DNA of 32,000 nucleotides. Origin: Candidatus Saccharimonadota bacterium. Lineage in GTDB: Bacteria > Patescibacteriota > Saccharimonadia > Saccharimonadales > Saccharimonadaceae. The notes under the pieces are model-generated. The model did not search any database. It worked only from the letters and a program-made list of their open reading frames with translations, and was not told the DNA's origin. How positions within the stretch are numbered: the stretch's first letter is position 1; every line of letters starts with the position of its first letter. Of this stretch, positions 1-32,000 are shown piece after piece. Location: contig NZ_CP045921.1 of the NCBI RefSeq assembly GCF_025273655.1, positions 570,001 through 602,000 on the forward strand. The letters are read 5' to 3'. The position numbers and the translations under genes were made by a program.

Positions 1-53
1 ATAAGCGTCGCGACGACAAGCACTACCGCCAGTTGTGTAAAAACATCCCCCAT
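1..53 (-). CDS. 5' end of an unidentified CDS running off the left edge (MGDVFTQLAVVLVVATL..., hydrophobic N-terminus)
   Basis: ATG at 53-51 (minus) with AGGAG (62-66 on plus coordinates) 8 nt upstream. Frame stays open to position 1. Too short to name. Confidence 0.35.
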   Translation of the reverse strand, partial: MGDVFTQLAVVLVVATL

Positions 54-281
54 CCGCTAGGCTCCTTTTTGTGTTGAGTGTAGCATTAGAACTATTGTAC
101 CATATGGCTTAATTATAAGATTCACCGCCTTACTATCTATAGTTCTCTGCGGTGGTTGTTTCGGTACAGGTATACTGGATGAGCACACAGCTGATGCGGC
201 AACGTTATGAAGTCAGCTACAAACTGTATACTTGTTCGTGCCAGACTAGCATGATGCGCATCCCAGATAGCCATGTCATAA

Positions 282-318
282 CATAAAATAAATACACCAC
301 CTTTTCAGATGGTGTATT
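282..318 (-). terminator. Rho-independent terminator downstream of fusA
   Basis: 9-bp stem AATACACCA/TGGTGTATT (291-299 / 310-318) followed on the minus strand by TATTTTATG. Lies 18 nt after the fusA stop. Confidence 0.7.
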
Positions 319-335
319 CCATGTTGATCAAAAGG

Positions 336-2426
336 CTACTTGCTGCGCTTTTCGATGATCTCCTGCGCGACGTTTGGCGGTACTTCTTCGTACTGCGCCA
401 GCTCCATAGTCGAAGCGGCACGACCTTGGCTCATCGAGCGCAGGTCACCGGTGTAGCCAAACATGCTCATGAGTGGCACAAACGCCTTGATAAGCTTGGC
501 GCCACCTTGTAGATCTTCCATGGCGTCGATACGGCCACGGCGGCTGTTGAGGTCACCGATCACGTCGCCCATGAAGTCTTCTGGAGTCGTCACTTCGACT
601 TTCATGACAGGCTCGAGCAGCACTGGCGTTGCTTTCTTGATACCTTCGCGGGTCGAGAGGCTACCGGCAAGTTTGAAGGCCAGCTCGCTCGAGTCGACAT
701 CGTGGTAACTACCATCGTAGAGCGTTGCTTTGACATCTACTACTGGGTAGCCAGCAATAACACCGCCTTCGAGGGTCTCTTTGACGCCCTGTTCGACAGG
801 CTTGCGGTACTCAGCTGGTACGACACCACCCTTGATTTCGTCGAAGAACTCAAAGCCTTTGCCGGGTTCGTTTGGTTCGAAACGGATCCAGACATCACCG
901 TACTGACCGCGTCCCCCAGATTGCTTGGCATGCTTACCTTGTGCTTCGGCAGTACCCTTGATCGATTCGCGGAATGCCACCTGCGGCGCACCGATGTTCG
1001 CCTCCACGTTGAATTCGCGTTTCATACGATCGATGAGGATGTCCAGGTGCAGCTCACCCATACCAGACATAATCGTTTGACCAGTCTCTTCGTCGGTGTG
1101 CACACGGAAAGTTGGGTCTTCTTCGGCTAGACGTTGCAGAGCGATACCCATCTTCTCTTGGTCGGCCTTGGTCTTTGGCTCGACGGCGATGGCAACTGGT
1201 GGCTCTGGGAATGTGATGCTTTCGAGAGCGATAGGATGCGCCAAGTCAGACAGTGTATGACCAGTAAACGTACTCTTGAGACCCACTACAGCTGCGATGT
1301 CGCCAGCTACAATCTGGTCAATTTCTTCGCGCTTGTCGGCGTGCATACGCACGATACGACCGACGCGTTCTTTTTCGCCGGTAGCCGTGTTAAGCACGTA
1401 GCTACCCGATTTGAGTACACCAGAGTAGACGCGTACGAAGATGAGCTTACCGACAAATGGGTCAGTCGCGATCTTGAACGCCAAGCCAGCCATAGGCTCT
1501 TTGTCGTCTGGCTTGCGGCTAATCTCGTTGCCAGTCTTAGGGTCAACACCCCAGATCTCGTCGACATCGAGTGGACTTGGCAGATAATCAGCCATGATAT
1601 CGAGCAGTTTCTCCACGATCACACCGCGACCGTCACCACCACTTACTAGGAAGAAGTCGCCAGCCAATACACGCTTACGCAGTGCTGCTTTGAGTTCTGG
1701 CTCAGTGATCGAATCTTCACCCTTGTCGAGGAAGCGCTCGAACAGTTCGTCGTCGGCTTCGACGGCCGCTTCGACGAGCAGGCTGCGTGCGTGCTTCGCC
1801 TTCTCAAGCATATCTGCTGGTATTTCACCCTGGATAAGCTCGTGGTCAGCGTAGTCATTGTATGTGTAGGCTTTCATGTCGACGAGATCGACCACACCGT
1901 TGATCTCTTTCTCAAACCCGATAGGCAGGTGCACTGGCAACGCGTGCTTGCTCAGGCGATTGTGGATTGTCTCGAGGCTCTTGTAGAAATCGCCACCAGT
2001 TTGGTTGATCTTGTTGATGAAGCAGATGCGAGGCACGCCATACTTGTTGGCCTGGCGCCACACGGTTTCGGACTGTGCTTCTACACCCATCTTGCCATCA
2101 AAAATCGTCACTGCGCCGTCGAGTACGCGCATAGAACGTTCTACTTCGGCAGTGAAGTCGATATGACCCGGCGTGTCGATGATGTTGATCTTGTGACCCT
2201 TCCAGAAACATGTCACAGCAGCAGAGGTAATAGTAATACCACGCTCTTTCTCCTGCGCCATCCAGTCAGTGGTAGCACCGTCACCCTCGCCGCGGACAAC
2301 GCCAATTTTGTGTGTCAGACCTGTGCGGTACAGGATACCTTCTGTAGTAGTGGTCTTACCTGCGTCGATGTGCGCGATAATACCGATGTTGCGATAGTTT
2401 TGGAGGGGGACTGTTTTCTCTGCCAT
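336..2426 (-). CDS. fusA: Translation elongation factor G
   Basis: 696-aa ORF with GTPase motifs [14 protein letters not shown] and NKID-like NKIN. Full-length EF-G architecture. Confidence 0.97.
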
Positions 2427-2498
2427 AGCGGCGTCACTTTTCCTTCTTTAGATTATTACTTACCTATTTTTTGCCATAAAAAATAGCTCTTACTTATC

Positions 2499-2507
2499 AT
2501 TATAGCA
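2499..2507 (-). promoter_or_regulatory. Candidate extended -10 promoter (TGCTATAAT) for fusA
   Basis: Minus strand reads cTGcTATAAT about 70 nt upstream of the fusA ATG. No convincing -35. Confidence 0.4.
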
Positions 2508-2532
2508 GATTTCACGCTAATTTGCCAGGCAA

Positions 2533-3189
2533 CTATATCTCGTCATTTAACTTGCGGAGCGCCTCATCCCAATCTTGCGGAGGAGTGTCGAATTGCAGCT
2601 CCATCTGCTGGAGTGCCGTTTCGTGCAAATACCGCTCATGAGCTTGCCAAGCCGCGCGAATCACCACACCGCACCCAACTCTAAACATACGTTGCTTTGA
2701 TACATCAGGCACCACTGCAGACTCCACTCCTTCAATTCTCTGCTCCGCTTCTTCGCCTGCGAGTAGTATGCCTCTCTCTGCATAGCTAACTAATTTAGAC
2801 GCCAACACATGACGATCTTGTAGCGCATCATCAGTTTCGCGTGTTTCCGGCAGATCAAGTGTGAACGAATCGAGCGGAACAAGGTTGCCGTGAAGCTTCG
2901 GGACGAGCAGACCGCCAAATGCCGCTCCCGCTATCGCAACCCGAGCGCCTGCTAGACCCTCTTCTGTTGCGCTCTCTGACATTCTGTCCATTTCCACTAA
3001 CGTTATGCCGATTGAAGTCACAAATGTGTTCATAAAAGTTTTGAAAGCCAACGAATTATGCATACCTCGCTGAATACTACCCTGCATGGCGTCAGGAGAT
3101 ACGATATGTTCTTGCCACACAATCTCTTCTACGGCTGCCTCGTATTCTACATGTGTTGGTAGTGGGTATTCAAATCGTGGCACACTCAT
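2533..3189 (-). CDS. Hypothetical protein, 218 aa, no family recognised
   Basis: Long ORF with a consensus promoter immediately upstream. No recognisable motif. Confidence 0.7.
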   Translation of the reverse strand: MSVPRFEYPLPTHVEYEAAVEEIVWQEHIVSPDAMQGSIQRGMHNSLAFKTFMNTFVTSIGITLVEMDRMSESATEEGLAGARVAIAGAAFGGLLVPKLHGNLVPLDSFTLDLPETRETDDALQDRHVLASKLVSYAERGILLAGEEAEQRIEGVESAVVPDVSKQRMFRVGCGVVIRAAWQAHERYLHETALQQMELQFDTPPQDWDEALRKLNDEI

Positions 3190-3197
3190 TGCGAGGT

Positions 3198-3225
3198 ATT
3201 ATACTCCTCATGTTATCGCTGTCAA
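3198..3225 (-). promoter_or_regulatory. Sigma70-type promoter TTGACA-16-TATAAT, 8 nt from the ATG at 3189
   Basis: Minus strand: TTGACA gcgataacatgaggag TATAAT acctcgca ATG. Confidence 0.6.
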
Positions 3226-3236
3226 AAGTAGCCATG

Positions 3237-3770
3237 CTACTCCCCAGCCAGCAACTTGATCGCCACCACCCCAATACCAATACTCAGTTCCGCCAAGCTA
3301 ATCAAGAGTACCTTGCCAAAAGAATCATAAATTCGTCGACTTCCCATAACCGAAAAAAGAAAGAGCGACAGCAGTAGCACAACCATCGACGCAAACAACG
3401 CGCGCTTGAGCTCCAATATGCCAAACGCACTCAATATCACTAGTATCGATGGTACGACAGCCGGCGCCAGTAGCCCAGATGCTGCAAAAAAGATCTTGCG
3501 ATATTCGCTGAGCGGCATACCCTTTGCGTGGACTGCCCTGTACGACATACGCGCCGACATAAGTGTTGCCAGCCATAACGCAGCTACCGTTCCAATAATA
3601 GTAGCCAGCGCGCCACCCTGCGAATGATGCACTGCTCCATGCCAGAGCGCTACTACCACAGCTAGCAACGTTATAGTCGAGTAGATACGCTCCTTGGTGT
3701 TTTCTGCAAACTGCTCACGTGCCTCTAGCGGCAAATCTTCGAAGCGTTGTTCTCTACGACGTCGTTCCAT
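3237..3770 (-). CDS. Integral membrane protein, 177 aa, unassigned
   Basis: Charged N-terminus followed by about 4 hydrophobic helices. TACAAT box (3777-3782) 6 nt upstream of the ATG. Confidence 0.75.
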   Translation of the reverse strand: MERRRREQRFEDLPLEAREQFAENTKERIYSTITLLAVVVALWHGAVHHSQGGALATIIGTVAALWLATLMSARMSYRAVHAKGMPLSEYRKIFFAASGLLAPAVVPSILVILSAFGILELKRALFASMVVLLLSLFLFSVMGSRRIYDSFGKVLLISLAELSIGIGVVAIKLLAGE

Positions 3771-3823
3771 ATGCTTATTGTAGCAGACGCTCCCTTATGT
3801 GTAGTTTGGGATATACTGGTAGT

Positions 3824-4351
3824 ATGCGCACCACTATGCAACGATTCGACGACCGCGTTACCCACCAGATACAAGCCTGGCCACGACAATGGCGCGGATA
3901 TTTCAAACAAATGACACTCATAGGTCAACCCGTGTTCGCACTACTTGCCGCGGCGGCCGTCTCCTACTACGGCGAATACTCTCACGTATGGCAGCTTATG
4001 ATTGCGGGAGTTGTTGTCGCCCTCTCCGCCCTACTTGCGAGTAGCCTCAAACTCGTACTGCGCCGCAAACGTCCGCTCACCGACTATGCTGCTGCTATGT
4101 TTTTCAAGACATATAGCTTTCCGAGTGGTCATGCGGCGGCCTCCATATCGTGCTATGGCCTCGTCGTATATTTGTGTCTCGCATCTGGCAATCCGCTCAT
4201 CGTCGCCACGGGCGTACTCCTCATACCAGTAGTATTGTCGATCGGTGTCTCGCGTGTCTACTTGGGCGCACACTTTCCCAGCGATATCATTGGGGGCTGG
4301 TTTTTCGGCGGACTCGGCCTTGCGCTCGCCATATGGGTGCTGCGGCTATGA
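3824..4351 (+). CDS. PAP2-family lipid phosphate phosphatase (membrane)
   Basis: PAP2 motifs KLVLRRKRP, PSGH and SRVYLGAHFPSD. Start moved to ATG 3824 because the track start at 3719 overlaps the divergent gene. TATACT (3812-3817) lies 6 nt upstream. Confidence 0.85.
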   Translation: MRTTMQRFDDRVTHQIQAWPRQWRGYFKQMTLIGQPVFALLAAAAVSYYGEYSHVWQLMIAGVVVALSALLASSLKLVLRRKRPLTDYAAAMFFKTYSFPSGHAAASISCYGLVVYLCLASGNPLIVATGVLLIPVVLSIGVSRVYLGAHFPSDIIGGWFFGGLGLALAIWVLRL

Positions 4352-5190
4352 ACATCGTCCTCGTCTACAATCCCCGCTCCGGCACAGCTCTACCGCTTGA
4401 AGCATTGCGAGAGAAATGTAGTGCACATGATATTACGATTGAACATGCTGTCGATATCACCGATGGTTTTCCTGCAAACCTCACGCCACACATTGCTCCC
4501 GGAGCCCATATTGCGGCTATCGGTGGCGATGGCACGCTGAGTTCGGTTGCACAGCAACTGCACGATACAGAGGTGATATTTGTTCCACTCCCAGGCGGCA
4601 CGCTTAACCACTTCACGAAAGACGCGGGCATTTCGCAAGATCTAGACGAAGCACTCGCTACCCTAGCTCACGCTACGCCACGTCACGTAGACGTCGGATC
4701 GGCTAACGGTCGGATCTTCCTCAACAATTCGAGTCTCGGCATCTACCCTACGTCGCTGCGTACGCGCGAAGTGCTGCAAGGTCGACTCGGTAAATGGCCC
4801 TCGGCCGTACTTGCCGTACTGCAAGCCTTGATCAAATTCAAACTCTACACCGTTACCATGGAAGGTGAGACATTTCGCACGCCGTTCATCTTCATCGGCA
4901 ACAATGACTACCATATCGGCAACGGCGGGCAGCGCACCTCACTCACCAGCGGCAAGCTCTGCGCCTATGCCATCCGCTCACCACGACGCAGTACGCTGGT
5001 GACCCTCTTTTTCTACGCGCTGTTTCGTCGCCTCCGTGACGCAGACGAATTCATCGTGCATAGCGACTCGTCACTCACTATCGCCACCAAACGCTCCCGC
5101 ATTTCCGTCTCTGCCGACGGCGAAGTACTTCGTCTGGATGCCCCGCTGGAATACAAATGCCTCGCAGGCAAACTCACAATCCTTGGCTAA
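4348..5190 (+). CDS. Diacylglycerol/lipid kinase catalytic-domain protein (YegS/BmrU-like)
   Basis: N-terminus MNIVLVYNPRSG, GGDGT motif, and PLPGGTLNHF corresponding to the usual GTGNDF loop. ATG 4348 overlaps the PAP2 stop as ATGA. Confidence 0.85.
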   Translation: MNIVLVYNPRSGTALPLEALREKCSAHDITIEHAVDITDGFPANLTPHIAPGAHIAAIGGDGTLSSVAQQLHDTEVIFVPLPGGTLNHFTKDAGISQDLDEALATLAHATPRHVDVGSANGRIFLNNSSLGIYPTSLRTREVLQGRLGKWPSAVLAVLQALIKFKLYTVTMEGETFRTPFIFIGNNDYHIGNGGQRTSLTSGKLCAYAIRSPRRSTLVTLFFYALFRRLRDADEFIVHSDSSLTIATKRSRISVSADGEVLRLDAPLEYKCLAGKLTILG

Positions 5191-5191
5191 A

Positions 5192-6055
5192 TCATGCGCT
5201 CCGCCGCACCGGTGCTCGGCTCGTTAAACCGGCATGGTGCGCCGCAACTGCTTCTGTCATAAAGTTCAAAAACTTATACTCTGAGCGTGTGAGGTCATGG
5301 TTATTCGCATCCGCTATCACCAGGGACAGCAGGTAATTCACCTTTTCCGCCAAAGTCTCACCACTATGTAACTGTGTCACCTTTGAAGCTTTTTCTATAA
5401 TTGGATTAAGCGTGAGAATAGTGATACACTCATCGTATACTTTTTGCGTAGGCACTAGTTTTTGCTGAATCGGCAGTTTATCTTGTCCTGTATAGAAATA
5501 GCTATCATGGTTAAACTTCTTTTTCGCCGACTGCTCTTCGCGTGGGGAAGCCGGATACAACAGCAAGTCTGGACGCTTCATGCGCGCAGATAGACACAGT
5601 ACAGCCACCTCCGCCATGCGCCACTGCGGCGGCTCCTCGATGCTCAGTGGCCGTTGATACTGCAGTGCACTGCCCAAGCTCTTGTAAACACCTTCGCAAT
5701 CTTCGTCGCTAACAGTCTCTCCTGTCGCACGCCTCATGAGCAATGGCATGTAACTACCAAGTGTCAACGCACCCAACCTCAGATCTTCTGTCGAATCAGC
5801 ATGTTGCATGATATTGCCGAGTAGCATATGCGCTATGTCGAAGTAATACTGTATCAGCTCGCGATCATCAAGCTCATTAATTGCGTACTCAACATGATTC
5901 CATGCCGAATGAAAAAGACCCGGCGGCATGCGTCGGGTCTCATAGCGCCTCATAGCAGCATCGGCGAGCTGCGGCGAGATTTGCTCTGCAAGCGGGCGTG
6001 GAGCACAGTCTTCGAACAGTTTATCCTCCACAACCTGCCGATCAATTTCGCTCAT
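5192..6055 (-). CDS. Hypothetical protein, 287 aa, no family recognised
   Basis: Long ORF with promoter TTGACA-18-TATAAC 7 nt upstream of the ATG. Its stop is 1 nt from the convergent kinase stop. Confidence 0.7.
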   Translation of the reverse strand: MSEIDRQVVEDKLFEDCAPRPLAEQISPQLADAAMRRYETRRMPPGLFHSAWNHVEYAINELDDRELIQYYFDIAHMLLGNIMQHADSTEDLRLGALTLGSYMPLLMRRATGETVSDEDCEGVYKSLGSALQYQRPLSIEEPPQWRMAEVAVLCLSARMKRPDLLLYPASPREEQSAKKKFNHDSYFYTGQDKLPIQQKLVPTQKVYDECITILTLNPIIEKASKVTQLHSGETLAEKVNYLLSLVIADANNHDLTRSEYKFLNFMTEAVAAHHAGLTSRAPVRRSA

Positions 6056-6062
6056 GCGTCTA

Positions 6063-6092
6063 GTTATACCGTAAGCATTTCATGATTGTCAA
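6063..6092 (-). promoter_or_regulatory. Promoter TTGACA-18-TATAAC for the 287-aa ORF
   Basis: Minus strand: TTGACA atcatgaaatgcttacgg TATAAC tagacgc ATG. Preceded by a weak hairpin plus TTTTTGTT that may terminate rpsG. Confidence 0.55.
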
Positions 6093-6145
6093 CAAAAATA
6101 CCCCAGAAAATCCAGGGTACTTTCGTAAAGATGCTTCTAGCAGTA

Positions 6146-6625
6146 TTAGCCGCGAGCGAAGTGCGCAAATGCGCGGTTGGCTTCAGCCATCTTGTGGGTG
6201 TCTTCTTTCTTCTTGAAAGCAGCACCGGCTTCGTTGTGTGCGTCGATGATCTCGAGCGCAAGACGTCGGCTATATGGCATACCGCTACGAGCACGTGCGC
6301 TCTGGACTAGCCAGCTAAACGCATAGTGGTGCTGACGGTGACCAGCGACTGGGAACGGAATCTGGTAGTTTGCACCACCGACACGACGAGATTTGACCTC
6401 GAAGTTTGGTGATACGTTCTTGAGTGCCTTCTCGAACACTTCGAGCGGATCTTCGCTCTTGAGCTCTTTGGCGGCCTGCTCGAGTGCCGCGTAGACAGCG
6501 CGCTCTGCAGTCAGTTTTTTGCCGTCGAGCATCGACTTGTTGATCAAACGCTGTACGAGTACAGACTGGTACTTGCGATCTGGTTTGAGGTCGCGCTGAA
6601 GTTTCTTAGTAACTTTTCGTGGCAT
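6146..6625 (-). CDS. rpsG: 30S ribosomal protein S7
   Basis: 159-aa ORF with typical S7 sequence (MPRK..., PNFEVKSRRVGGANYQIP). ATG overlaps the rpsL stop by 1 nt (TAATG). Confidence 0.97.
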   Translation of the reverse strand: MPRKVTKKLQRDLKPDRKYQSVLVQRLINKSMLDGKKLTAERAVYAALEQAAKELKSEDPLEVFEKALKNVSPNFEVKSRRVGGANYQIPFPVAGHRQHHYAFSWLVQSARARSGMPYSRRLALEIIDAHNEAGAAFKKKEDTHKMAEANRAFAHFARG

Positions 6626-7038
6626 TACTTAGTCTCCTTCTTTGCGCCGTACTTAGAACGACCCTGAGCACGCTTGCTCACACCCTGGAGGTCGAGTGCA
6701 CCACGAACGATATGGTAACGCACACCTGGAAGGTCTGGCACGCGGCCGCCGCGTACGAGCACTACGGCGTGCTCCTGCAGGTTGTGACCTTCACCGCCGA
6801 TGTAAGCCCAAACCTCTTGGTTGTTGGTCAAGCGAACACGGGCAACTTTACGAAGCGCTGAGTTCGGTTTCTTTGGGGTTTTGGTAGTAACACGAATACA
6901 AACACCACGTTTGAGTGGGGCGTTCTGATCGTAGTAGCGCACTTTGAGTGCGTTGTGGATGCGACCAAGCGCTGGAGACTTCGACTTTTTCGCCGCGGTC
7001 TTGCGTGGTTTGCGCACCAATTGATTGATGGTTGGCAT
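6625..7038 (-). CDS. rpsL: 30S ribosomal protein S12
   Basis: [12 protein letters not shown]..., [17 protein letters not shown] and DLPGVRYH motifs. 137 aa, longer than the 124-aa E. coli protein. Confidence 0.97.
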
Positions 7039-7065
7039 AAAATGCAGTACTCCCTTGGTTGCGTC

Positions 7066-7134
7066 ATCCTGAACTTGATTCAGGATCCAATATATTAGCT
7101 ATTAACCGATTGGATTCCGGATCAAGTCCGGAAT
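7066..7134 (-). promoter_or_regulatory. Structured rpsL 5' leader: twin hairpins inside a 69-nt quasi-palindrome
   Basis: Hairpin 7066-7086 (ATCCTGAA/TTCAGGAT, loop CTTGA). Hairpin 7114-7134 (ATTCCGGA/TCCGGAAT, loop TCAAG). Alternative helix GGATCCAAT (7083-7091) / ATTGGATTCC (7109-7118). Confidence 0.5.
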
Positions 7135-7274
7135 GACCGTTGCTATACTTGTACGATTTGGATTCAGCATCTCCGCCTCGTGTCTTACTTTTTGCTGCAG
7201 GCCTGCGTGTACACATTCTTGTCGCATTCATGCTCAAAAAGAGGAAACTCATCTGCTAGTGTAGCAAAAAACAG

Positions 7275-7315
7275 CGTAAAACGCAAACCGCTCTGCCTAC
7301 ATAAGACAGAGCGGT
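7275..7315 (-). terminator. Rho-independent terminator after the small-ORF region
   Basis: 9-bp stem ACCGCTCTG/CAGAGCGGT (7287-7295 / 7307-7315), followed on the minus strand by TTGCGTTTTACGCTGTTTTTTG. Confidence 0.65.
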
Positions 7316-7420
7316 TGCTGTGTTTGTTCGAAGTAGCCCCACCGAGGGGCTGCGAGCCCTTGGACGCCGTTGTCCATGAGCGAGCTCCTTCGGTGGGCAT
7401 ATACCCACGGATTCTTACAA

Positions 7421-7690
7421 CTAGCTGGGGATACTGAGCACATCGAATTTCAGCATGCCTGCCTGACTCAGGATAACCTTAGCCTCTGCGCCACGCTGAG
7501 CCACAGGATCTCCGTTCATCGGAACCTTGCCACATGTGCGCGCAGCATGGCGCATCTGATGCAGCAGCATCACTAAACGCAGTGGATCACAGTGCTCGAA
7601 TGCGCTTTCTACGTCTTCATCGCCCAGCACATGAGTCGAGCCTTCGACTAGATCCATCAGGCGCTCTGTAACGCCAGTGTACTTACCCAT
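7421..7690 (-). CDS. Hypothetical small protein, 89 aa
   Basis: ORF with AGGAGTG 6 nt upstream of the ATG. No family recognised. Confidence 0.6.
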   Translation of the reverse strand: MGKYTGVTERLMDLVEGSTHVLGDEDVESAFEHCDPLRLVMLLHQMRHAARTCGKVPMNGDPVAQRGAEAKVILSQAGMLKFDVLSIPS

Positions 7691-7719
7691 ACCGCACTCC
7701 TATCTATCGAGTTTGCGTA

Positions 7720-7929
7720 TCACGCCGCTGAATTGGTCGACTTTGCGTCGTCAAACGGTTCAGTGTCGTGAATGGGAGTGATATCGAGCAGCTGTTTGCC
7801 CGAATCTTCTGCGTGTCGCACCTGATTGAGCATTGCCCAGGTGATCTCTTCTACAGTTACCGTACTTTGACGGCTTTTGCATATGAGTGACATATCGTAT
7901 CCAATCTGTGTTCTTACCGTGTGGTACAT
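7720..7929 (-). CDS. Hypothetical small protein, 69 aa (start uncertain)
   Basis: ORF only. No SD or well-placed -10. A perfect palindrome lies 20 nt upstream. Confidence 0.4.
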   Translation of the reverse strand: MYHTVRTQIGYDMSLICKSRQSTVTVEEITWAMLNQVRHAEDSGKQLLDITPIHDTEPFDDAKSTNSAA

Positions 7930-7948
7930 ATCTATCGTACGACACGCT

Positions 7949-7967
7949 CATGGTTGTTTCAACCATG
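7949..7967. promoter_or_regulatory. Perfect 8+3+8 palindrome CATGGTTG-TTT-CAACCATG (candidate operator)
   Basis: Read directly. Sits between the rpoC terminator and the 69-aa ORF. Confidence 0.4.
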
Positions 7968-7995
7968 CGTGAGCAAACTACAACGCTTCTTCAGG

Positions 7996-8031
7996 CAATA
8001 TAAATCCGCCTCCCTTATGAGAGGCGGATTT
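7996..8031 (-). terminator. Terminator hairpin downstream of rpoC
   Basis: 11-bp stem AAATCCGCCTC/GAGGCGGATTT (8002-8012 / 8021-8031). The minus-strand tail ATATTGCC is only moderately T-rich. Confidence 0.55.
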
Positions 8032-8050
8032 ACTCTGCGTCCTTAGAAAA

Positions 8051-11000
8051 CTATGCGACAAGATCGAGATCTTCGGTAATCTCTTCGGCGACATAGTCGC
8101 TTTCAAGTTCGCCAGATTCCACGCCGGTACCGACAGGAATCTTGCGACCGATGATCACGTTTTCTTTCAGTCCACCCAGGTGATCAGCACGACCAGACGT
8201 GGCGGCGTTAATCAGTACGCGAGTCGTGTCTTGGAACGATGCGGCAGACAGCCAGCTATCAGACCAGATCGAGACTTTGGTGATACCGAGGAGCAGCTGC
8301 GTATAGGCCACAAGCTCTTTGCCTTCTTCAAGTAAACGCGCGTTTTCGGCTACTACCGCAGCCTTCGACACGATATCGCCTGTCACGAAGGTACTGTCAC
8401 CAGGCTCTTCGATCTGCACGCGAGAGAACATCTGTCGTACGATGATCTCGAGGTGCTTGTCGGCAACATCTTGACCCTGAGCAGCGTAGATGCGCAGAAT
8501 CTCGTTGATGATGTAGCGCTGAGTGGCTTCAGTACCTTTGAGGCGCATGAGCTCCTGTAGGTTGAGTGAGCCAGATGTCAGGCGATCACCAGCAACCACG
8601 ACATCATTTGCCTTCACTACAAGCTGTGCAGTGCCAGGAATTTCGTAGCGAGTTGGCGCACTAGCATTTGCAGCAATCACGATCGTATCGTCGGTTGCTT
8701 CTACTACACCGTCAAACGGTGCCACGAGTGGTTTGGTACCTTCGTCGCCAGTCGCGATCACGTCGCCGACCTTGACGCTGCTGCCTTCTTTGACAGCCAT
8801 CTTGCGGCCATCCAGCGCAATCTTCTCTACTTTGCCAGACTCTGGAGTAATCTGTACGATGTACTTTTTGCCATCCTCCCAGACATCTACCAGACCAGCG
8901 ACTTCAGTAATATGTGCCTGACCCTTTGGCTGACGAGCTTCGAACAGCTCTTCGACACGAGGCAGACCCTGCGTGATGTCGCTACCAGCCACACCAGAGC
9001 TGTGGAAGGTGTTGAGCGTCAGCTGGGTACCCGGTTCACCGACAGACTGTGCGGCGATCACGCCAACAGGCTGCGCGTTTGCTACCAGTTGTCCAGTTGC
9101 CATGTCGACACCGTAGCTCTTCTGTGGAATACCACGAAGGTTTTTGGTGCTGAGCACGCTTTGGATTTTCACTTCCGTAACATCGGCATCGGCATCGATA
9201 CCATCGGCAATCTCACGCGTAATTAACTGATCAGCCTCAACGTGACCAGGTATGGCCTCGGCGGTATAGCGACCAGCCAAGCGGTTCCCGAAGTCAATCA
9301 TCGTCTCTTCAGTTTCGCTGCGGTAGATAGTATAGCCATCGTCGTCGCCAGCTTCGTCTTCGACAGTGAATACGTCCTGCGATACGTCCACGAGACGGCG
9401 AGTCAGGTAACCCGAGTCGGCTGTTTTAAGCGCAGTGTCGATGAGACCTTTACGCGCACCACGAGTTGCCACGAAGGCTTCGAGGCTCGAAAGTCCCTGT
9501 TTGAAGTTTGAACGGATAGGCAGCTCAATTTCACGGTTGGTCGCGTCGACCTGAATACCGATCATCGCGCTTGCCAACTTAACGTTGGAGATCGTACCAC
9601 GAGCGGCTGAGTTGACCATGGTCGAGATACTTGTGTCCATGCTCTTGAGCTCGTCACGGAGCAACTCTTCGACTTTGCCGTCGACCTGGCGCCAGGTGTT
9701 GACTGTCAATGTATAGCGTTCGTCGTCGGTGATGAGGCCCTGGTCGTACTGATCAGAGATCAATGCAGACTTGGCGTCACCTTCGGCGATGAACTCATGG
9801 ATGGCGTCAAACGACAGGTAGTCGTCTTTACCGGTTGAGATAGCGGCGACTGTCGCAAAACGGAAGGCCAAGCCTTTCATACGGTCGGCAGTCTTGGCAG
9901 TTTCTTCGGCACCAAATTTGTCGAAAATCTGCGCCAATACCTTCTTGAGTTGCTTCTTGTCTTGTGGTGCTTCCTGGTACGGGAAATCTTCCGGCAGAAT
10001 TTCGTTGAAGAACACGCGGCCAAGAGTTGTATCGCGGATTTCACCCTTACTGAACACGCGGATCGGTGTTTGCAGCTGGATCACTCCATTGTCGTAGGCC
10101 ATCTCGGCTTCGTAGACAGAGCTGTAGGCTTTGCGAGTTTCGGTCTGTGCGGCAGGCTTAGCGTATGTGAGGTAGTAATTGCCGAGTACGACGTCCTGGT
10201 TGATGTTAAGCACTGGACTACCGTCGGCAGGCTTCAGCAGGTTATTTGTTGCGCTCATCAGCTCGCGAGCTTCGCGCTGTGCAGCTTCAGACAGTGGCAA
10301 GTGGACAGCCATCTGGTCACCGTCGTAGTCGGCGTTGAAACCGTTGGCGACGAGTGGGTGCAGCTGGATAGCCTTGCCTTCGACGAGCTTCGGCATAAAC
10401 GCCTGGATGCTCAAACGGTGAAGTGATGGTGCACGGTTGAGGAGTACGTACTTACCTTCGATTACGGCGTCGAGTGCGTCCCATACTACTGCATCACCAG
10501 CCTCGATAAGACGAGTTGCCGAGCGGATGTTGTGGGCATGCTCGTTGCGGAGCAGCCAGCTGATGACAAAAGGCTTAAACAGCTCAAGTGCCATCTGCTT
10601 CGGCAAACCACACTGGTTAATCTTCAGCTTTGGACCAACCACGATCACACTACGACCAGAGTAGTCGACACGTTTACCCAGGAGGTTCTGACGGAAACGA
10701 CCCTGTTTACCTTTGAGCATATCACTCAGGCTTTTCAGACGTCGACGACCACCTGTCGCATTAACCGCGCGACCACCACGAGCAGCACTGTTGTCCACCA
10801 GGGCATCGACTGCTTCTTGCAACATGCGCATTTCGTTGCGACGAATTACTTCTGGCGCGTTGAGGTCGAGCAGCTTCTTGAGACGGTTGTTACGGTTAAT
10901 GACACGGCGATAGAGATCGTTGAGGTCACTAGTCGCAAAACGACCACCTGTCAGCTGCACCATCGGACGAAGATCTGGTGGGATAACAGGCAAGACAGTC

Positions 11001-11884
11001 AGTGTTAGGCTGCTTGGTTTGATACCAGCCGCATACATACTCTCGAGCACCTTGAGGCGCTTAAGCAGTTTCTTCTCGCGTTGACCCTTGGCCGACTCAA
11101 CTTCTTCGCTTAGTTGGCGGATCAGCACAGGAAGATCGATCTCGTCAAGCAATGCCTTTAGTGCAGTACCGCCCATACCGACTTCTACGAGCTCTTCGTA
11201 TTCTTCTGGTAGGTTACGGTAGTCTGTCTCGTTGATAAGCGCACCTTTTACTAGGCTATCAAGCTGACTCTTCTTGGTATTATAGCTTTCGTTCAGCTCT
11301 TCTACTTCGCGACTTTGTGCTTCGGCGAGGGCTTTCACGTCGGCACCTTCAGCCTCGGCTTCTTTCTCGTAGCGAATCTTGATCGCCGCACGAGCTGCTT
11401 CTGTCTCGGCTTCGAGATCAGCTAGGAACTTCTCGCGGGCTTCGTCGTCTACTTTCAAGATCACGTAGTTGGCAAAGTACGCCACGCGCTCGATATTGCG
11501 CACGGTCATACCGAGCAGCAAACTCATCGCGCTTGGTGTACCACGCATGAACCAGATGTGCGCAACAGGCGCAGCCAGCTCAATGTGCCCCATACGTTCT
11601 CGGCGTACAATTGACTTGGTGACAAGCTCACCGTTTTTGTCGACAGCAGCTTCACGACTACGAACGCCTTTGAGTTTGCTGTCGTGTGGGTTGATGTCTT
11701 TGACTGGACCGAAAATTCGTTCACAGAACAGGCCATCACGCTCAGGTTTTTGAGTACGATAATTAATCGTCTCAGGCTTTGTCACTTCACCGTGACTCCA
11801 CTTGCGAATATCTTCTGGACTCGCTACTGCGAGGCGCACCGCATCAAAATCAGCGATGCCAGTGCCAGGAACTACTCGTGACAT
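8051..11884 (-). CDS. rpoC: DNA-directed RNA polymerase subunit beta'
   Basis: 1277-aa ORF with catalytic NADYDGDQMAVH motif and full-length beta' features. ATG lies 1 nt after the rpoB stop, with GGAGGAGG inside the last rpoB codons. Confidence 0.98.
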   Translation of the reverse strand: MSRVVPGTGIADFDAVRLAVASPEDIRKWSHGEVTKPETINYRTQKPERDGLFCERIFGPVKDINPHDSKLKGVRSREAAVDKNGELVTKSIVRRERMGHIELAAPVAHIWFMRGTPSAMSLLLGMTVRNIERVAYFANYVILKVDDEAREKFLADLEAETEAARAAIKIRYEKEAEAEGADVKALAEAQSREVEELNESYNTKKSQLDSLVKGALINETDYRNLPEEYEELVEVGMGGTALKALLDEIDLPVLIRQLSEEVESAKGQREKKLLKRLKVLESMYAAGIKPSSLTLTVLPVIPPDLRPMVQLTGGRFATSDLNDLYRRVINRNNRLKKLLDLNAPEVIRRNEMRMLQEAVDALVDNSAARGGRAVNATGGRRRLKSLSDMLKGKQGRFRQNLLGKRVDYSGRSVIVVGPKLKINQCGLPKQMALELFKPFVISWLLRNEHAHNIRSATRLIEAGDAVVWDALDAVIEGKYVLLNRAPSLHRLSIQAFMPKLVEGKAIQLHPLVANGFNADYDGDQMAVHLPLSEAAQREARELMSATNNLLKPADGSPVLNINQDVVLGNYYLTYAKPAAQTETRKAYSSVYEAEMAYDNGVIQLQTPIRVFSKGEIRDTTLGRVFFNEILPEDFPYQEAPQDKKQLKKVLAQIFDKFGAEETAKTADRMKGLAFRFATVAAISTGKDDYLSFDAIHEFIAEGDAKSALISDQYDQGLITDDERYTLTVNTWRQVDGKVEELLRDELKSMDTSISTMVNSAARGTISNVKLASAMIGIQVDATNREIELPIRSNFKQGLSSLEAFVATRGARKGLIDTALKTADSGYLTRRLVDVSQDVFTVEDEAGDDDGYTIYRSETEETMIDFGNRLAGRYTAEAIPGHVEADQLITREIADGIDADADVTEVKIQSVLSTKNLRGIPQKSYGVDMATGQLVANAQPVGVIAAQSVGEPGTQLTLNTFHSSGVAGSDITQGLPRVEELFEARQPKGQAHITEVAGLVDVWEDGKKYIVQITPESGKVEKIALDGRKMAVKEGSSVKVGDVIATGDEGTKPLVAPFDGVVEATDDTIVIAANASAPTRYEIPGTAQLVVKANDVVVAGDRLTSGSLNLQELMRLKGTEATQRYIINEILRIYAAQGQDVADKHLEIIVRQMFSRVQIEEPGDSTFVTGDIVSKAAVVAENARLLEEGKELVAYTQLLLGITKVSIWSDSWLSAASFQDTTRVLINAATSGRADHLGGLKENVIIGRKIPVGTGVESGELESDYVAEEITEDLDLVA

Positions 11885-11885
11885 A

Positions 11886-14800
11886 TTACGCCTCCTCCTT
11901 GTATTCCGCTTCTGCGGCTTCTTCTATTGCATCTTCATCTTCACTCAGTTCTTCGAGCGAAATACCACCGTCTTCCAGGTCACCTTCGATATCAATCTCA
12001 ACAGCCTCTGCCATAGTGACAGTTTCGGCTACCGGCTCACCAGGGGTTGCTGCGGCGATTAGCTGTTCAGCATCAACTTCTTCACCTTCGTCGAGCAGGT
12101 CGACACGCAGGCCGAGACCTTGGAGCTCTTTCACCAAGACGTTGAAGCTTTCTGGCAGTTTCGGACCGACAATCGCTTCATCTTTGATGATCGATTCGTA
12201 CGCCTTGGCACGTCCGTAGACATCGTCCGACTTGATCGTCAACATTTCCTGCAGCGTCGTCGCCGCACCGTATGCTTCCAGTGCCCACACCTCCATCTCA
12301 CCGAAGCGCTGGCCACCGTTTTGAGCTTTACCACCAAGTGGCTGCTGCGTAACCATAGTGTAAGGACCGGTGCTTCGTGCGTGGATCTTGTCGCTGACCA
12401 TGTGGTGCAGCTTGATCATGTGCATAACACCCACAGTGGTGCGCTCTTCGAAGTGCTCACCGCTGCGACCGTCGATCAGTTGCACTTTACCATCGCGGGC
12501 AAAGCCGGCTTTTTCAAGCTCATCAGAGATAGTCTCATCACTTACACCATTAAACGGTGGAGTAGCAACCTTGTAGCCTAGTGCGTATGCTGCCATACCC
12601 AGGTGGGTTTCGAATAGCTGACCGATATTCATACGGCTCGGGACACCAAGTGGGTTCAAGATCACATCGACAGGTGTACCATCTTCCATAAACGGCATGT
12701 CTTCGACAGGCAGAATACGTGCTACTACACCCTTGTTACCGTGACGTCCAGCCAGCTTGTCGCCAACTGAGATTTTGCGAGTCTGAGCTACGAAAATCTG
12801 GATCTGCTTCAGCACACCAGCCTTGAGCTCATGACCATCTTCACGAGTGAAGATCTTCACACCGACAACCTTACCGCCACCTGCATTGTTCATGCGTTGG
12901 CTTGTGTCACGAACGTCTTTTGCCTTTTCGCCAAAGATCGCACGCAGTAGTCGCTCTTCAGAGCTGAGCTCCTGCTCACCCTTTGGTGTAATCTTACCAA
13001 CCAGTACATCACCAGCTTTCACTTCTGCGCCAACCTGAACAATACCTTGCTCATCGAGGTGACGCAGTGTGTATTCGGATACATTTGGTATGTCGCGAGT
13101 AGTCTGCTCGTCACCGAGCTTGGTCTCACGCACTTCCACCATGTAATCTTTGATGTTGATACTCGTCAGTTCGTCATCTTGTACGAGGCGATTGCTGAGG
13201 ATGATCGCGTCATCCATGTTGTAGCCACCCCATGGCATGAAGGCTACGCGGAGGTCACGGCCAAGCGCGATTTCACCGTTAGCAATCGAGGCACCTTCGA
13301 TCAGGATGTAACCAGCCTTGACCTTGTCGCCGCGTACTACGCAAACTTTTTGGTTGATCGAGCGATCATCATTGCTTTTCTGGAAATGAATAGGTTCATA
13401 GCTTTTCACGCCGTCTTTGTATTTGACTTCTACGACGTCACCGTCTGCACGCACTACTTCACCATCGGCTTCCGCTACGACGAGCTGGCTCGAGTTGCGG
13501 GCAATCGTTTCTTCGATACCTGTACCCACGGTCGCAGCTGTCGGAGTGATCAGCGGTACGGCCTGGCGTTGCATGTTCGAACCGGTCAGCGAGCGGTCGA
13601 TACGGTTCTTCTCGATAAACGGTACCAGACTGGCAGTTGAGCCAAGAATCTGTTTGTGCGCTGCGTCCATGTAGGTCACCTCACTGGCGTCAATCTGACC
13701 AGGTTTCATGTCGATACGTGCAGATACACGTTCGTCGACGAATTTACCGGCCTTGTCGAGAGCTGCACCCGCGTCGGCGATCACTTCGCCGCGCTCTTGG
13801 GCCCCGTCGAGGTAAATCACTTCATCAGTAACTTTACCGTTCTTTACCTTGAGGTATGGTGTCTCGATAAACCCATACTCATTGACACGAGCGTAGGTCG
13901 CGAGGTTCAGCACCAGACCGATGTTGGCACCTTCTGGTGTTTCCACCGAGCAGAGACGGCCATAGTGAGTTGGGTGGGCGTCACGCACATCAAAACCTGC
14001 GCGCTCGCGACTCAGACCACCAGGACCCATCGAGCTCAGGCGTCGCTTATGACTAAGCTCTGCCAGCGGGTTGGTCTCGTCCATCAACTGGCTCAGCTGT
14101 GAGCTTGCGAAGAATTCGCGTACTGCAGCTACCACTGGGCGAGCGTTGATGAGCTGGCCGGGTGTTACAGATTCGATATCACTCATAGACATACGGTCCA
14201 TGGCATTGCGCTGCATGCGGAGCATACCTACACGGAACTGGCGCGCCACGAGTTCACCGACGAGGTTAACACGGCGATTGCTCAGTGCGTCAATATCGTC
14301 TGCAGGTTCCTGGGTATTATTGAGGCGAATGATCTCTCGGATAATAGAAATCAAATCACTCATTTGGAATACGCGGTTCTCGGTAGTATTTGGCAGATCG
14401 ATACCGAGGCGCTGATTGATCTTGTAGCGACCTACGCGGCTATAGTCGAAACGCTTGAAGTCGTAGAACATGCGCTCGATCATACCACGGGCGTTTTCTA
14501 CAGTTGCCAGGTCACCTGGGCGGAGGCGGCGATACACTTCGATAAGTGCTTCGTTGCTACCACGAGTTGTGTCTTTTTCGAGTGTCGCGTCGATATATTT
14601 CACGTCGCCTGTGTCGATATCGTTGAATAGCGCCTTGATCTCGCTTGTCTTGCTGTGACCAAGTGCACGCAGCAGCGTCGTGACCGGTAATTTACGGCGG
14701 CGATCGATTTTGACATACATCGCACCGTTAGACGCCGTTTCGAATTCGAGCCATGCGCCGCGGCCAGGGATAAGTTTGGCGCCGTAGTTATTATGACCTG

Positions 14801-15248
14801 CCGCGCTGTCAGCAGTAAAGAATACGCCAGAGCTGCGGATCAGCTGGCTTACCACAACACGCTCGGTACCGTTGATGATGAACGTACCGCGGTTAGTCAT
14901 CCATGGATAGTCGCCCAGGTAGATTTCCTGCTCTTTGACCTCACCGGTTACCTTGTTGGTTAGCTCCACATTCGCGTGCAGTGGTGCGTCAAACGTGATG
15001 TTGTTTTCTTTTGCATAGCGCTCAGAATTCTTCGGATCCTGAAACGCGTATTCTTTGAAACGCAGTTCAAGTTTTTGACCCGTATAGTCTTCTATCGGAT
15101 TAAGTTCCGCAAAAATCTCGCCCAAACCAGTTTCAACAAACTCTTTCCAAGAGCCTTTCTGGTGTGCGATGAGATCAGGGATTTCGAGTGCTGTGTCGTC
15201 AGCCGTGAAAAACACGCGCTTACCAGCACTAGGTGACGTTTTTGCCAT
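11886..15248 (-). CDS. rpoB: DNA-directed RNA polymerase subunit beta
   Basis: 1120-aa ORF with the Rif-cluster region SSQLSQLMDETNPLAELSHKRRLS, a GNKGV motif and an acidic C-terminal tail. GAGGA lies 7 nt upstream of the ATG. Confidence 0.98.
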   Translation of the reverse strand: MAKTSPSAGKRVFFTADDTALEIPDLIAHQKGSWKEFVETGLGEIFAELNPIEDYTGQKLELRFKEYAFQDPKNSERYAKENNITFDAPLHANVELTNKVTGEVKEQEIYLGDYPWMTNRGTFIINGTERVVVSQLIRSSGVFFTADSAAGHNNYGAKLIPGRGAWLEFETASNGAMYVKIDRRRKLPVTTLLRALGHSKTSEIKALFNDIDTGDVKYIDATLEKDTTRGSNEALIEVYRRLRPGDLATVENARGMIERMFYDFKRFDYSRVGRYKINQRLGIDLPNTTENRVFQMSDLISIIREIIRLNNTQEPADDIDALSNRRVNLVGELVARQFRVGMLRMQRNAMDRMSMSDIESVTPGQLINARPVVAAVREFFASSQLSQLMDETNPLAELSHKRRLSSMGPGGLSRERAGFDVRDAHPTHYGRLCSVETPEGANIGLVLNLATYARVNEYGFIETPYLKVKNGKVTDEVIYLDGAQERGEVIADAGAALDKAGKFVDERVSARIDMKPGQIDASEVTYMDAAHKQILGSTASLVPFIEKNRIDRSLTGSNMQRQAVPLITPTAATVGTGIEETIARNSSQLVVAEADGEVVRADGDVVEVKYKDGVKSYEPIHFQKSNDDRSINQKVCVVRGDKVKAGYILIEGASIANGEIALGRDLRVAFMPWGGYNMDDAIILSNRLVQDDELTSINIKDYMVEVRETKLGDEQTTRDIPNVSEYTLRHLDEQGIVQVGAEVKAGDVLVGKITPKGEQELSSEERLLRAIFGEKAKDVRDTSQRMNNAGGGKVVGVKIFTREDGHELKAGVLKQIQIFVAQTRKISVGDKLAGRHGNKGVVARILPVEDMPFMEDGTPVDVILNPLGVPSRMNIGQLFETHLGMAAYALGYKVATPPFNGVSDETISDELEKAGFARDGKVQLIDGRSGEHFEERTTVGVMHMIKLHHMVSDKIHARSTGPYTMVTQQPLGGKAQNGGQRFGEMEVWALEAYGAATTLQEMLTIKSDDVYGRAKAYESIIKDEAIVGPKLPESFNVLVKELQGLGLRVDLLDEGEEVDAEQLIAAATPGEPVAETVTMAEAVEIDIEGDLEDGGISLEELSEDEDAIEEAAEAEYKEEA

Positions 15249-15506
15249 CTGTAGTCCTCGCAGTTAGTTATGTTTTGTGATTCGAATCGGCGCCGAAGAT
15301 TCTACTACGGGTTATGTCATCAGCCTGCCAAAGCCTAGACATACCTAACCCGAGTTACACTGCTTCTTGGTATCTATTATGCACAGGTTACGACAATATT
15401 TCAAGAGGTTTTGACGACGAAGCTGATCAACCGCCACCTGACATGCACCCTGCACACCAAACAGCTCACCGGCTGCCATTGTTGCGCTGTTTTCGTTCTG
15501 CAGGAG

Positions 15507-15512
15507 TATAAT
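15507..15512 (+). promoter_or_regulatory. TATAAT box 8 nt upstream of the VIT1-family gene start
   Basis: caggagTATAATctagctatATG. No clear -35. Confidence 0.45.
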
Positions 15513-15520
15513 CTAGCTAT

Positions 15521-16216
15521 ATGACTAGCGAACCACAAACAGAATCTACCAATGCCTTGCTCAACAAACTCCGCGCCGCCGTACTTGGCGCCAACGATGG
15601 CATCGTGAGCACTAGCGCCGTCGTGATGGGCGTAGCCGGTGCTAGTAGCGACAATCAAGCCATCGCCACCGCAGGCTTTGCCGCACTCGTGGCTGGCGCC
15701 CTTTCTATGGCAGTGGGCGAATACGTCTCCGTGAGCAGTCAGAGTGACACCGAAAAAGCCTATATTCGCCGCGAAAAGAAGCTGCTCCACGAGAATCCAG
15801 CCGAAGAACAGCAGCAACTCGCCAAGTACTACCAATCTCAAGGGGTGTCACCCAAGACCGCCAAGCTCGTAGCCGCCGATTTACACCAGTCCAACGCTCT
15901 CCAAGCGCACCTGCGCATGCACTTCGGCATAGACGAAGACGATCTTAACAGCCCGGTTCAGGCTGCCGTCGCCTCTCTACTCGCCTTCACTGCTGGTGGC
16001 CTAGTGCCTTTTCTTGCCGTCATACTTGCACCGCACGAGCTCAAACTCCAAATCACATTTGTAGCTGTACTCATCGCCCTGGTGGCGACCGGCTACTTTA
16101 GCGCACATGTCGGCGGAGCACGCAAATCCCGGGCTATCTTACGTGTCGTACTAGGTGGTGCGCTCGCCATGCTCCTTACTTACGGAATCGGCATGCTCTT
16201 TGGAACTATTGCATAA
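15521..16216 (+). CDS. VIT1/CCC1-family iron/manganese transporter
   Basis: LRAAVLGANDGIVSTSAVVMGVAGA signature, central soluble segment and C-terminal TM helices typical of the VIT family. Confidence 0.85.
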   Translation: MTSEPQTESTNALLNKLRAAVLGANDGIVSTSAVVMGVAGASSDNQAIATAGFAALVAGALSMAVGEYVSVSSQSDTEKAYIRREKKLLHENPAEEQQQLAKYYQSQGVSPKTAKLVAADLHQSNALQAHLRMHFGIDEDDLNSPVQAAVASLLAFTAGGLVPFLAVILAPHELKLQITFVAVLIALVATGYFSAHVGGARKSRAILRVVLGGALAMLLTYGIGMLFGTIA

Positions 16217-16221
16217 GAATA

Positions 16222-16250
16222 TTGACTATATTACATAAAAGTGCTATAAT
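16222..16250 (+). promoter_or_regulatory. Near-consensus promoter TTGACT-17-(TGc)TATAAT, 9 nt from the ATG at 16260
   Basis: TTGACT 16222-16227, 17-nt spacer, TATAAT 16245-16250 preceded by TGC. Confidence 0.7.
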
Positions 16251-16259
16251 ACTTTACAT

Positions 16260-16754
16260 ATGGAAAGTAACGTTCACCTTTTGCCTACTAAACTTGTGGG
16301 TGAAAAATTATCCGTCGACAGAGTGACTCATATTGCCGAAGACGCCAAAGTCAGTTTTTTGCTTCTACATCCTGAGTTTGAAAAGCAAGCACAAATCATT
16401 GTTGACGAGATGCTAGCCGCCAAGGAGGCTTTTGGAGAATATACAGATAATGAGCTTCGAGAAGAAACAACTGAAGCCCTAGAGGAGCTGCTCCATGGAA
16501 AGTCTGCCATCCCCCATGAAGAACTTTTACCCTCGAATCAAGTCTCTCATGCGCTTTCGCGTGTTGCTCTTTACGATGCTTCCCTGTTGTCACGCGAGGA
16601 CACCGTTTTACACTATCCGTTTCTGCAATCAGAACGTGCCACGATATATAAGGATCGAGAGTTCCAAGATTTATACGATACTATTCTCACCGATCTCAGC
16701 GATATAATCAACGATATACGTACGCACGGCGGATATCCTGCAGTCAGCTTATAG
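16260..16754 (+). CDS. Hypothetical acidic protein, 164 aa
   Basis: ORF directly behind the near-consensus promoter. No family recognised. Confidence 0.7.
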   Translation: MESNVHLLPTKLVGEKLSVDRVTHIAEDAKVSFLLLHPEFEKQAQIIVDEMLAAKEAFGEYTDNELREETTEALEELLHGKSAIPHEELLPSNQVSHALSRVALYDASLLSREDTVLHYPFLQSERATIYKDREFQDLYDTILTDLSDIINDIRTHGGYPAVSL

Positions 16755-16944
16755 CAGGTGCTTGACATACAAAATGTGCGAGCTCAATTTGATGTATTCG
16801 ATGAAATATATACGTATGACTCAGCAGTAGAATCTATCCGCTCTATACATGGCGCATTACCACGAGCAAATGTCTATCAGATTTCTTCTCACGCTCGCTG
16901 GAATCCTGTGCATCCAAATCCCTTACAACCCAGCGAACAACTCC

Positions 16945-17541
16945 CTACGCAGTGGCAATAACTTCGTCGATAATTCCGTAAGTTTTCGCCTCGTCGGCAC
17001 TCATCCAGAAATCACGATCAACGTCTTTTTCGATTTTGCTCAGCTTCTGGCCAGTGTTTTTGGCTAAAATTTTATTGAGCTGCTGCTTTAGGTAGAGCCC
17101 TTCTTTGAGTGCGATCTCCTGATCGCTGATCTTGCCCTGCGTACCACTACTCGGCTGATGAATCATGATACGGCTGCTCGGTAGCGCCACGCGTTTACCT
17201 TTGGTACCGCTGCTCAGCAGGAAGGCACCCATACTCGCCTGCAGGCCGATACCGATTGTCTGTACATCTGGCTTGATGTACTGAATCGTATCGTAGATAG
17301 CCATGCCGTCGTAGACACTACCACCAGGACTGTTGATATAGAGCTTGATGTCTTTATCGGGATCCGTATAGGCCAGGTGGAGTAGCTGTGCCACTACCAG
17401 ATTGGCAGTATGTTCGTTCACATCCTCCCCGAGGAAGATTACGCGCTCGTTGAGCAGGCGTGAATAGATATCAAACGCACGTTCGCCTTCGGGCGACTTC
17501 TCGATCACAGTTGGTACCAGATAGTTTGTAGGCTTGTTCAT
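16945..17541 (-). CDS. clpP: ATP-dependent Clp protease proteolytic subunit
   Basis: [11 protein letters not shown], catalytic Ser context GLQASMGAF and His context MIHQP. Start set at ATG 17541 ([14 protein letters not shown]...), matching ClpP N-termini. Confidence 0.95.
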
Positions 17542-17553
17542 ATATCTAGTGTA

Positions 17554-17590
17554 CATAAAAACTAGCACTCACGTCAAGCGAGTGCTAGTT
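17554..17590 (-). terminator. Rho-independent terminator immediately upstream of clpP
   Basis: 11-bp stem AACTAGCACTC/GAGTGCTAGTT (17560-17570 / 17580-17590). The minus strand continues TTTTTATG. The loop contains TTGACG. Confidence 0.65.
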
Positions 17591-17601
17591 TGATATTCTA
17601 G

Positions 17602-17635
17602 GACTACCCCTCTCGGCTCGGGAGGGTGGGTAGTC
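17602..17635. promoter_or_regulatory. About 13-bp bulged hairpin carrying the third copy of the CTCTCGGCTC motif (plus-sense)
   Basis: GACTACCC..GGGTAGTC outer stem and CTCTC/GAGGG inner stem. Motif at 17610-17619, so the minus-strand RNA carries GAGCCGAGAG here. Confidence 0.5.
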
Positions 17636-17678
17636 GCTGAATGAAGTTTCAGCCGAGGCTACCGCCAGGTAGACGGTC

Positions 17679-17810
17679 TCAGAGCCTCTTCCCGCTGGTA
17701 CTGTGATCAGGTAATACACGGTCACAGAAGACCACGTAGGCCAGGTAGTGAAGCGGCTCCACGATGGTCTTGACCTTGCGCGCGATCACAGTGCGAACAC
17801 GATTGTTCAT
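17679..17810 (-). CDS. Small ORF, 43 aa (MNNRVRTVIARKVKTIVEPLHYLAYVVFCDRVLPDHSTSGKRL)
   Basis: Hand-translated; below the ORF-track cutoff. GGAGGTG 5 nt upstream. ATG overlaps the stop of the upstream 57-aa ORF as ATGA. Confidence 0.45.
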   Translation of the reverse strand: MNNRVRTVIARKVKTIVEPLHYLAYVVFCDRVLPDHSTSGKRL

Positions 17811-17980
17811 ACGTCACCTCCAGGTGTGTCAAGCAGCGAATACTTTATCGACGCGAATGGACTTGAAAACTCGACGGGTCGCTGCACTCCCGCCCTGCGA
17901 TTCGCCAGCTCACAGAGCACAAACGTTGCAGCAGCCAAACCAGCAAGCTGGAGTGCGGCCTTCAGGTATGGATCCATCAT
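17807..17980 (-). CDS. Small ORF, 57 aa (MMDPYLKAALQLAGLAAATFVLCELANRRAGVQRPVEFSSPFASIKYSLLDTPGGDV), one predicted TM helix
   Basis: Hand-translated; below the ORF-track cutoff. GGGGAG 4-7 nt upstream of a double ATG. Preceded by the TATAGT box and the CTCTCGGCTC leader. Confidence 0.5.
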   Translation of the reverse strand: MMDPYLKAALQLAGLAAATFVLCELANRRAGVQRPVEFSSPFASIKYSLLDTPGGDV

Positions 17981-17992
17981 TTTCTCCCCTCT

Positions 17993-18021
17993 GAGCCGAG
18001 AGTTATGCCTACAATACTATA
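17993..18021 (-). promoter_or_regulatory. TATAGT box (18016-18021) + 13 nt + CTCTCGGCTC leader motif (17993-18002) for small-ORF pair 2
   Basis: Minus strand: TATAGT attgtaggcataa CTCTCGGCTC AGAGGGGAGAAA ATG. CTCT can pair with AGAG of the SD region. Confidence 0.5.
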
Positions 18022-18032
18022 ATTTAATTTAT

Positions 18033-18059
18033 ACAAAAATACACACCAAGCGGTGTGTG
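18033..18059 (-). terminator. Rho-independent terminator after small-ORF pair 1
   Basis: Stem ACACACC/GGTGTGT (18041-18047 / 18052-18058), loop of 4 nt, minus-strand tail ATTTTTGT. Confidence 0.65.
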
Positions 18060-18129
18060 CGACTCAGGGGATTGCGCTCTCGACTCCAGAATAGTCGCAA
18101 TCCGTCAAACTGTCTACCTCACATAGCTG

Positions 18130-18321
18130 TCACTCGTCGATGGGCCAACCATCTGCCTCCGCGAGTGCTACGAATGTAGCATACCTTCGCGAAACGCCGA
18201 GGACGCCCATGGGTCGTCGCTGAAAGACCGGAGGCAAATTACTACCCCTTGCAACGCCAGTCACTACCGCTACGGCAGCAGTGACAACCGAGGCACCAAC
18301 AAAAAAGCCAAACTTTTTCAT
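18130..18321 (-). CDS. Small ORF, 63 aa (MKKFGFFVGASVVTAAVAVVTGVARG...), N-terminal signal/TM segment
   Basis: Internal ATG of the 92-aa track ORF. GAGGAG 6 nt upstream. ATG overlaps the stop of the 84-aa ORF as ATGA. Confidence 0.55.
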   Translation of the reverse strand: MKKFGFFVGASVVTAAVAVVTGVARGSNLPPVFQRRPMGVLGVSRRYATFVALAEADGWPIDE

Positions 18322-18572
18322 GTTACTCTCCTCGACACCTGTCGACGCGCCACATAGCGCGCCGCAATCACTCTGGGAGTATCGGCCGCGATCATTGCTA
18401 CGCCGCAATCAAACACGCGGTCGCATCCGGCCTGAACCATGCAAGTCAGTCGACCGAGAGACGATGCGCCATACTTTTCGACGCGACCGTCAATCGGCTC
18501 TCCTACCAGCCATGCAGCACCGACAAGAGTCGAACCGATCGTGGTGATGACTGCAGACCCTCTGTTTTTCAT
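18318..18572 (-). CDS. Small ORF, 84 aa (MKNRGSAVITTIGSTLVGAAWLVG...), N-terminal TM segment, 3 Cys
   Basis: Internal ATG of the 110-aa track ORF. GAGAGGA upstream. Preceded by the TATAGT box and the CTCTCGGCTC leader. Confidence 0.55.
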   Translation of the reverse strand: MKNRGSAVITTIGSTLVGAAWLVGEPIDGRVEKYGASSLGRLTCMVQAGCDRVFDCGVAMIAADTPRVIAARYVARRQVSRRVT

Positions 18573-18589
18573 ATTCCATCCTCTCTTTG

Positions 18590-18615
18590 GAGCCGAGAGC
18601 ATGGTGTGTACTATA
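18590..18615 (-). promoter_or_regulatory. TATAGT box (18610-18615) + 10 nt + CTCTCGGCTC leader motif (18590-18599) for small-ORF pair 1
   Basis: Minus strand: TATAGT acacaccatg CTCTCGGCTC CAAAGAGAGGATGGAAT ATG. CTCTC can pair with GAGAG of the SD. Confidence 0.5.
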
Positions 18616-18618
18616 CAA

Positions 18619-19902
18619 CTATTTCGCGTTGAGCGCAACCAACTCGTCAATCGTCTTGTCAGTTAGCAGACGATTTGCAATATCGCGCTGCACCTCTGGC
18701 GTAGCTAGTTGCTTGCGCATGTCTTCGGAGGGGTATTGCTGGCCGAGCAAGTTCATTTTTTCGAGCAATTCAGCATCTGTCGCCTGCACCTTGAGCACCT
18801 TACTCAGGTCGGCAAGCACTAGACCAGCTTTTACGCGGTTCACTGCAGCTTCTTTGACTTCGCTCTCTAACCAAGCATCTTTGTCTTTGAAATCTTTTTC
18901 CGCCAAGTACATGTCGAGTGTCAAACCACGCTGCATGAGGTTTTGCACCATATCCTGCTCTATAGAGCGCATCTGATCCTGTACTAGGATTTCTGGCACT
19001 GGTACGTCGCTCTTCTCTACCAGTTCACTAACGAGCGCATCCTTCAATTTGTCATCAGCTTCACTCTGCTTTTGCTTGGTGATCTCGGCTTTAATATCGT
19101 CTTCGAGTTCTTTGACCGTTTTGAATGGACCGGCTTTTGCCGCTAATTCGTCGGTCAGCTCTGGCTCCACCACCTCTTTGACTTCGTTGAGTGTGACACT
19201 AAACACAACCTTGGCACCTTTGAGGTCCTCGACATGATAGTGCTCTGGAAACGCCAGGTCGAGATCGAACTTGTCACCGGCTTTATGCCCCACGATGCCG
19301 TCTTCGAAGCCAGGGATGAAACTGTCACTGCCAAGCACGATATCATAACCTTCGGCTGTGCCGCCATCAAACGCTACACCCTCTTTTTTGCCGACGAAGT
19401 CGATGTTGACTTCGTCGCCTTTTTTAGCTTTGCGGTCAGCTGGTTTTTTCTCAGCATAGCCTGCGCGGATACGGTCAATAATCTCATCAACGTCTTTTTT
19501 GGTGACACTGACTTTTTCTGGCTTCGCGGCAAGCTTCTTGTAGTCACCGAGCTTGATCTTGGGCAAAATCTCACTCGTAGCGACGAATTCGAGTTCGCTG
19601 CCGGGCTCAAACTTCTTGACTTCTACCTCTGGTCGATCAAGTGCCTGTACTCCTGCGTCAAGAAACGCATCTGCTACAGCCTTGGACAACGCGTTTTCCA
19701 GTGTATGCTGTGCAAGATCATTGGGATTGACATGTTTGGCTGCCACGCTCGCAGGAACCTTGCCTTGGCGAAAACCAGGGACTTTGATGTCTCGTGCGAT
19801 TTTGGTCAATGCCACCAGTTCGGCGTCTTTCAGCTCATCGGCACTAACAGTAATAGTAAGTTCGACTTTCGTCTCGGATAGGTGTTTTGTAGTTTGCTTC
19901 AT
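18619..19902 (-). CDS. tig: Trigger factor
   Basis: 427 aa with the ribosome-binding signature GFRQGKVP and a central FKBP-type domain. TGcTATACT lies 9 nt upstream of the ATG. Confidence 0.95.
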   Translation of the reverse strand: MKQTTKHLSETKVELTITVSADELKDAELVALTKIARDIKVPGFRQGKVPASVAAKHVNPNDLAQHTLENALSKAVADAFLDAGVQALDRPEVEVKKFEPGSELEFVATSEILPKIKLGDYKKLAAKPEKVSVTKKDVDEIIDRIRAGYAEKKPADRKAKKGDEVNIDFVGKKEGVAFDGGTAEGYDIVLGSDSFIPGFEDGIVGHKAGDKFDLDLAFPEHYHVEDLKGAKVVFSVTLNEVKEVVEPELTDELAAKAGPFKTVKELEDDIKAEITKQKQSEADDKLKDALVSELVEKSDVPVPEILVQDQMRSIEQDMVQNLMQRGLTLDMYLAEKDFKDKDAWLESEVKEAAVNRVKAGLVLADLSKVLKVQATDAELLEKMNLLGQQYPSEDMRKQLATPEVQRDIANRLLTDKTIDELVALNAK

Positions 19903-19971
19903 ATTAGTACAAGTATAGCAGCTTCACCTCTCGTATGGAAACGTAAGGGGGTTCGGGGACAAATACCAATA

Positions 19972-21318
19972 TTACTCTGCAAACAACGCGTCAATCTCAT
20001 CCATTGTGCCACGTCGGCGATAATCGCGCACGCGTGTCACGATACGCTCGAGACTCAGTTTTTCCTCTGTCTCGGATGCCACGTCTTTGAAAGCATAGAG
20101 GTTATGCCTCAGCTCATCTTCGCCCACAAATGCCATAAACGGTACTTGTTTTTTCAGTACAGCTTTTATCTGCCTATCGAGCTTTCGGCCAGAAATATCA
20201 ACCTCGACATTGACACCTTCTGCGCGGAGCTTTCGCGCAAAACCTAGCGCACCTTCTAGTGTATCTTCACCCAGTACGACTATAGCAATGTCTGTCGTAG
20301 AGACGAACTCGGGTAATAGTTTGTGTGACTCGAGAAACAGCTGCATGGGGGTGAGACCAGGTGCCATACCGACAGTCGGTACCGGATCGACACCAAAGAG
20401 CCCGACGAGCCCGTCGTAGCGACCACCGCCGAACATCGAGCGGTTATTGTCTGGGTGCATGTCGAACACCTCGAACACCGTACCTGTGTAGTAATCCAGG
20501 CCACGCATGAGCGTGATGTCGAACGTCGCGTTTGCCACGCCTGCATCGGCTAGCAACGTGAAGAGTTCCTGTACTTCGAGTACTGCTTCACTTTCACGAA
20601 GTTCTGCAGGGAGGTCTGCCATAGACTTGGCTGTGATAAGTTTGGCGATTTTGGCTGCACCTTCACTCGCACGATCCTCGCCGAAGATATCTACTACTTG
20701 GTCACGAAAACTTTCTGCGGGAATTTTATTTTTGCGATCAAACAGCTTTACCATCAAGTGTGATTGCACTGCGTCAAGCCCCAAGTAGTCGTGCATCATA
20801 AAGTTGATAAGCTTGCGATTGTTGATACGAACAGCAAACATCTCATCGCTCGCACCAAACGCTTTGACGATCTCATAGGCCATGGCGATAATCTCCGCCT
20901 CAGCCTGCACGCCGTCGACACCAAATATATCGGTATTGAGCTGCCAAAACTCACGTTCACGACCACGCTGCGGACGCTCGTATCGCATGAAGTTGGCGAT
21001 ACTATAGAGACGCGCAGGGTATCCTAGTTCCTGACGACGAGCTGCCACCATACGGCTCACACTCGGTGTCATCTCGGGACGTATTGCCACTGTACGATCG
21101 CCACGATCGGTGAATGTGTAGGTTTGCTCGGTTGCAAGCTCTTGACCACTTTTTGCAGTATAAATCTCGAGTGGCTCGAGCACCGGCGCAGCATACTCTT
21201 CGTAACCATGCTGCTGTGCCACTTTGCGCCACATGTCGAAGATGTAGTTGCGCACACGCATATCTTCTGGATAGTAGTCTCGCGTACCTTTGTACGGCTG
21301 GGTACTGAGTGAACTCAT
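19972..21318 (-). CDS. hisS: Histidine--tRNA ligase
   Basis: 448 aa with KGTRDYYPEDM, class II motif 2 FMRYERPQRGREREFWQ and GGGRYDGL. Confidence 0.95.
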   Translation of the reverse strand: MSSLSTQPYKGTRDYYPEDMRVRNYIFDMWRKVAQQHGYEEYAAPVLEPLEIYTAKSGQELATEQTYTFTDRGDRTVAIRPEMTPSVSRMVAARRQELGYPARLYSIANFMRYERPQRGREREFWQLNTDIFGVDGVQAEAEIIAMAYEIVKAFGASDEMFAVRINNRKLINFMMHDYLGLDAVQSHLMVKLFDRKNKIPAESFRDQVVDIFGEDRASEGAAKIAKLITAKSMADLPAELRESEAVLEVQELFTLLADAGVANATFDITLMRGLDYYTGTVFEVFDMHPDNNRSMFGGGRYDGLVGLFGVDPVPTVGMAPGLTPMQLFLESHKLLPEFVSTTDIAIVVLGEDTLEGALGFARKLRAEGVNVEVDISGRKLDRQIKAVLKKQVPFMAFVGEDELRHNLYAFKDVASETEEKLSLERIVTRVRDYRRRGTMDEIDALFAE

Positions 21319-21380
21319 AATGTTGTAATCCTATCATCTTTATCTGTTATTTGCAAGGGTAAGCGACTTGTCATCTGTAC

Positions 21381-21406
21381 AAAAAACGCCGAAGCGAGTT
21401 CGGCGT
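21381..21406 (-). terminator. Intrinsic terminator inside the hisS leader (candidate attenuator)
   Basis: Stem ACGCCGAA/TTCGGCGT, loop CTCGC, followed on the minus strand by TTTTTT. Lies 62 nt upstream of the hisS ATG. Confidence 0.7.
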
Positions 21407-21432
21407 AGATTCGTTATTTGGACATAAGAGAG

Positions 21433-21486
21433 CTAGCCGACTTGCTCCGGCGACAGATGCAGATGATGGATAGTTCGATAAATCAT
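21433..21486 (-). CDS. Candidate 17-codon His-rich leader peptide (MIYRTIHHLHLSPEQVG)
   Basis: Hand-translated. The ATG is 6 nt downstream of TATAAT. Three CAT codons within four positions. The stop lies 26 nt before the terminator. Confidence 0.45.
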   Translation of the reverse strand: MIYRTIHHLHLSPEQVG

Positions 21487-21492
21487 ATGTAT

Positions 21493-21498
21493 ATTATA
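21493..21498 (-). promoter_or_regulatory. TATAAT box for the hisS leader transcript
   Basis: Minus strand: tttgGTAGTATAAT atacat ATG. Confidence 0.5.
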
Positions 21499-21579
21499 CT
21501 ACCAAATGACTTAAATTGCTATAGATGCTATTGCTTAGCATATTAAGCATCCCAACCAGCTAGAGAACGGCGGCTATTC

Positions 21580-21613
21580 ACAAGTAAATACCGCCTCATC
21601 ACTGAGGCGGTAT
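21580..21613 (-). terminator. Terminator after the LPXTG protein gene
   Basis: 11-bp stem ATACCGCCTCA/TGAGGCGGTAT (21588-21598 / 21603-21613), minus-strand tail TTACTTGT. Confidence 0.6.
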
Positions 21614-21636
21614 CATGTGGATCACGTGTGGAGTGA

Positions 21637-22911
21637 CTAGAACAATCGGCGGCTAGCAGCGTAGTAATACGCGCTGAGGCTCATGGCAGCCAGGCCAACA
21701 CCTGCACCGAGCAAGTCACCGGTACCGGTCTTTGGCAGCTCTACTGGAGCTGGCGTAGGCTGGACACAGTCAGGGCTGTTCTTTGGCAAATGCTCTTTGC
21801 CCGGGATAGGACATTTCTCTTCGCAATCTTTCAGATTGGTAGAGTATTTGCTGCTGTCAAACTGATCTTTATTGATTGTGATGACTTTTTTGGTTGCAAG
21901 TTCACATACTACGAGTTTTTCTGGTGGTGGAGTTGGGATCTCGAAGCTTTGTTTACATGCCTCGCTGGTGGCGGTCACTTCTTTGCCGTTTGCAGTAAAT
22001 GTCACTGTTGCTTGGACAGAATATTTGCCGGGAGCCGAAGCCGTGTATGTCGCAGTATTTGGCGAGCCCGCTACCGTCGTGCTGCCGCTAGGGCCAGTCA
22101 CCATGTAACTCACGCTTTTGAATGTGGCGTTGGTAGCGCTATAGGTTGTCTGGAACTGATACTGATTGTCGCCCTGCTTGGTGACGCTCAGGCCAGTACA
22201 TGCGTAGACAGGCACAACTTCTTTACAGTCTTCGAGGTTTTTACTGTGCAGCTGCGGGTTGAACTGATCTTCTTTGATAGTGATGATCTTTTTAGTCGCA
22301 AGTTCACATACCTTGATATCTGGCACTGGTGGCTTTGGTGGCACTGGTGGTGGCACTGGTTTTGCATATACAGGGTTACCGCATGCTTTGATGATGGCGT
22401 TTTTGAAATTGCCGTCTTTGTCGAGCACGACCAAAGTTGCCAGAGATGCGTTTGGATTCGCAAATGCTTGACCACCGACATGTGACGTCTGGTAGTAGCG
22501 CTCACCATTGATAGAAATCGGGCTGCTATGCGCAATAGCCTGGCGACCGACACTAGCCGCGTTTGTTGCAACTACACGACCGTTGGCGATCACTTCACCC
22601 TTGTTATTTGACGTACCATTGATCACTTGATCACCGGCCGCGAGATTTGGCTTGATCCAATAGTGATTGTAGATAGCTTGCAAATCACCACAAGTGTTTG
22701 CATTGTAATTACGCGTCACATCACCGTAGTTCTGGATGCCGCTTGGAACGATGTTATTCGTCTGGGCGTTACACGGACTCGCCGCATCGGCCGCAGTCTG
22801 GTTGAATTGATAAAAGCCGACGCCTGTCAGCATGACCGCCAACACGAACACAGCCGAGACGATTGCCTTGCTACTTCGTGCATAACGAAATGTATTGATT
22901 ATACCTTGCAT
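21637..22911 (-). CDS. LPXTG-anchored cell-surface protein with an internal repeated module
   Basis: N-terminal signal/TM segment, proline-rich linkers, and C-terminal LPKTG + hydrophobic stretch + RR tail. Start set at ATG 22911 (GAGGTG 5 nt upstream); the track start is a GTG inside the SD. Confidence 0.85.
   Translation of the reverse strand: MQGIINTFRYARSSKAIVSAVFVLAVMLTGVGFYQFNQTAADAASPCNAQTNNIVPSGIQNYGDVTRNYNANTCGDLQAIYNHYWIKPNLAAGDQVINGTSNNKGEVIANGRVVATNAASVGRQAIAHSSPISINGERYYQTSHVGGQAFANPNASLATLVVLDKDGNFKNAIIKACGNPVYAKPVPPPVPPKPPVPDIKVCELATKKIITIKEDQFNPQLHSKNLEDCKEVVPVYACTGLSVTKQGDNQYQFQTTYSATNATFKSVSYMVTGPSGSTTVAGSPNTATYTASAPGKYSVQATVTFTANGKEVTATSEACKQSFEIPTPPPEKLVVCELATKKVITINKDQFDSSKYSTNLKDCEEKCPIPGKEHLPKNSPDCVQPTPAPVELPKTGTGDLLGAGVGLAAMSLSAYYYAASRRLF
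21817..21912 (-). repeat. Intragenic repeat copy 2 (VVCELATKKVITINKDQFDSSKYSTNLKDCEE)
   Basis: Direct protein- and DNA-level similarity to 22219-22314. Confidence 0.8.
22219..22314 (-). repeat. Intragenic repeat copy 1 (KVCELATKKIITIKEDQFNPQLHSKNLEDCKE)
   Basis: Direct protein- and DNA-level similarity to 21817-21912. Confidence 0.8.
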
Positions 22912-22946
22912 GTTACACCTCACTCCACATTAGGTTAACTATCTTC

Positions 22947-22975
22947 ATAGTATCACAAATTTAAGCTAATGTCAA
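22947..22975 (-). promoter_or_regulatory. Promoter TTGACA-17-(TGa)TACTAT for the LPXTG gene
   Basis: TTGACA at 22970-22975, TACTAT at 22947-22952 preceded by TGA. An SD-containing leader of about 35 nt follows. Confidence 0.65.
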
Positions 22976-23008
22976 TAGACATAAGCTAGTTCCCTTATGA
23001 CACCCCTG

Positions 23009-23608
23009 TTATTTTTTCAAAAGAATATGTCTTTCAACCCACTTGTACATGAGTATACCAGACGCCACCCCTACATTAATAGACCTAGTGCTACCAAATT
23101 GCGGAATCGCGACAATCATATTAGCTCGCTGAAGCATTTCCTCTGAAATACCGGGACCTTCGCCTCCAAATACCAATACCGCGTCTTTCGGCATGTCAAC
23201 AGTATCGAGCGACTGTGAGCTTTCGACATTGTCCACCGCTACGATCGTGCGACCCCTGATGGCTACGACAAAGTCTTCTACTGTCGCATGGTACACCACT
23301 TCTAGATATGCATCTGTTTTCATAGCGCCGCGCTTGTTCCACTGCCTGCGGCCAATCACATGCACTCGCCGTACGTTGAACGCGTTTGCATTACGCACGA
23401 TTGTGCCCATGTTGTAGTCACGCTCGAGATTTTCCACCCCGATCTCCAGACCTCCACTACCTGCCTGCATGTCCTCGCGGATTGCCTCGATTGTCCAATA
23501 GCGATATTTATCGGCGACATTGCGTCCGTCCCCATGCGCGAGCAACTCTCGGTCGTAGCGAGGGCCGGTTGGCCAAGGCCTAGGATGGGGGGCAGTGCCG
23601 TTTGTCAT
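23009..23608 (-). CDS. SpoU/TrmH-family RNA 2'-O-methyltransferase
   Basis: RNANAFNV, LVFGGEGPGISEEML and IPQFGSTRSINVGVASGILMY motifs of the SPOUT class. Confidence 0.85.
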   Translation of the reverse strand: MTNGTAPHPRPWPTGPRYDRELLAHGDGRNVADKYRYWTIEAIREDMQAGSGGLEIGVENLERDYNMGTIVRNANAFNVRRVHVIGRRQWNKRGAMKTDAYLEVVYHATVEDFVVAIRGRTIVAVDNVESSQSLDTVDMPKDAVLVFGGEGPGISEEMLQRANMIVAIPQFGSTRSINVGVASGILMYKWVERHILLKK

Positions 23609-23657
23609 GACTCTATACTACCAAATTTACCCGTCCACTCTGCTATACTGGATAAGC

Positions 23658-24158
23658 ATGGCGCATACCAAACGCAAAAAAACACCAGTCAAAAACATCA
23701 TCGAGTTCATCAAACTCCAGCTCGCTGGCAACATCCTTTTCGTAGGGACACTGCTTGGCGTAGCAGTGGCCGATCACATACTCTATGTCGATCCTTTTTG
23801 GGGTATGGTGGGCGGCAGCCTCATTGCCCATATACTCTTTTTCCTGGTCAACAAAAACTGGATTTTTCACACGTCATCCAAGCGCGGGTATGGTGAAGTT
23901 GCACGTTTTATTGTCTTCATGTCGTTTAATTTCTTCCTGAATATTTTCCTCGTTAGTCTACTTACTCAGCTCATACTCATTCAGATGCCATCGGTCGAAG
24001 GCTTCGAATACTACCTGGGCGTCGTCTCAGCGGCAGTATTTTTTGCAATATGGTCGTACATAGGGCTGAAGTTTTGGGTGTTTGCTCCTACTAAGCGCCA
24101 TGCCGCCGTCAGTAGGCATCATGGCCTCACATATGAACGAAAGCGAGGCCGGGCATGA
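23658..24158 (+). CDS. GtrA-family membrane protein
   Basis: Four-TM GtrA-like layout (FIKLQLAGNILF..., WIFH..., FWVF). Start set at ATG 23658, with TGcTATACT 8 nt upstream. Confidence 0.8.
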   Translation: MAHTKRKKTPVKNIIEFIKLQLAGNILFVGTLLGVAVADHILYVDPFWGMVGGSLIAHILFFLVNKNWIFHTSSKRGYGEVARFIVFMSFNFFLNIFLVSLLTQLILIQMPSVEGFEYYLGVVSAAVFFAIWSYIGLKFWVFAPTKRHAAVSRHHGLTYERKRGRA

Positions 24159-24601
24159 TCGGATTCAATCATGCGCTGTCGGGTGCACTCGTAGCGATCC
24201 TCACCCCACCAGAATACGTCATGTATGTACCGCTTATTGCGTTTATATTGCACTTCGTACTTGATACGTTTCCACACTATGGCCGCGACGATACCGCACC
24301 AGTGCATTCTCGTAAGTTCAACCGCATTCTTACAGTTGACGCTACTTTGTGCATTACTTTTATCGCGTTAGCCTGCTGGCTATACCCCGACAAGATACTA
24401 CTGATTGCCGTAGGTGCGTTTTTTGCCATGTTACCAGACTTTCTCTGGATTTTTCACTACTACATCAAGGTCAGTTGGAAGCCGGCGCAGCTTTTCTTCA
24501 AATTCGCCGAAAACATTCAATGGGGTGAACGACCTTGGGGTTGGTCGCTGGAGATCCTCTACGCGATGGTCATGCTGGCAGTACTTGTGGGGTTGAGTTA
24601 A
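24155..24601 (+). CDS. Membrane protein, 148 aa (possibly YdjM/DUF457-like; weak)
   Basis: Multi-TM ORF with His-containing N-terminal motifs (FNHALSG, HFVLDTFPHYG). ATG overlaps the GtrA stop as ATGA. Confidence 0.7.
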   Translation: MIGFNHALSGALVAILTPPEYVMYVPLIAFILHFVLDTFPHYGRDDTAPVHSRKFNRILTVDATLCITFIALACWLYPDKILLIAVGAFFAMLPDFLWIFHYYIKVSWKPAQLFFKFAENIQWGERPWGWSLEILYAMVMLAVLVGLS

Positions 24602-24698
24602 ATTCACTCAATATAAGTAGAGCCCCGCTAGCGAGAACTCTACCTATCCGGACAGGTCGCTGCAGGGCTTAAACATTCGTCTCTCGACGAAATAGCGC

Positions 24699-25136
24699 TT
24701 AGAAGACTACCACCTTTGCATTATTCCCGCCGCTACAGATTACCGCAGCACGCTTTTCGTCGCCACTGATGGTGACGAAAGAGCCAGGCTCGCAGTGCAT
24801 CTCATATGTCTGCTGAGTTACAGGACTATACGCAGACACCGTGACAATCTCTTGTCGCAGAGGTCTTCCATATGCTTCACTGACGCGGATTGCGAACGGA
24901 CATGATGTCATGGAAGTAGCGATGCCCGAGACTCCGTTGCAGACCACGAACGTATTACCGCCCGGCTCGACACCAGCATGCAGCTGTACATCCTGATGCT
25001 CGGCGGATGTTGAGGCGGTGGTGTCCGTGACAGTCGCCGTCACTGTCGTGGTAACGCCGGAGTCACCATAACAAGCCGTCGCTGAAAGTGCAATTACAGC
25101 CAACGCCGCCGTTATCATAACCCTACTCGTGTACAT
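24699..25136 (-). CDS. Secreted protein or lipoprotein candidate, 145 aa
   Basis: Signal peptide ending ALSATAC. AAGGAG 6 nt upstream of the ATG. Confidence 0.7.
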   Translation of the reverse strand: MYTSRVMITAALAVIALSATACYGDSGVTTTVTATVTDTTASTSAEHQDVQLHAGVEPGGNTFVVCNGVSGIATSMTSCPFAIRVSEAYGRPLRQEIVTVSAYSPVTQQTYEMHCEPGSFVTISGDEKRAAVICSGGNNAKVVVF

Positions 25137-25220
25137 AAGGACTCCTTGCCCTCGGTTGGTTCCTCTTCTAACATGACTATATTAACATATAAATAATAAT
25201 TTGCAATAAAGGGGCCCCGG

Positions 25221-25250
25221 CACAATATAAAACCCCGGCCTGGAGCCGGG
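25221..25250 (-). terminator. Terminator downstream of tRNA-Leu(CAG)
   Basis: Stem CCCGGC/GCCGGG (25234-25239 / 25245-25250), minus-strand tail GTTTTATATT. Confidence 0.6.
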
Positions 25251-25259
25251 ATGTTATAT

Positions 25260-25346
25260 TGGTACAGATGAGAGGACTTGAACCTCCACGTCCCGAAGGA
25301 CACTAGCACCTGAAGCTAGCGCGTCTACCAATTCCGCCACATCTGC
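25260..25346 (-). tRNA. tRNA-Leu (anticodon CAG), type II, CCA encoded
   Basis: 87 nt: GCAGATGTGGCGGAATTGGTAGACGCGCTAGCTTCAGGTGCTAGTGTCCTTCGGGACGTGGAGGTTCAAGTCCTCTCATCTGTACCA. Long variable arm, close to E. coli tRNA-Leu(CAG), with a G1-U72 wobble. Confidence 0.95.
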
Positions 25347-25436
25347 GTATAAGTTGGATGCAATGTACTATGTGAGTTTTGTGTCATCCTAGGACTTAAG
25401 CGCTGCGTGTCTACAATTAGCTTGCGCTTCACACAG

Positions 25437-25451
25437 CCGCCACATCTGCGT
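25437..25451 (-). repeat. Exact 15-nt copy of the tRNA-Leu(CAG) 5' end (ACGCAGATGTGGCGG), 103 nt upstream of the tRNA
   Basis: Identical to 25334-25348. Followed by degenerate tRNA-like sequence AATTGTAGACACGCAGCGCTTAAGTCC. Confidence 0.85.
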
Positions 25452-25462
25452 GCGACCCTCCA

Positions 25463-25491
25463 ACTATACTTGATTTGAGGGGATTTTTCAA
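25463..25491 (-). promoter_or_regulatory. Promoter TTGAAA-17-TATAGT driving the tRNA-Leu(CAG) leader
   Basis: TTGAAA at 25486-25491, TATAGT at 25463-25468. The upstream repeat copy starts 11 nt after the -10. Confidence 0.55.
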
Positions 25492-25513
25492 GGAAGGTGT
25501 ACTGCTGTATATC

Positions 25514-27166
25514 CTAGCTAGTGCTGGAGAAGTCTGCGAAGTCGATACCATCGTACCCAGTACGTAGATGAGCAACAACACTCCGCAGTTCTGTTGGCTC
25601 TTTGACGCCAGCATTGAGCGTAGTATACGGATCAAACACTGCACGCAGTGAGCTGAACATATCCGCCAAGCGCGAATCACTACGCTTGTCGATAAACGGC
25701 GTCTTGAGGCGACCCTCACCCGCCTCAGCTACCACAGAGCCACCGTGATCATACACTACTTTAGTAAACGCGTCATATAGCTTGAAAAGTTTTTGTTTGT
25801 CGGTAGCTCCACGAAATGTAAATTGTGGCCAAAAGCTATAGACACCATCTGTTGCAAAACCGCTATATGGCAGGTGGATACCAGTAGTCTTTTCGAGCAG
25901 AGCGAGGGCATCATGGAATTCGGCAAACCGATCATGAGGTATATAGACACCACGAAACAGCGAGGGTACGACGCCTGCTTTTTCTTCGGAATAAACGGCA
26001 GAATACACCACACCGCGGAGGCTTACAAGTTCACGGACCAAATCGGGTTTCTCGGCTGTTTCCATGACAGCACCGTATTTCTCAACTAGCTTCTTGATCT
26101 TCTTTAGTTTCTTTTTGCGGACACGGTCGCTAAAATCCTGGATTGTACAAAGTATCAAACCTGCGACGACACTTGGAGAACCAGATTCGCCGTCGAGCTG
26201 CGCAAAGATAGAATATTTCTTGCCATGTTCTCGTGCAAGTGTGGCGAGTGGACCGTCAAACACCTCGATAGCATCCGGCTCGACAGCGCGCAGTTCATCC
26301 ACCAAGTCGACAAAGTTATTGGCGTCTGGCACAGCGATAGTCGCCACGGATGTTTCAGCGTTGTAAAACTCAGCTTTCAGAATCATCTCGGATATGACAC
26401 CGAGTGTGCCCTGTGCACCGACAAAAAGCGGCGTCAGGTCAAACGAACCATTTTTTTGTTTGACCTTGGCAAGGTTAGCATAGCCGACATTATTGATCGC
26501 GCCGGTATTAAGCTGCTCGTCGATCAGTTCTGTATTGTCTTCGATGAGATTGTCGATACTACGGTAGATCTCACCCTCAAGTGTCTGAAGACCTTTTTTC
26601 TTGCCCAGCTCTTTCTTGCTGAGACGCTTCGTTTGGATCACGTCGCCATTTGTAAGTACAACTTCCAGCTCGGCGACGCTTTCATCTATCGCCCCGTGTC
26701 GACCACTTAAGCGACCACTGGCGTTATTGGCCACTGCGCCACCGATCGTGCTGTACTCATATGAGTCTGGAAATGCCGGAACATGATAGCCCTGGAGTTT
26801 CAACGCTGTCTGCAATGCACCGAAATTAGCACCCGGCTGCACACGCACGAGGCGCTGTTTACTGTCAAATTCAAAGATTTGATTCATATGTGCCGTGGTA
26901 TTGACCACGATACCCTGGGTGATAGCCGCCCCAGTCTGATCTGTACCACTGCCGCGTGCCGTCACACTGATAGCATGACCTTTGCCCGCCAGCTGGTGAG
27001 TGAAGCGTAGTACCTTGCGAATGTCGTTGGTAACTCTGGGGTATGCGACGATTTCTGGCGTGAGTGTGAGCATGCTTGCGTCTGTAGAGAGCTCGCGTCG
27101 CACGGCCGCGTTCGTCGTCACCTCGCCAAGTAGGTGCTCGTTCAGGTACTGGGAAATCTTACTCAT
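25514..27166 (-). CDS. FAD-linked oxidase/dehydrogenase (GlcD / D-lactate dehydrogenase family)
   Basis: 550 aa with an N-terminal FAD-binding PCMH-type region (RGSGTDQTGAAI) and a C-terminal FAD-oxidase domain. AAGAGGA SD. Confidence 0.9.
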   Translation of the reverse strand: MSKISQYLNEHLLGEVTTNAAVRRELSTDASMLTLTPEIVAYPRVTNDIRKVLRFTHQLAGKGHAISVTARGSGTDQTGAAITQGIVVNTTAHMNQIFEFDSKQRLVRVQPGANFGALQTALKLQGYHVPAFPDSYEYSTIGGAVANNASGRLSGRHGAIDESVAELEVVLTNGDVIQTKRLSKKELGKKKGLQTLEGEIYRSIDNLIEDNTELIDEQLNTGAINNVGYANLAKVKQKNGSFDLTPLFVGAQGTLGVISEMILKAEFYNAETSVATIAVPDANNFVDLVDELRAVEPDAIEVFDGPLATLAREHGKKYSIFAQLDGESGSPSVVAGLILCTIQDFSDRVRKKKLKKIKKLVEKYGAVMETAEKPDLVRELVSLRGVVYSAVYSEEKAGVVPSLFRGVYIPHDRFAEFHDALALLEKTTGIHLPYSGFATDGVYSFWPQFTFRGATDKQKLFKLYDAFTKVVYDHGGSVVAEAGEGRLKTPFIDKRSDSRLADMFSSLRAVFDPYTTLNAGVKEPTELRSVVAHLRTGYDGIDFADFSSTS

Positions 27167-27266
27167 CTACCATCCTCTTTTTCTAAGCTTTACCTCTATG
27201 ATACCATACCTGTCGAGCCACAAGGTCCATTTTGCATATGACTAGAGCTATGATAGTATAAATAGG

Positions 27267-27283
27267 CTACGCGGATGTGGTGG
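27267..27283 (+). repeat. Exact 17-nt copy of the tRNA-Leu(UAG) 5' end (CTACGCGGATGTGGTGG), 101 nt upstream of the tRNA-like sequence
   Basis: Identical to 27368-27384. Preceded by a TAGTAT/TATAAA -10-like box at 27254-27262. Confidence 0.85.
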
Positions 27284-27371
27284 CTGCGTAAAACGTAAAT
27301 CATGAGTAGGCACGCTGCGTGTCGAATATGATTGCCTAGATTGCGTACACCCTAATCGTACAAAACACTAC

Positions 27372-27413
27372 GCGGATGTGGTGGAATTGGTAGACACGCT
27401 AGCCTTAGGAGCT
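27372..27413 (+). pseudogene. tRNA-Leu (anticodon UAG), 5' half only, truncated after the anticodon loop
   Basis: GCGGATGTGGTGGAATTGGTAGACACGCTAGCCTTAGGAGCT matches the tRNA-Leu acceptor, D-arm and anticodon loop (TAG at 27406-27408). No variable arm, T-arm or 3' acceptor follows. Confidence 0.6.
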
Positions 27414-27461
27414 TGCGAGTAAAACCATCTTTAATTTTGAAATAACAGGGGTAAAACCCAT

Positions 27462-27499
27462 AAAAATAGGAGTACATTTTGCGATGTACTCCTATTTTT
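27462..27499. terminator. Bidirectional intrinsic terminator (AAAAA-stem-loop-stem-TTTTT)
   Basis: 11-bp stem TAGGAGTACAT/ATGTACTCCTA (27467-27477 / 27484-27494) flanked by A5 and T5. Lies just downstream of the integrase stop. Confidence 0.75.
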
Positions 27500-27545
27500 G
27501 ACTCCTACGGTATCACAGTGCCACAGGGTACGGCACATATTGCGG

Positions 27546-28661
27546 CTAGCTATACACCCCTGCGATCTCGGTAATCGCCATACTGCGTTGCTGTTCTGTG
27601 CTATGCGTGTACACCTGAAGTGTCGTTGTGATCGACTTGTGCCCAAGGATATTCTGTGCTGTCTTTGGTGATATTCCCCTCTGGTGCAATAGTGTCGTAA
27701 CTGTGTGGCGTATTTCATGGAGTGTGATGCGTGGCAGTTCAAGCCAGTCGGATATCTTATGAAAGAGCTGGATAAGAGTGCGTCCATCGACGGGGTTGCC
27801 CCTTCCGCTGAGATACAAGAACTCATGTGCCGCAGGATCGCCACGTCTCTCGCGCTCAGCAAGTAACTCATCACGTACGACGCGCGGCATCGCAAGGACA
27901 CGCCGACTCTCGAGCGTTTTTAGCTCGCCAACGTGTTGTATATGCCCAACATAATATACCTGTTGGCGAATACGGATGAGGTCATTATCAAAGTCTACAT
28001 CACCCCAAGTTAGCCCTGTTGCTTCACCTCGCCGTAAGCCAAAACAGAAGAATATGAGAAACAGTCCGTAGTAGCGGTGCTCCTCAATCGCAGTAAGAAA
28101 TATCCGTGCTTGCTCGGCCGTCCATACATGACGTTGCCTTGTCACGTGCTTTGGCGGGTCGACAAGGCGCACCACGTTACGATGTACGTACTCAAGCTTC
28201 ATCGCATCACGTAACGCAGCTGAGAGGACGTTACGCGCAATCTGCTGGCTTCTTGTTCCCATACCTTTCCTATCCCACGCAACGAGCATGCGACGTACAT
28301 GGTCGGGCTTAAGCCCTATCAGCGACACTTTGCCAATTTCAGGTATGATATTCTTATCGACATGACACCGATGAAGCTCAAGAGTACTGTCTTTGACATT
28401 CCGTGGGTGGATTTCAGTTATCCAGTAATTGAGCCAATCTTCGACCGAGCGTCGTTCATGGCTTAGCGCAAGACCCTTGTCTGCTTTTGCCATTTCATCG
28501 CGCATTCGTCGCATTACTTCATCTCTATCTTTCAGCGTAATATGCTGACGTCTTCGTTCGCCGCTTGGCAAGGTTATATAGAACCTTGCCATCCAGCGCC
28601 CGTCCGGTCTTTGGGTGAGGGAACCCTCACCGTTCCCTCGTTTATATGATCTAGTAGCCAT
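27546..28661 (-). CDS. int: Tyrosine-type site-specific recombinase (integrase)
   Basis: 371 aa with an N-terminal SAM-like domain and a catalytic region carrying LRRGE (Arg), HEIRHTV (HxxR) and GHKSITTTLQVYTH (Tyr). GAGGTGAGAGG SD. Confidence 0.93.
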   Translation of the reverse strand: MATRSYKRGNGEGSLTQRPDGRWMARFYITLPSGERRRQHITLKDRDEVMRRMRDEMAKADKGLALSHERRSVEDWLNYWITEIHPRNVKDSTLELHRCHVDKNIIPEIGKVSLIGLKPDHVRRMLVAWDRKGMGTRSQQIARNVLSAALRDAMKLEYVHRNVVRLVDPPKHVTRQRHVWTAEQARIFLTAIEEHRYYGLFLIFFCFGLRRGEATGLTWGDVDFDNDLIRIRQQVYYVGHIQHVGELKTLESRRVLAMPRVVRDELLAERERRGDPAAHEFLYLSGRGNPVDGRTLIQLFHKISDWLELPRITLHEIRHTVTTLLHQRGISPKTAQNILGHKSITTTLQVYTHSTEQQRSMAITEIAGVYS

Positions 28662-28947
28662 AGTTGCCTCTCACCTCGCTTTCTTCCTCTAGCTTTATGA
28701 TGTACTCCTCAAGGGCGTGTACGCTTATGAGCCTACGATTGCCAATCTTTACGCTCTTTATGGCATTCGAGCGTAGTAGCTGGAAAAGCATCCAGTCACC
28801 GATGCCTAGTATTTCTTTTGCCTCTTTTAGGCTCAGAAGTTGCATCTTCAGCTGGTGTCTCCCGTTCGCAGCACTTACATTAACGCTTCCTTTGCTATCG
28901 AAGTCCAGTGGATAATGGGAGTCGTTTCGGGAGTCGTTTTTATTCAT
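28651..28947 (-). CDS. xis: Excisionase-family (MerR-like) helix-turn-helix DNA-binding protein
   Basis: LLSLKEAKEILGIGDWMLFQLLRSNAIKSVKIGNRRLISVHALEEYI matches the HTH_17/excisionase pattern. GGAGGT 5 nt upstream. Overlaps int by 11 nt. Confidence 0.75.
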   Translation of the reverse strand: MNKNDSRNDSHYPLDFDSKGSVNVSAANGRHQLKMQLLSLKEAKEILGIGDWMLFQLLRSNAIKSVKIGNRRLISVHALEEYIIKLEEESEVRGNYGY

Positions 28948-29821
28948 AGGTTACCTCCGTTAGTTTGCCTAGTTTACCCTCAGCCACAAGGCTCGGCAGT
29001 TCCTGTGGTGTTATGACAATGAATGGCTGTCCAACCGCGAAATCGGGGAAATTCTCGGCAATATGGCGTTTGAGGGATTCCCGACGCTTTATGGTCGGAA
29101 CGACCCACAGAACCGCTGGAAACTGCCCACAGCACCATCCATCTTGGCTATCCTGCGTACAGATCAGGTAGTCGAGGTACATGTTGCACTTGGCAATGAT
29201 GCGAACGGGTGCCTCTGTGTTGCAGTCCACCTCGATGAACCAGTGGTGTTCTAGCTGCCCACGAGTGGTAACAGCGTACATATCTGGTCTGAGACTGGTA
29301 GCGACACCGGCACGGTTGGTATAGTAGCGCCAACTTTTCTCCTCGATCACCGCATCCTTAAGCTGCACTTGCTCATGCTTGTCGGCAATGTGCTTCAGGA
29401 TGAGCTTGGTGTCGTTGATCGCCATACGGTGTGCCGCAAAGGTAAAGGTCGGAGCCTTGAACGGCTTCTTGGATTCGTTGGTTTCGATACGCCTGAGTTT
29501 TTCAAGTGTATCGTGACCAAGCTTCGCAAGATGCCAGATGTTTGGCTCTGCGCCGTGGTAGACGCCACCGACCCGTCCAGGCTGCAAGGCGATGAGATTC
29601 ATGCCATGCAGCTTATTCAGCCGCAAGGTGACATTCCGTACACTCGACTTAAATAGTCTGGTTGGTGTATGGATGAACTTGGCAACTTGCTGGGTTGAGA
29701 GGAACTTGTGTTCGGCAAGGAGGTGGAGCAAGAGAACTTCTTTGCCATCAAGGGCAATCCGCTTCTTACCAATCTTGACGATTGTTCCTGCTGGGTAGTT
29801 GTCTGGGATTAGCGTGTCCAT
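28940..29821 (-). CDS. Replication-relaxation family protein
   Basis: N-terminal winged-helix-like segment (LLHLLAEHKFLSTQQVAKFI ... RLNKL), LRPDMYAV, and FIEVDCNTE with IIAKCNMYLDY. This layout is typical of Replic_Relax proteins. AGGAGGTG SD. Confidence 0.65.
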   Translation of the reverse strand: MDTLIPDNYPAGTIVKIGKKRIALDGKEVLLLHLLAEHKFLSTQQVAKFIHTPTRLFKSSVRNVTLRLNKLHGMNLIALQPGRVGGVYHGAEPNIWHLAKLGHDTLEKLRRIETNESKKPFKAPTFTFAAHRMAINDTKLILKHIADKHEQVQLKDAVIEEKSWRYYTNRAGVATSLRPDMYAVTTRGQLEHHWFIEVDCNTEAPVRIIAKCNMYLDYLICTQDSQDGWCCGQFPAVLWVVPTIKRRESLKRHIAENFPDFAVGQPFIVITPQELPSLVAEGKLGKLTEVTYE

Positions 29822-32000
29822 GATGCACCTCCTGCTGCCGCGCCAGTGGATTGACGTACCTCGTTAAGAGGTACAGTCAGCTGGCTCTTGGGGTGACGTT
29901 CGGAGGTTGTTGACCCCTTAGCACCACTAGTGGAATGATTGGTGGTTCGATAGTCCTCCATGACGGTTCTGAGCAGCCTCATGCCCTTATCCAAAGCGGC
30001 AGTATCCTTGGCGTTTTTGGCAGGCTGTGGATGGGCTGCCGGTTCAGGCGTCTGAGCTAGCACATTCGTGATGGTTGCTTTCTTGACGACGCTCGCAATG
30101 TCGTCATTAATACCAACCGACTGACGAATAGCCTCATCGATCTGCTCCGCTGGGCGACCGTAGATGCCAAGGCTGAATCGCTTGAATTTCTCAACGTTAT
30201 TAATGACCTTTGGTGCAGGATTCGTCGTGGCACTGAGCCAGACCTTTTGCCCTACGCAGAGTGTTTGCACGTACACCTGATGCCGCGGCAGATACTTGAA
30301 GTCGTCTGCCGATAGGATGCCCGTCATGTTGGCAATCGTGCGTGCGTCTGGGTCGTTGAGCGTAAATACCACTTTGTTGGCAACGTTGGAATCAATACCA
30401 GCTAGCAACTCTTTATCCCTAACCTGATCGCGGTACTGGTGTGCTAGCGTAAAGCCGACCTTGTAACTCCTCGCTTGGCTGAGTGCGTCAGATATGTTGA
30501 TCGGTAGTGCAAGATAGTCCTGCATCTCATCGACATATACCTTGACCACTGGTCGTTGGTTTTCTGGAATCGCACCTTGTCCTTGTGTGAGCGACCAAAC
30601 CTGCGACAGGATGAGCGAGCCGAGGAACCGTGCACTGGTATTGCCGAGCTTGGCTTTGTTGAGCGATACCAGCACTATCTTGTTCTTCGTAAATAGATCG
30701 CTCAAGTTAAAGTTCGGCTCTGGTTGTCCAACGGTGCGTAGGAGCGGCTTTCGCGTCAGCACCGTACGAAGCTTGTTCATCAGCGGTGCCGTGATCTCTT
30801 GCTGCTTGTTGGGCGTGAGCGCCTCGTACTGTTTCCAGAATGAGCCAAGTCCCATTGGATCGTCTCTGCTCACTTCCTCAACCAGCTTCTTGCGAAACGT
30901 TGGGTTATACAGCAGGGCTGGTAGCATCGATAGCGTGACGTCGTTGGTCGTCCGCATCAGGGTGAGCAGTGCGTTGGACAATATATCCTCGGTTCGCTGC
31001 CCCCACGAACTGGCGAATATCTCCCGTAGTACTGCAAGCATGGCATCGGCTGCAAGGTCGGGATCTCCACCACCGGCCAGTGAATTAATACTCACGATAT
31101 TATCTGCCGTCGGGTCAATATACACCACGTCCTTAGCTCGCTTCGGGTTCATGCGAGCTAAGATATCCGAGTTCAGGTCGTCTTTCGGGTCAATCACCAG
31201 CACACCGCGATTCTCATCGATGTCGTTTAAGATCATGTTGAGCATGGTGGTGCTTTTACCGACACCAGTTGGTCCGAGTAGGAGCGTGTGCTGTAACGAT
31301 GCCTGCTCCGAGATACCGAGGGGTATCTTTTTGCTTGGATCGTTCGTCACCGCAAAGCTCTTCTCGGATGCTGGCATCAGGGACGGTGTCCGTAGCACAA
31401 TCGGGTGCAGCGGTGGCACCGCAGGCAGGTTCTCCTCGCCATACGGGATTCCCATCAGGCAGGATACCTCTTGGCTAGACAGCATATGCGTCCACTTGCG
31501 TGGTCGGGTCAGGTTTTGCAACTGTTCGATGCAATCCTTGCCACGCAGTCGAATACTCGCTCCGTGGGCTTCCATCATGGCAAGTCCACTGCGAACTTGC
31601 TCGAGTAACCACCAGCCACGAATGGTGTCTGGTGCAACGGCTCCGATGCGAACTTCCGTAAAGAAGCCGTGCATGTTGTGCCGTCGTTGCAGCCCAGCAT
31701 GAATGTCTGCTGCCATCGGGATGACGCCCCCGATAAAAACAGATGCACCGCTTTGGCGTGGGTCACGCAGTGTCTTTGGTACCGTGTATGGCACAGTACG
31801 CTTGCCGAGCATGACCTGTAGCACAAGCCCCTCACCACCACGGACATTTGCCATTGCAGTGAGGATGCTACGGGTGATTTGGCTAATACGGTCAGGGTTC
31901 AATGCCATATCTGGGTGTCCCATCTCGACCGAGTCGGCTACCATGAGTCGTGGTCGCAAAGGTTTGGTGTCTTTCGGCAGGATACGGCTTAAGGTCGTTC
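29809..32000 (-). CDS. Conjugative DNA-transfer ATPase, type IV coupling protein-like (VirD4/TraD/TraG family); probably 5'-truncated by the window
   Basis: Walker A GPTGVGKST and Walker B VVKVYVDEMQDY. The track start is TTG 31959, but the frame is open to position 32000 and neither TTG 31959 nor ATG 31944 has an SD. Confidence 0.8.
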   Translation of the reverse strand, partial: TTLSRILPKDTKPLRPRLMVADSVEMGHPDMALNPDRISQITRSILTAMANVRGGEGLVLQVMLGKRTVPYTVPKTLRDPRQSGASVFIGGVIPMAADIHAGLQRRHNMHGFFTEVRIGAVAPDTIRGWWLLEQVRSGLAMMEAHGASIRLRGKDCIEQLQNLTRPRKWTHMLSSQEVSCLMGIPYGEENLPAVPPLHPIVLRTPSLMPASEKSFAVTNDPSKKIPLGISEQASLQHTLLLGPTGVGKSTTMLNMILNDIDENRGVLVIDPKDDLNSDILARMNPKRAKDVVYIDPTADNIVSINSLAGGGDPDLAADAMLAVLREIFASSWGQRTEDILSNALLTLMRTTNDVTLSMLPALLYNPTFRKKLVEEVSRDDPMGLGSFWKQYEALTPNKQQEITAPLMNKLRTVLTRKPLLRTVGQPEPNFNLSDLFTKNKIVLVSLNKAKLGNTSARFLGSLILSQVWSLTQGQGAIPENQRPVVKVYVDEMQDYLALPINISDALSQARSYKVGFTLAHQYRDQVRDKELLAGIDSNVANKVVFTLNDPDARTIANMTGILSADDFKYLPRHQVYVQTLCVGQKVWLSATTNPAPKVINNVEKFKRFSLGIYGRPAEQIDEAIRQSVGINDDIASVVKKATITNVLAQTPEPAAHPQPAKNAKDTAALDKGMRLLRTVMEDYRTTNHSTSGAKGSTTSERHPKSQLTVPLNEVRQSTGAAAGGASWTR

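What the first reader, a model, noticed from the sequence alone, without database searches (positions are those of the whole stretch)
17602..18621. Two tandem ATGA-coupled small-protein gene pairs between tig and clpP, each behind an identical CTCTCGGCTC leader, with the motif complement after the second pair
Seen on the minus strand:
- Pair 1 is an 84-aa ORF (18572-18318) plus a 63-aa ORF (18321-18130).
- Pair 2 is a 57-aa ORF (17980-17807) plus a 43-aa ORF (17810-17679). Both pair 2 ORFs were hand-translated and fall below the track cutoff.
- All four ORFs have strong SDs: GAGAGGA, GAGGAG, GGGGAG and GGAGGTG.
- In both pairs the downstream start overlaps the upstream stop as ATGA.
- Each pair is preceded by TATAGT, then 10 or 13 nt, then the identical 10-mer CTCTCGGCTC (18590-18599 and 17993-18002). 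This places the motif at the very 5' end of each mRNA.
- The pyrimidine part of the motif (CTCTC or CTCT) is complementary to the purine SD a few nt downstream (GAGAG or AGAG), allowing an SD-sequestering hairpin with a shared GGCTC loop.
- Pair 1 ends with a clean terminator (18033-18059).
- After pair 2, a partial copy CCTCGGCTGA lies at 17651-17660. A third full copy lies in the opposite orientation (17610-17619) inside a hairpin of about 13 bp. The pair 2 transcript would therefore carry GAGCCGAGAG, the perfect complement of both leaders.
- Three of the four products begin with basic residues followed by about 20 hydrophobic residues, suggesting a single TM helix or signal peptide.
I recognise none of the proteins. 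In the genomes I know, tig and clpP are commonly neighbours, so this 1-kb module looks like an insertion.
Inference: this is a duplicated, RNA-controlled small membrane-protein module, possibly toxin/antitoxin- or holin-like. The 3' hairpin or an antisense RNA from it could pair with both leaders.
Basis: partly seen in the sequence, partly recalled or inferred. Interest (0 to 1): 0.8.

Follow-up and report, generated by a model that had tools for sequence, protein, structure and literature searches.

The report
Self-closing small-protein mRNAs between tig and clpP
A 1-kb insert in a Saccharibacteria genome carries two small-protein operons; in each, the first bases of the mRNA can pair with a hairpin loop at its own 3' end, a design known from type I toxin mRNAs and not yet described in this bacterial group.

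Summary
The window comes from Candidatus Mycosynbacter amalyticus.

Each unit therefore has the same layout:
- a -10 box;
- a 10-15 nt pyrimidine-rich leader starting 6-10 nt after the -10 box;
- an SD and small ORFs;
- an 8-bp hairpin whose loop ends in the complement of that unit's own leader.

I found 18 such units in 11 related genomes. The pairing survives compensated substitutions, a compensated insertion and deletion, and one complete sequence replacement. Five of seven uncompensated core changes give G.U on the sense strand. Hairpin stems covary. Full-length folds give the 5'-3' helix a probability of about 1.

The ORFs are real genes (dN/dS 0.09-0.27). They are orphans confined to this clade, shuffled between genomes and decaying in some strains. 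Relatives with tig next to clpP confirm an insertion.

Best reading: a long-distance interaction like those in hok and aapA, controlling mRNAs for small membrane proteins. Toxicity, an antitoxin RNA and the direction of control are unproven. A single 3' hairpin governing both leaders is not supported.

The parts
18610..18615 (-). Unit 1 -10 box TATAGT, 4 nt after the tig stop codon (18621-18619)
   Evidence: The same TTGTATAnT box holds this position in L148, L001, L139, L141, L142, L149, L150 and L156.
18588..18600 (-). Unit 1 leader GCTCTCGGCTCCA (core 18599-18590). It starts 10 nt after the -10 box, so it lies at or near the predicted mRNA 5' end.
   Evidence: It pairs with 18088-18076 at probability 0.98-1.00 in the full-length fold.
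18579..18585 (-). SD GAGAGGA of A84. Its GAGAG can also pair with the leader CUCUC (5 bp).
18318..18572 (-). A84, an 84-aa orphan protein with an N-terminal hydrophobic segment
   Evidence: dN/dS is 0.27 against L148. No Pfam, NCBIfam, PADLOC or PHROG hit.
18130..18321 (-). B63, a 63-aa protein with one TM helix and an LPP[VIL] motif. It is ATGA-coupled to A84.
   Evidence: dN/dS is 0.15. The family has 7 proteins among 5.8 billion. The gene is destroyed in strain L150.
18069..18103 (-). Unit 1 3' hairpin: stem GGAUUGCG/CGCAAUCC with a 19-nt loop. The 3' part of the loop (18088-18076, running one base into the stem) is the complement of leader 1.
18034..18058 (-). Intrinsic terminator of unit 1
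18012..18021 (-). Unit 2 -10 region, with overlapping TATAGT (18021-16) and TATTGT (18017-12)
   Evidence: TATTGT is the box used in L139-2 and L144.
17984..18002 (-). Unit 2 leader CTCTCGGCTC (18002-17993) followed by the SD GGGGAG (17989-17984)
   Evidence: Positions 18002-17986 pair with 17626-17610 (I1). Pairing probability is 0.94-1.00, and the helix includes SD bases.
17807..17980 (-). C57, a 57-aa protein with one hydrophobic helix
   Evidence: A 56-aa version is present in L150.
17649..17810 (-). D family gene. D43 spans 17810-17679 and ends at TGA. It is followed in frame by DRLPGGSLG-stop (17678-17649). The gene is full length (53 aa) in L150, where the TGA is CGA.
   Evidence: The family has 7 representatives among 1.84 billion. 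The model is a single helix with low confidence.
17602..17635 (-). Unit 2 3' hairpin: stem GACUACCC/GGGUAGUC with an 18-nt loop ACCCUCCC-GAGCCGAGAG. The complement of the leader lies at 17619-17610, and CCCUC can cover the SD.

Best explanation
The tig-clpP insert holds two tandem transcription units, each with its own promoter, for clade-specific small proteins that mostly have one membrane helix.

In each unit, the first 10-15 nt after the predicted start site form a pyrimidine-rich, anti-SD-like leader. This leader pairs with a purine-rich complement at the 3' edge of a 15-21 nt loop. The loop belongs to a conserved 8-bp hairpin at the 3' end of the same unit. The finished mRNA is therefore closed by a 5'-3' long-distance interaction, probably stacked on the hairpin stem as a pseudoknot.

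While the RNA is being made, the leader can only form the weak local hairpin with its own SD.

I infer that this closure sets the stability and translatability of the full-length mRNA, as the tac/fbi pairing does in hok and the LDI does in aapA. I also infer that it exists because untimely synthesis of the membrane peptides is harmful.

Shown here: the architecture, the selection on both helices, and that the ORFs are coding.
Inferred: the transcription start sites, the effect on translation or decay, and toxicity.
For: Architecture:
- It recurs in 18 units from 11 related genomes.

The 5'-3' helix (table covering 15 of the 18 units, 14 distinct rows; L141-2 and the two L156 units are outside it):
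- In the 10-bp core, 137 of 139 cells are paired.
- Compensated changes: U-A to C-G at column 9 (3 rows) and at column 2 (L142-2); U-A to G-C at column 2 (L156-1); G-C and A-U alternate at column -1.
- A compensated insertion occurs in L001-2 and L156-2 (CTCTCGGGCTC with GAGCCCGAGAG).
- A compensated deletion occurs in L142-1 (CTCTCGGTC with GACCGAGAG).
- L141-2 uses an unrelated pair, TGTCCTCCGGTA with TACCGGAGGACA, in the same architecture.
- Five of the seven uncompensated core changes give G.U on the sense strand, and none gives A.C.

The 3' hairpin:
- Stems are 8-10 bp in 14 of the 16 units measured, with at least 9 different sequences. Only 5.5% of control positions reach 7 bp.

Specificity and folding:
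- Each leader prefers its own hairpin over the other unit's in 12 of 12 cases.
- In full-length folds the 5'-3' helix has probability 0.97-1.00 in 13 of the 14 units folded and 0.63 in the shortest.

Cargo:
- dN/dS is 0.09-0.27.
- 9 of the 12 first ORFs examined have a TM-grade hydrophobic segment.

Literature:
- An anti-SD plus a 5'-3' LDI are the key determinants used to recognise type I toxin mRNAs (PMC8594479). The same logic is described for hok tac/fbi and mok-hok coupling (PMC9841398) and for aapA3 (PMC6733600).
Against: - There is no transcript data, so the start sites are only inferred from the -10 boxes.
- Predicted SD accessibility with and without the 3' element changes sign between units. 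Activation and repression cannot be told apart.
- No antisense promoter is conserved, and toxicity is untested.
- Units carry 1-8 ORFs, unlike classical one-toxin loci.
- Some unit-1 copies lack a clear terminator, so read-through would make leader 2 internal.
- Strain L150 has an uncompensated C-to-A change in leader 2.
- The core sequence itself is strongly conserved, so sequence-specific recognition may also matter.
- The module is limited to one genus-level clade. The metagenome and viral pattern scans gave only chance hits.
Confidence: 0.62

Rival explanations
1. One reading: one regulatory RNA acts in trans on both leaders. That RNA would be the hairpin after pair 2, a 3'-derived sRNA, or an antisense RNA from it.
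For: In the window the two leaders are identical. The unit-2 loop is therefore a perfect complement of both, and cross-duplexes are only 2-4 kcal/mol weaker than cognate ones. A hairpin followed by a terminator is a plausible sRNA shape.
Against: - Unit 1 has its own complement.
- In five of the six two-unit genomes the two units have diverged, and each leader matches only its own hairpin.
- An antisense transcript would carry the leader sequence, not its complement.
- No promoter was found upstream of the hairpin or on the opposite strand.
Confidence: 0.1
2. The repeats act at the DNA level. They would be inverted repeats for site-specific inversion or cassette exchange, or the terminal repeats of a small mobile element.
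For: Inverted repeats of 9-15 bp flank each cassette. The locus shows presence/absence polymorphism and shuffled cargo.
Against: - Five of the seven uncompensated core mismatches are G.U on the sense strand, and none is A.C.
- The -10 box is always outside the repeats and the SD always inside.
- The complement always sits in the loop of an independently covarying hairpin.
- All assemblies show the same orientation.
- No recombinase lies nearby; the neighbours are hisS, tig, clpP, a VIT1 gene and rpoB.
- The protein families were found only at this locus.
- No copies were found in viral contigs.
Confidence: 0.07
3. The closure is a plain mRNA stabiliser that protects the 5' end of harmless small membrane-protein operons. 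No toxin logic or translational switch is involved.
For: The helix lies near the predicted 5' end. Predicted SD accessibility shows no consistent change. No antitoxin RNA was found. The operons carry several ORFs.
Against: This does not explain why the leader is anti-SD-like and the loop SD-like, even in the unrelated L141-2 pair (CCUCC with GGAGG). It also does not explain why the helix covers the SD in WIN-2. Rapid turnover, tandem copies and strain-level decay are typical of addiction-type or accessory loci.
Confidence: 0.2

Closest known systems
hok/Sok type I toxin-antitoxin mRNA (tac/fbi fold-back), as described in PMC9841398
   Same: - The extreme 5' end pairs with the 3' end of the full-length mRNA.
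- The same 5' element has an alternative local partner just downstream.
- Reading frames overlap and are translationally coupled.
- The products are small and hydrophobic.
- Copies sit in tandem or at variable chromosomal sites.
   Different: - There is no sequence or Pfam relation to Hok.
- No Sok-like antisense promoter was found.
- The 3' partner is displayed in a hairpin loop.
- Units carry up to 8 ORFs.
- SD sequestration in the closed form is not consistently predicted.
aapA/IsoA of Helicobacter pylori (PMC6733600)
   Same: An anti-SD lies close to the SD and could form transient co-transcriptional hairpins. These are later replaced by a stable 5'-3' LDI. Both features are supported by covariation, and the loci occur in several copies.
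   Different: In aapA the 3' anti-SD itself masks the SD, and an antisense RNA (IsoA) is essential. Here the 3' element pairs with the leader, not primarily with the SD, and no antisense RNA is evident.
icaR mRNA 5'-3' UTR interaction in Staphylococcus aureus (PMC3868564)
   Same: A short motif in the 3' UTR pairs with the 5' UTR of the same mRNA. That paper's title states that the pairing controls icaR translation.
   Different: In icaR a pyrimidine 3' motif pairs with the SD. Here a purine-rich 3' loop pairs with a pyrimidine leader upstream of the SD. The cargo there is a regulator, not small membrane proteins.

Membership tests
Type I toxin-antitoxin system (general) | Small (<60 aa) hydrophobic protein encoded on the regulated mRNA | tested here: met
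   C57 and B63 meet this, as do 9 of the 12 first ORFs examined, each with a hydrophobic segment of Kyte-Doolittle score 1.7 or more. All are under purifying selection.
Type I toxin-antitoxin system (general) | The protein is toxic when expressed | not testable with these tools
   This needs induced expression.
Type I toxin-antitoxin system (general) | An antisense or partly complementary antitoxin RNA with its own promoter | tested here: inconclusive
   There is no sigma-70-like site on the opposite strand and no conserved antisense -10 box across units. However, the promoters of this organism are poorly captured by these scans.
Type I toxin-antitoxin system (general) | A non-translatable primary transcript, with the SD masked by an anti-SD locally or through a 5'-3' LDI (PMC8594479, PMC6733600) | tested here: inconclusive
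   The 5'-3' LDI is strongly supported. A local leader:SD pairing of 4-5 bp is present. Predicted SD masking in the closed form is clear only in WIN-2 and a few other units.
Hok/Gef, Ldr, Fst, TisB and other known toxin families | Sequence membership by Pfam or NCBIfam models | tested here: not met
   There were no hits at E <= 1 apart from one chance match. PADLOC gave none at E <= 1, and the only PHROGs matches (to relatives' proteins, best E 0.005) are weak and mostly to families of unknown function.
Any Rfam RNA family | A covariance-model match | tested here: not met
   At gathering thresholds only a tRNA elsewhere in the window matched. In the interval at E <= 10 there was only a noise hit at E = 5.3.
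Inverton or site-specific inversion switch | Inverted repeats plus a nearby recombinase, with both orientations seen in populations | tested here: not met
   Inverted repeats are present, but no recombinase is among the neighbouring genes and every assembly has the same orientation.

The most novel reading that the evidence does not exclude
These are the first type I toxin-like, fold-back-controlled membrane-peptide modules in Patescibacteria (CPR). They would represent a new design: the 3' inhibitory or activating element is presented in a hairpin loop and forms a pseudoknot with the mRNA 5' end. Each paralogous unit has evolved its own orthogonal leader/loop code. The peptides could act in self-addiction or in attack on the Gordonia host.
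Probability: 0.3. Interest if true: 0.78.

Novelty: new variant of a known kind. Interest (0 to 1): 0.6.

Why it matters
Ca. Mycosynbacter amalyticus is one of the few cultivated CPR bacteria, so the prediction can be tested directly.

A covariation-backed 5'-3' mRNA closure that is absent from Rfam would add a regulatory RNA element to a group in which I am not aware of any described example. I found no paper in the searched library that links type I toxin-antitoxin systems to Patescibacteria.

The locus also provides a natural series of orthogonal leader/loop pairs. These could be used to study how long-range mRNA pairing evolves. It also supplies a set of fast-evolving orphan membrane peptides in an obligate parasite that lyses its host.

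Tried and rejected
- Pattern scans for TATAGT-N8-14-CTCTCGGCTC in viral contigs (20 hits) and, with a GAGR (SD) extension, in JGI metagenome contigs (36 hits). All were chance hits with no 3' complement.
- A generic scan for the layout '-10 box, 9-mer, downstream complement in a hairpin loop', run over the window and 148 kb of relatives. It found only the known units plus background at the level of shuffled controls.
- The extra 10-mer copy in L002 lies antisense inside hisS and is a chance match.
- The Rfam E-value search returned only noise.
- The MAFFT alignment A1 misplaced the indels, so I made the pair table by hand in Python.
- The AlphaFold model of the D family is a single low-confidence helix (pLDDT 66). 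I did not run a fold search on it.
- The L004 and L008 intervals hold unrelated single TM-protein genes and lack this architecture.
- Two papers on M. amalyticus do not mention this locus.
Full report
SOURCE AND CONTEXT

The trigger factor encoded in the window is 100% identical to that of Candidatus Mycosynbacter amalyticus, a cultivated Saccharibacterium. B63 is its annotated hypothetical protein GII36_03305. On the minus strand the gene order is hisS, tig (19902-18619), a 1-kb interval, then clpP (17568-16945).

CHECK OF THE OBSERVATION

The four ORFs, their SDs and both ATGA overlaps read as described. An independent gene caller called all four on identical Logan contigs.

CTCTCGGCTC occurs exactly three times in the window, all inside this interval. 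The expected number is 0.14, and no shuffle out of 100 reached three. The unit-1 terminator is detected.

Leader 1 (18600-18588) has its own complement at 18088-18076, matching 12 of 13 positions. Leader 2 plus its SD (18002-17986) is complementary to 17626-17610.

Both complements occupy the 3' part of the loop of an 8-bp hairpin. These hairpins lie at 18103-18069 and 17635-17602.

COMPARATIVE ANATOMY

I fetched orthologous tig-clpP intervals from GTDB genomes and from ENA and Logan assemblies, using Tig and the small proteins as queries.
- The interval is empty (0-67 nt) in L143, L146/147, L003, L005, L006 and L007.
- It holds unrelated single membrane-protein genes in L004 and L008.
- It holds one or two units of the present type in L148, L150/151, L001, L002, L139/140, L149, L141, L142, L144/145 and L156.

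All 18 units share one plan:
- a -10 box (TATAGT, TATAAT, TATACT, TACAAT or TATTGT);
- a spacer of 6-10 nt;
- a 9-12 nt leader;
- an SD;
- 1-8 small ORFs;
- a hairpin with a 15-21 nt loop whose 3' edge is the complement of that unit's own leader;
- usually a terminator.

EVIDENCE THAT THE PAIRING IS SELECTED AND ACTS IN RNA

My column-by-column table covers 15 of the 18 units (14 distinct rows); L141-2 and the two L156 units are outside it. In the 10-bp core, 137 of 139 cells are paired.

Compensated changes include:
- U-A to C-G at column 9, in three rows;
- U-A to C-G (L142-2) and U-A to G-C (L156-1) at column 2;
- alternation of G-C and A-U at column -1;
- an inserted G matched by an inserted C (L001-2, L156-2);
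- a deleted C matched by a deleted G (L142-1).

L141-2 has an unrelated leader, TGTCCTCCGGTA. Its exact complement, TACCGGAGGACA, sits in the same loop position.

Seven core changes are uncompensated. Five of them give G.U on the sense strand. They lie in WIN-1, L139-1/L149-1, L139-2, L142-2 and L156-2. None gives A.C. This fits pairing in the sense transcript better than DNA repeats or an antisense RNA. The two breaks are a terminal U.U in L144 and a strain-level C-to-A change in L150-2.

Hairpin stems are 8-10 bp in 14 of the 16 units measured, with at least nine different sequences. Only 5.5% of control positions reach 7 bp.

In the six genomes with two units, each leader forms a more stable duplex with its own hairpin than with the other (12 of 12). 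In partition-function folds of whole predicted transcripts (189-957 nt), the 5'-3' helix has probability 0.97-1.00 in 13 of the 14 units folded and 0.63 in the shortest.

WHAT THE PAIRING DOES

The leader is pyrimidine-rich and anti-SD-like (CUCUC, or CCUCC in L141-2). The loop complement is SD-like (GAGAG, GGAGG). The leader can also form a 4-5 bp hairpin with its own SD.

In WIN-2 the long-range helix runs on over the SD, pairing GAGGG with CCCUC at probability 0.94-0.98. The 5' part of most loops is pyrimidine-rich.

Across units, however, predicted SD accessibility with and without the 3' element does not change in a consistent direction. I therefore cannot say whether closure represses or permits translation.

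In L156-1 the 5'-3' helix is kept by a compensated change while leader:SD complementarity is weakened. This shows that the long-range helix is the primary selected feature.

This logic matches published type I toxin mRNAs: an extreme 5' element with a weak local partner during transcription and a strong 3' partner in the finished RNA. Those include hok tac/fbi with a metastable 5' hairpin and mok-hok coupling (PMC9841398) and aapA3 (PMC6733600). It also matches the descriptors used by T1TAdb (PMC8594479). icaR is another known bacterial 5'-3' UTR pairing (PMC3868564).

THE CARGO

The ORFs are under purifying selection:
- A84 0.27 and B63 0.15 (window against L148);
- a 27-aa TM peptide 0.09, B93 0.23 and the 30-aa 'GxTDxPPG' peptide 0.15 (L139 against L149).

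Several small families recur in shuffled order between genomes:
- B (TM helix plus LPP[VIL]);
- D (helix, DR motif, C-terminal GGSLG);
- a 30-aa family ending GWTDYPPG;
- an 'RYxxTHxAW' family;
- an 'LYxGWC' family.

The B family has 7 members among 5.8 billion clusters. The D family has 7 representatives among 1.84 billion. Nothing convincing turned up in Pfam, NCBIfam, PADLOC or PHROGs: only weak matches, none better than E = 0.005. Nine of the 12 first ORFs examined have a TM-grade hydrophobic segment.

Turnover is fast. In strain L150, about 97% identical to the window, B63 has lost its start codon and 121 nt. In the window, D carries a TGA where L150 has CGA.

WHAT IS NOT THERE

- No Rfam family matches.
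- No conserved antisense promoter was found.
- No recombinase is nearby, and no inverted orientation appears in any assembly.
- No copies were found in viral or JGI metagenome collections.
- No further units were found elsewhere in the window or in the flanks of relatives.

VERDICT

This is an RNA-controlled, duplicated small-membrane-protein module inserted between tig and clpP. The control element is a cis 5'-3' closure within each unit, not one hairpin or antisense RNA acting on both.

The module works like a type I toxin mRNA. Membership is not established, because toxicity and the antitoxin RNA are untested or unfound and there is no homology to known toxins.

I rate it a new variant of a known kind. 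It is of moderate to high interest because the host is a cultivable CPR bacterium and the covariation support is strong.

Noticed in passing
window 17554-17591 (- strand): A perfect 12-bp inverted repeat, AAACTAGCACTC-N9-GAGTGCTAGTTT, followed by a T-run, lies directly upstream of clpP. Its core resembles the CIRCE/HrcA operator consensus TTAGCACTC-N9-GAGTGCTAA (from my own knowledge). The -35-like TTGACG of the predicted clpP promoter lies in its loop. The repeat is conserved in all relatives, including those with an empty site, and L004 carries the exact consensus. It probably serves both as the terminator of unit 2 and as a heat-shock operator of clpP.
   Followed up: partly
window 17679-17681 and 18130-18321; L150:1800-2790: Signs of decay at strain level. 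D43 ends at a TGA that is CGA (Arg) in strain L150/L151, where the protein is 53 aa long. In that strain B63 is destroyed by an ATG-to-ATA change and a 121-nt deletion.
   Followed up: yes
window 18130-18572 versus tig 18619-19902; L148: Between the window and L148, the proportion of synonymous differences is much lower in A84 (0.34) and B63 (0.54) than in the adjacent tig gene (0.81, saturated). Either RNA structure constrains synonymous sites, or the module was exchanged recently between lineages.
   Followed up: no
L004:7260-8040 and L008:7260-7840: In more distant Saccharibacteria, the same tig-clpP gap holds unrelated single multi-TM protein genes (135 aa and 114 aa). Each has its own promoter and terminator and lacks the leader/loop design. 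The gap is therefore a recurrent insertion site.
   Followed up: partly
L143:5409-6682 (- strand): A 9-nt 5'/3' complement with a -10 box and an 8-bp hairpin brackets the VIT1-orf143 operon in a genome that lacks the module. This is at the level expected by chance, and the window's homologous operon was not flagged.
   Followed up: no
window 25263-25346 (- strand): A tRNA gene. It is the only Rfam match above a gathering threshold in the window.
   Followed up: no

What the first reader, a model, noticed from the sequence alone, without database searches (positions are those of the whole stretch)
21381..21498. Candidate histidine-codon leader-peptide attenuator upstream of hisS
Seen on the minus strand: TATAAT (21498-21493) is followed after 6 nt by ATG ATT TAT CGA ACT ATC CAT CAT CTG CAT CTG TCG CCG GAG CAA GTC GGC TAG. 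This encodes MIYRTIHHLHLSPEQVG, with three His codons at positions 7, 8 and 10. After a further 26 nt comes an intrinsic terminator, ACGCCGAA-CTCGC-TTCGGCGT-TTTTTT (21406-21381), lying 62 nt before the hisS ATG.
The four-segment logic of classical attenuators is present:
- Segment 1 is GCCGG, leader nt 36-40.
- Segment 2 is TCGGC, nt 47-51, ending at the stop codon.
- Segment 2 can pair either with segment 1 or with GCCGA in the left arm of the terminator.
A ribosome stalled at the His codons would cover segment 1 and free segment 2 to disrupt the terminator. A ribosome reaching the stop codon would cover segment 2 and allow termination.
Established: this is the trp/his/pheST attenuation mechanism, and hisS in Firmicutes is usually T-box controlled.
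Caveats: the alternative helices are only 5 bp, there are only three His codons, and no T-box consensus is present.
Basis: partly seen in the sequence, partly recalled or inferred. Interest (0 to 1): 0.75.

Follow-up and report, generated by a model that had tools for sequence, protein, structure and literature searches.

The report
Histidine-codon leader attenuator before hisS
A 17-codon mini-gene with three histidine codons, followed by a transcription stop signal, sits in front of the histidyl-tRNA synthetase gene of a Saccharibacteria (TM7) genome; the same arrangement recurs in at least 24 related sequences, so it is very probably a histidine-sensing on/off switch of the classical attenuator type, not previously catalogued for this group.

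Summary

**What holds**
- A covariance model built only from relatives finds window 21468-21378(-) at 79 bits, E=2.5e-18.
- 24 homologous leaders were collected from Saccharibacteria genomes and metagenomes. All lie upstream of hisS or of operons ending in hisS. One operon is hisG-hisD-hisS.
- The leaders conserve an ATG, an H-H-x-H codon cluster with synonymous CAT/CAC changes, an in-frame stop, and a terminator with compensatory changes.

**Corrections**
1. The mini-gene is predicted to be leaderless: its -10 box ends 6 nt before the ATG.
2. The antiterminator is not a 5-bp helix. It is a roughly 19-bp pairing of leader nt 35-54 with the whole terminator (-29.2 against -20.6 kcal/mol).
3. 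A conserved promoter-like element lies between the terminator and hisS. In this genome the switch therefore probably modulates only part of hisS transcription.

**Status**
There is no Rfam match. The mechanism is the known leader-peptide attenuation, so this is a new member of a known kind in a new phylum. Histidine responsiveness is inferred, not shown.

The parts
21582..21610 (-). Terminator-like hairpin of the upstream surface-protein gene: CCGCCTCA-GTGA-TGAGGCGG followed by TATTTACTT. It insulates the leader unit from upstream transcription.
   Evidence: Read directly from the sequence. The consensus scan does not list it because its T-run is weak.
21493..21521 (-). Promoter P1 of the leader. 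The -35-like hexamer TAGCAA is at 21521-21516 and the -10 TATAAT at 21498-21493, after a 17-nt spacer. An alternative is an extended -10, TGgTAGTAT, at 21504-21496. Either reading puts the transcription start 0-3 nt before the ATG.
   Evidence: Sequence. In 23 of 25 homologous leaders a TAnnnT hexamer ends 6-10 nt before the ATG. Many of them have a canonical TTGACA-17-TAnnAT promoter, and 23 of 25 have no Shine-Dalgarno sequence. The consensus scan did not call P1, because its -35 is weak.
21433..21486 (-). Leaderless short ORF (leader peptide) MIYRTIHHLHLSPEQVG plus its TAG stop.
   Evidence: Homologous peptides include MIYKTNHHSHLLPERIG, MNILTIHHSHLLPKRVG, MNITARHHRHLLPE and MFNKTNQHHLHILPEYVG.
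21457..21468 (-). Sensor codons CAT CAT CTG CAT (His7, His8, Leu9, His10).
   Evidence: The H-H-x-H arrangement is conserved. The middle codon varies freely. The His codons change only CAT<->CAC, apart from 3-4 leaders that keep two His. His is 17% of leader codons against 2.2% in the window's genes.
21433..21452 (-). Antiterminator 5' arm. A1 is CGCCGGAGC (leader nt 35-43) and A2 is AGUCGGCUAG (nt 45-54, including the stop codon). A1 pairs with the 3' arm and loop of the terminator, and A2 with its 5' arm.
   Evidence: MFE fold, z=-4.08. Energies. Pair counts: 87.6% of cells paired against 25-49% when the partners are slid, and the key pair is GC 9/AU 7/GU 7 and never unpaired.
21381..21406 (-). 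Intrinsic terminator ACGCCGAA-CUCGC-UUCGGCGU followed by a U-run.
   Evidence: In relatives, 97% of cells are paired, 4 of 8 pairs carry compensatory changes, and 0 of 500 shuffles reach the observed values.
21315..21374 (-). 19-codon uORF MTSRLPLQITDKDDRITTL. Its TGA stop overlaps the hisS ATG (ATGA). It may provide translational coupling for read-through transcripts.
   Evidence: Several relatives have an in-frame N-terminal extension of hisS at the same place, preceded by a Shine-Dalgarno sequence. No function has been tested.
21328..21356 (-). Promoter-like element P2, lying between the terminator and hisS. The -35 TTGCAA is at 21356-21351. After a 17-nt spacer comes the extended -10 TGaTAGGAT, with its hexamer at 21333-21328, 9 nt before the hisS ATG.
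   Evidence: The strict pattern is present in 12 of 40 hisS loci, against 0.009 expected by chance. By eye, most of the remaining loci carry a relaxed TGnNAnnAT form. P2 occurs whether or not a leader is present. Eight other genes of the window have a -10 box 6-9 nt before their ATG.
19972..21318 (-). hisS, histidine-tRNA ligase, 448 aa. This is the regulated gene.
   Evidence: Pfam. TIGR00442 above its curated cut-off; hisZ model below its cut-off.

Best explanation
This is a ribosome-mediated (leader-peptide) transcription attenuator that reports the supply of charged tRNA-His.

**Proposed sequence of events**
1. Transcription starts at or within 3 nt of the ATG of a 17-codon short ORF. A 70S ribosome can therefore load on the 5' end as soon as it emerges. 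This step is inferred.
2. When His-tRNA is plentiful, the ribosome runs to the UAG. There it covers leader nt 35-54 (A1+A2). The downstream hairpin ACGCCGAA/UUCGGCGU plus its U-run then forms, and RNA polymerase terminates about 105 nt into the transcript.
3. When His-tRNA is scarce, the ribosome pauses at codons 7-8 (CAU CAU). A1+A2 stay free and pair with both arms of the terminator, about 19 bp. The terminator cannot form, and transcription reads on into hisS.

**Relatives and this genome**
- In relatives the same leader precedes operons that carry extra genes before hisS (hisG, hisD and others).
- In this genome those genes are absent. A separate promoter-like element, P2, lies between the terminator and hisS.
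- The attenuator therefore most likely adds a histidine-starvation-inducible share on top of basal, leaderless hisS expression.

**Shown**
- The sequence elements.
- Their conservation.
- Terminator covariation.
- Thermodynamic competition between the two folds.
- Linkage of the leader to hisS.

**Inferred**
- The transcription start.
- Translation of the short ORF.
- The histidine response.
- P2 activity.
For: **Family is real**
- A model without the window sequence scores the site at 79 bits, E=2.5e-18.
- Six leaders that were not in model R1 scored 32-90 bits.

**Linkage to histidine genes**
- 15 of 43 hisS loci found by protein homology carry the leader, always on the hisS strand and upstream.
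- A metagenome pattern scan gave 10 more leaders. All 6 with enough downstream sequence are followed by hisS, and L045 reads leader-hisG-hisD-hisS.
- In those loci the first gene after the terminator has a Shine-Dalgarno sequence, and I saw no promoter-like element in the 30-45 nt between the terminator and that gene. The leader therefore looks like its 5' UTR.

**Coding signature**
- The ATG sits at a fixed distance from a -10 box in 23 of 25 leaders.
- The leaders share HHxH with only synonymous His changes and a free middle codon.
- The stop codon always lies from 16 nt before to 2 nt after the end of A2.

**Structure**
- Terminator: 97% of cells paired, 4 of 8 pairs compensatory, 0 of 500 shuffles reach this.
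- Antiterminator: 87.6% paired against 25-49% when slid.
- Lineage-specific compensations in A2:T5, seen by eye: L017 AUAGAUCGG/CCGAUCUAU, L037 UGAGCGG/CCGCUCA, L030 UCGCGG/CCGCGA (sequences).
- In the window the antiterminator fold is -29.2 kcal/mol, against -20.6 for the best fold that keeps the terminator. The fold z-score is -4.08.

**Logic test**
- With a ribosome footprint placed at His codon 1 or 2, terminator probability is below 0.5 in 25 of 25 leaders.
- With the footprint at the stop codon it is above 0.5 in 25 of 25 (median 0.96).
- Both results hold for three footprint sizes.
Against: - There is no experimental datum on transcript ends, translation or histidine response.
- P2 sits downstream of the terminator in this genome. 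hisS could therefore be expressed without any read-through, and the quantitative weight of the attenuator is unknown.
- How hisS would be translated from a read-through transcript is unclear. The only candidates are an AGGA 10 nt upstream and the uORF overlap.
- There are only three His codons. Stalling at the third gives an ambiguous outcome in the folds.
- Antiterminator covariation is modest: the covariation score is reached by 49 of 500 shuffles, and the GCCG/CGGC cores never vary.
- 10 of the 25 leaders were found with a pattern that fixed the His codons and A1/A2. Those ten cannot testify to the conservation of these features.
- At equilibrium the untranslated RNA favours read-through in 22 of 25 leaders but termination in 3. 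The default state is therefore not settled.
- P1 in the window has a weak -35 and was not called by the consensus scan.
Confidence: 0.75

Rival explanations
1. In this genome the unit is a relic or an independent small transcript. The short ORF and terminator are made as a stand-alone RNA of about 105 nt (a small protein or a trans-acting sRNA), and hisS is expressed only from P2. Adjacency to hisS would then be inherited synteny, without cis-regulation here.
For: - P2 is conserved directly before hisS, whether or not a leader is present.
- Leaderless promoters of this type are common in the window.
- Relatives such as L001 have cargo genes between the leader and P2-hisS. The window may have lost the cargo that the leader really controlled.
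- Attenuator-derived RNAs can act in trans in Sinorhizobium (PMC6614838, abstract listed).
Against: - All elements are intact in the window: 79 bits against a model of the relatives, with no degradation of the ATG, His codons, A1/A2 or terminator.
- At least seven other lineages also have the leader next to hisS with no cargo gene between: L007, L008, L010, L014, L017, L021 and L040.
- Read-through from P1 must physically enter hisS, 62 nt downstream on the same strand.
Confidence: 0.12
2. The conserved CAU-rich segment and the helices form a switch that works without translation. It would be a tRNA-His-binding element (T-box-like), a riboswitch, or a protein-binding leader, and the ORF would be incidental.
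For: - hisS is T-box-controlled in Bacillus and lactobacilli (PMC2965389).
- His codons could in principle pair with the tRNA-His anticodon.
- A1 and A2 are conserved at the RNA level.
Against: - There is no Rfam hit of any family, T-box included, in 21250-21700 even at E<=10, and none at gathering score in the window other than the tRNA.
- Only about 34 nt precede A1, and they are conserved neither in sequence nor in structure. What is conserved there is the ATG, the reading frame, the His codons with wobble-only changes, and the stop.
- The ATG tracks the -10 box at 6-7 nt in most leaders. That spacing is expected for a leaderless start codon and unexplained for an RNA aptamer.
Confidence: 0.05
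3. It is a ribosome-dependent attenuator that senses general translation capacity (ribosome availability, leaderless initiation efficiency, stringent conditions) rather than histidine specifically.
For: - In the folds, any failure of a ribosome to reach the stop codon gives the antiterminator in 22 of 25 leaders, including no translation at all.
- There are only 2-4 His codons, far fewer than the seven in the enterobacterial his leader (my own knowledge, not checked here).
Against: - His codon identity is the most conserved coding feature of the peptide.
- The downstream genes are hisS, hisG and hisD.
- The two readings are not exclusive.
Confidence: 0.06

Closest known systems
Classical leader-peptide attenuators of amino-acid operons and of pheST in Proteobacteria (trpL, hisL, pheM)
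   Same: - A short ORF carries codons for the cognate amino acid.
- A terminator competes with a mutually exclusive antiterminator.
- Ribosome position chooses between the two.
- As with pheST, the target is an aminoacyl-tRNA synthetase gene. (The description of this family rests on my own knowledge, not on a paper read here.)
   Different: - There is no sequence or model similarity: Rfam has no hit, His_leader included.
- The short ORF is predicted to be leaderless rather than led by a Shine-Dalgarno sequence.
- There are only three His codons, arranged HHxH.
- The antiterminator engages both arms of the terminator (A1:T3 plus A2:T5), not only a 2:3 helix.
- A promoter-like element lies between the terminator and the gene.
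[quoted passage not shown]
   Same: A His-codon short ORF with a premature terminator lies in front of a hisS-family gene, outside Proteobacteria. That case was also identified by comparative genomics only.
   Different: It is in a different phylum and concerns a paralog or regulatory subunit rather than the housekeeping HisRS. The window's gene passes the hisS equivalog cut-off and not the hisZ one. Direct sequence similarity was not tested, because the Bacillus sequences were not retrieved.
Leaderless leader peptides of corynebacterial attenuators (ilvB leader; PMC5784534, PMC11857589)
   Same: The leader peptide gene starts at the transcription start site, so the transcript is leaderless. 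It controls a downstream terminator or antiterminator.
   Different: Those leaders sense branched-chain amino acids, control biosynthetic operons and occur in Actinobacteria. In Corynebacterium the leaderless start was mapped experimentally; here it is only predicted from -10 box spacing.
Polycysteine leaderless short ORFs of mycobacteria (Canestrari et al., bioRxiv 10.1101/834739)
   Same: A leaderless sensory short ORF is enriched in one amino acid. It gives operon-level control through ribosome pausing, and many loci share the design.
   Different: [quoted passage not shown] Here an intrinsic terminator with covariation is the output element.
T-box leaders of hisS in Firmicutes
   Same: They have the same regulatory goal: they sense uncharged tRNA-His and read through a terminator before hisS.
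   Different: There is no T-box or Stem I match. The leader is about 105 nt rather than 200 nt or more. A conserved reading frame is present instead.

Membership tests
Ribosome-mediated (leader-peptide) transcription attenuator | A short ORF in the leader with a start codon in a translatable context | tested here: met
   - An ATG is conserved in 25 of 25 leaders.
- A -10 box ends 6-10 nt upstream in 23 of 25, which predicts a leaderless start.
- 23 of 25 have no Shine-Dalgarno sequence.
- Translation itself has not been shown.
Ribosome-mediated (leader-peptide) transcription attenuator | Clustered codons for the amino acid that matches the regulated genes | tested here: met
   HHxH is conserved. 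His is 17% of leader codons against 2.2% in the window's genes. Only CAT<->CAC changes occur. The downstream genes are hisS, and hisG and hisD in relatives.
Ribosome-mediated (leader-peptide) transcription attenuator | An intrinsic terminator between the short ORF and the regulated gene | tested here: met
   Covariation: 4 of 8 pairs compensatory, 0 of 500 shuffles reach this.
Ribosome-mediated (leader-peptide) transcription attenuator | An alternative pairing that excludes the terminator and can be occluded by a ribosome at the end of the short ORF | tested here: met
   This is in silico only, and covariation for this helix is modest.
Ribosome-mediated (leader-peptide) transcription attenuator | Read-through increases when the cognate aminoacyl-tRNA is limiting | not testable with these tools
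   This needs Term-seq, reporter assays or northern blots under histidine limitation.
Rfam His_leader (RF00514) and other curated leader families | A match to the family's covariance model | tested here: not met
   cmscan of 21250-21700 against all 4227 Rfam 15 models at E<=10 returned nothing.
T-box riboswitch (RF00230) | Stem I with a specifier loop, plus the conserved T-box sequence in the antiterminator | tested here: not met
   There is no Rfam hit at E<=10. The leader has only about 34 nt upstream of the antiterminator arm.
Mycobacterial leaderless sensory short ORFs (translational attenuators) | Ribosome stalling unmasks a sequestered ribosome-binding site of the next gene | tested here: not met
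   In this family the output element is a terminator with a U-run. The predicted folds of the window's leader stop at the terminator and do not cover the hisS start region. No pairing that sequesters that region was looked for.
Histidine-tRNA ligase (the regulated gene) | Passes the hisS equivalog model and has an anticodon-binding domain, so it is not the HisZ paralog | tested here: met
   TIGR00442 scores 351.5 bits against a cut-off of 286.75. hisZ TIGR00443 scores 197 against a cut-off of 271.65. HGTP_anticodon 2e-14.

The most novel reading that the evidence does not exclude
The leader may mark a histidine 'ribulon' in Saccharibacteria, organisms usually regarded as unable to make amino acids.

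**Cargo as candidate histidine-acquisition genes.** The variable genes inserted between the leader and hisS in relatives would then be unrecognised histidine-acquisition or salvage functions, identifiable because they share this sensor. They are:
- a short HisG with or without HisD;
- an AstE/AspA-type deacylase paired with an unknown 220-245-aa protein;
- a phosphoribosyltransferase-like protein with a nucleoside hydrolase or a SLOG protein;
- an unknown 342-aa protein with a small partner.

**Two hisS mRNA forms in this genome.** The switch would in addition toggle hisS between two forms:
- a leaderless transcript from P2;
- a long read-through transcript translated through the overlapping uORF. 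In relatives the equivalent is a HisRS isoform with an N-terminal extension led by a Shine-Dalgarno sequence.
Probability: 0.25. Interest if true: 0.7.

Novelty: new member of a known kind. Interest (0 to 1): 0.5.

Why it matters
Cis-regulatory RNA elements are almost undescribed in Saccharibacteria and the wider candidate phyla radiation.
- My literature searches found no paper that combines Patescibacteria, leader peptide and attenuation.
- Rfam has no model for this element.

If correct, the finding has three consequences.
1. A conserved His-codon attenuator shows that these reduced-genome epibionts monitor tRNA-His charging and tune HisRS. In some lineages they also tune hisG and hisD.
2. 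It gives a sequence model that can be used to annotate the element across the phylum.
3. It offers a handle for assigning function to the unknown genes that share the sensor.

The finding also adds evidence that leaderless transcripts are common in this lineage. The mechanism itself is textbook, so the advance is one of distribution and annotation, not of principle.

Tried and rejected
- **Rfam.** I scanned at gathering score over the whole window and at E<=10 over 21250-21700. Only the tRNA matched, so known leader, T-box and riboswitch families were rejected.
- **Metagenome pattern scan.** About 110 hits were chance matches inside GC-rich coding sequence and were discarded. I kept those with an AT-rich context and a terminator, and confirmed that each has an in-frame ATG upstream.
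It is possible in all leaders, but its four core pairs never vary, so covariation can neither support nor refute it. I kept it only as an optional early-forming helix.
- **The conserved block before hisS read as coding sequence** (N-terminal extension or uORF). This was rejected as a general explanation, because the frame relative to hisS differs between lineages. It is out of frame in the window, L001 and L006, while the -35 and extended -10 positions are what stay conserved. It was not rejected for L007, L008, L021, L040, L137 and L144, where a Shine-Dalgarno-led, in-frame ATG exists.
- **L016.** It has a short ORF MARKKHHCHL 72 nt before hisS without a terminator. I looked for a structure sequestering the Shine-Dalgarno sequence and found none (z=+1.36). 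It remains unexplained.
- **Cargo proteins.** Pfam and NCBIfam searches of the unknown cargo proteins (342 aa, 220-245 aa, 123 aa) gave nothing.
- **Plus strand of the site.** The 42-aa antisense ORF 21418-21546 and a promoter-like match at 21467-21495 are within chance expectation: 10 promoter-like sites found against 7.4 expected.
Full report
**1. The observation**

On the minus strand the window reads as follows:

| Element | Coordinates |
|---|---|
| TATAAT | 21498-21493 |
| spacer | 6 nt |
| ATG | 21486 |
| ORF ATG ATT TAT CGA ACT ATC CAT CAT CTG CAT CTG TCG CCG GAG CAA GTC GGC TAG (MIYRTIHHLHLSPEQVG) | stop at 21435-21433 |
| spacer | 26 nt |
| hairpin ACGCCGAA-CTCGC-TTCGGCGT | 21406-21386 |
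| T-run | to 21381 |
| spacer | 62 nt |
| hisS ATG | 21318 |

- The terminator scan lists the hairpin independently, with 8 pairs, 5 of them G-C.
- The downstream ORF 21318-19972 is a genuine histidine-tRNA ligase.
  - Pfam tRNA-synt_His scores 1e-45, and an anticodon-binding domain is present.
  - TIGR00442 scores 351 bits against a cut-off of 287. The hisZ model stays below its cut-off.

**2. Is it more than chance?**

- I scanned both strands of the 32-kb window for a -10 box, 5-9 nt, an ATG short ORF of 6-35 codons and a perfect-stem terminator. Only this locus was returned.
- His is 2.2% of codons in 21 genes of the window. Three His in 17 codons is therefore unusual by itself.
- The decisive test is comparative. 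A covariance model built from 23 related leaders, without the window, scores 21468-21378(-) at 79 bits, E=2.5e-18. The next hit in the window scores 17 bits and is just a terminator.

**3. Origin and relatives**

- hisS homology retrieved 42 loci from species-representative genomes. Almost all are labelled Saccharibacteria or Saccharimonadales. The closest is 86% identical in protein.
- The window is therefore from a member of the candidate phyla radiation, not a Firmicute.
- Reading the upstream regions and then searching with a model showed the leader in 15 of 43 hisS loci. It is always on the hisS strand and upstream.
- A metagenome scan with a pattern spanning the His codons and the first helix segments was mostly noise from GC-rich coding DNA. 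It still yielded 10 further leaders in AT-rich contigs.
- Examples of the peptides: MIYKTNHHSHLLPERIG, MNILTIHHSHLLPKRVG, MNITARHHRHLLPE, MSHYTLHHTHLLPE, MTSKRQYHSHMQPENRG, MFNKTNQHHLHILPEYVG.

**4. What is conserved, and what that implies**

*Start codon and promoter*
- There is an ATG in all 25 leaders.
- A TAnnnT hexamer ends 6-10 nt upstream in 23 of 25, and by my count from the table it ends 6-7 nt upstream in about two thirds.
- The hexamer is often preceded by TGn. In the metagenome set a canonical TTGACA lies 16-18 nt further upstream.
- 23 of 25 have no Shine-Dalgarno sequence.
- This spacing puts the transcription start on or next to the ATG. The short ORF is therefore predicted to be leaderless.
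- The prediction fits the genome. Eight other genes in the window have a -10 box 6-9 nt before their ATG.

*Sensor codons*
- The cluster H-H-x-H is conserved.
- His codons vary only between CAT and CAC. The middle codon is unconstrained. Three or four leaders keep only two His.
- That pattern is what selection on codon identity produces. Selection on an RNA motif would not produce it.

*Stop codon*
- An in-frame stop always lies between 16 nt before and 2 nt after the end of the second helix segment.

*Helices*
- Two RNA segments inside the 3' end of the ORF are conserved: A1 (GCCGRAG) and A2 ((G)UCGG). A terminator follows them.

**5. Structure**

*Terminator*
- In alignments of 18 and 23 leaders, 96-97% of cells are paired.
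- 4 of 8 pairs carry compensatory changes.
- 0 of 500 shuffles reach the observed values.
- Slid controls give 31-51% pairing.

*Antiterminator*
- The minimum-energy fold of the window's leader is not the terminator. It is a long helix in which nt 35-54 (CGCCGGAGC-A-AGUCGGCUAG) pair with the whole terminator region (z=-4.08).
- This fold is -29.2 kcal/mol. The best fold that keeps the terminator is -20.6.
- Across relatives the pairing holds in 87.6% of cells, against 25-49% when slid.
- The informative pair is G-C in 9 leaders, A-U in 7 and G-U in 7, and is never unpaired.
- Individual lineages show matched changes in A2 and the terminator 5' arm or loop, seen by eye: L017 AUAGAUCGG/CCGAUCUAU, L037 UGAGCGG/CCGCUCA and L030 UCGCGG/CCGCGA (sequences).
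- The formal covariation score is only modest (49 of 500 shuffles), because the GCCG/CGGC cores never vary.

- The 5-bp hairpin (-6.9 kcal/mol) is possible everywhere but is invariant, so it cannot be tested.

**6. Does the logic work?**

I folded each of the 25 leaders with the 5' part masked, as a ribosome would mask it. I used three footprint sizes.

| Ribosome position | Outcome |
|---|---|
| First or second His codon in the A site | terminator stem probability below 0.5 in 25 of 25 (median 0.00) |
| Stop codon in the A site | above 0.5 in 25 of 25 (median 0.96) |
| Third His codon in the A site | depends on the assumed footprint |
| No ribosome | antiterminator in 22 of 25, terminator in 3 |

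- The His-His pair is therefore the likely sensor.
- The state without translation is not settled by thermodynamics.

**7. Link to histidine**

- Every leader with enough downstream sequence is followed by hisS on the same strand.
- The leader is either directly before hisS (window, L007, L008, L010, L014, L017, L021, L030, L040, L144, L147) or separated from it by one to three other genes.
- In L045 those genes are hisG (TIGR00070 above its cut-off) and hisD (Pfam 8e-161), followed by hisS.
- In L034 the intervening gene resembles that hisG by eye. It was not scanned against Pfam or NCBIfam.
- Other cargo:
  - an AstE/AspA-type deacylase with an unknown partner;
  - a phosphoribosyltransferase-like protein with a nucleoside hydrolase or a SLOG protein;
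  - an unknown 342-aa protein with a small partner.
- In these loci the first gene after the terminator has a Shine-Dalgarno sequence, and I saw no promoter-like element in the 30-45 nt between the terminator and that gene. The leader therefore looks like its 5' UTR there.

**8. A complication in this genome**

- Between the terminator and hisS lies TTGCAA, a 17-nt spacer, then TGaTAGGAT, with the hexamer ending 9 nt before the ATG (21356-21328).
- The strict form of this pattern occurs at the same place in 12 of 40 hisS loci, against 0.009 expected. By eye, most of the others carry a relaxed extended -10 form. It occurs with or without a leader.
- It looks like the promoter of a leaderless hisS mRNA.
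- The attenuator in the window therefore probably controls only the transcripts that start at P1.
- Those transcripts would need internal initiation at hisS. The candidates are the AGGA inside the -10 hexamer and a 19-codon uORF (21374-21315) whose TGA overlaps the hisS ATG.
- Six relatives instead have a Shine-Dalgarno-led ATG 17-21 codons upstream, in frame with hisS.
- None of this has been tested.

**9. Comparison with what is known**

- The mechanism is the classical leader-peptide attenuation.
- A His leader peptide before a Bacillus hisS paralog and hisZ was predicted in 2010 (PMC2965389).
- Leaderless leader peptides are documented for the corynebacterial ilvB attenuator (PMC5784534, PMC11857589).
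- Leaderless polycysteine short ORFs in mycobacteria act translationally (10.1101/834739).
- No Rfam family matches.
- No paper in the searched library links Patescibacteria with leader-peptide attenuation. A search for Saccharibacteria plus leaderless gave five papers; I opened only the top one, which cites the word in its reference list only.
- I therefore file it as a new member of a known kind: a new sequence family, in a new phylum, with a housekeeping synthetase as target.

**10. Verdict**

- Confidence that this is a His-responsive leader-peptide attenuator is about 0.75. The remaining doubt concerns the lack of any experimental evidence and the role of P2.
- Interest is moderate, at 0.5. 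The principle is textbook, but the element is a well-supported, uncatalogued regulatory family in a poorly understood lineage, and it flags unknown genes that share a histidine sensor.

Noticed in passing
window 21328-21356 (-); also 2533-3189, 3237-3770, 5192-6055, 15521-16216, 16260-16754, 18619-19902, 23009-23608: About 8 of 24 genes in the window, hisS and tig among them, have a -10 box 6-9 nt before the ATG and no Shine-Dalgarno sequence. The box is often an extended TGnTAnnAT, sometimes with TTGACA 17 nt upstream. Leaderless mRNAs therefore seem common in this Saccharibacterium. The hisS element (P2) is conserved in many relatives.
   Followed up: partly
window 21315-21374 (-); L007, L008, L021, L040, L137, L144 upstream of hisS: In the window a 19-codon uORF (MTSRLPLQITDKDDRITTL) ends with a TGA that overlaps the hisS ATG. 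In six relatives the homologous stretch carries a Shine-Dalgarno-led ATG 17-21 codons upstream and in frame with hisS (for example L144, MTSRLSLQYQPKNATITP-MSTL...). This suggests two hisS start sites, one for leaderless P2 transcripts and one for read-through transcripts.
   Followed up: partly
L045 4169-7398; L034 1764-2447; L006/L009/L087/L114; L115/L141; L001/L137: Relatives carry variable 'cargo' genes between the His leader and hisS.
- L045 has hisG and hisD.
- L034 has a gene that resembles that hisG by eye.
- L006, L009, L087 and L114 have an AstE/AspA-type deacylase plus an unknown 220-245-aa protein with a PWYE-SKC motif.
- L115 and L141 have a phosphoribosyltransferase-like protein with a nucleoside hydrolase or a SLOG/LOG protein.
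- L001 and L137 have an unknown 342-aa protein plus a 123-aa protein.

Several have no Pfam or NCBIfam match. A short HisG next to HisRS, with no hisZ in view, is curious.
   Followed up: partly
L016 2429-2500: A different short ORF, MARKKHHCHL, has a TATAAT 9 nt upstream. It lies 72 nt before a Shine-Dalgarno-led hisS, with no terminator and no significant structure (z=+1.36). It could be a degenerate or translational variant of the His sensor. It remains unexplained.
   Followed up: partly
25 leaders (window 21457-21468 and relatives): His codons in the leaders are about 86% CAT. That is my tally of the table: about 62 of 72, not computed by script. The window's genes use CAT 86: CAC 101. 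The skew may reflect selection for the wobble-decoded codon or simply AT-rich intergenic composition. The leaders are not phylogenetically independent.
   Followed up: no
window 21637-22923 (-): The upstream gene encodes a 428-aa protein with an N-terminal hydrophobic segment and a C-terminal LPKTG motif followed by a hydrophobic tail, which looks like a sortase-type anchor. It also has two internal copies of a module of roughly 130 aa (VCELATKK[IV]ITI..DQF...). It has no Pfam match. Several relatives have a similar protein upstream of hisS.
   Followed up: no
window 25222-25346 (-) and 7998-8065 (-): tRNA-Leu(CAG) lies at 25260-25346 and is followed at once by a terminator-like hairpin. That hairpin gives a weak partial hit to the leader model, over the terminator part only. 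A second such hairpin lies just after the 1277-aa ORF that ends at 8051. Terminator hairpins in this genome seem to share the GCCG...CGGC core.
   Followed up: no
L010, L025, L028 (record titles): Three hisS relatives with 61-73% identity and Saccharibacteria-like context are labelled Chloroflexi, Nomurabacteria and Dongiaceae MAGs in their records. These are probably binning or labelling errors.
   Followed up: no

What the first reader, a model, noticed from the sequence alone, without database searches (positions are those of the whole stretch)
27414..32000. Integrated mobilizable/conjugative element whose translation signals contrast with the host genes
Seen: four minus-strand genes overlap by 8-13 nt. 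In transcription order they are a VirD4/TraD-like ATPase (Walker A GPTGVGKST, Walker B VYVDEMQDY; N-terminus beyond the window), a replication-relaxation protein, an excisionase-type HTH and a tyrosine integrase. A bidirectional terminator follows next to the split tRNA. Each of the three starts visible in the window has a strong SD (AGGAGGTG, GGAGGT, GAGGTGAGAGG), whereas about a third of chromosomal genes here appear leaderless. Established: the combination int + xis + Replic_Relax + coupling-protein-like ATPase is characteristic of integrative mobilizable/conjugative elements of Gram-positive bacteria, as I recall notably Actinobacteria and Firmicutes. Inference: this is a relatively recent acquisition from an SD-using donor. 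If the host is an epibiotic reduced-genome lineage living on Actinobacteria, it would be a candidate host-to-epibiont transfer. Cargo and any further transfer genes lie outside the window.
Basis: partly seen in the sequence, partly recalled or inferred. Interest (0 to 1): 0.65.

Follow-up and report, generated by a model that had tools for sequence, protein, structure and literature searches.

The report
Mobilizable defence-carrying island in a Saccharibacteria genome
A mobile DNA element sits inside a leucine tRNA gene of a tiny Saccharibacteria genome; it carries its own integration and DNA-transfer genes plus swappable anti-phage cargo, and near-identical copies in unrelated genomes of the same lineage show it moved recently, not from the actinobacterial host.

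Summary
Four overlapping minus-strand genes encode a tyrosine integrase, an excisionase-type HTH, a Replic_Relax (MOB_C-type) protein and a TrwB/VirD4-like ATPase. They abut a hairpin terminator and the 5' half of a tRNA-Leu(UAG) gene cut in its anticodon loop.

Extending the contig and finding relatives shows a family of integrative mobilizable elements in Saccharibacteria. The backbone is orf164, orf166, MT-A70 methylase, ATPase, relaxase, xis and int. The cargo is variable defence genes (MmeI-type or type III restriction-modification, an RloC-like tRNase and others).

Near-identical copies (98-100% protein identity; 99.7% DNA identity in a second pair) lie at the same tRNA in genomes whose flanks are unrelated. 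One relative shows the tRNA 3' half at the far end. This indicates recent site-specific mobility.

The donor inference is not supported:
- GC and GC3 match the chromosome.
- Relatives with 52-98% ATPase identity form one family; every member with a taxon label is Saccharibacteria.
- The best named Actinobacteria hit is 42% identical, though syntenic.
- The three visible SD-led starts are operon-internal; host operon-internal genes also have SDs.

Still open: the source's own far end, a functional tRNA-Leu(UAG) copy, and the transfer route.

The parts
27372..27413 (+). Host side of attL: the 5' half of the tRNA-Leu(UAG) gene (acceptor GCGGATG, D arm, anticodon stem CTAGC, loop CTTAGGA). It ends in the shared core CTTAGGAGC (27404-27412).
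   Evidence: Read directly. Bases 27369-27403 are 91% identical to tRNA-Leu(CAG). Rfam tRNA scores 22.9 bits, below threshold, and ARAGORN finds nothing. The same junction GGAGC(T)|element occurs in L088, L095/96 and L099/100. The upstream tRNA part varies with the host (acceptor GCGCGAG in L095; stem TATGC in L100), so it is host DNA. The Logan k=31 contig L002 stops exactly 30 nt into this half (27384), as expected for a branch point at 27413/27414 (the branch-point reading is my inference).
27414..27545 (.). Int-proximal arm of the element (element side of attL). It holds the bidirectional hairpin terminator 27462-27499 and a conserved motif AACAGGGGTA (reverse complement TACCCCTGTTA), which is a candidate arm-type integrase binding site.
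   Evidence: Terminator found. The arm is 100% identical in L088 and L002 and conserved in L095. Related motifs lie near the core in L093, L097 and L158: CACCCCCGTTA in L093/L097 and ACCCCTGTTA in L158. The binding-site role is inferred.
27546..28661 (-). Tyrosine integrase, 371 aa.
   Evidence: PF00589, E = 9.6e-24, plus an N-terminal SAM-like domain. The catalytic strings GLRRGE, HEIRHT, LGH and VYTH are visible in the translation. It is 100% identical in L088 and L002, 90% in L095, and 57-60% to three other integrase types that use the same tRNA.
28651..28947 (-). Excisionase-type HTH protein (probable recombination directionality factor), 98 aa.
   Evidence: PF12728 HTH_17, 28.8 bits. TIGR01764 'excise' domain, 27.2 bits, just under its cut-off. 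It lies between the relaxase and the integrase in every family member.
28940..29821 (-). Replic_Relax protein, 293 aa: the putative MOB_C-type relaxase.
   Evidence: PF13814, 90 bits. PF13814 is listed as the MobC relaxase superfamily in PMC5357655 Table 1. A family alignment keeps an N-terminal HTH-like block RFLTTxQ, an invariant H131 and invariant P179-D180 (in L[KR]PD), and a nearly invariant E197 (in FxE[VI]D) and E203 (in TE). I read this as a PD-(D/E)XK-like pattern. There is no PDB homologue by sequence and no PLSDB plasmid hit.
29809..32000 (-). C-terminal 730 aa of an 810-aa TrwB/VirD4-like P-loop ATPase (coupling-protein-like). The start lies 241 nt past the window end.
   Evidence: PF02534 and PF10412. 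Full length from L001/L091. The profile hits DotL and TrwB in the PDB. The AlphaFold model has pLDDT 85, and its C-terminal ~430 aa match TrwB with TM 0.60-0.64 on the target. No hydrophobic segment is long enough for a membrane anchor (maximum Kyte-Doolittle score 1.44).

Best explanation
Window 27414-32000 is the integrase-proximal third of a roughly 20 kb or larger integrative mobilizable element resident in Saccharibacteria (class Saccharimonadia).

Shown:
- The conserved backbone, in order, is two small paralogous ORFs (164 and 166 aa), about 1 kb of non-coding DNA, an MT-A70 DNA methyltransferase, a soluble TrwB-like ATPase, a Replic_Relax (MOB_C) protein, an excisionase-type HTH and a tyrosine integrase.
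- Beyond the small ORFs lies an exchangeable defence cargo.
- The element is inserted in the anticodon loop of tRNA-Leu(UAG), with the shared core CTTAGGAGC.
- Near-identical copies occupy the same tRNA in genomes with unrelated flanks, so the element has moved recently.

Inferred mechanism:
- Int and the HTH protein excise the element as a circle by recombination across the core.
- The MOB_C protein cuts an oriT that has not been identified.
- The ATPase hands the DNA to a mating channel the element does not encode. The most likely channel is the chromosomal monoderm-type T4SS that Patescibacteria carry.
- MT-A70 methylates the element's or the host's DNA against restriction.
- In the recipient, Int integrates the circle into the tRNA-Leu(UAG) anticodon loop. 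In this element type that splits the gene without rebuilding it on the integrase side.
For: Gene content and order.

The host is Saccharibacteria:
- The window's ribosomal protein S12 falls in a 90%-identity cluster with 'Candidatus Saccharimonas sp.' and 'Candidatus Saccharibacteria bacterium' proteins.
- The Replic_Relax 90% cluster includes a 'Candidatus Microsaccharimonas sp.' protein.
- Locus L008 is a GTDB Saccharibacteria MAG.

Recent mobility:
- L088 carries the element at 96% nucleotide identity and 98-100% protein identity. The adjacent FAD oxidase is only 44% identical and the other flanking genes differ. Identity stops at the 5' end of the tRNA half.
- L099 and L100 share 99.7% identity over 14.9 kb. 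Their flanks are unrelated and the host tRNA 5' halves differ.

Far end: L097 ends with element arm + CTTAGGAGC + tRNA-Leu 3' half.

Variable defence cargo and mosaicism:
- Cargo seen includes MmeI-type IIG RM + DEAD helicase + T5orf172, type III RM, a TaqI_C-domain protein + resolvase, YobI ATPase, Dcm + NgoFVII + Z1, an RloC-like AAA_13 protein (PDC-S06), and Mrr-nSTAND (PDC-S73).
- Cargo genes are 95-99.7% identical between elements whose backbones are 61-85% identical.

Not a phage: there are no relatives in IMG/VR.

ATPase fold.

Literature:
- Patescibacteria carry a chromosomal monoderm-type T4SS, thousands of orphan VirD4-like genes and few relaxases. MOBC is the commonest relaxase class, and 39 relaxase genes lie next to a t4cp (PMC12102498).
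- No paper describing this element family turned up.
Against: - The far end and attR of the source copy itself were not reached. The one far end seen belongs to a relative (L097) whose integrase end I could not read.
- I found no empty site, no attP junction and no circular contig, so excision is not shown.
- No T4SS gene was examined in this genome.
- The ATPase lacks the membrane anchor of canonical coupling proteins.
- No oriT was identified.
- Relaxase activity of the Replic_Relax protein rests on family assignment only. The single-sequence structure model failed (pLDDT 35).
- The element appears to destroy a tRNA the host needs, since CUA is 9.5% of Leu codons. This is unexplained.
Confidence: 0.72

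Rival explanations
1. One reading: the element was acquired recently from an SD-using Gram-positive donor, possibly the actinobacterial host on which the epibiont lives.
For: The nearest named homologues outside the family are Actinobacteria: Acidithrix at 42%, Arthrobacter at 34-36%, and Embleya/Streptomyces at about 31-34% over half the protein. Acidithrix has the syntenic MT-A70, ATPase and Replic_Relax genes with a recombinase and an RM cargo. A 41% relative (L116) lies 1.8 kb from an intact, GC-rich tRNA-Leu(UAG). The element's operon-first genes use SDs, whereas many host first genes are leaderless.
Against: Identity to any named Actinobacteria protein is 42% or less, while a graded 52-98% series exists whose taxon-labelled members are all Saccharibacteria. 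GC and GC3 equal those of the host. The in-window SD 'contrast' is an effect of operon position. The recent transfers that can be documented are between backgrounds that share the FAD oxidase / tRNA-Leu(UAG) neighbourhood.
Confidence: 0.06
2. The element transfers, but not through a T4SS. Either the single ATPase pumps double-stranded DNA, as the FtsK-like TraB of actinomycete integrative and conjugative elements (AICEs) does, or excised circles are simply taken up by natural competence and Replic_Relax acts as a replication initiator.
For: The ATPase has no membrane anchor, and its fold matches HerA and VirB4 as well as TrwB. The related modules are in Actinobacteria. The Pfam family is named 'replication-relaxation'. 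The PMC12102498 authors suspect that orphan T4CPs in Patescibacteria may have been exapted and that the T4SS is not conjugative.
Against: There is no FtsK_SpoIIIE domain and no Rep or primase-type replication gene in the backbone. The best local structural match is the coupling protein TrwB (TM 0.62 on the target). The ATPase-MOB_C pairing is the classical relaxosome pairing.
Confidence: 0.15
3. A domesticated, no longer mobile defence island inherited vertically at a conserved position.
For: The position is the same (tRNA-Leu(UAG) beside a FAD oxidase) in the source, L088, L095, L099, L100 and L158. Base composition is chromosome-like. Defence cargo dominates.
Against: The element is 96-99.7% identical at the DNA level while the flanks have no detectable DNA similarity and the neighbouring FAD oxidase is 40-47% identical. 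All backbone genes are intact and overlapping. At least four integrase types and many cargo sets occur on one backbone.
Confidence: 0.05
4. A prophage remnant or a phage-dependent satellite.
For: It has integrase + excisionase next to a tRNA, and a T5orf172 domain protein in the cargo.
Against: No capsid, terminase, portal or primase genes occur in about 23 kb of two relatives. There are no relatives in IMG/VR. A relaxase and a coupling-type ATPase are present.
Confidence: 0.02

Closest known systems
Integrative mobilizable elements of Firmicutes with a Rel_PF13814/MobC relaxase (IME classes of streptococci; PMC5357655)
   Same: They have a site-specific recombinase, a PF13814 relaxase and sometimes a coupling protein, with no mating-pore genes. 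They are integrated at a specific site and hitch on a resident T4SS.
   Different: Here the host is a Patescibacterium. The backbone also always holds an MT-A70 methylase and two small paralogous ORFs. The ATPase is soluble and has a ~300-aa N-terminal domain. The cargo is anti-phage defence. Integration cuts a tRNA gene in the anticodon loop.
MOB_C relaxases (TraX of pAD1, MobC of CloDF13), which I recall are restriction-endonuclease-like relaxases
   Same: Pfam PF13814 membership and a conserved PD ... ExD ... E pattern.
   Different: There is no detectable similarity to any PLSDB plasmid protein at E = 1e-6. Activity and oriT are unknown.
Orphan VirD4-like T4CP and MOBC genes catalogued in Patescibacteria (PMC12102498)
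   Same: This is most likely the same gene class: a T4CP far from virB4, next to a MOBC relaxase, in a genome type that has a chromosomal monoderm-type T4SS.
   Different: That survey counted genes. It did not describe the element, its att site, its backbone, its cargo or evidence of recent movement. [quoted passage not shown]
Actinobacterial islands with MT-A70, ATPase and Replic_Relax (for example Acidithrix ferrooxidans JXYS01000023, locus L098)
   Same: The same three-gene core in the same order, a restriction-modification cargo upstream and a recombinase downstream. Many metagenomic relatives lie near tRNA genes.
   Different: ATPase identity is 42% and Replic_Relax identity about 30%. 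A large serine recombinase replaces xis + tyrosine integrase. As far as I can tell these islands are undescribed in the literature.
Phage and island integrases that cross over in a tRNA anticodon loop (Williams 2002 classification; Haemophilus phage HP1 in a tRNA-Leu gene); recalled from memory
   Same: The 7-nt anticodon loop lies between the inverted stem arms and serves as the core. The integrase gene is next to the att site.
   Different: The classical elements carry the tRNA 3' part and rebuild the gene. Relatives L094 and L158 have an intact tRNA next to the integrase end. The source type leaves the 5' half dead-ended on the integrase side.

Membership tests
Integrative mobilizable element (IME) | Own site-specific recombinase plus a directionality factor | tested here: met
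   PF00589 integrase with catalytic R, HxxR and Y strings; HTH_17/excise-type protein immediately upstream.
Integrative mobilizable element (IME) | Own relaxase (with or without a coupling protein) | tested here: met
   PF13814 at 90 bits, assigned to MobC. The adjacent ATPase is TrwB-like. Enzymatic activity was not tested.
Integrative mobilizable element (IME) | No mating-pore (VirB4, VirB6 etc.) genes inside the element | tested here: inconclusive
   None occur in the 14.8 kb seen for the source, or in about 21 kb of L008 and about 18 kb of L097. The far part of the source copy was not seen.
Integrative mobilizable element (IME) | Bounded by att sites that share a core | tested here: inconclusive
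   attL is defined at 27413/27414 with core CTTAGGAGC. The far junction with the same core plus the tRNA 3' half was seen only in relative L097. The source far end is out of reach.
Integrative mobilizable element (IME) | Excision to a circle and transfer | not testable with these tools
   Indirect support only: near-identical copies in unrelated flanks, and contigs from several samples that break in or at the ends of the tRNA segment beside the element.
MOB_C relaxase | PF13814 domain with nuclease-like acidic motifs | tested here: met
   The alignment across 24-56% identical homologues keeps H131 and P179-D180 invariant, and E197 (in FxE[VI]D) and E203 nearly invariant.
MOB_C relaxase | Restriction-endonuclease-like fold | tested here: inconclusive
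   The single-sequence AlphaFold model has pLDDT 35 and is unusable. There is no PDB relative by profile.
Type IV coupling protein (VirD4/TrwB) | Walker A/B nucleotide-binding domain plus all-alpha domain with the TrwB fold | tested here: met
   PF02534 and PF10412. The profile hits DotL and TrwB. Foldseek matches TrwB with TM 0.60-0.64 on the target and rmsd about 6.3 A over about 425 columns.
Type IV coupling protein (VirD4/TrwB) | N-terminal transmembrane anchor | tested here: not met
   The maximum 19-residue Kyte-Doolittle mean is 1.44 (1.02-1.67 in four relatives). The N-terminal 300 aa are predicted as a folded soluble alpha/beta domain. I therefore call it coupling-protein-like, not a canonical T4CP.
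Actinomycete ICE (AICE) | FtsK/SpoIIIE-type TraB translocase and a Rep protein | tested here: not met
   No FtsK_SpoIIIE or Rep domain occurs in any backbone protein.
Prophage or phage satellite | Virion, packaging or phage replication genes; presence in viral collections | tested here: not met
   None seen in the loci examined. There are no relatives in IMG/VR.

The most novel reading that the evidence does not exclude
This family is the 'missing' relaxosome of Patescibacteria. A MOB_C relaxase and a soluble coupling ATPase would let an integrative element ride the chromosomal T4SS, which is essential for epibiosis, from one Saccharibacteria cell to another (or to and from the host bacterium). 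Candidate Phyla Radiation (CPR) bacteria would then conjugate. The element also knocks out the tRNA-Leu(UAG) gene it enters, and some variants carry a replacement copy. That would be an unusual cost-and-compensation arrangement.
Probability: 0.3. Interest if true: 0.75.

Novelty: new member of a known kind. Interest (0 to 1): 0.5.

Why it matters
Saccharibacteria and other Patescibacteria are hard to manipulate genetically, and it is debated whether their type IV secretion system moves DNA at all.

This compact element has clearly moved recently between different Saccharibacteria genomes. It has a defined att site (the anticodon loop of tRNA-Leu(UAG)) and a relaxase plus coupling-type ATPase. 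That makes the conjugation question directly testable.

It is also a natural candidate for an integrative vector. It shows how reduced-genome epibionts exchange anti-phage defence genes. Finally, it corrects the tempting reading that SD-led genes in a largely leaderless genome mark foreign DNA.

Tried and rejected
1. Walking to the source's far end.
   - The MmeI fragment search returned no self hit; the best was 57%.
   - The GTDB genome scan did not contain the source genome, but gave L008.
   - The AAA_13 search returned the L008-type representative, not the source protein. That led to L097, the far end of a relative.
   - All look-ups are now used.

2. Empty-site search. The exact FAD oxidase protein is found only on contigs that also carry the element. 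In sister genomes reached through HisRS cluster members (L159, L160), the stretch between the conserved genes and tRNA-Leu(CAG) holds different genes, and no FAD oxidase or tRNA-Leu(UAG) lies within reach.

3. My recollection that PF13814 equals MOB_L/RelLS20 was wrong. The literature assigns it to MobC.

4. The single-sequence AlphaFold model of Replic_Relax was useless, and the PDB profile search found nothing.

5. The plasmid database has no Replic_Relax match and only ATPase matches of 34% identity or less over half the protein. IMG/VR has nothing.

6. oriT search in the 1-kb spacer found no convincing repeats. Only a 28-nt hairpin block is shared with the 64% relative.

7. I considered whether the far junction in L097 rebuilds a tRNA. 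The acceptor pairs 6 of 7, but the anticodon stem does not pair, Rfam gives 18.7 bits and ARAGORN finds nothing. I rejected it as a canonical tRNA.

8. I considered a Nanoarchaeum-style functional split tRNA. Nothing supports it and I rate it very unlikely.

9. One listing of cluster members timed out.

Full report
**What is in the window.** Four overlapping minus-strand genes fill 27546-32000:
- a tyrosine integrase, 27546-28661;
- an HTH_17/excisionase-type protein, 28651-28947;
- a Replic_Relax protein, 28940-29821;
- a P-loop ATPase whose stop codon is at 29809.

The overlaps are 11, 8 and 13 nt. Pfam supports all four, and NCBIfam adds a borderline 'excise' domain hit for the HTH protein. 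Downstream of int there is a 16-pair hairpin with A and T runs on either side, at 27462-27499. Beyond it, on the plus strand at 27372-27413, lies the 5' half of a tRNA-Leu(UAG) gene that stops just after the anticodon loop (...CTAGC CTTAGGA GCT|TGCGAG...). ARAGORN and Rfam do not call it as a tRNA. Its first 35 bases (27369-27403) are 91% identical to the start of the intact tRNA-Leu(CAG) 2 kb away.

**Extending the locus.** The Replic_Relax protein occurs on a 171-kb contig that is 100% identical to window 18940-32000 (L001/L006/L091), and also on a 1.08-Mb contig. The ATPase is 810 aa. Past the window end, in order, come:
- an MT-A70 methyltransferase;
- about 1 kb without genes;
- two small paralogous ORFs (166 and 164 aa);
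- a T5orf172 protein, a DEAD helicase and a 936-aa MmeI-type IIG restriction-modification enzyme;
- on the other strand, an RloC-like AAA_13 ATPase.

The host is a Saccharibacterium. The window's ribosomal protein S12 clusters at 90% or more with 'Candidatus Saccharimonas' and 'Candidatus Saccharibacteria' proteins. A member of the Replic_Relax 90% cluster is annotated 'Candidatus Microsaccharimonas'.

**A family with a fixed backbone and changing cargo.** ATPase homologues form a graded series at 98, 96, 85, 82, 71, 69, 64 ... 52% identity, then a gap to about 43%. Every member whose context I could read (L002, L088, L093, L094, L095/96, L097/L008, L099/100, L158) has ATPase - Replic_Relax - HTH - int in that order. 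Most also have the upstream small ORF(s) and MT-A70; L094 has no MT-A70 hit. The genes beyond the small ORFs differ from member to member:
- type III restriction-modification;
- a TaqI_C-domain protein plus a resolvase;
- a YobI ATPase;
- Dcm + NgoFVII + Z1 + an SMC-like protein;
- MmeI + helicase + T5orf172;
- further out, the AAA_13 protein (PDC-S06), a NYN protein, DUF2779, Mrr-nSTAND (PDC-S73) and a Cap4-type nuclease.

Modules recombine. Between the source and L008 the cargo proteins are 95.6-99.7% identical, but the backbone is only 61-85% identical. L095 has an integrase 90% identical to the source's, joined to an ATPase only 64% identical.

**Evidence that it moves.**
- L088 carries the element at 96% DNA identity, with proteins 98-100% identical and int, HTH and MT-A70 at 100%. 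The FAD oxidase next to it is only 44% identical to the source's, and the other flanking genes are different. Identity with the source runs through the int-proximal arm and the tRNA 5' half and stops at the first base of the tRNA.
- L099 and L100 are 99.7% identical over 14.9 kb. Their flanks are unrelated and their host tRNA 5' halves differ (GACGCGCTAGC against GACACGTATGC).
- L095 has yet another acceptor stem (GCGCGAG) joined to the same junction. The 5' half is therefore host DNA. The junction lies at GGAGC(T)|, and the core common to all is the anticodon loop plus two bases, CTTAGGAGC.
- A k=31 contig from another sample (L002) stops exactly 30 nt into the 5' half. That is what a graph branch at 27413/27414 would give (my inference).
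- Contigs from several other samples also end in or at the ends of the tRNA segment beside the element.
- One relative, L097, ends with a non-coding arm, the core and the tRNA-Leu 3' half (...CTTAGGAGCACGTGCCCTCGGGCGTGAAGGTTCAAGTCCTTTCATCCGCA). This is the expected far junction.

I could not reach the far end of the source copy, and I found no empty site.

**The tRNA problem.** In the source type, the L095 type and the L099/100 type, the int-side junction leaves the 5' half dead-ended. The L097 far junction is not a credible tRNA (Rfam 18.7 bits, no ARAGORN call, anticodon stem unpaired). Yet CUA makes up 9.5% of Leu codons in the host genes of the window. Other family members behave differently:
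- L094 has an intact tRNA next to int.
- In L158 a cut 5' half is followed by about 400 nt, then a complete tRNA-Leu(UAG) with a different acceptor stem, then FUR and rhodanese genes, then int. It looks as if the element carries a replacement gene.
- L093 has the opposite orientation: its int end is joined to the 3' half at a 13-nt palindrome, GCTCCTTAGGAGC.

How the source host obtains tRNA-Leu(UAG) is unresolved. It could have a second copy, a copy in the unseen cargo, or a mixed population.

**What the proteins are.**
- PF13814 is the MobC relaxase superfamily in the IME literature (PMC5357655). My memory of MOB_L was wrong.
- An alignment of homologues down to 24% identity keeps an N-terminal HTH-like block and a nuclease-like pattern. 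H131 and P179-D180 are invariant; E197 (in FxE[VI]D) and E203 are nearly invariant.
- The ATPase model is confident (pLDDT 85). Its C-terminal ~430 residues superpose on the coupling protein TrwB (TM 0.60-0.64 on the target), with VirB4 and HerA as more distant matches. The profile finds DotL and TrwB in the PDB.
- The ATPase has no transmembrane segment, and its ~300-aa N-terminal domain is predicted to be soluble. It is therefore coupling-protein-like, not a canonical T4CP.
- There is no phage gene and no IMG/VR relative. There is no FtsK or Rep domain, so it is not an AICE.
- It has no close plasmid relative.

**Most likely mechanism.** Int and the HTH protein excise a circle across the core. 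The MOB_C protein cuts an oriT that has not been found. The ATPase delivers the DNA to a channel that the element does not encode. PMC12102498 reports that Patescibacteria carry a chromosomal monoderm-type T4SS that is essential for epibiotic growth, thousands of VirD4-like genes far from virB4, and few relaxases. MOBC is the commonest relaxase class, and 39 relaxase genes lie next to a t4cp. [quoted passage not shown] The element fits that gene class and gives it a context. All transfer steps here are inferred.

- Leaderless starts in the host belong to first-in-operon genes, with TATAAT-like hexamers 6-9 nt before the ATG. Operon-internal host genes have strong SDs. The three in-window element starts are operon-internal, so they say nothing about origin.
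- The element's own first genes do use SDs. That is a weak contrast.
- GC and GC3 match the chromosome. Tetranucleotide usage is only slightly atypical.
- The close relatives belong to one family, and every member with a taxon label is Saccharibacteria. The best named actinobacterial homologue is 42% identical. Acidithrix does have the same MT-A70 - ATPase - Replic_Relax core, with a serine recombinase and type I restriction-modification cargo. Many 30-42% relatives sit near tRNA genes.
- An old cross-phylum connection is therefore plausible. A recent host-to-epibiont transfer is not.

**Verdict.** This is a real, recently mobile integrative mobilizable element of a family that I could not find described. 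The kind is ordinary; the host lineage and its treatment of the tRNA target make it noteworthy. The main gaps are the source's attR, direct evidence of excision, the origin of tRNA-Leu(UAG) function, and the transfer route.

Noticed in passing
window 27267-27367 (+) and 25347-25455 (-); L088 about 9860-9990; L160 309-535: Upstream of both tRNA-Leu loci there is a ~100-nt unit. It starts with a copy of tRNA bases 1-13 (GCrGATGTGGyGG), followed by CTGYGTGAA...GTAGACACGCAGCG. It looks like a decayed tRNA 5' part with an insert in the D loop. A sister genome has two such units in tandem. L095 and L100 have none. It could be a remnant of earlier integrations or a tandem duplication; its function is unknown.
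   Followed up: partly
window genes 2533-3189, 3237-3770, 5192-6055, 15521-16216, 16260-16754, and the Tig, SpoU and GtrA genes (18619-24158): First-in-operon host genes are leaderless. A TATAAT-like hexamer, often with a TTGACA 17 nt upstream, ends 6-9 nt before the ATG. Operon-internal genes have SDs.
   Followed up: partly
L091 865-6814 (past the window end); more than 40 GTDB loci among L008-L087: The MmeI-type IIG enzyme, a DEAD/ResIII helicase and a T5orf172 protein form a three-gene cassette conserved in order across many phyla: Bacteroidota, Pseudomonadota, Actinomycetota, Patescibacteria and an archaeon. Only the MmeI part is a named defence gene in PADLOC.
   Followed up: partly
L158 10066-10600: A relative of the element has a cut host tRNA-Leu(UAG) 5' half, then ~400 nt, then a complete tRNA-Leu(UAG) with a different acceptor stem, plus FUR and rhodanese genes between the att site and int. 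It appears to be an element-borne replacement tRNA.
   Followed up: partly
L159 87-3400: In a sister genome (85% DNA identity to the window's chromosome) a different element, with a 271-aa Replic_Relax protein and a 575-aa serine recombinase, abuts tRNA-Leu(CAG). The two tRNA-Leu loci look like an insertion hot spot.
   Followed up: no
L093 14860-14917, compared with L097 18000-18118: The arm next to the tRNA 3' half is homologous in L093 and L097 (GAGGTGAG...ATATCACCCCCGTTA). It is beside int in L093 but at the far, cargo end in L097. The body of the element is therefore inverted between the arms in one of them. The L093 junction, GCTCCTTAGGAGC, is a 13-nt palindrome.
   Followed up: partly
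L091 7013-8250 (orf164, orf166): Two paralogous small proteins (about 31% identical to each other) always mark the border between backbone and cargo. They match no Pfam (above threshold), NCBIfam or PADLOC family.
   Followed up: no
L098 (Acidithrix ferrooxidans JXYS01000023): An actinobacterial island has the same MT-A70 - ATPase - Replic_Relax core, a large serine recombinase and type I restriction-modification cargo. JGI metagenomes hold many further relatives (ATPase identity 30-42%), often 3-6 kb from a tRNA gene.
   Followed up: partly
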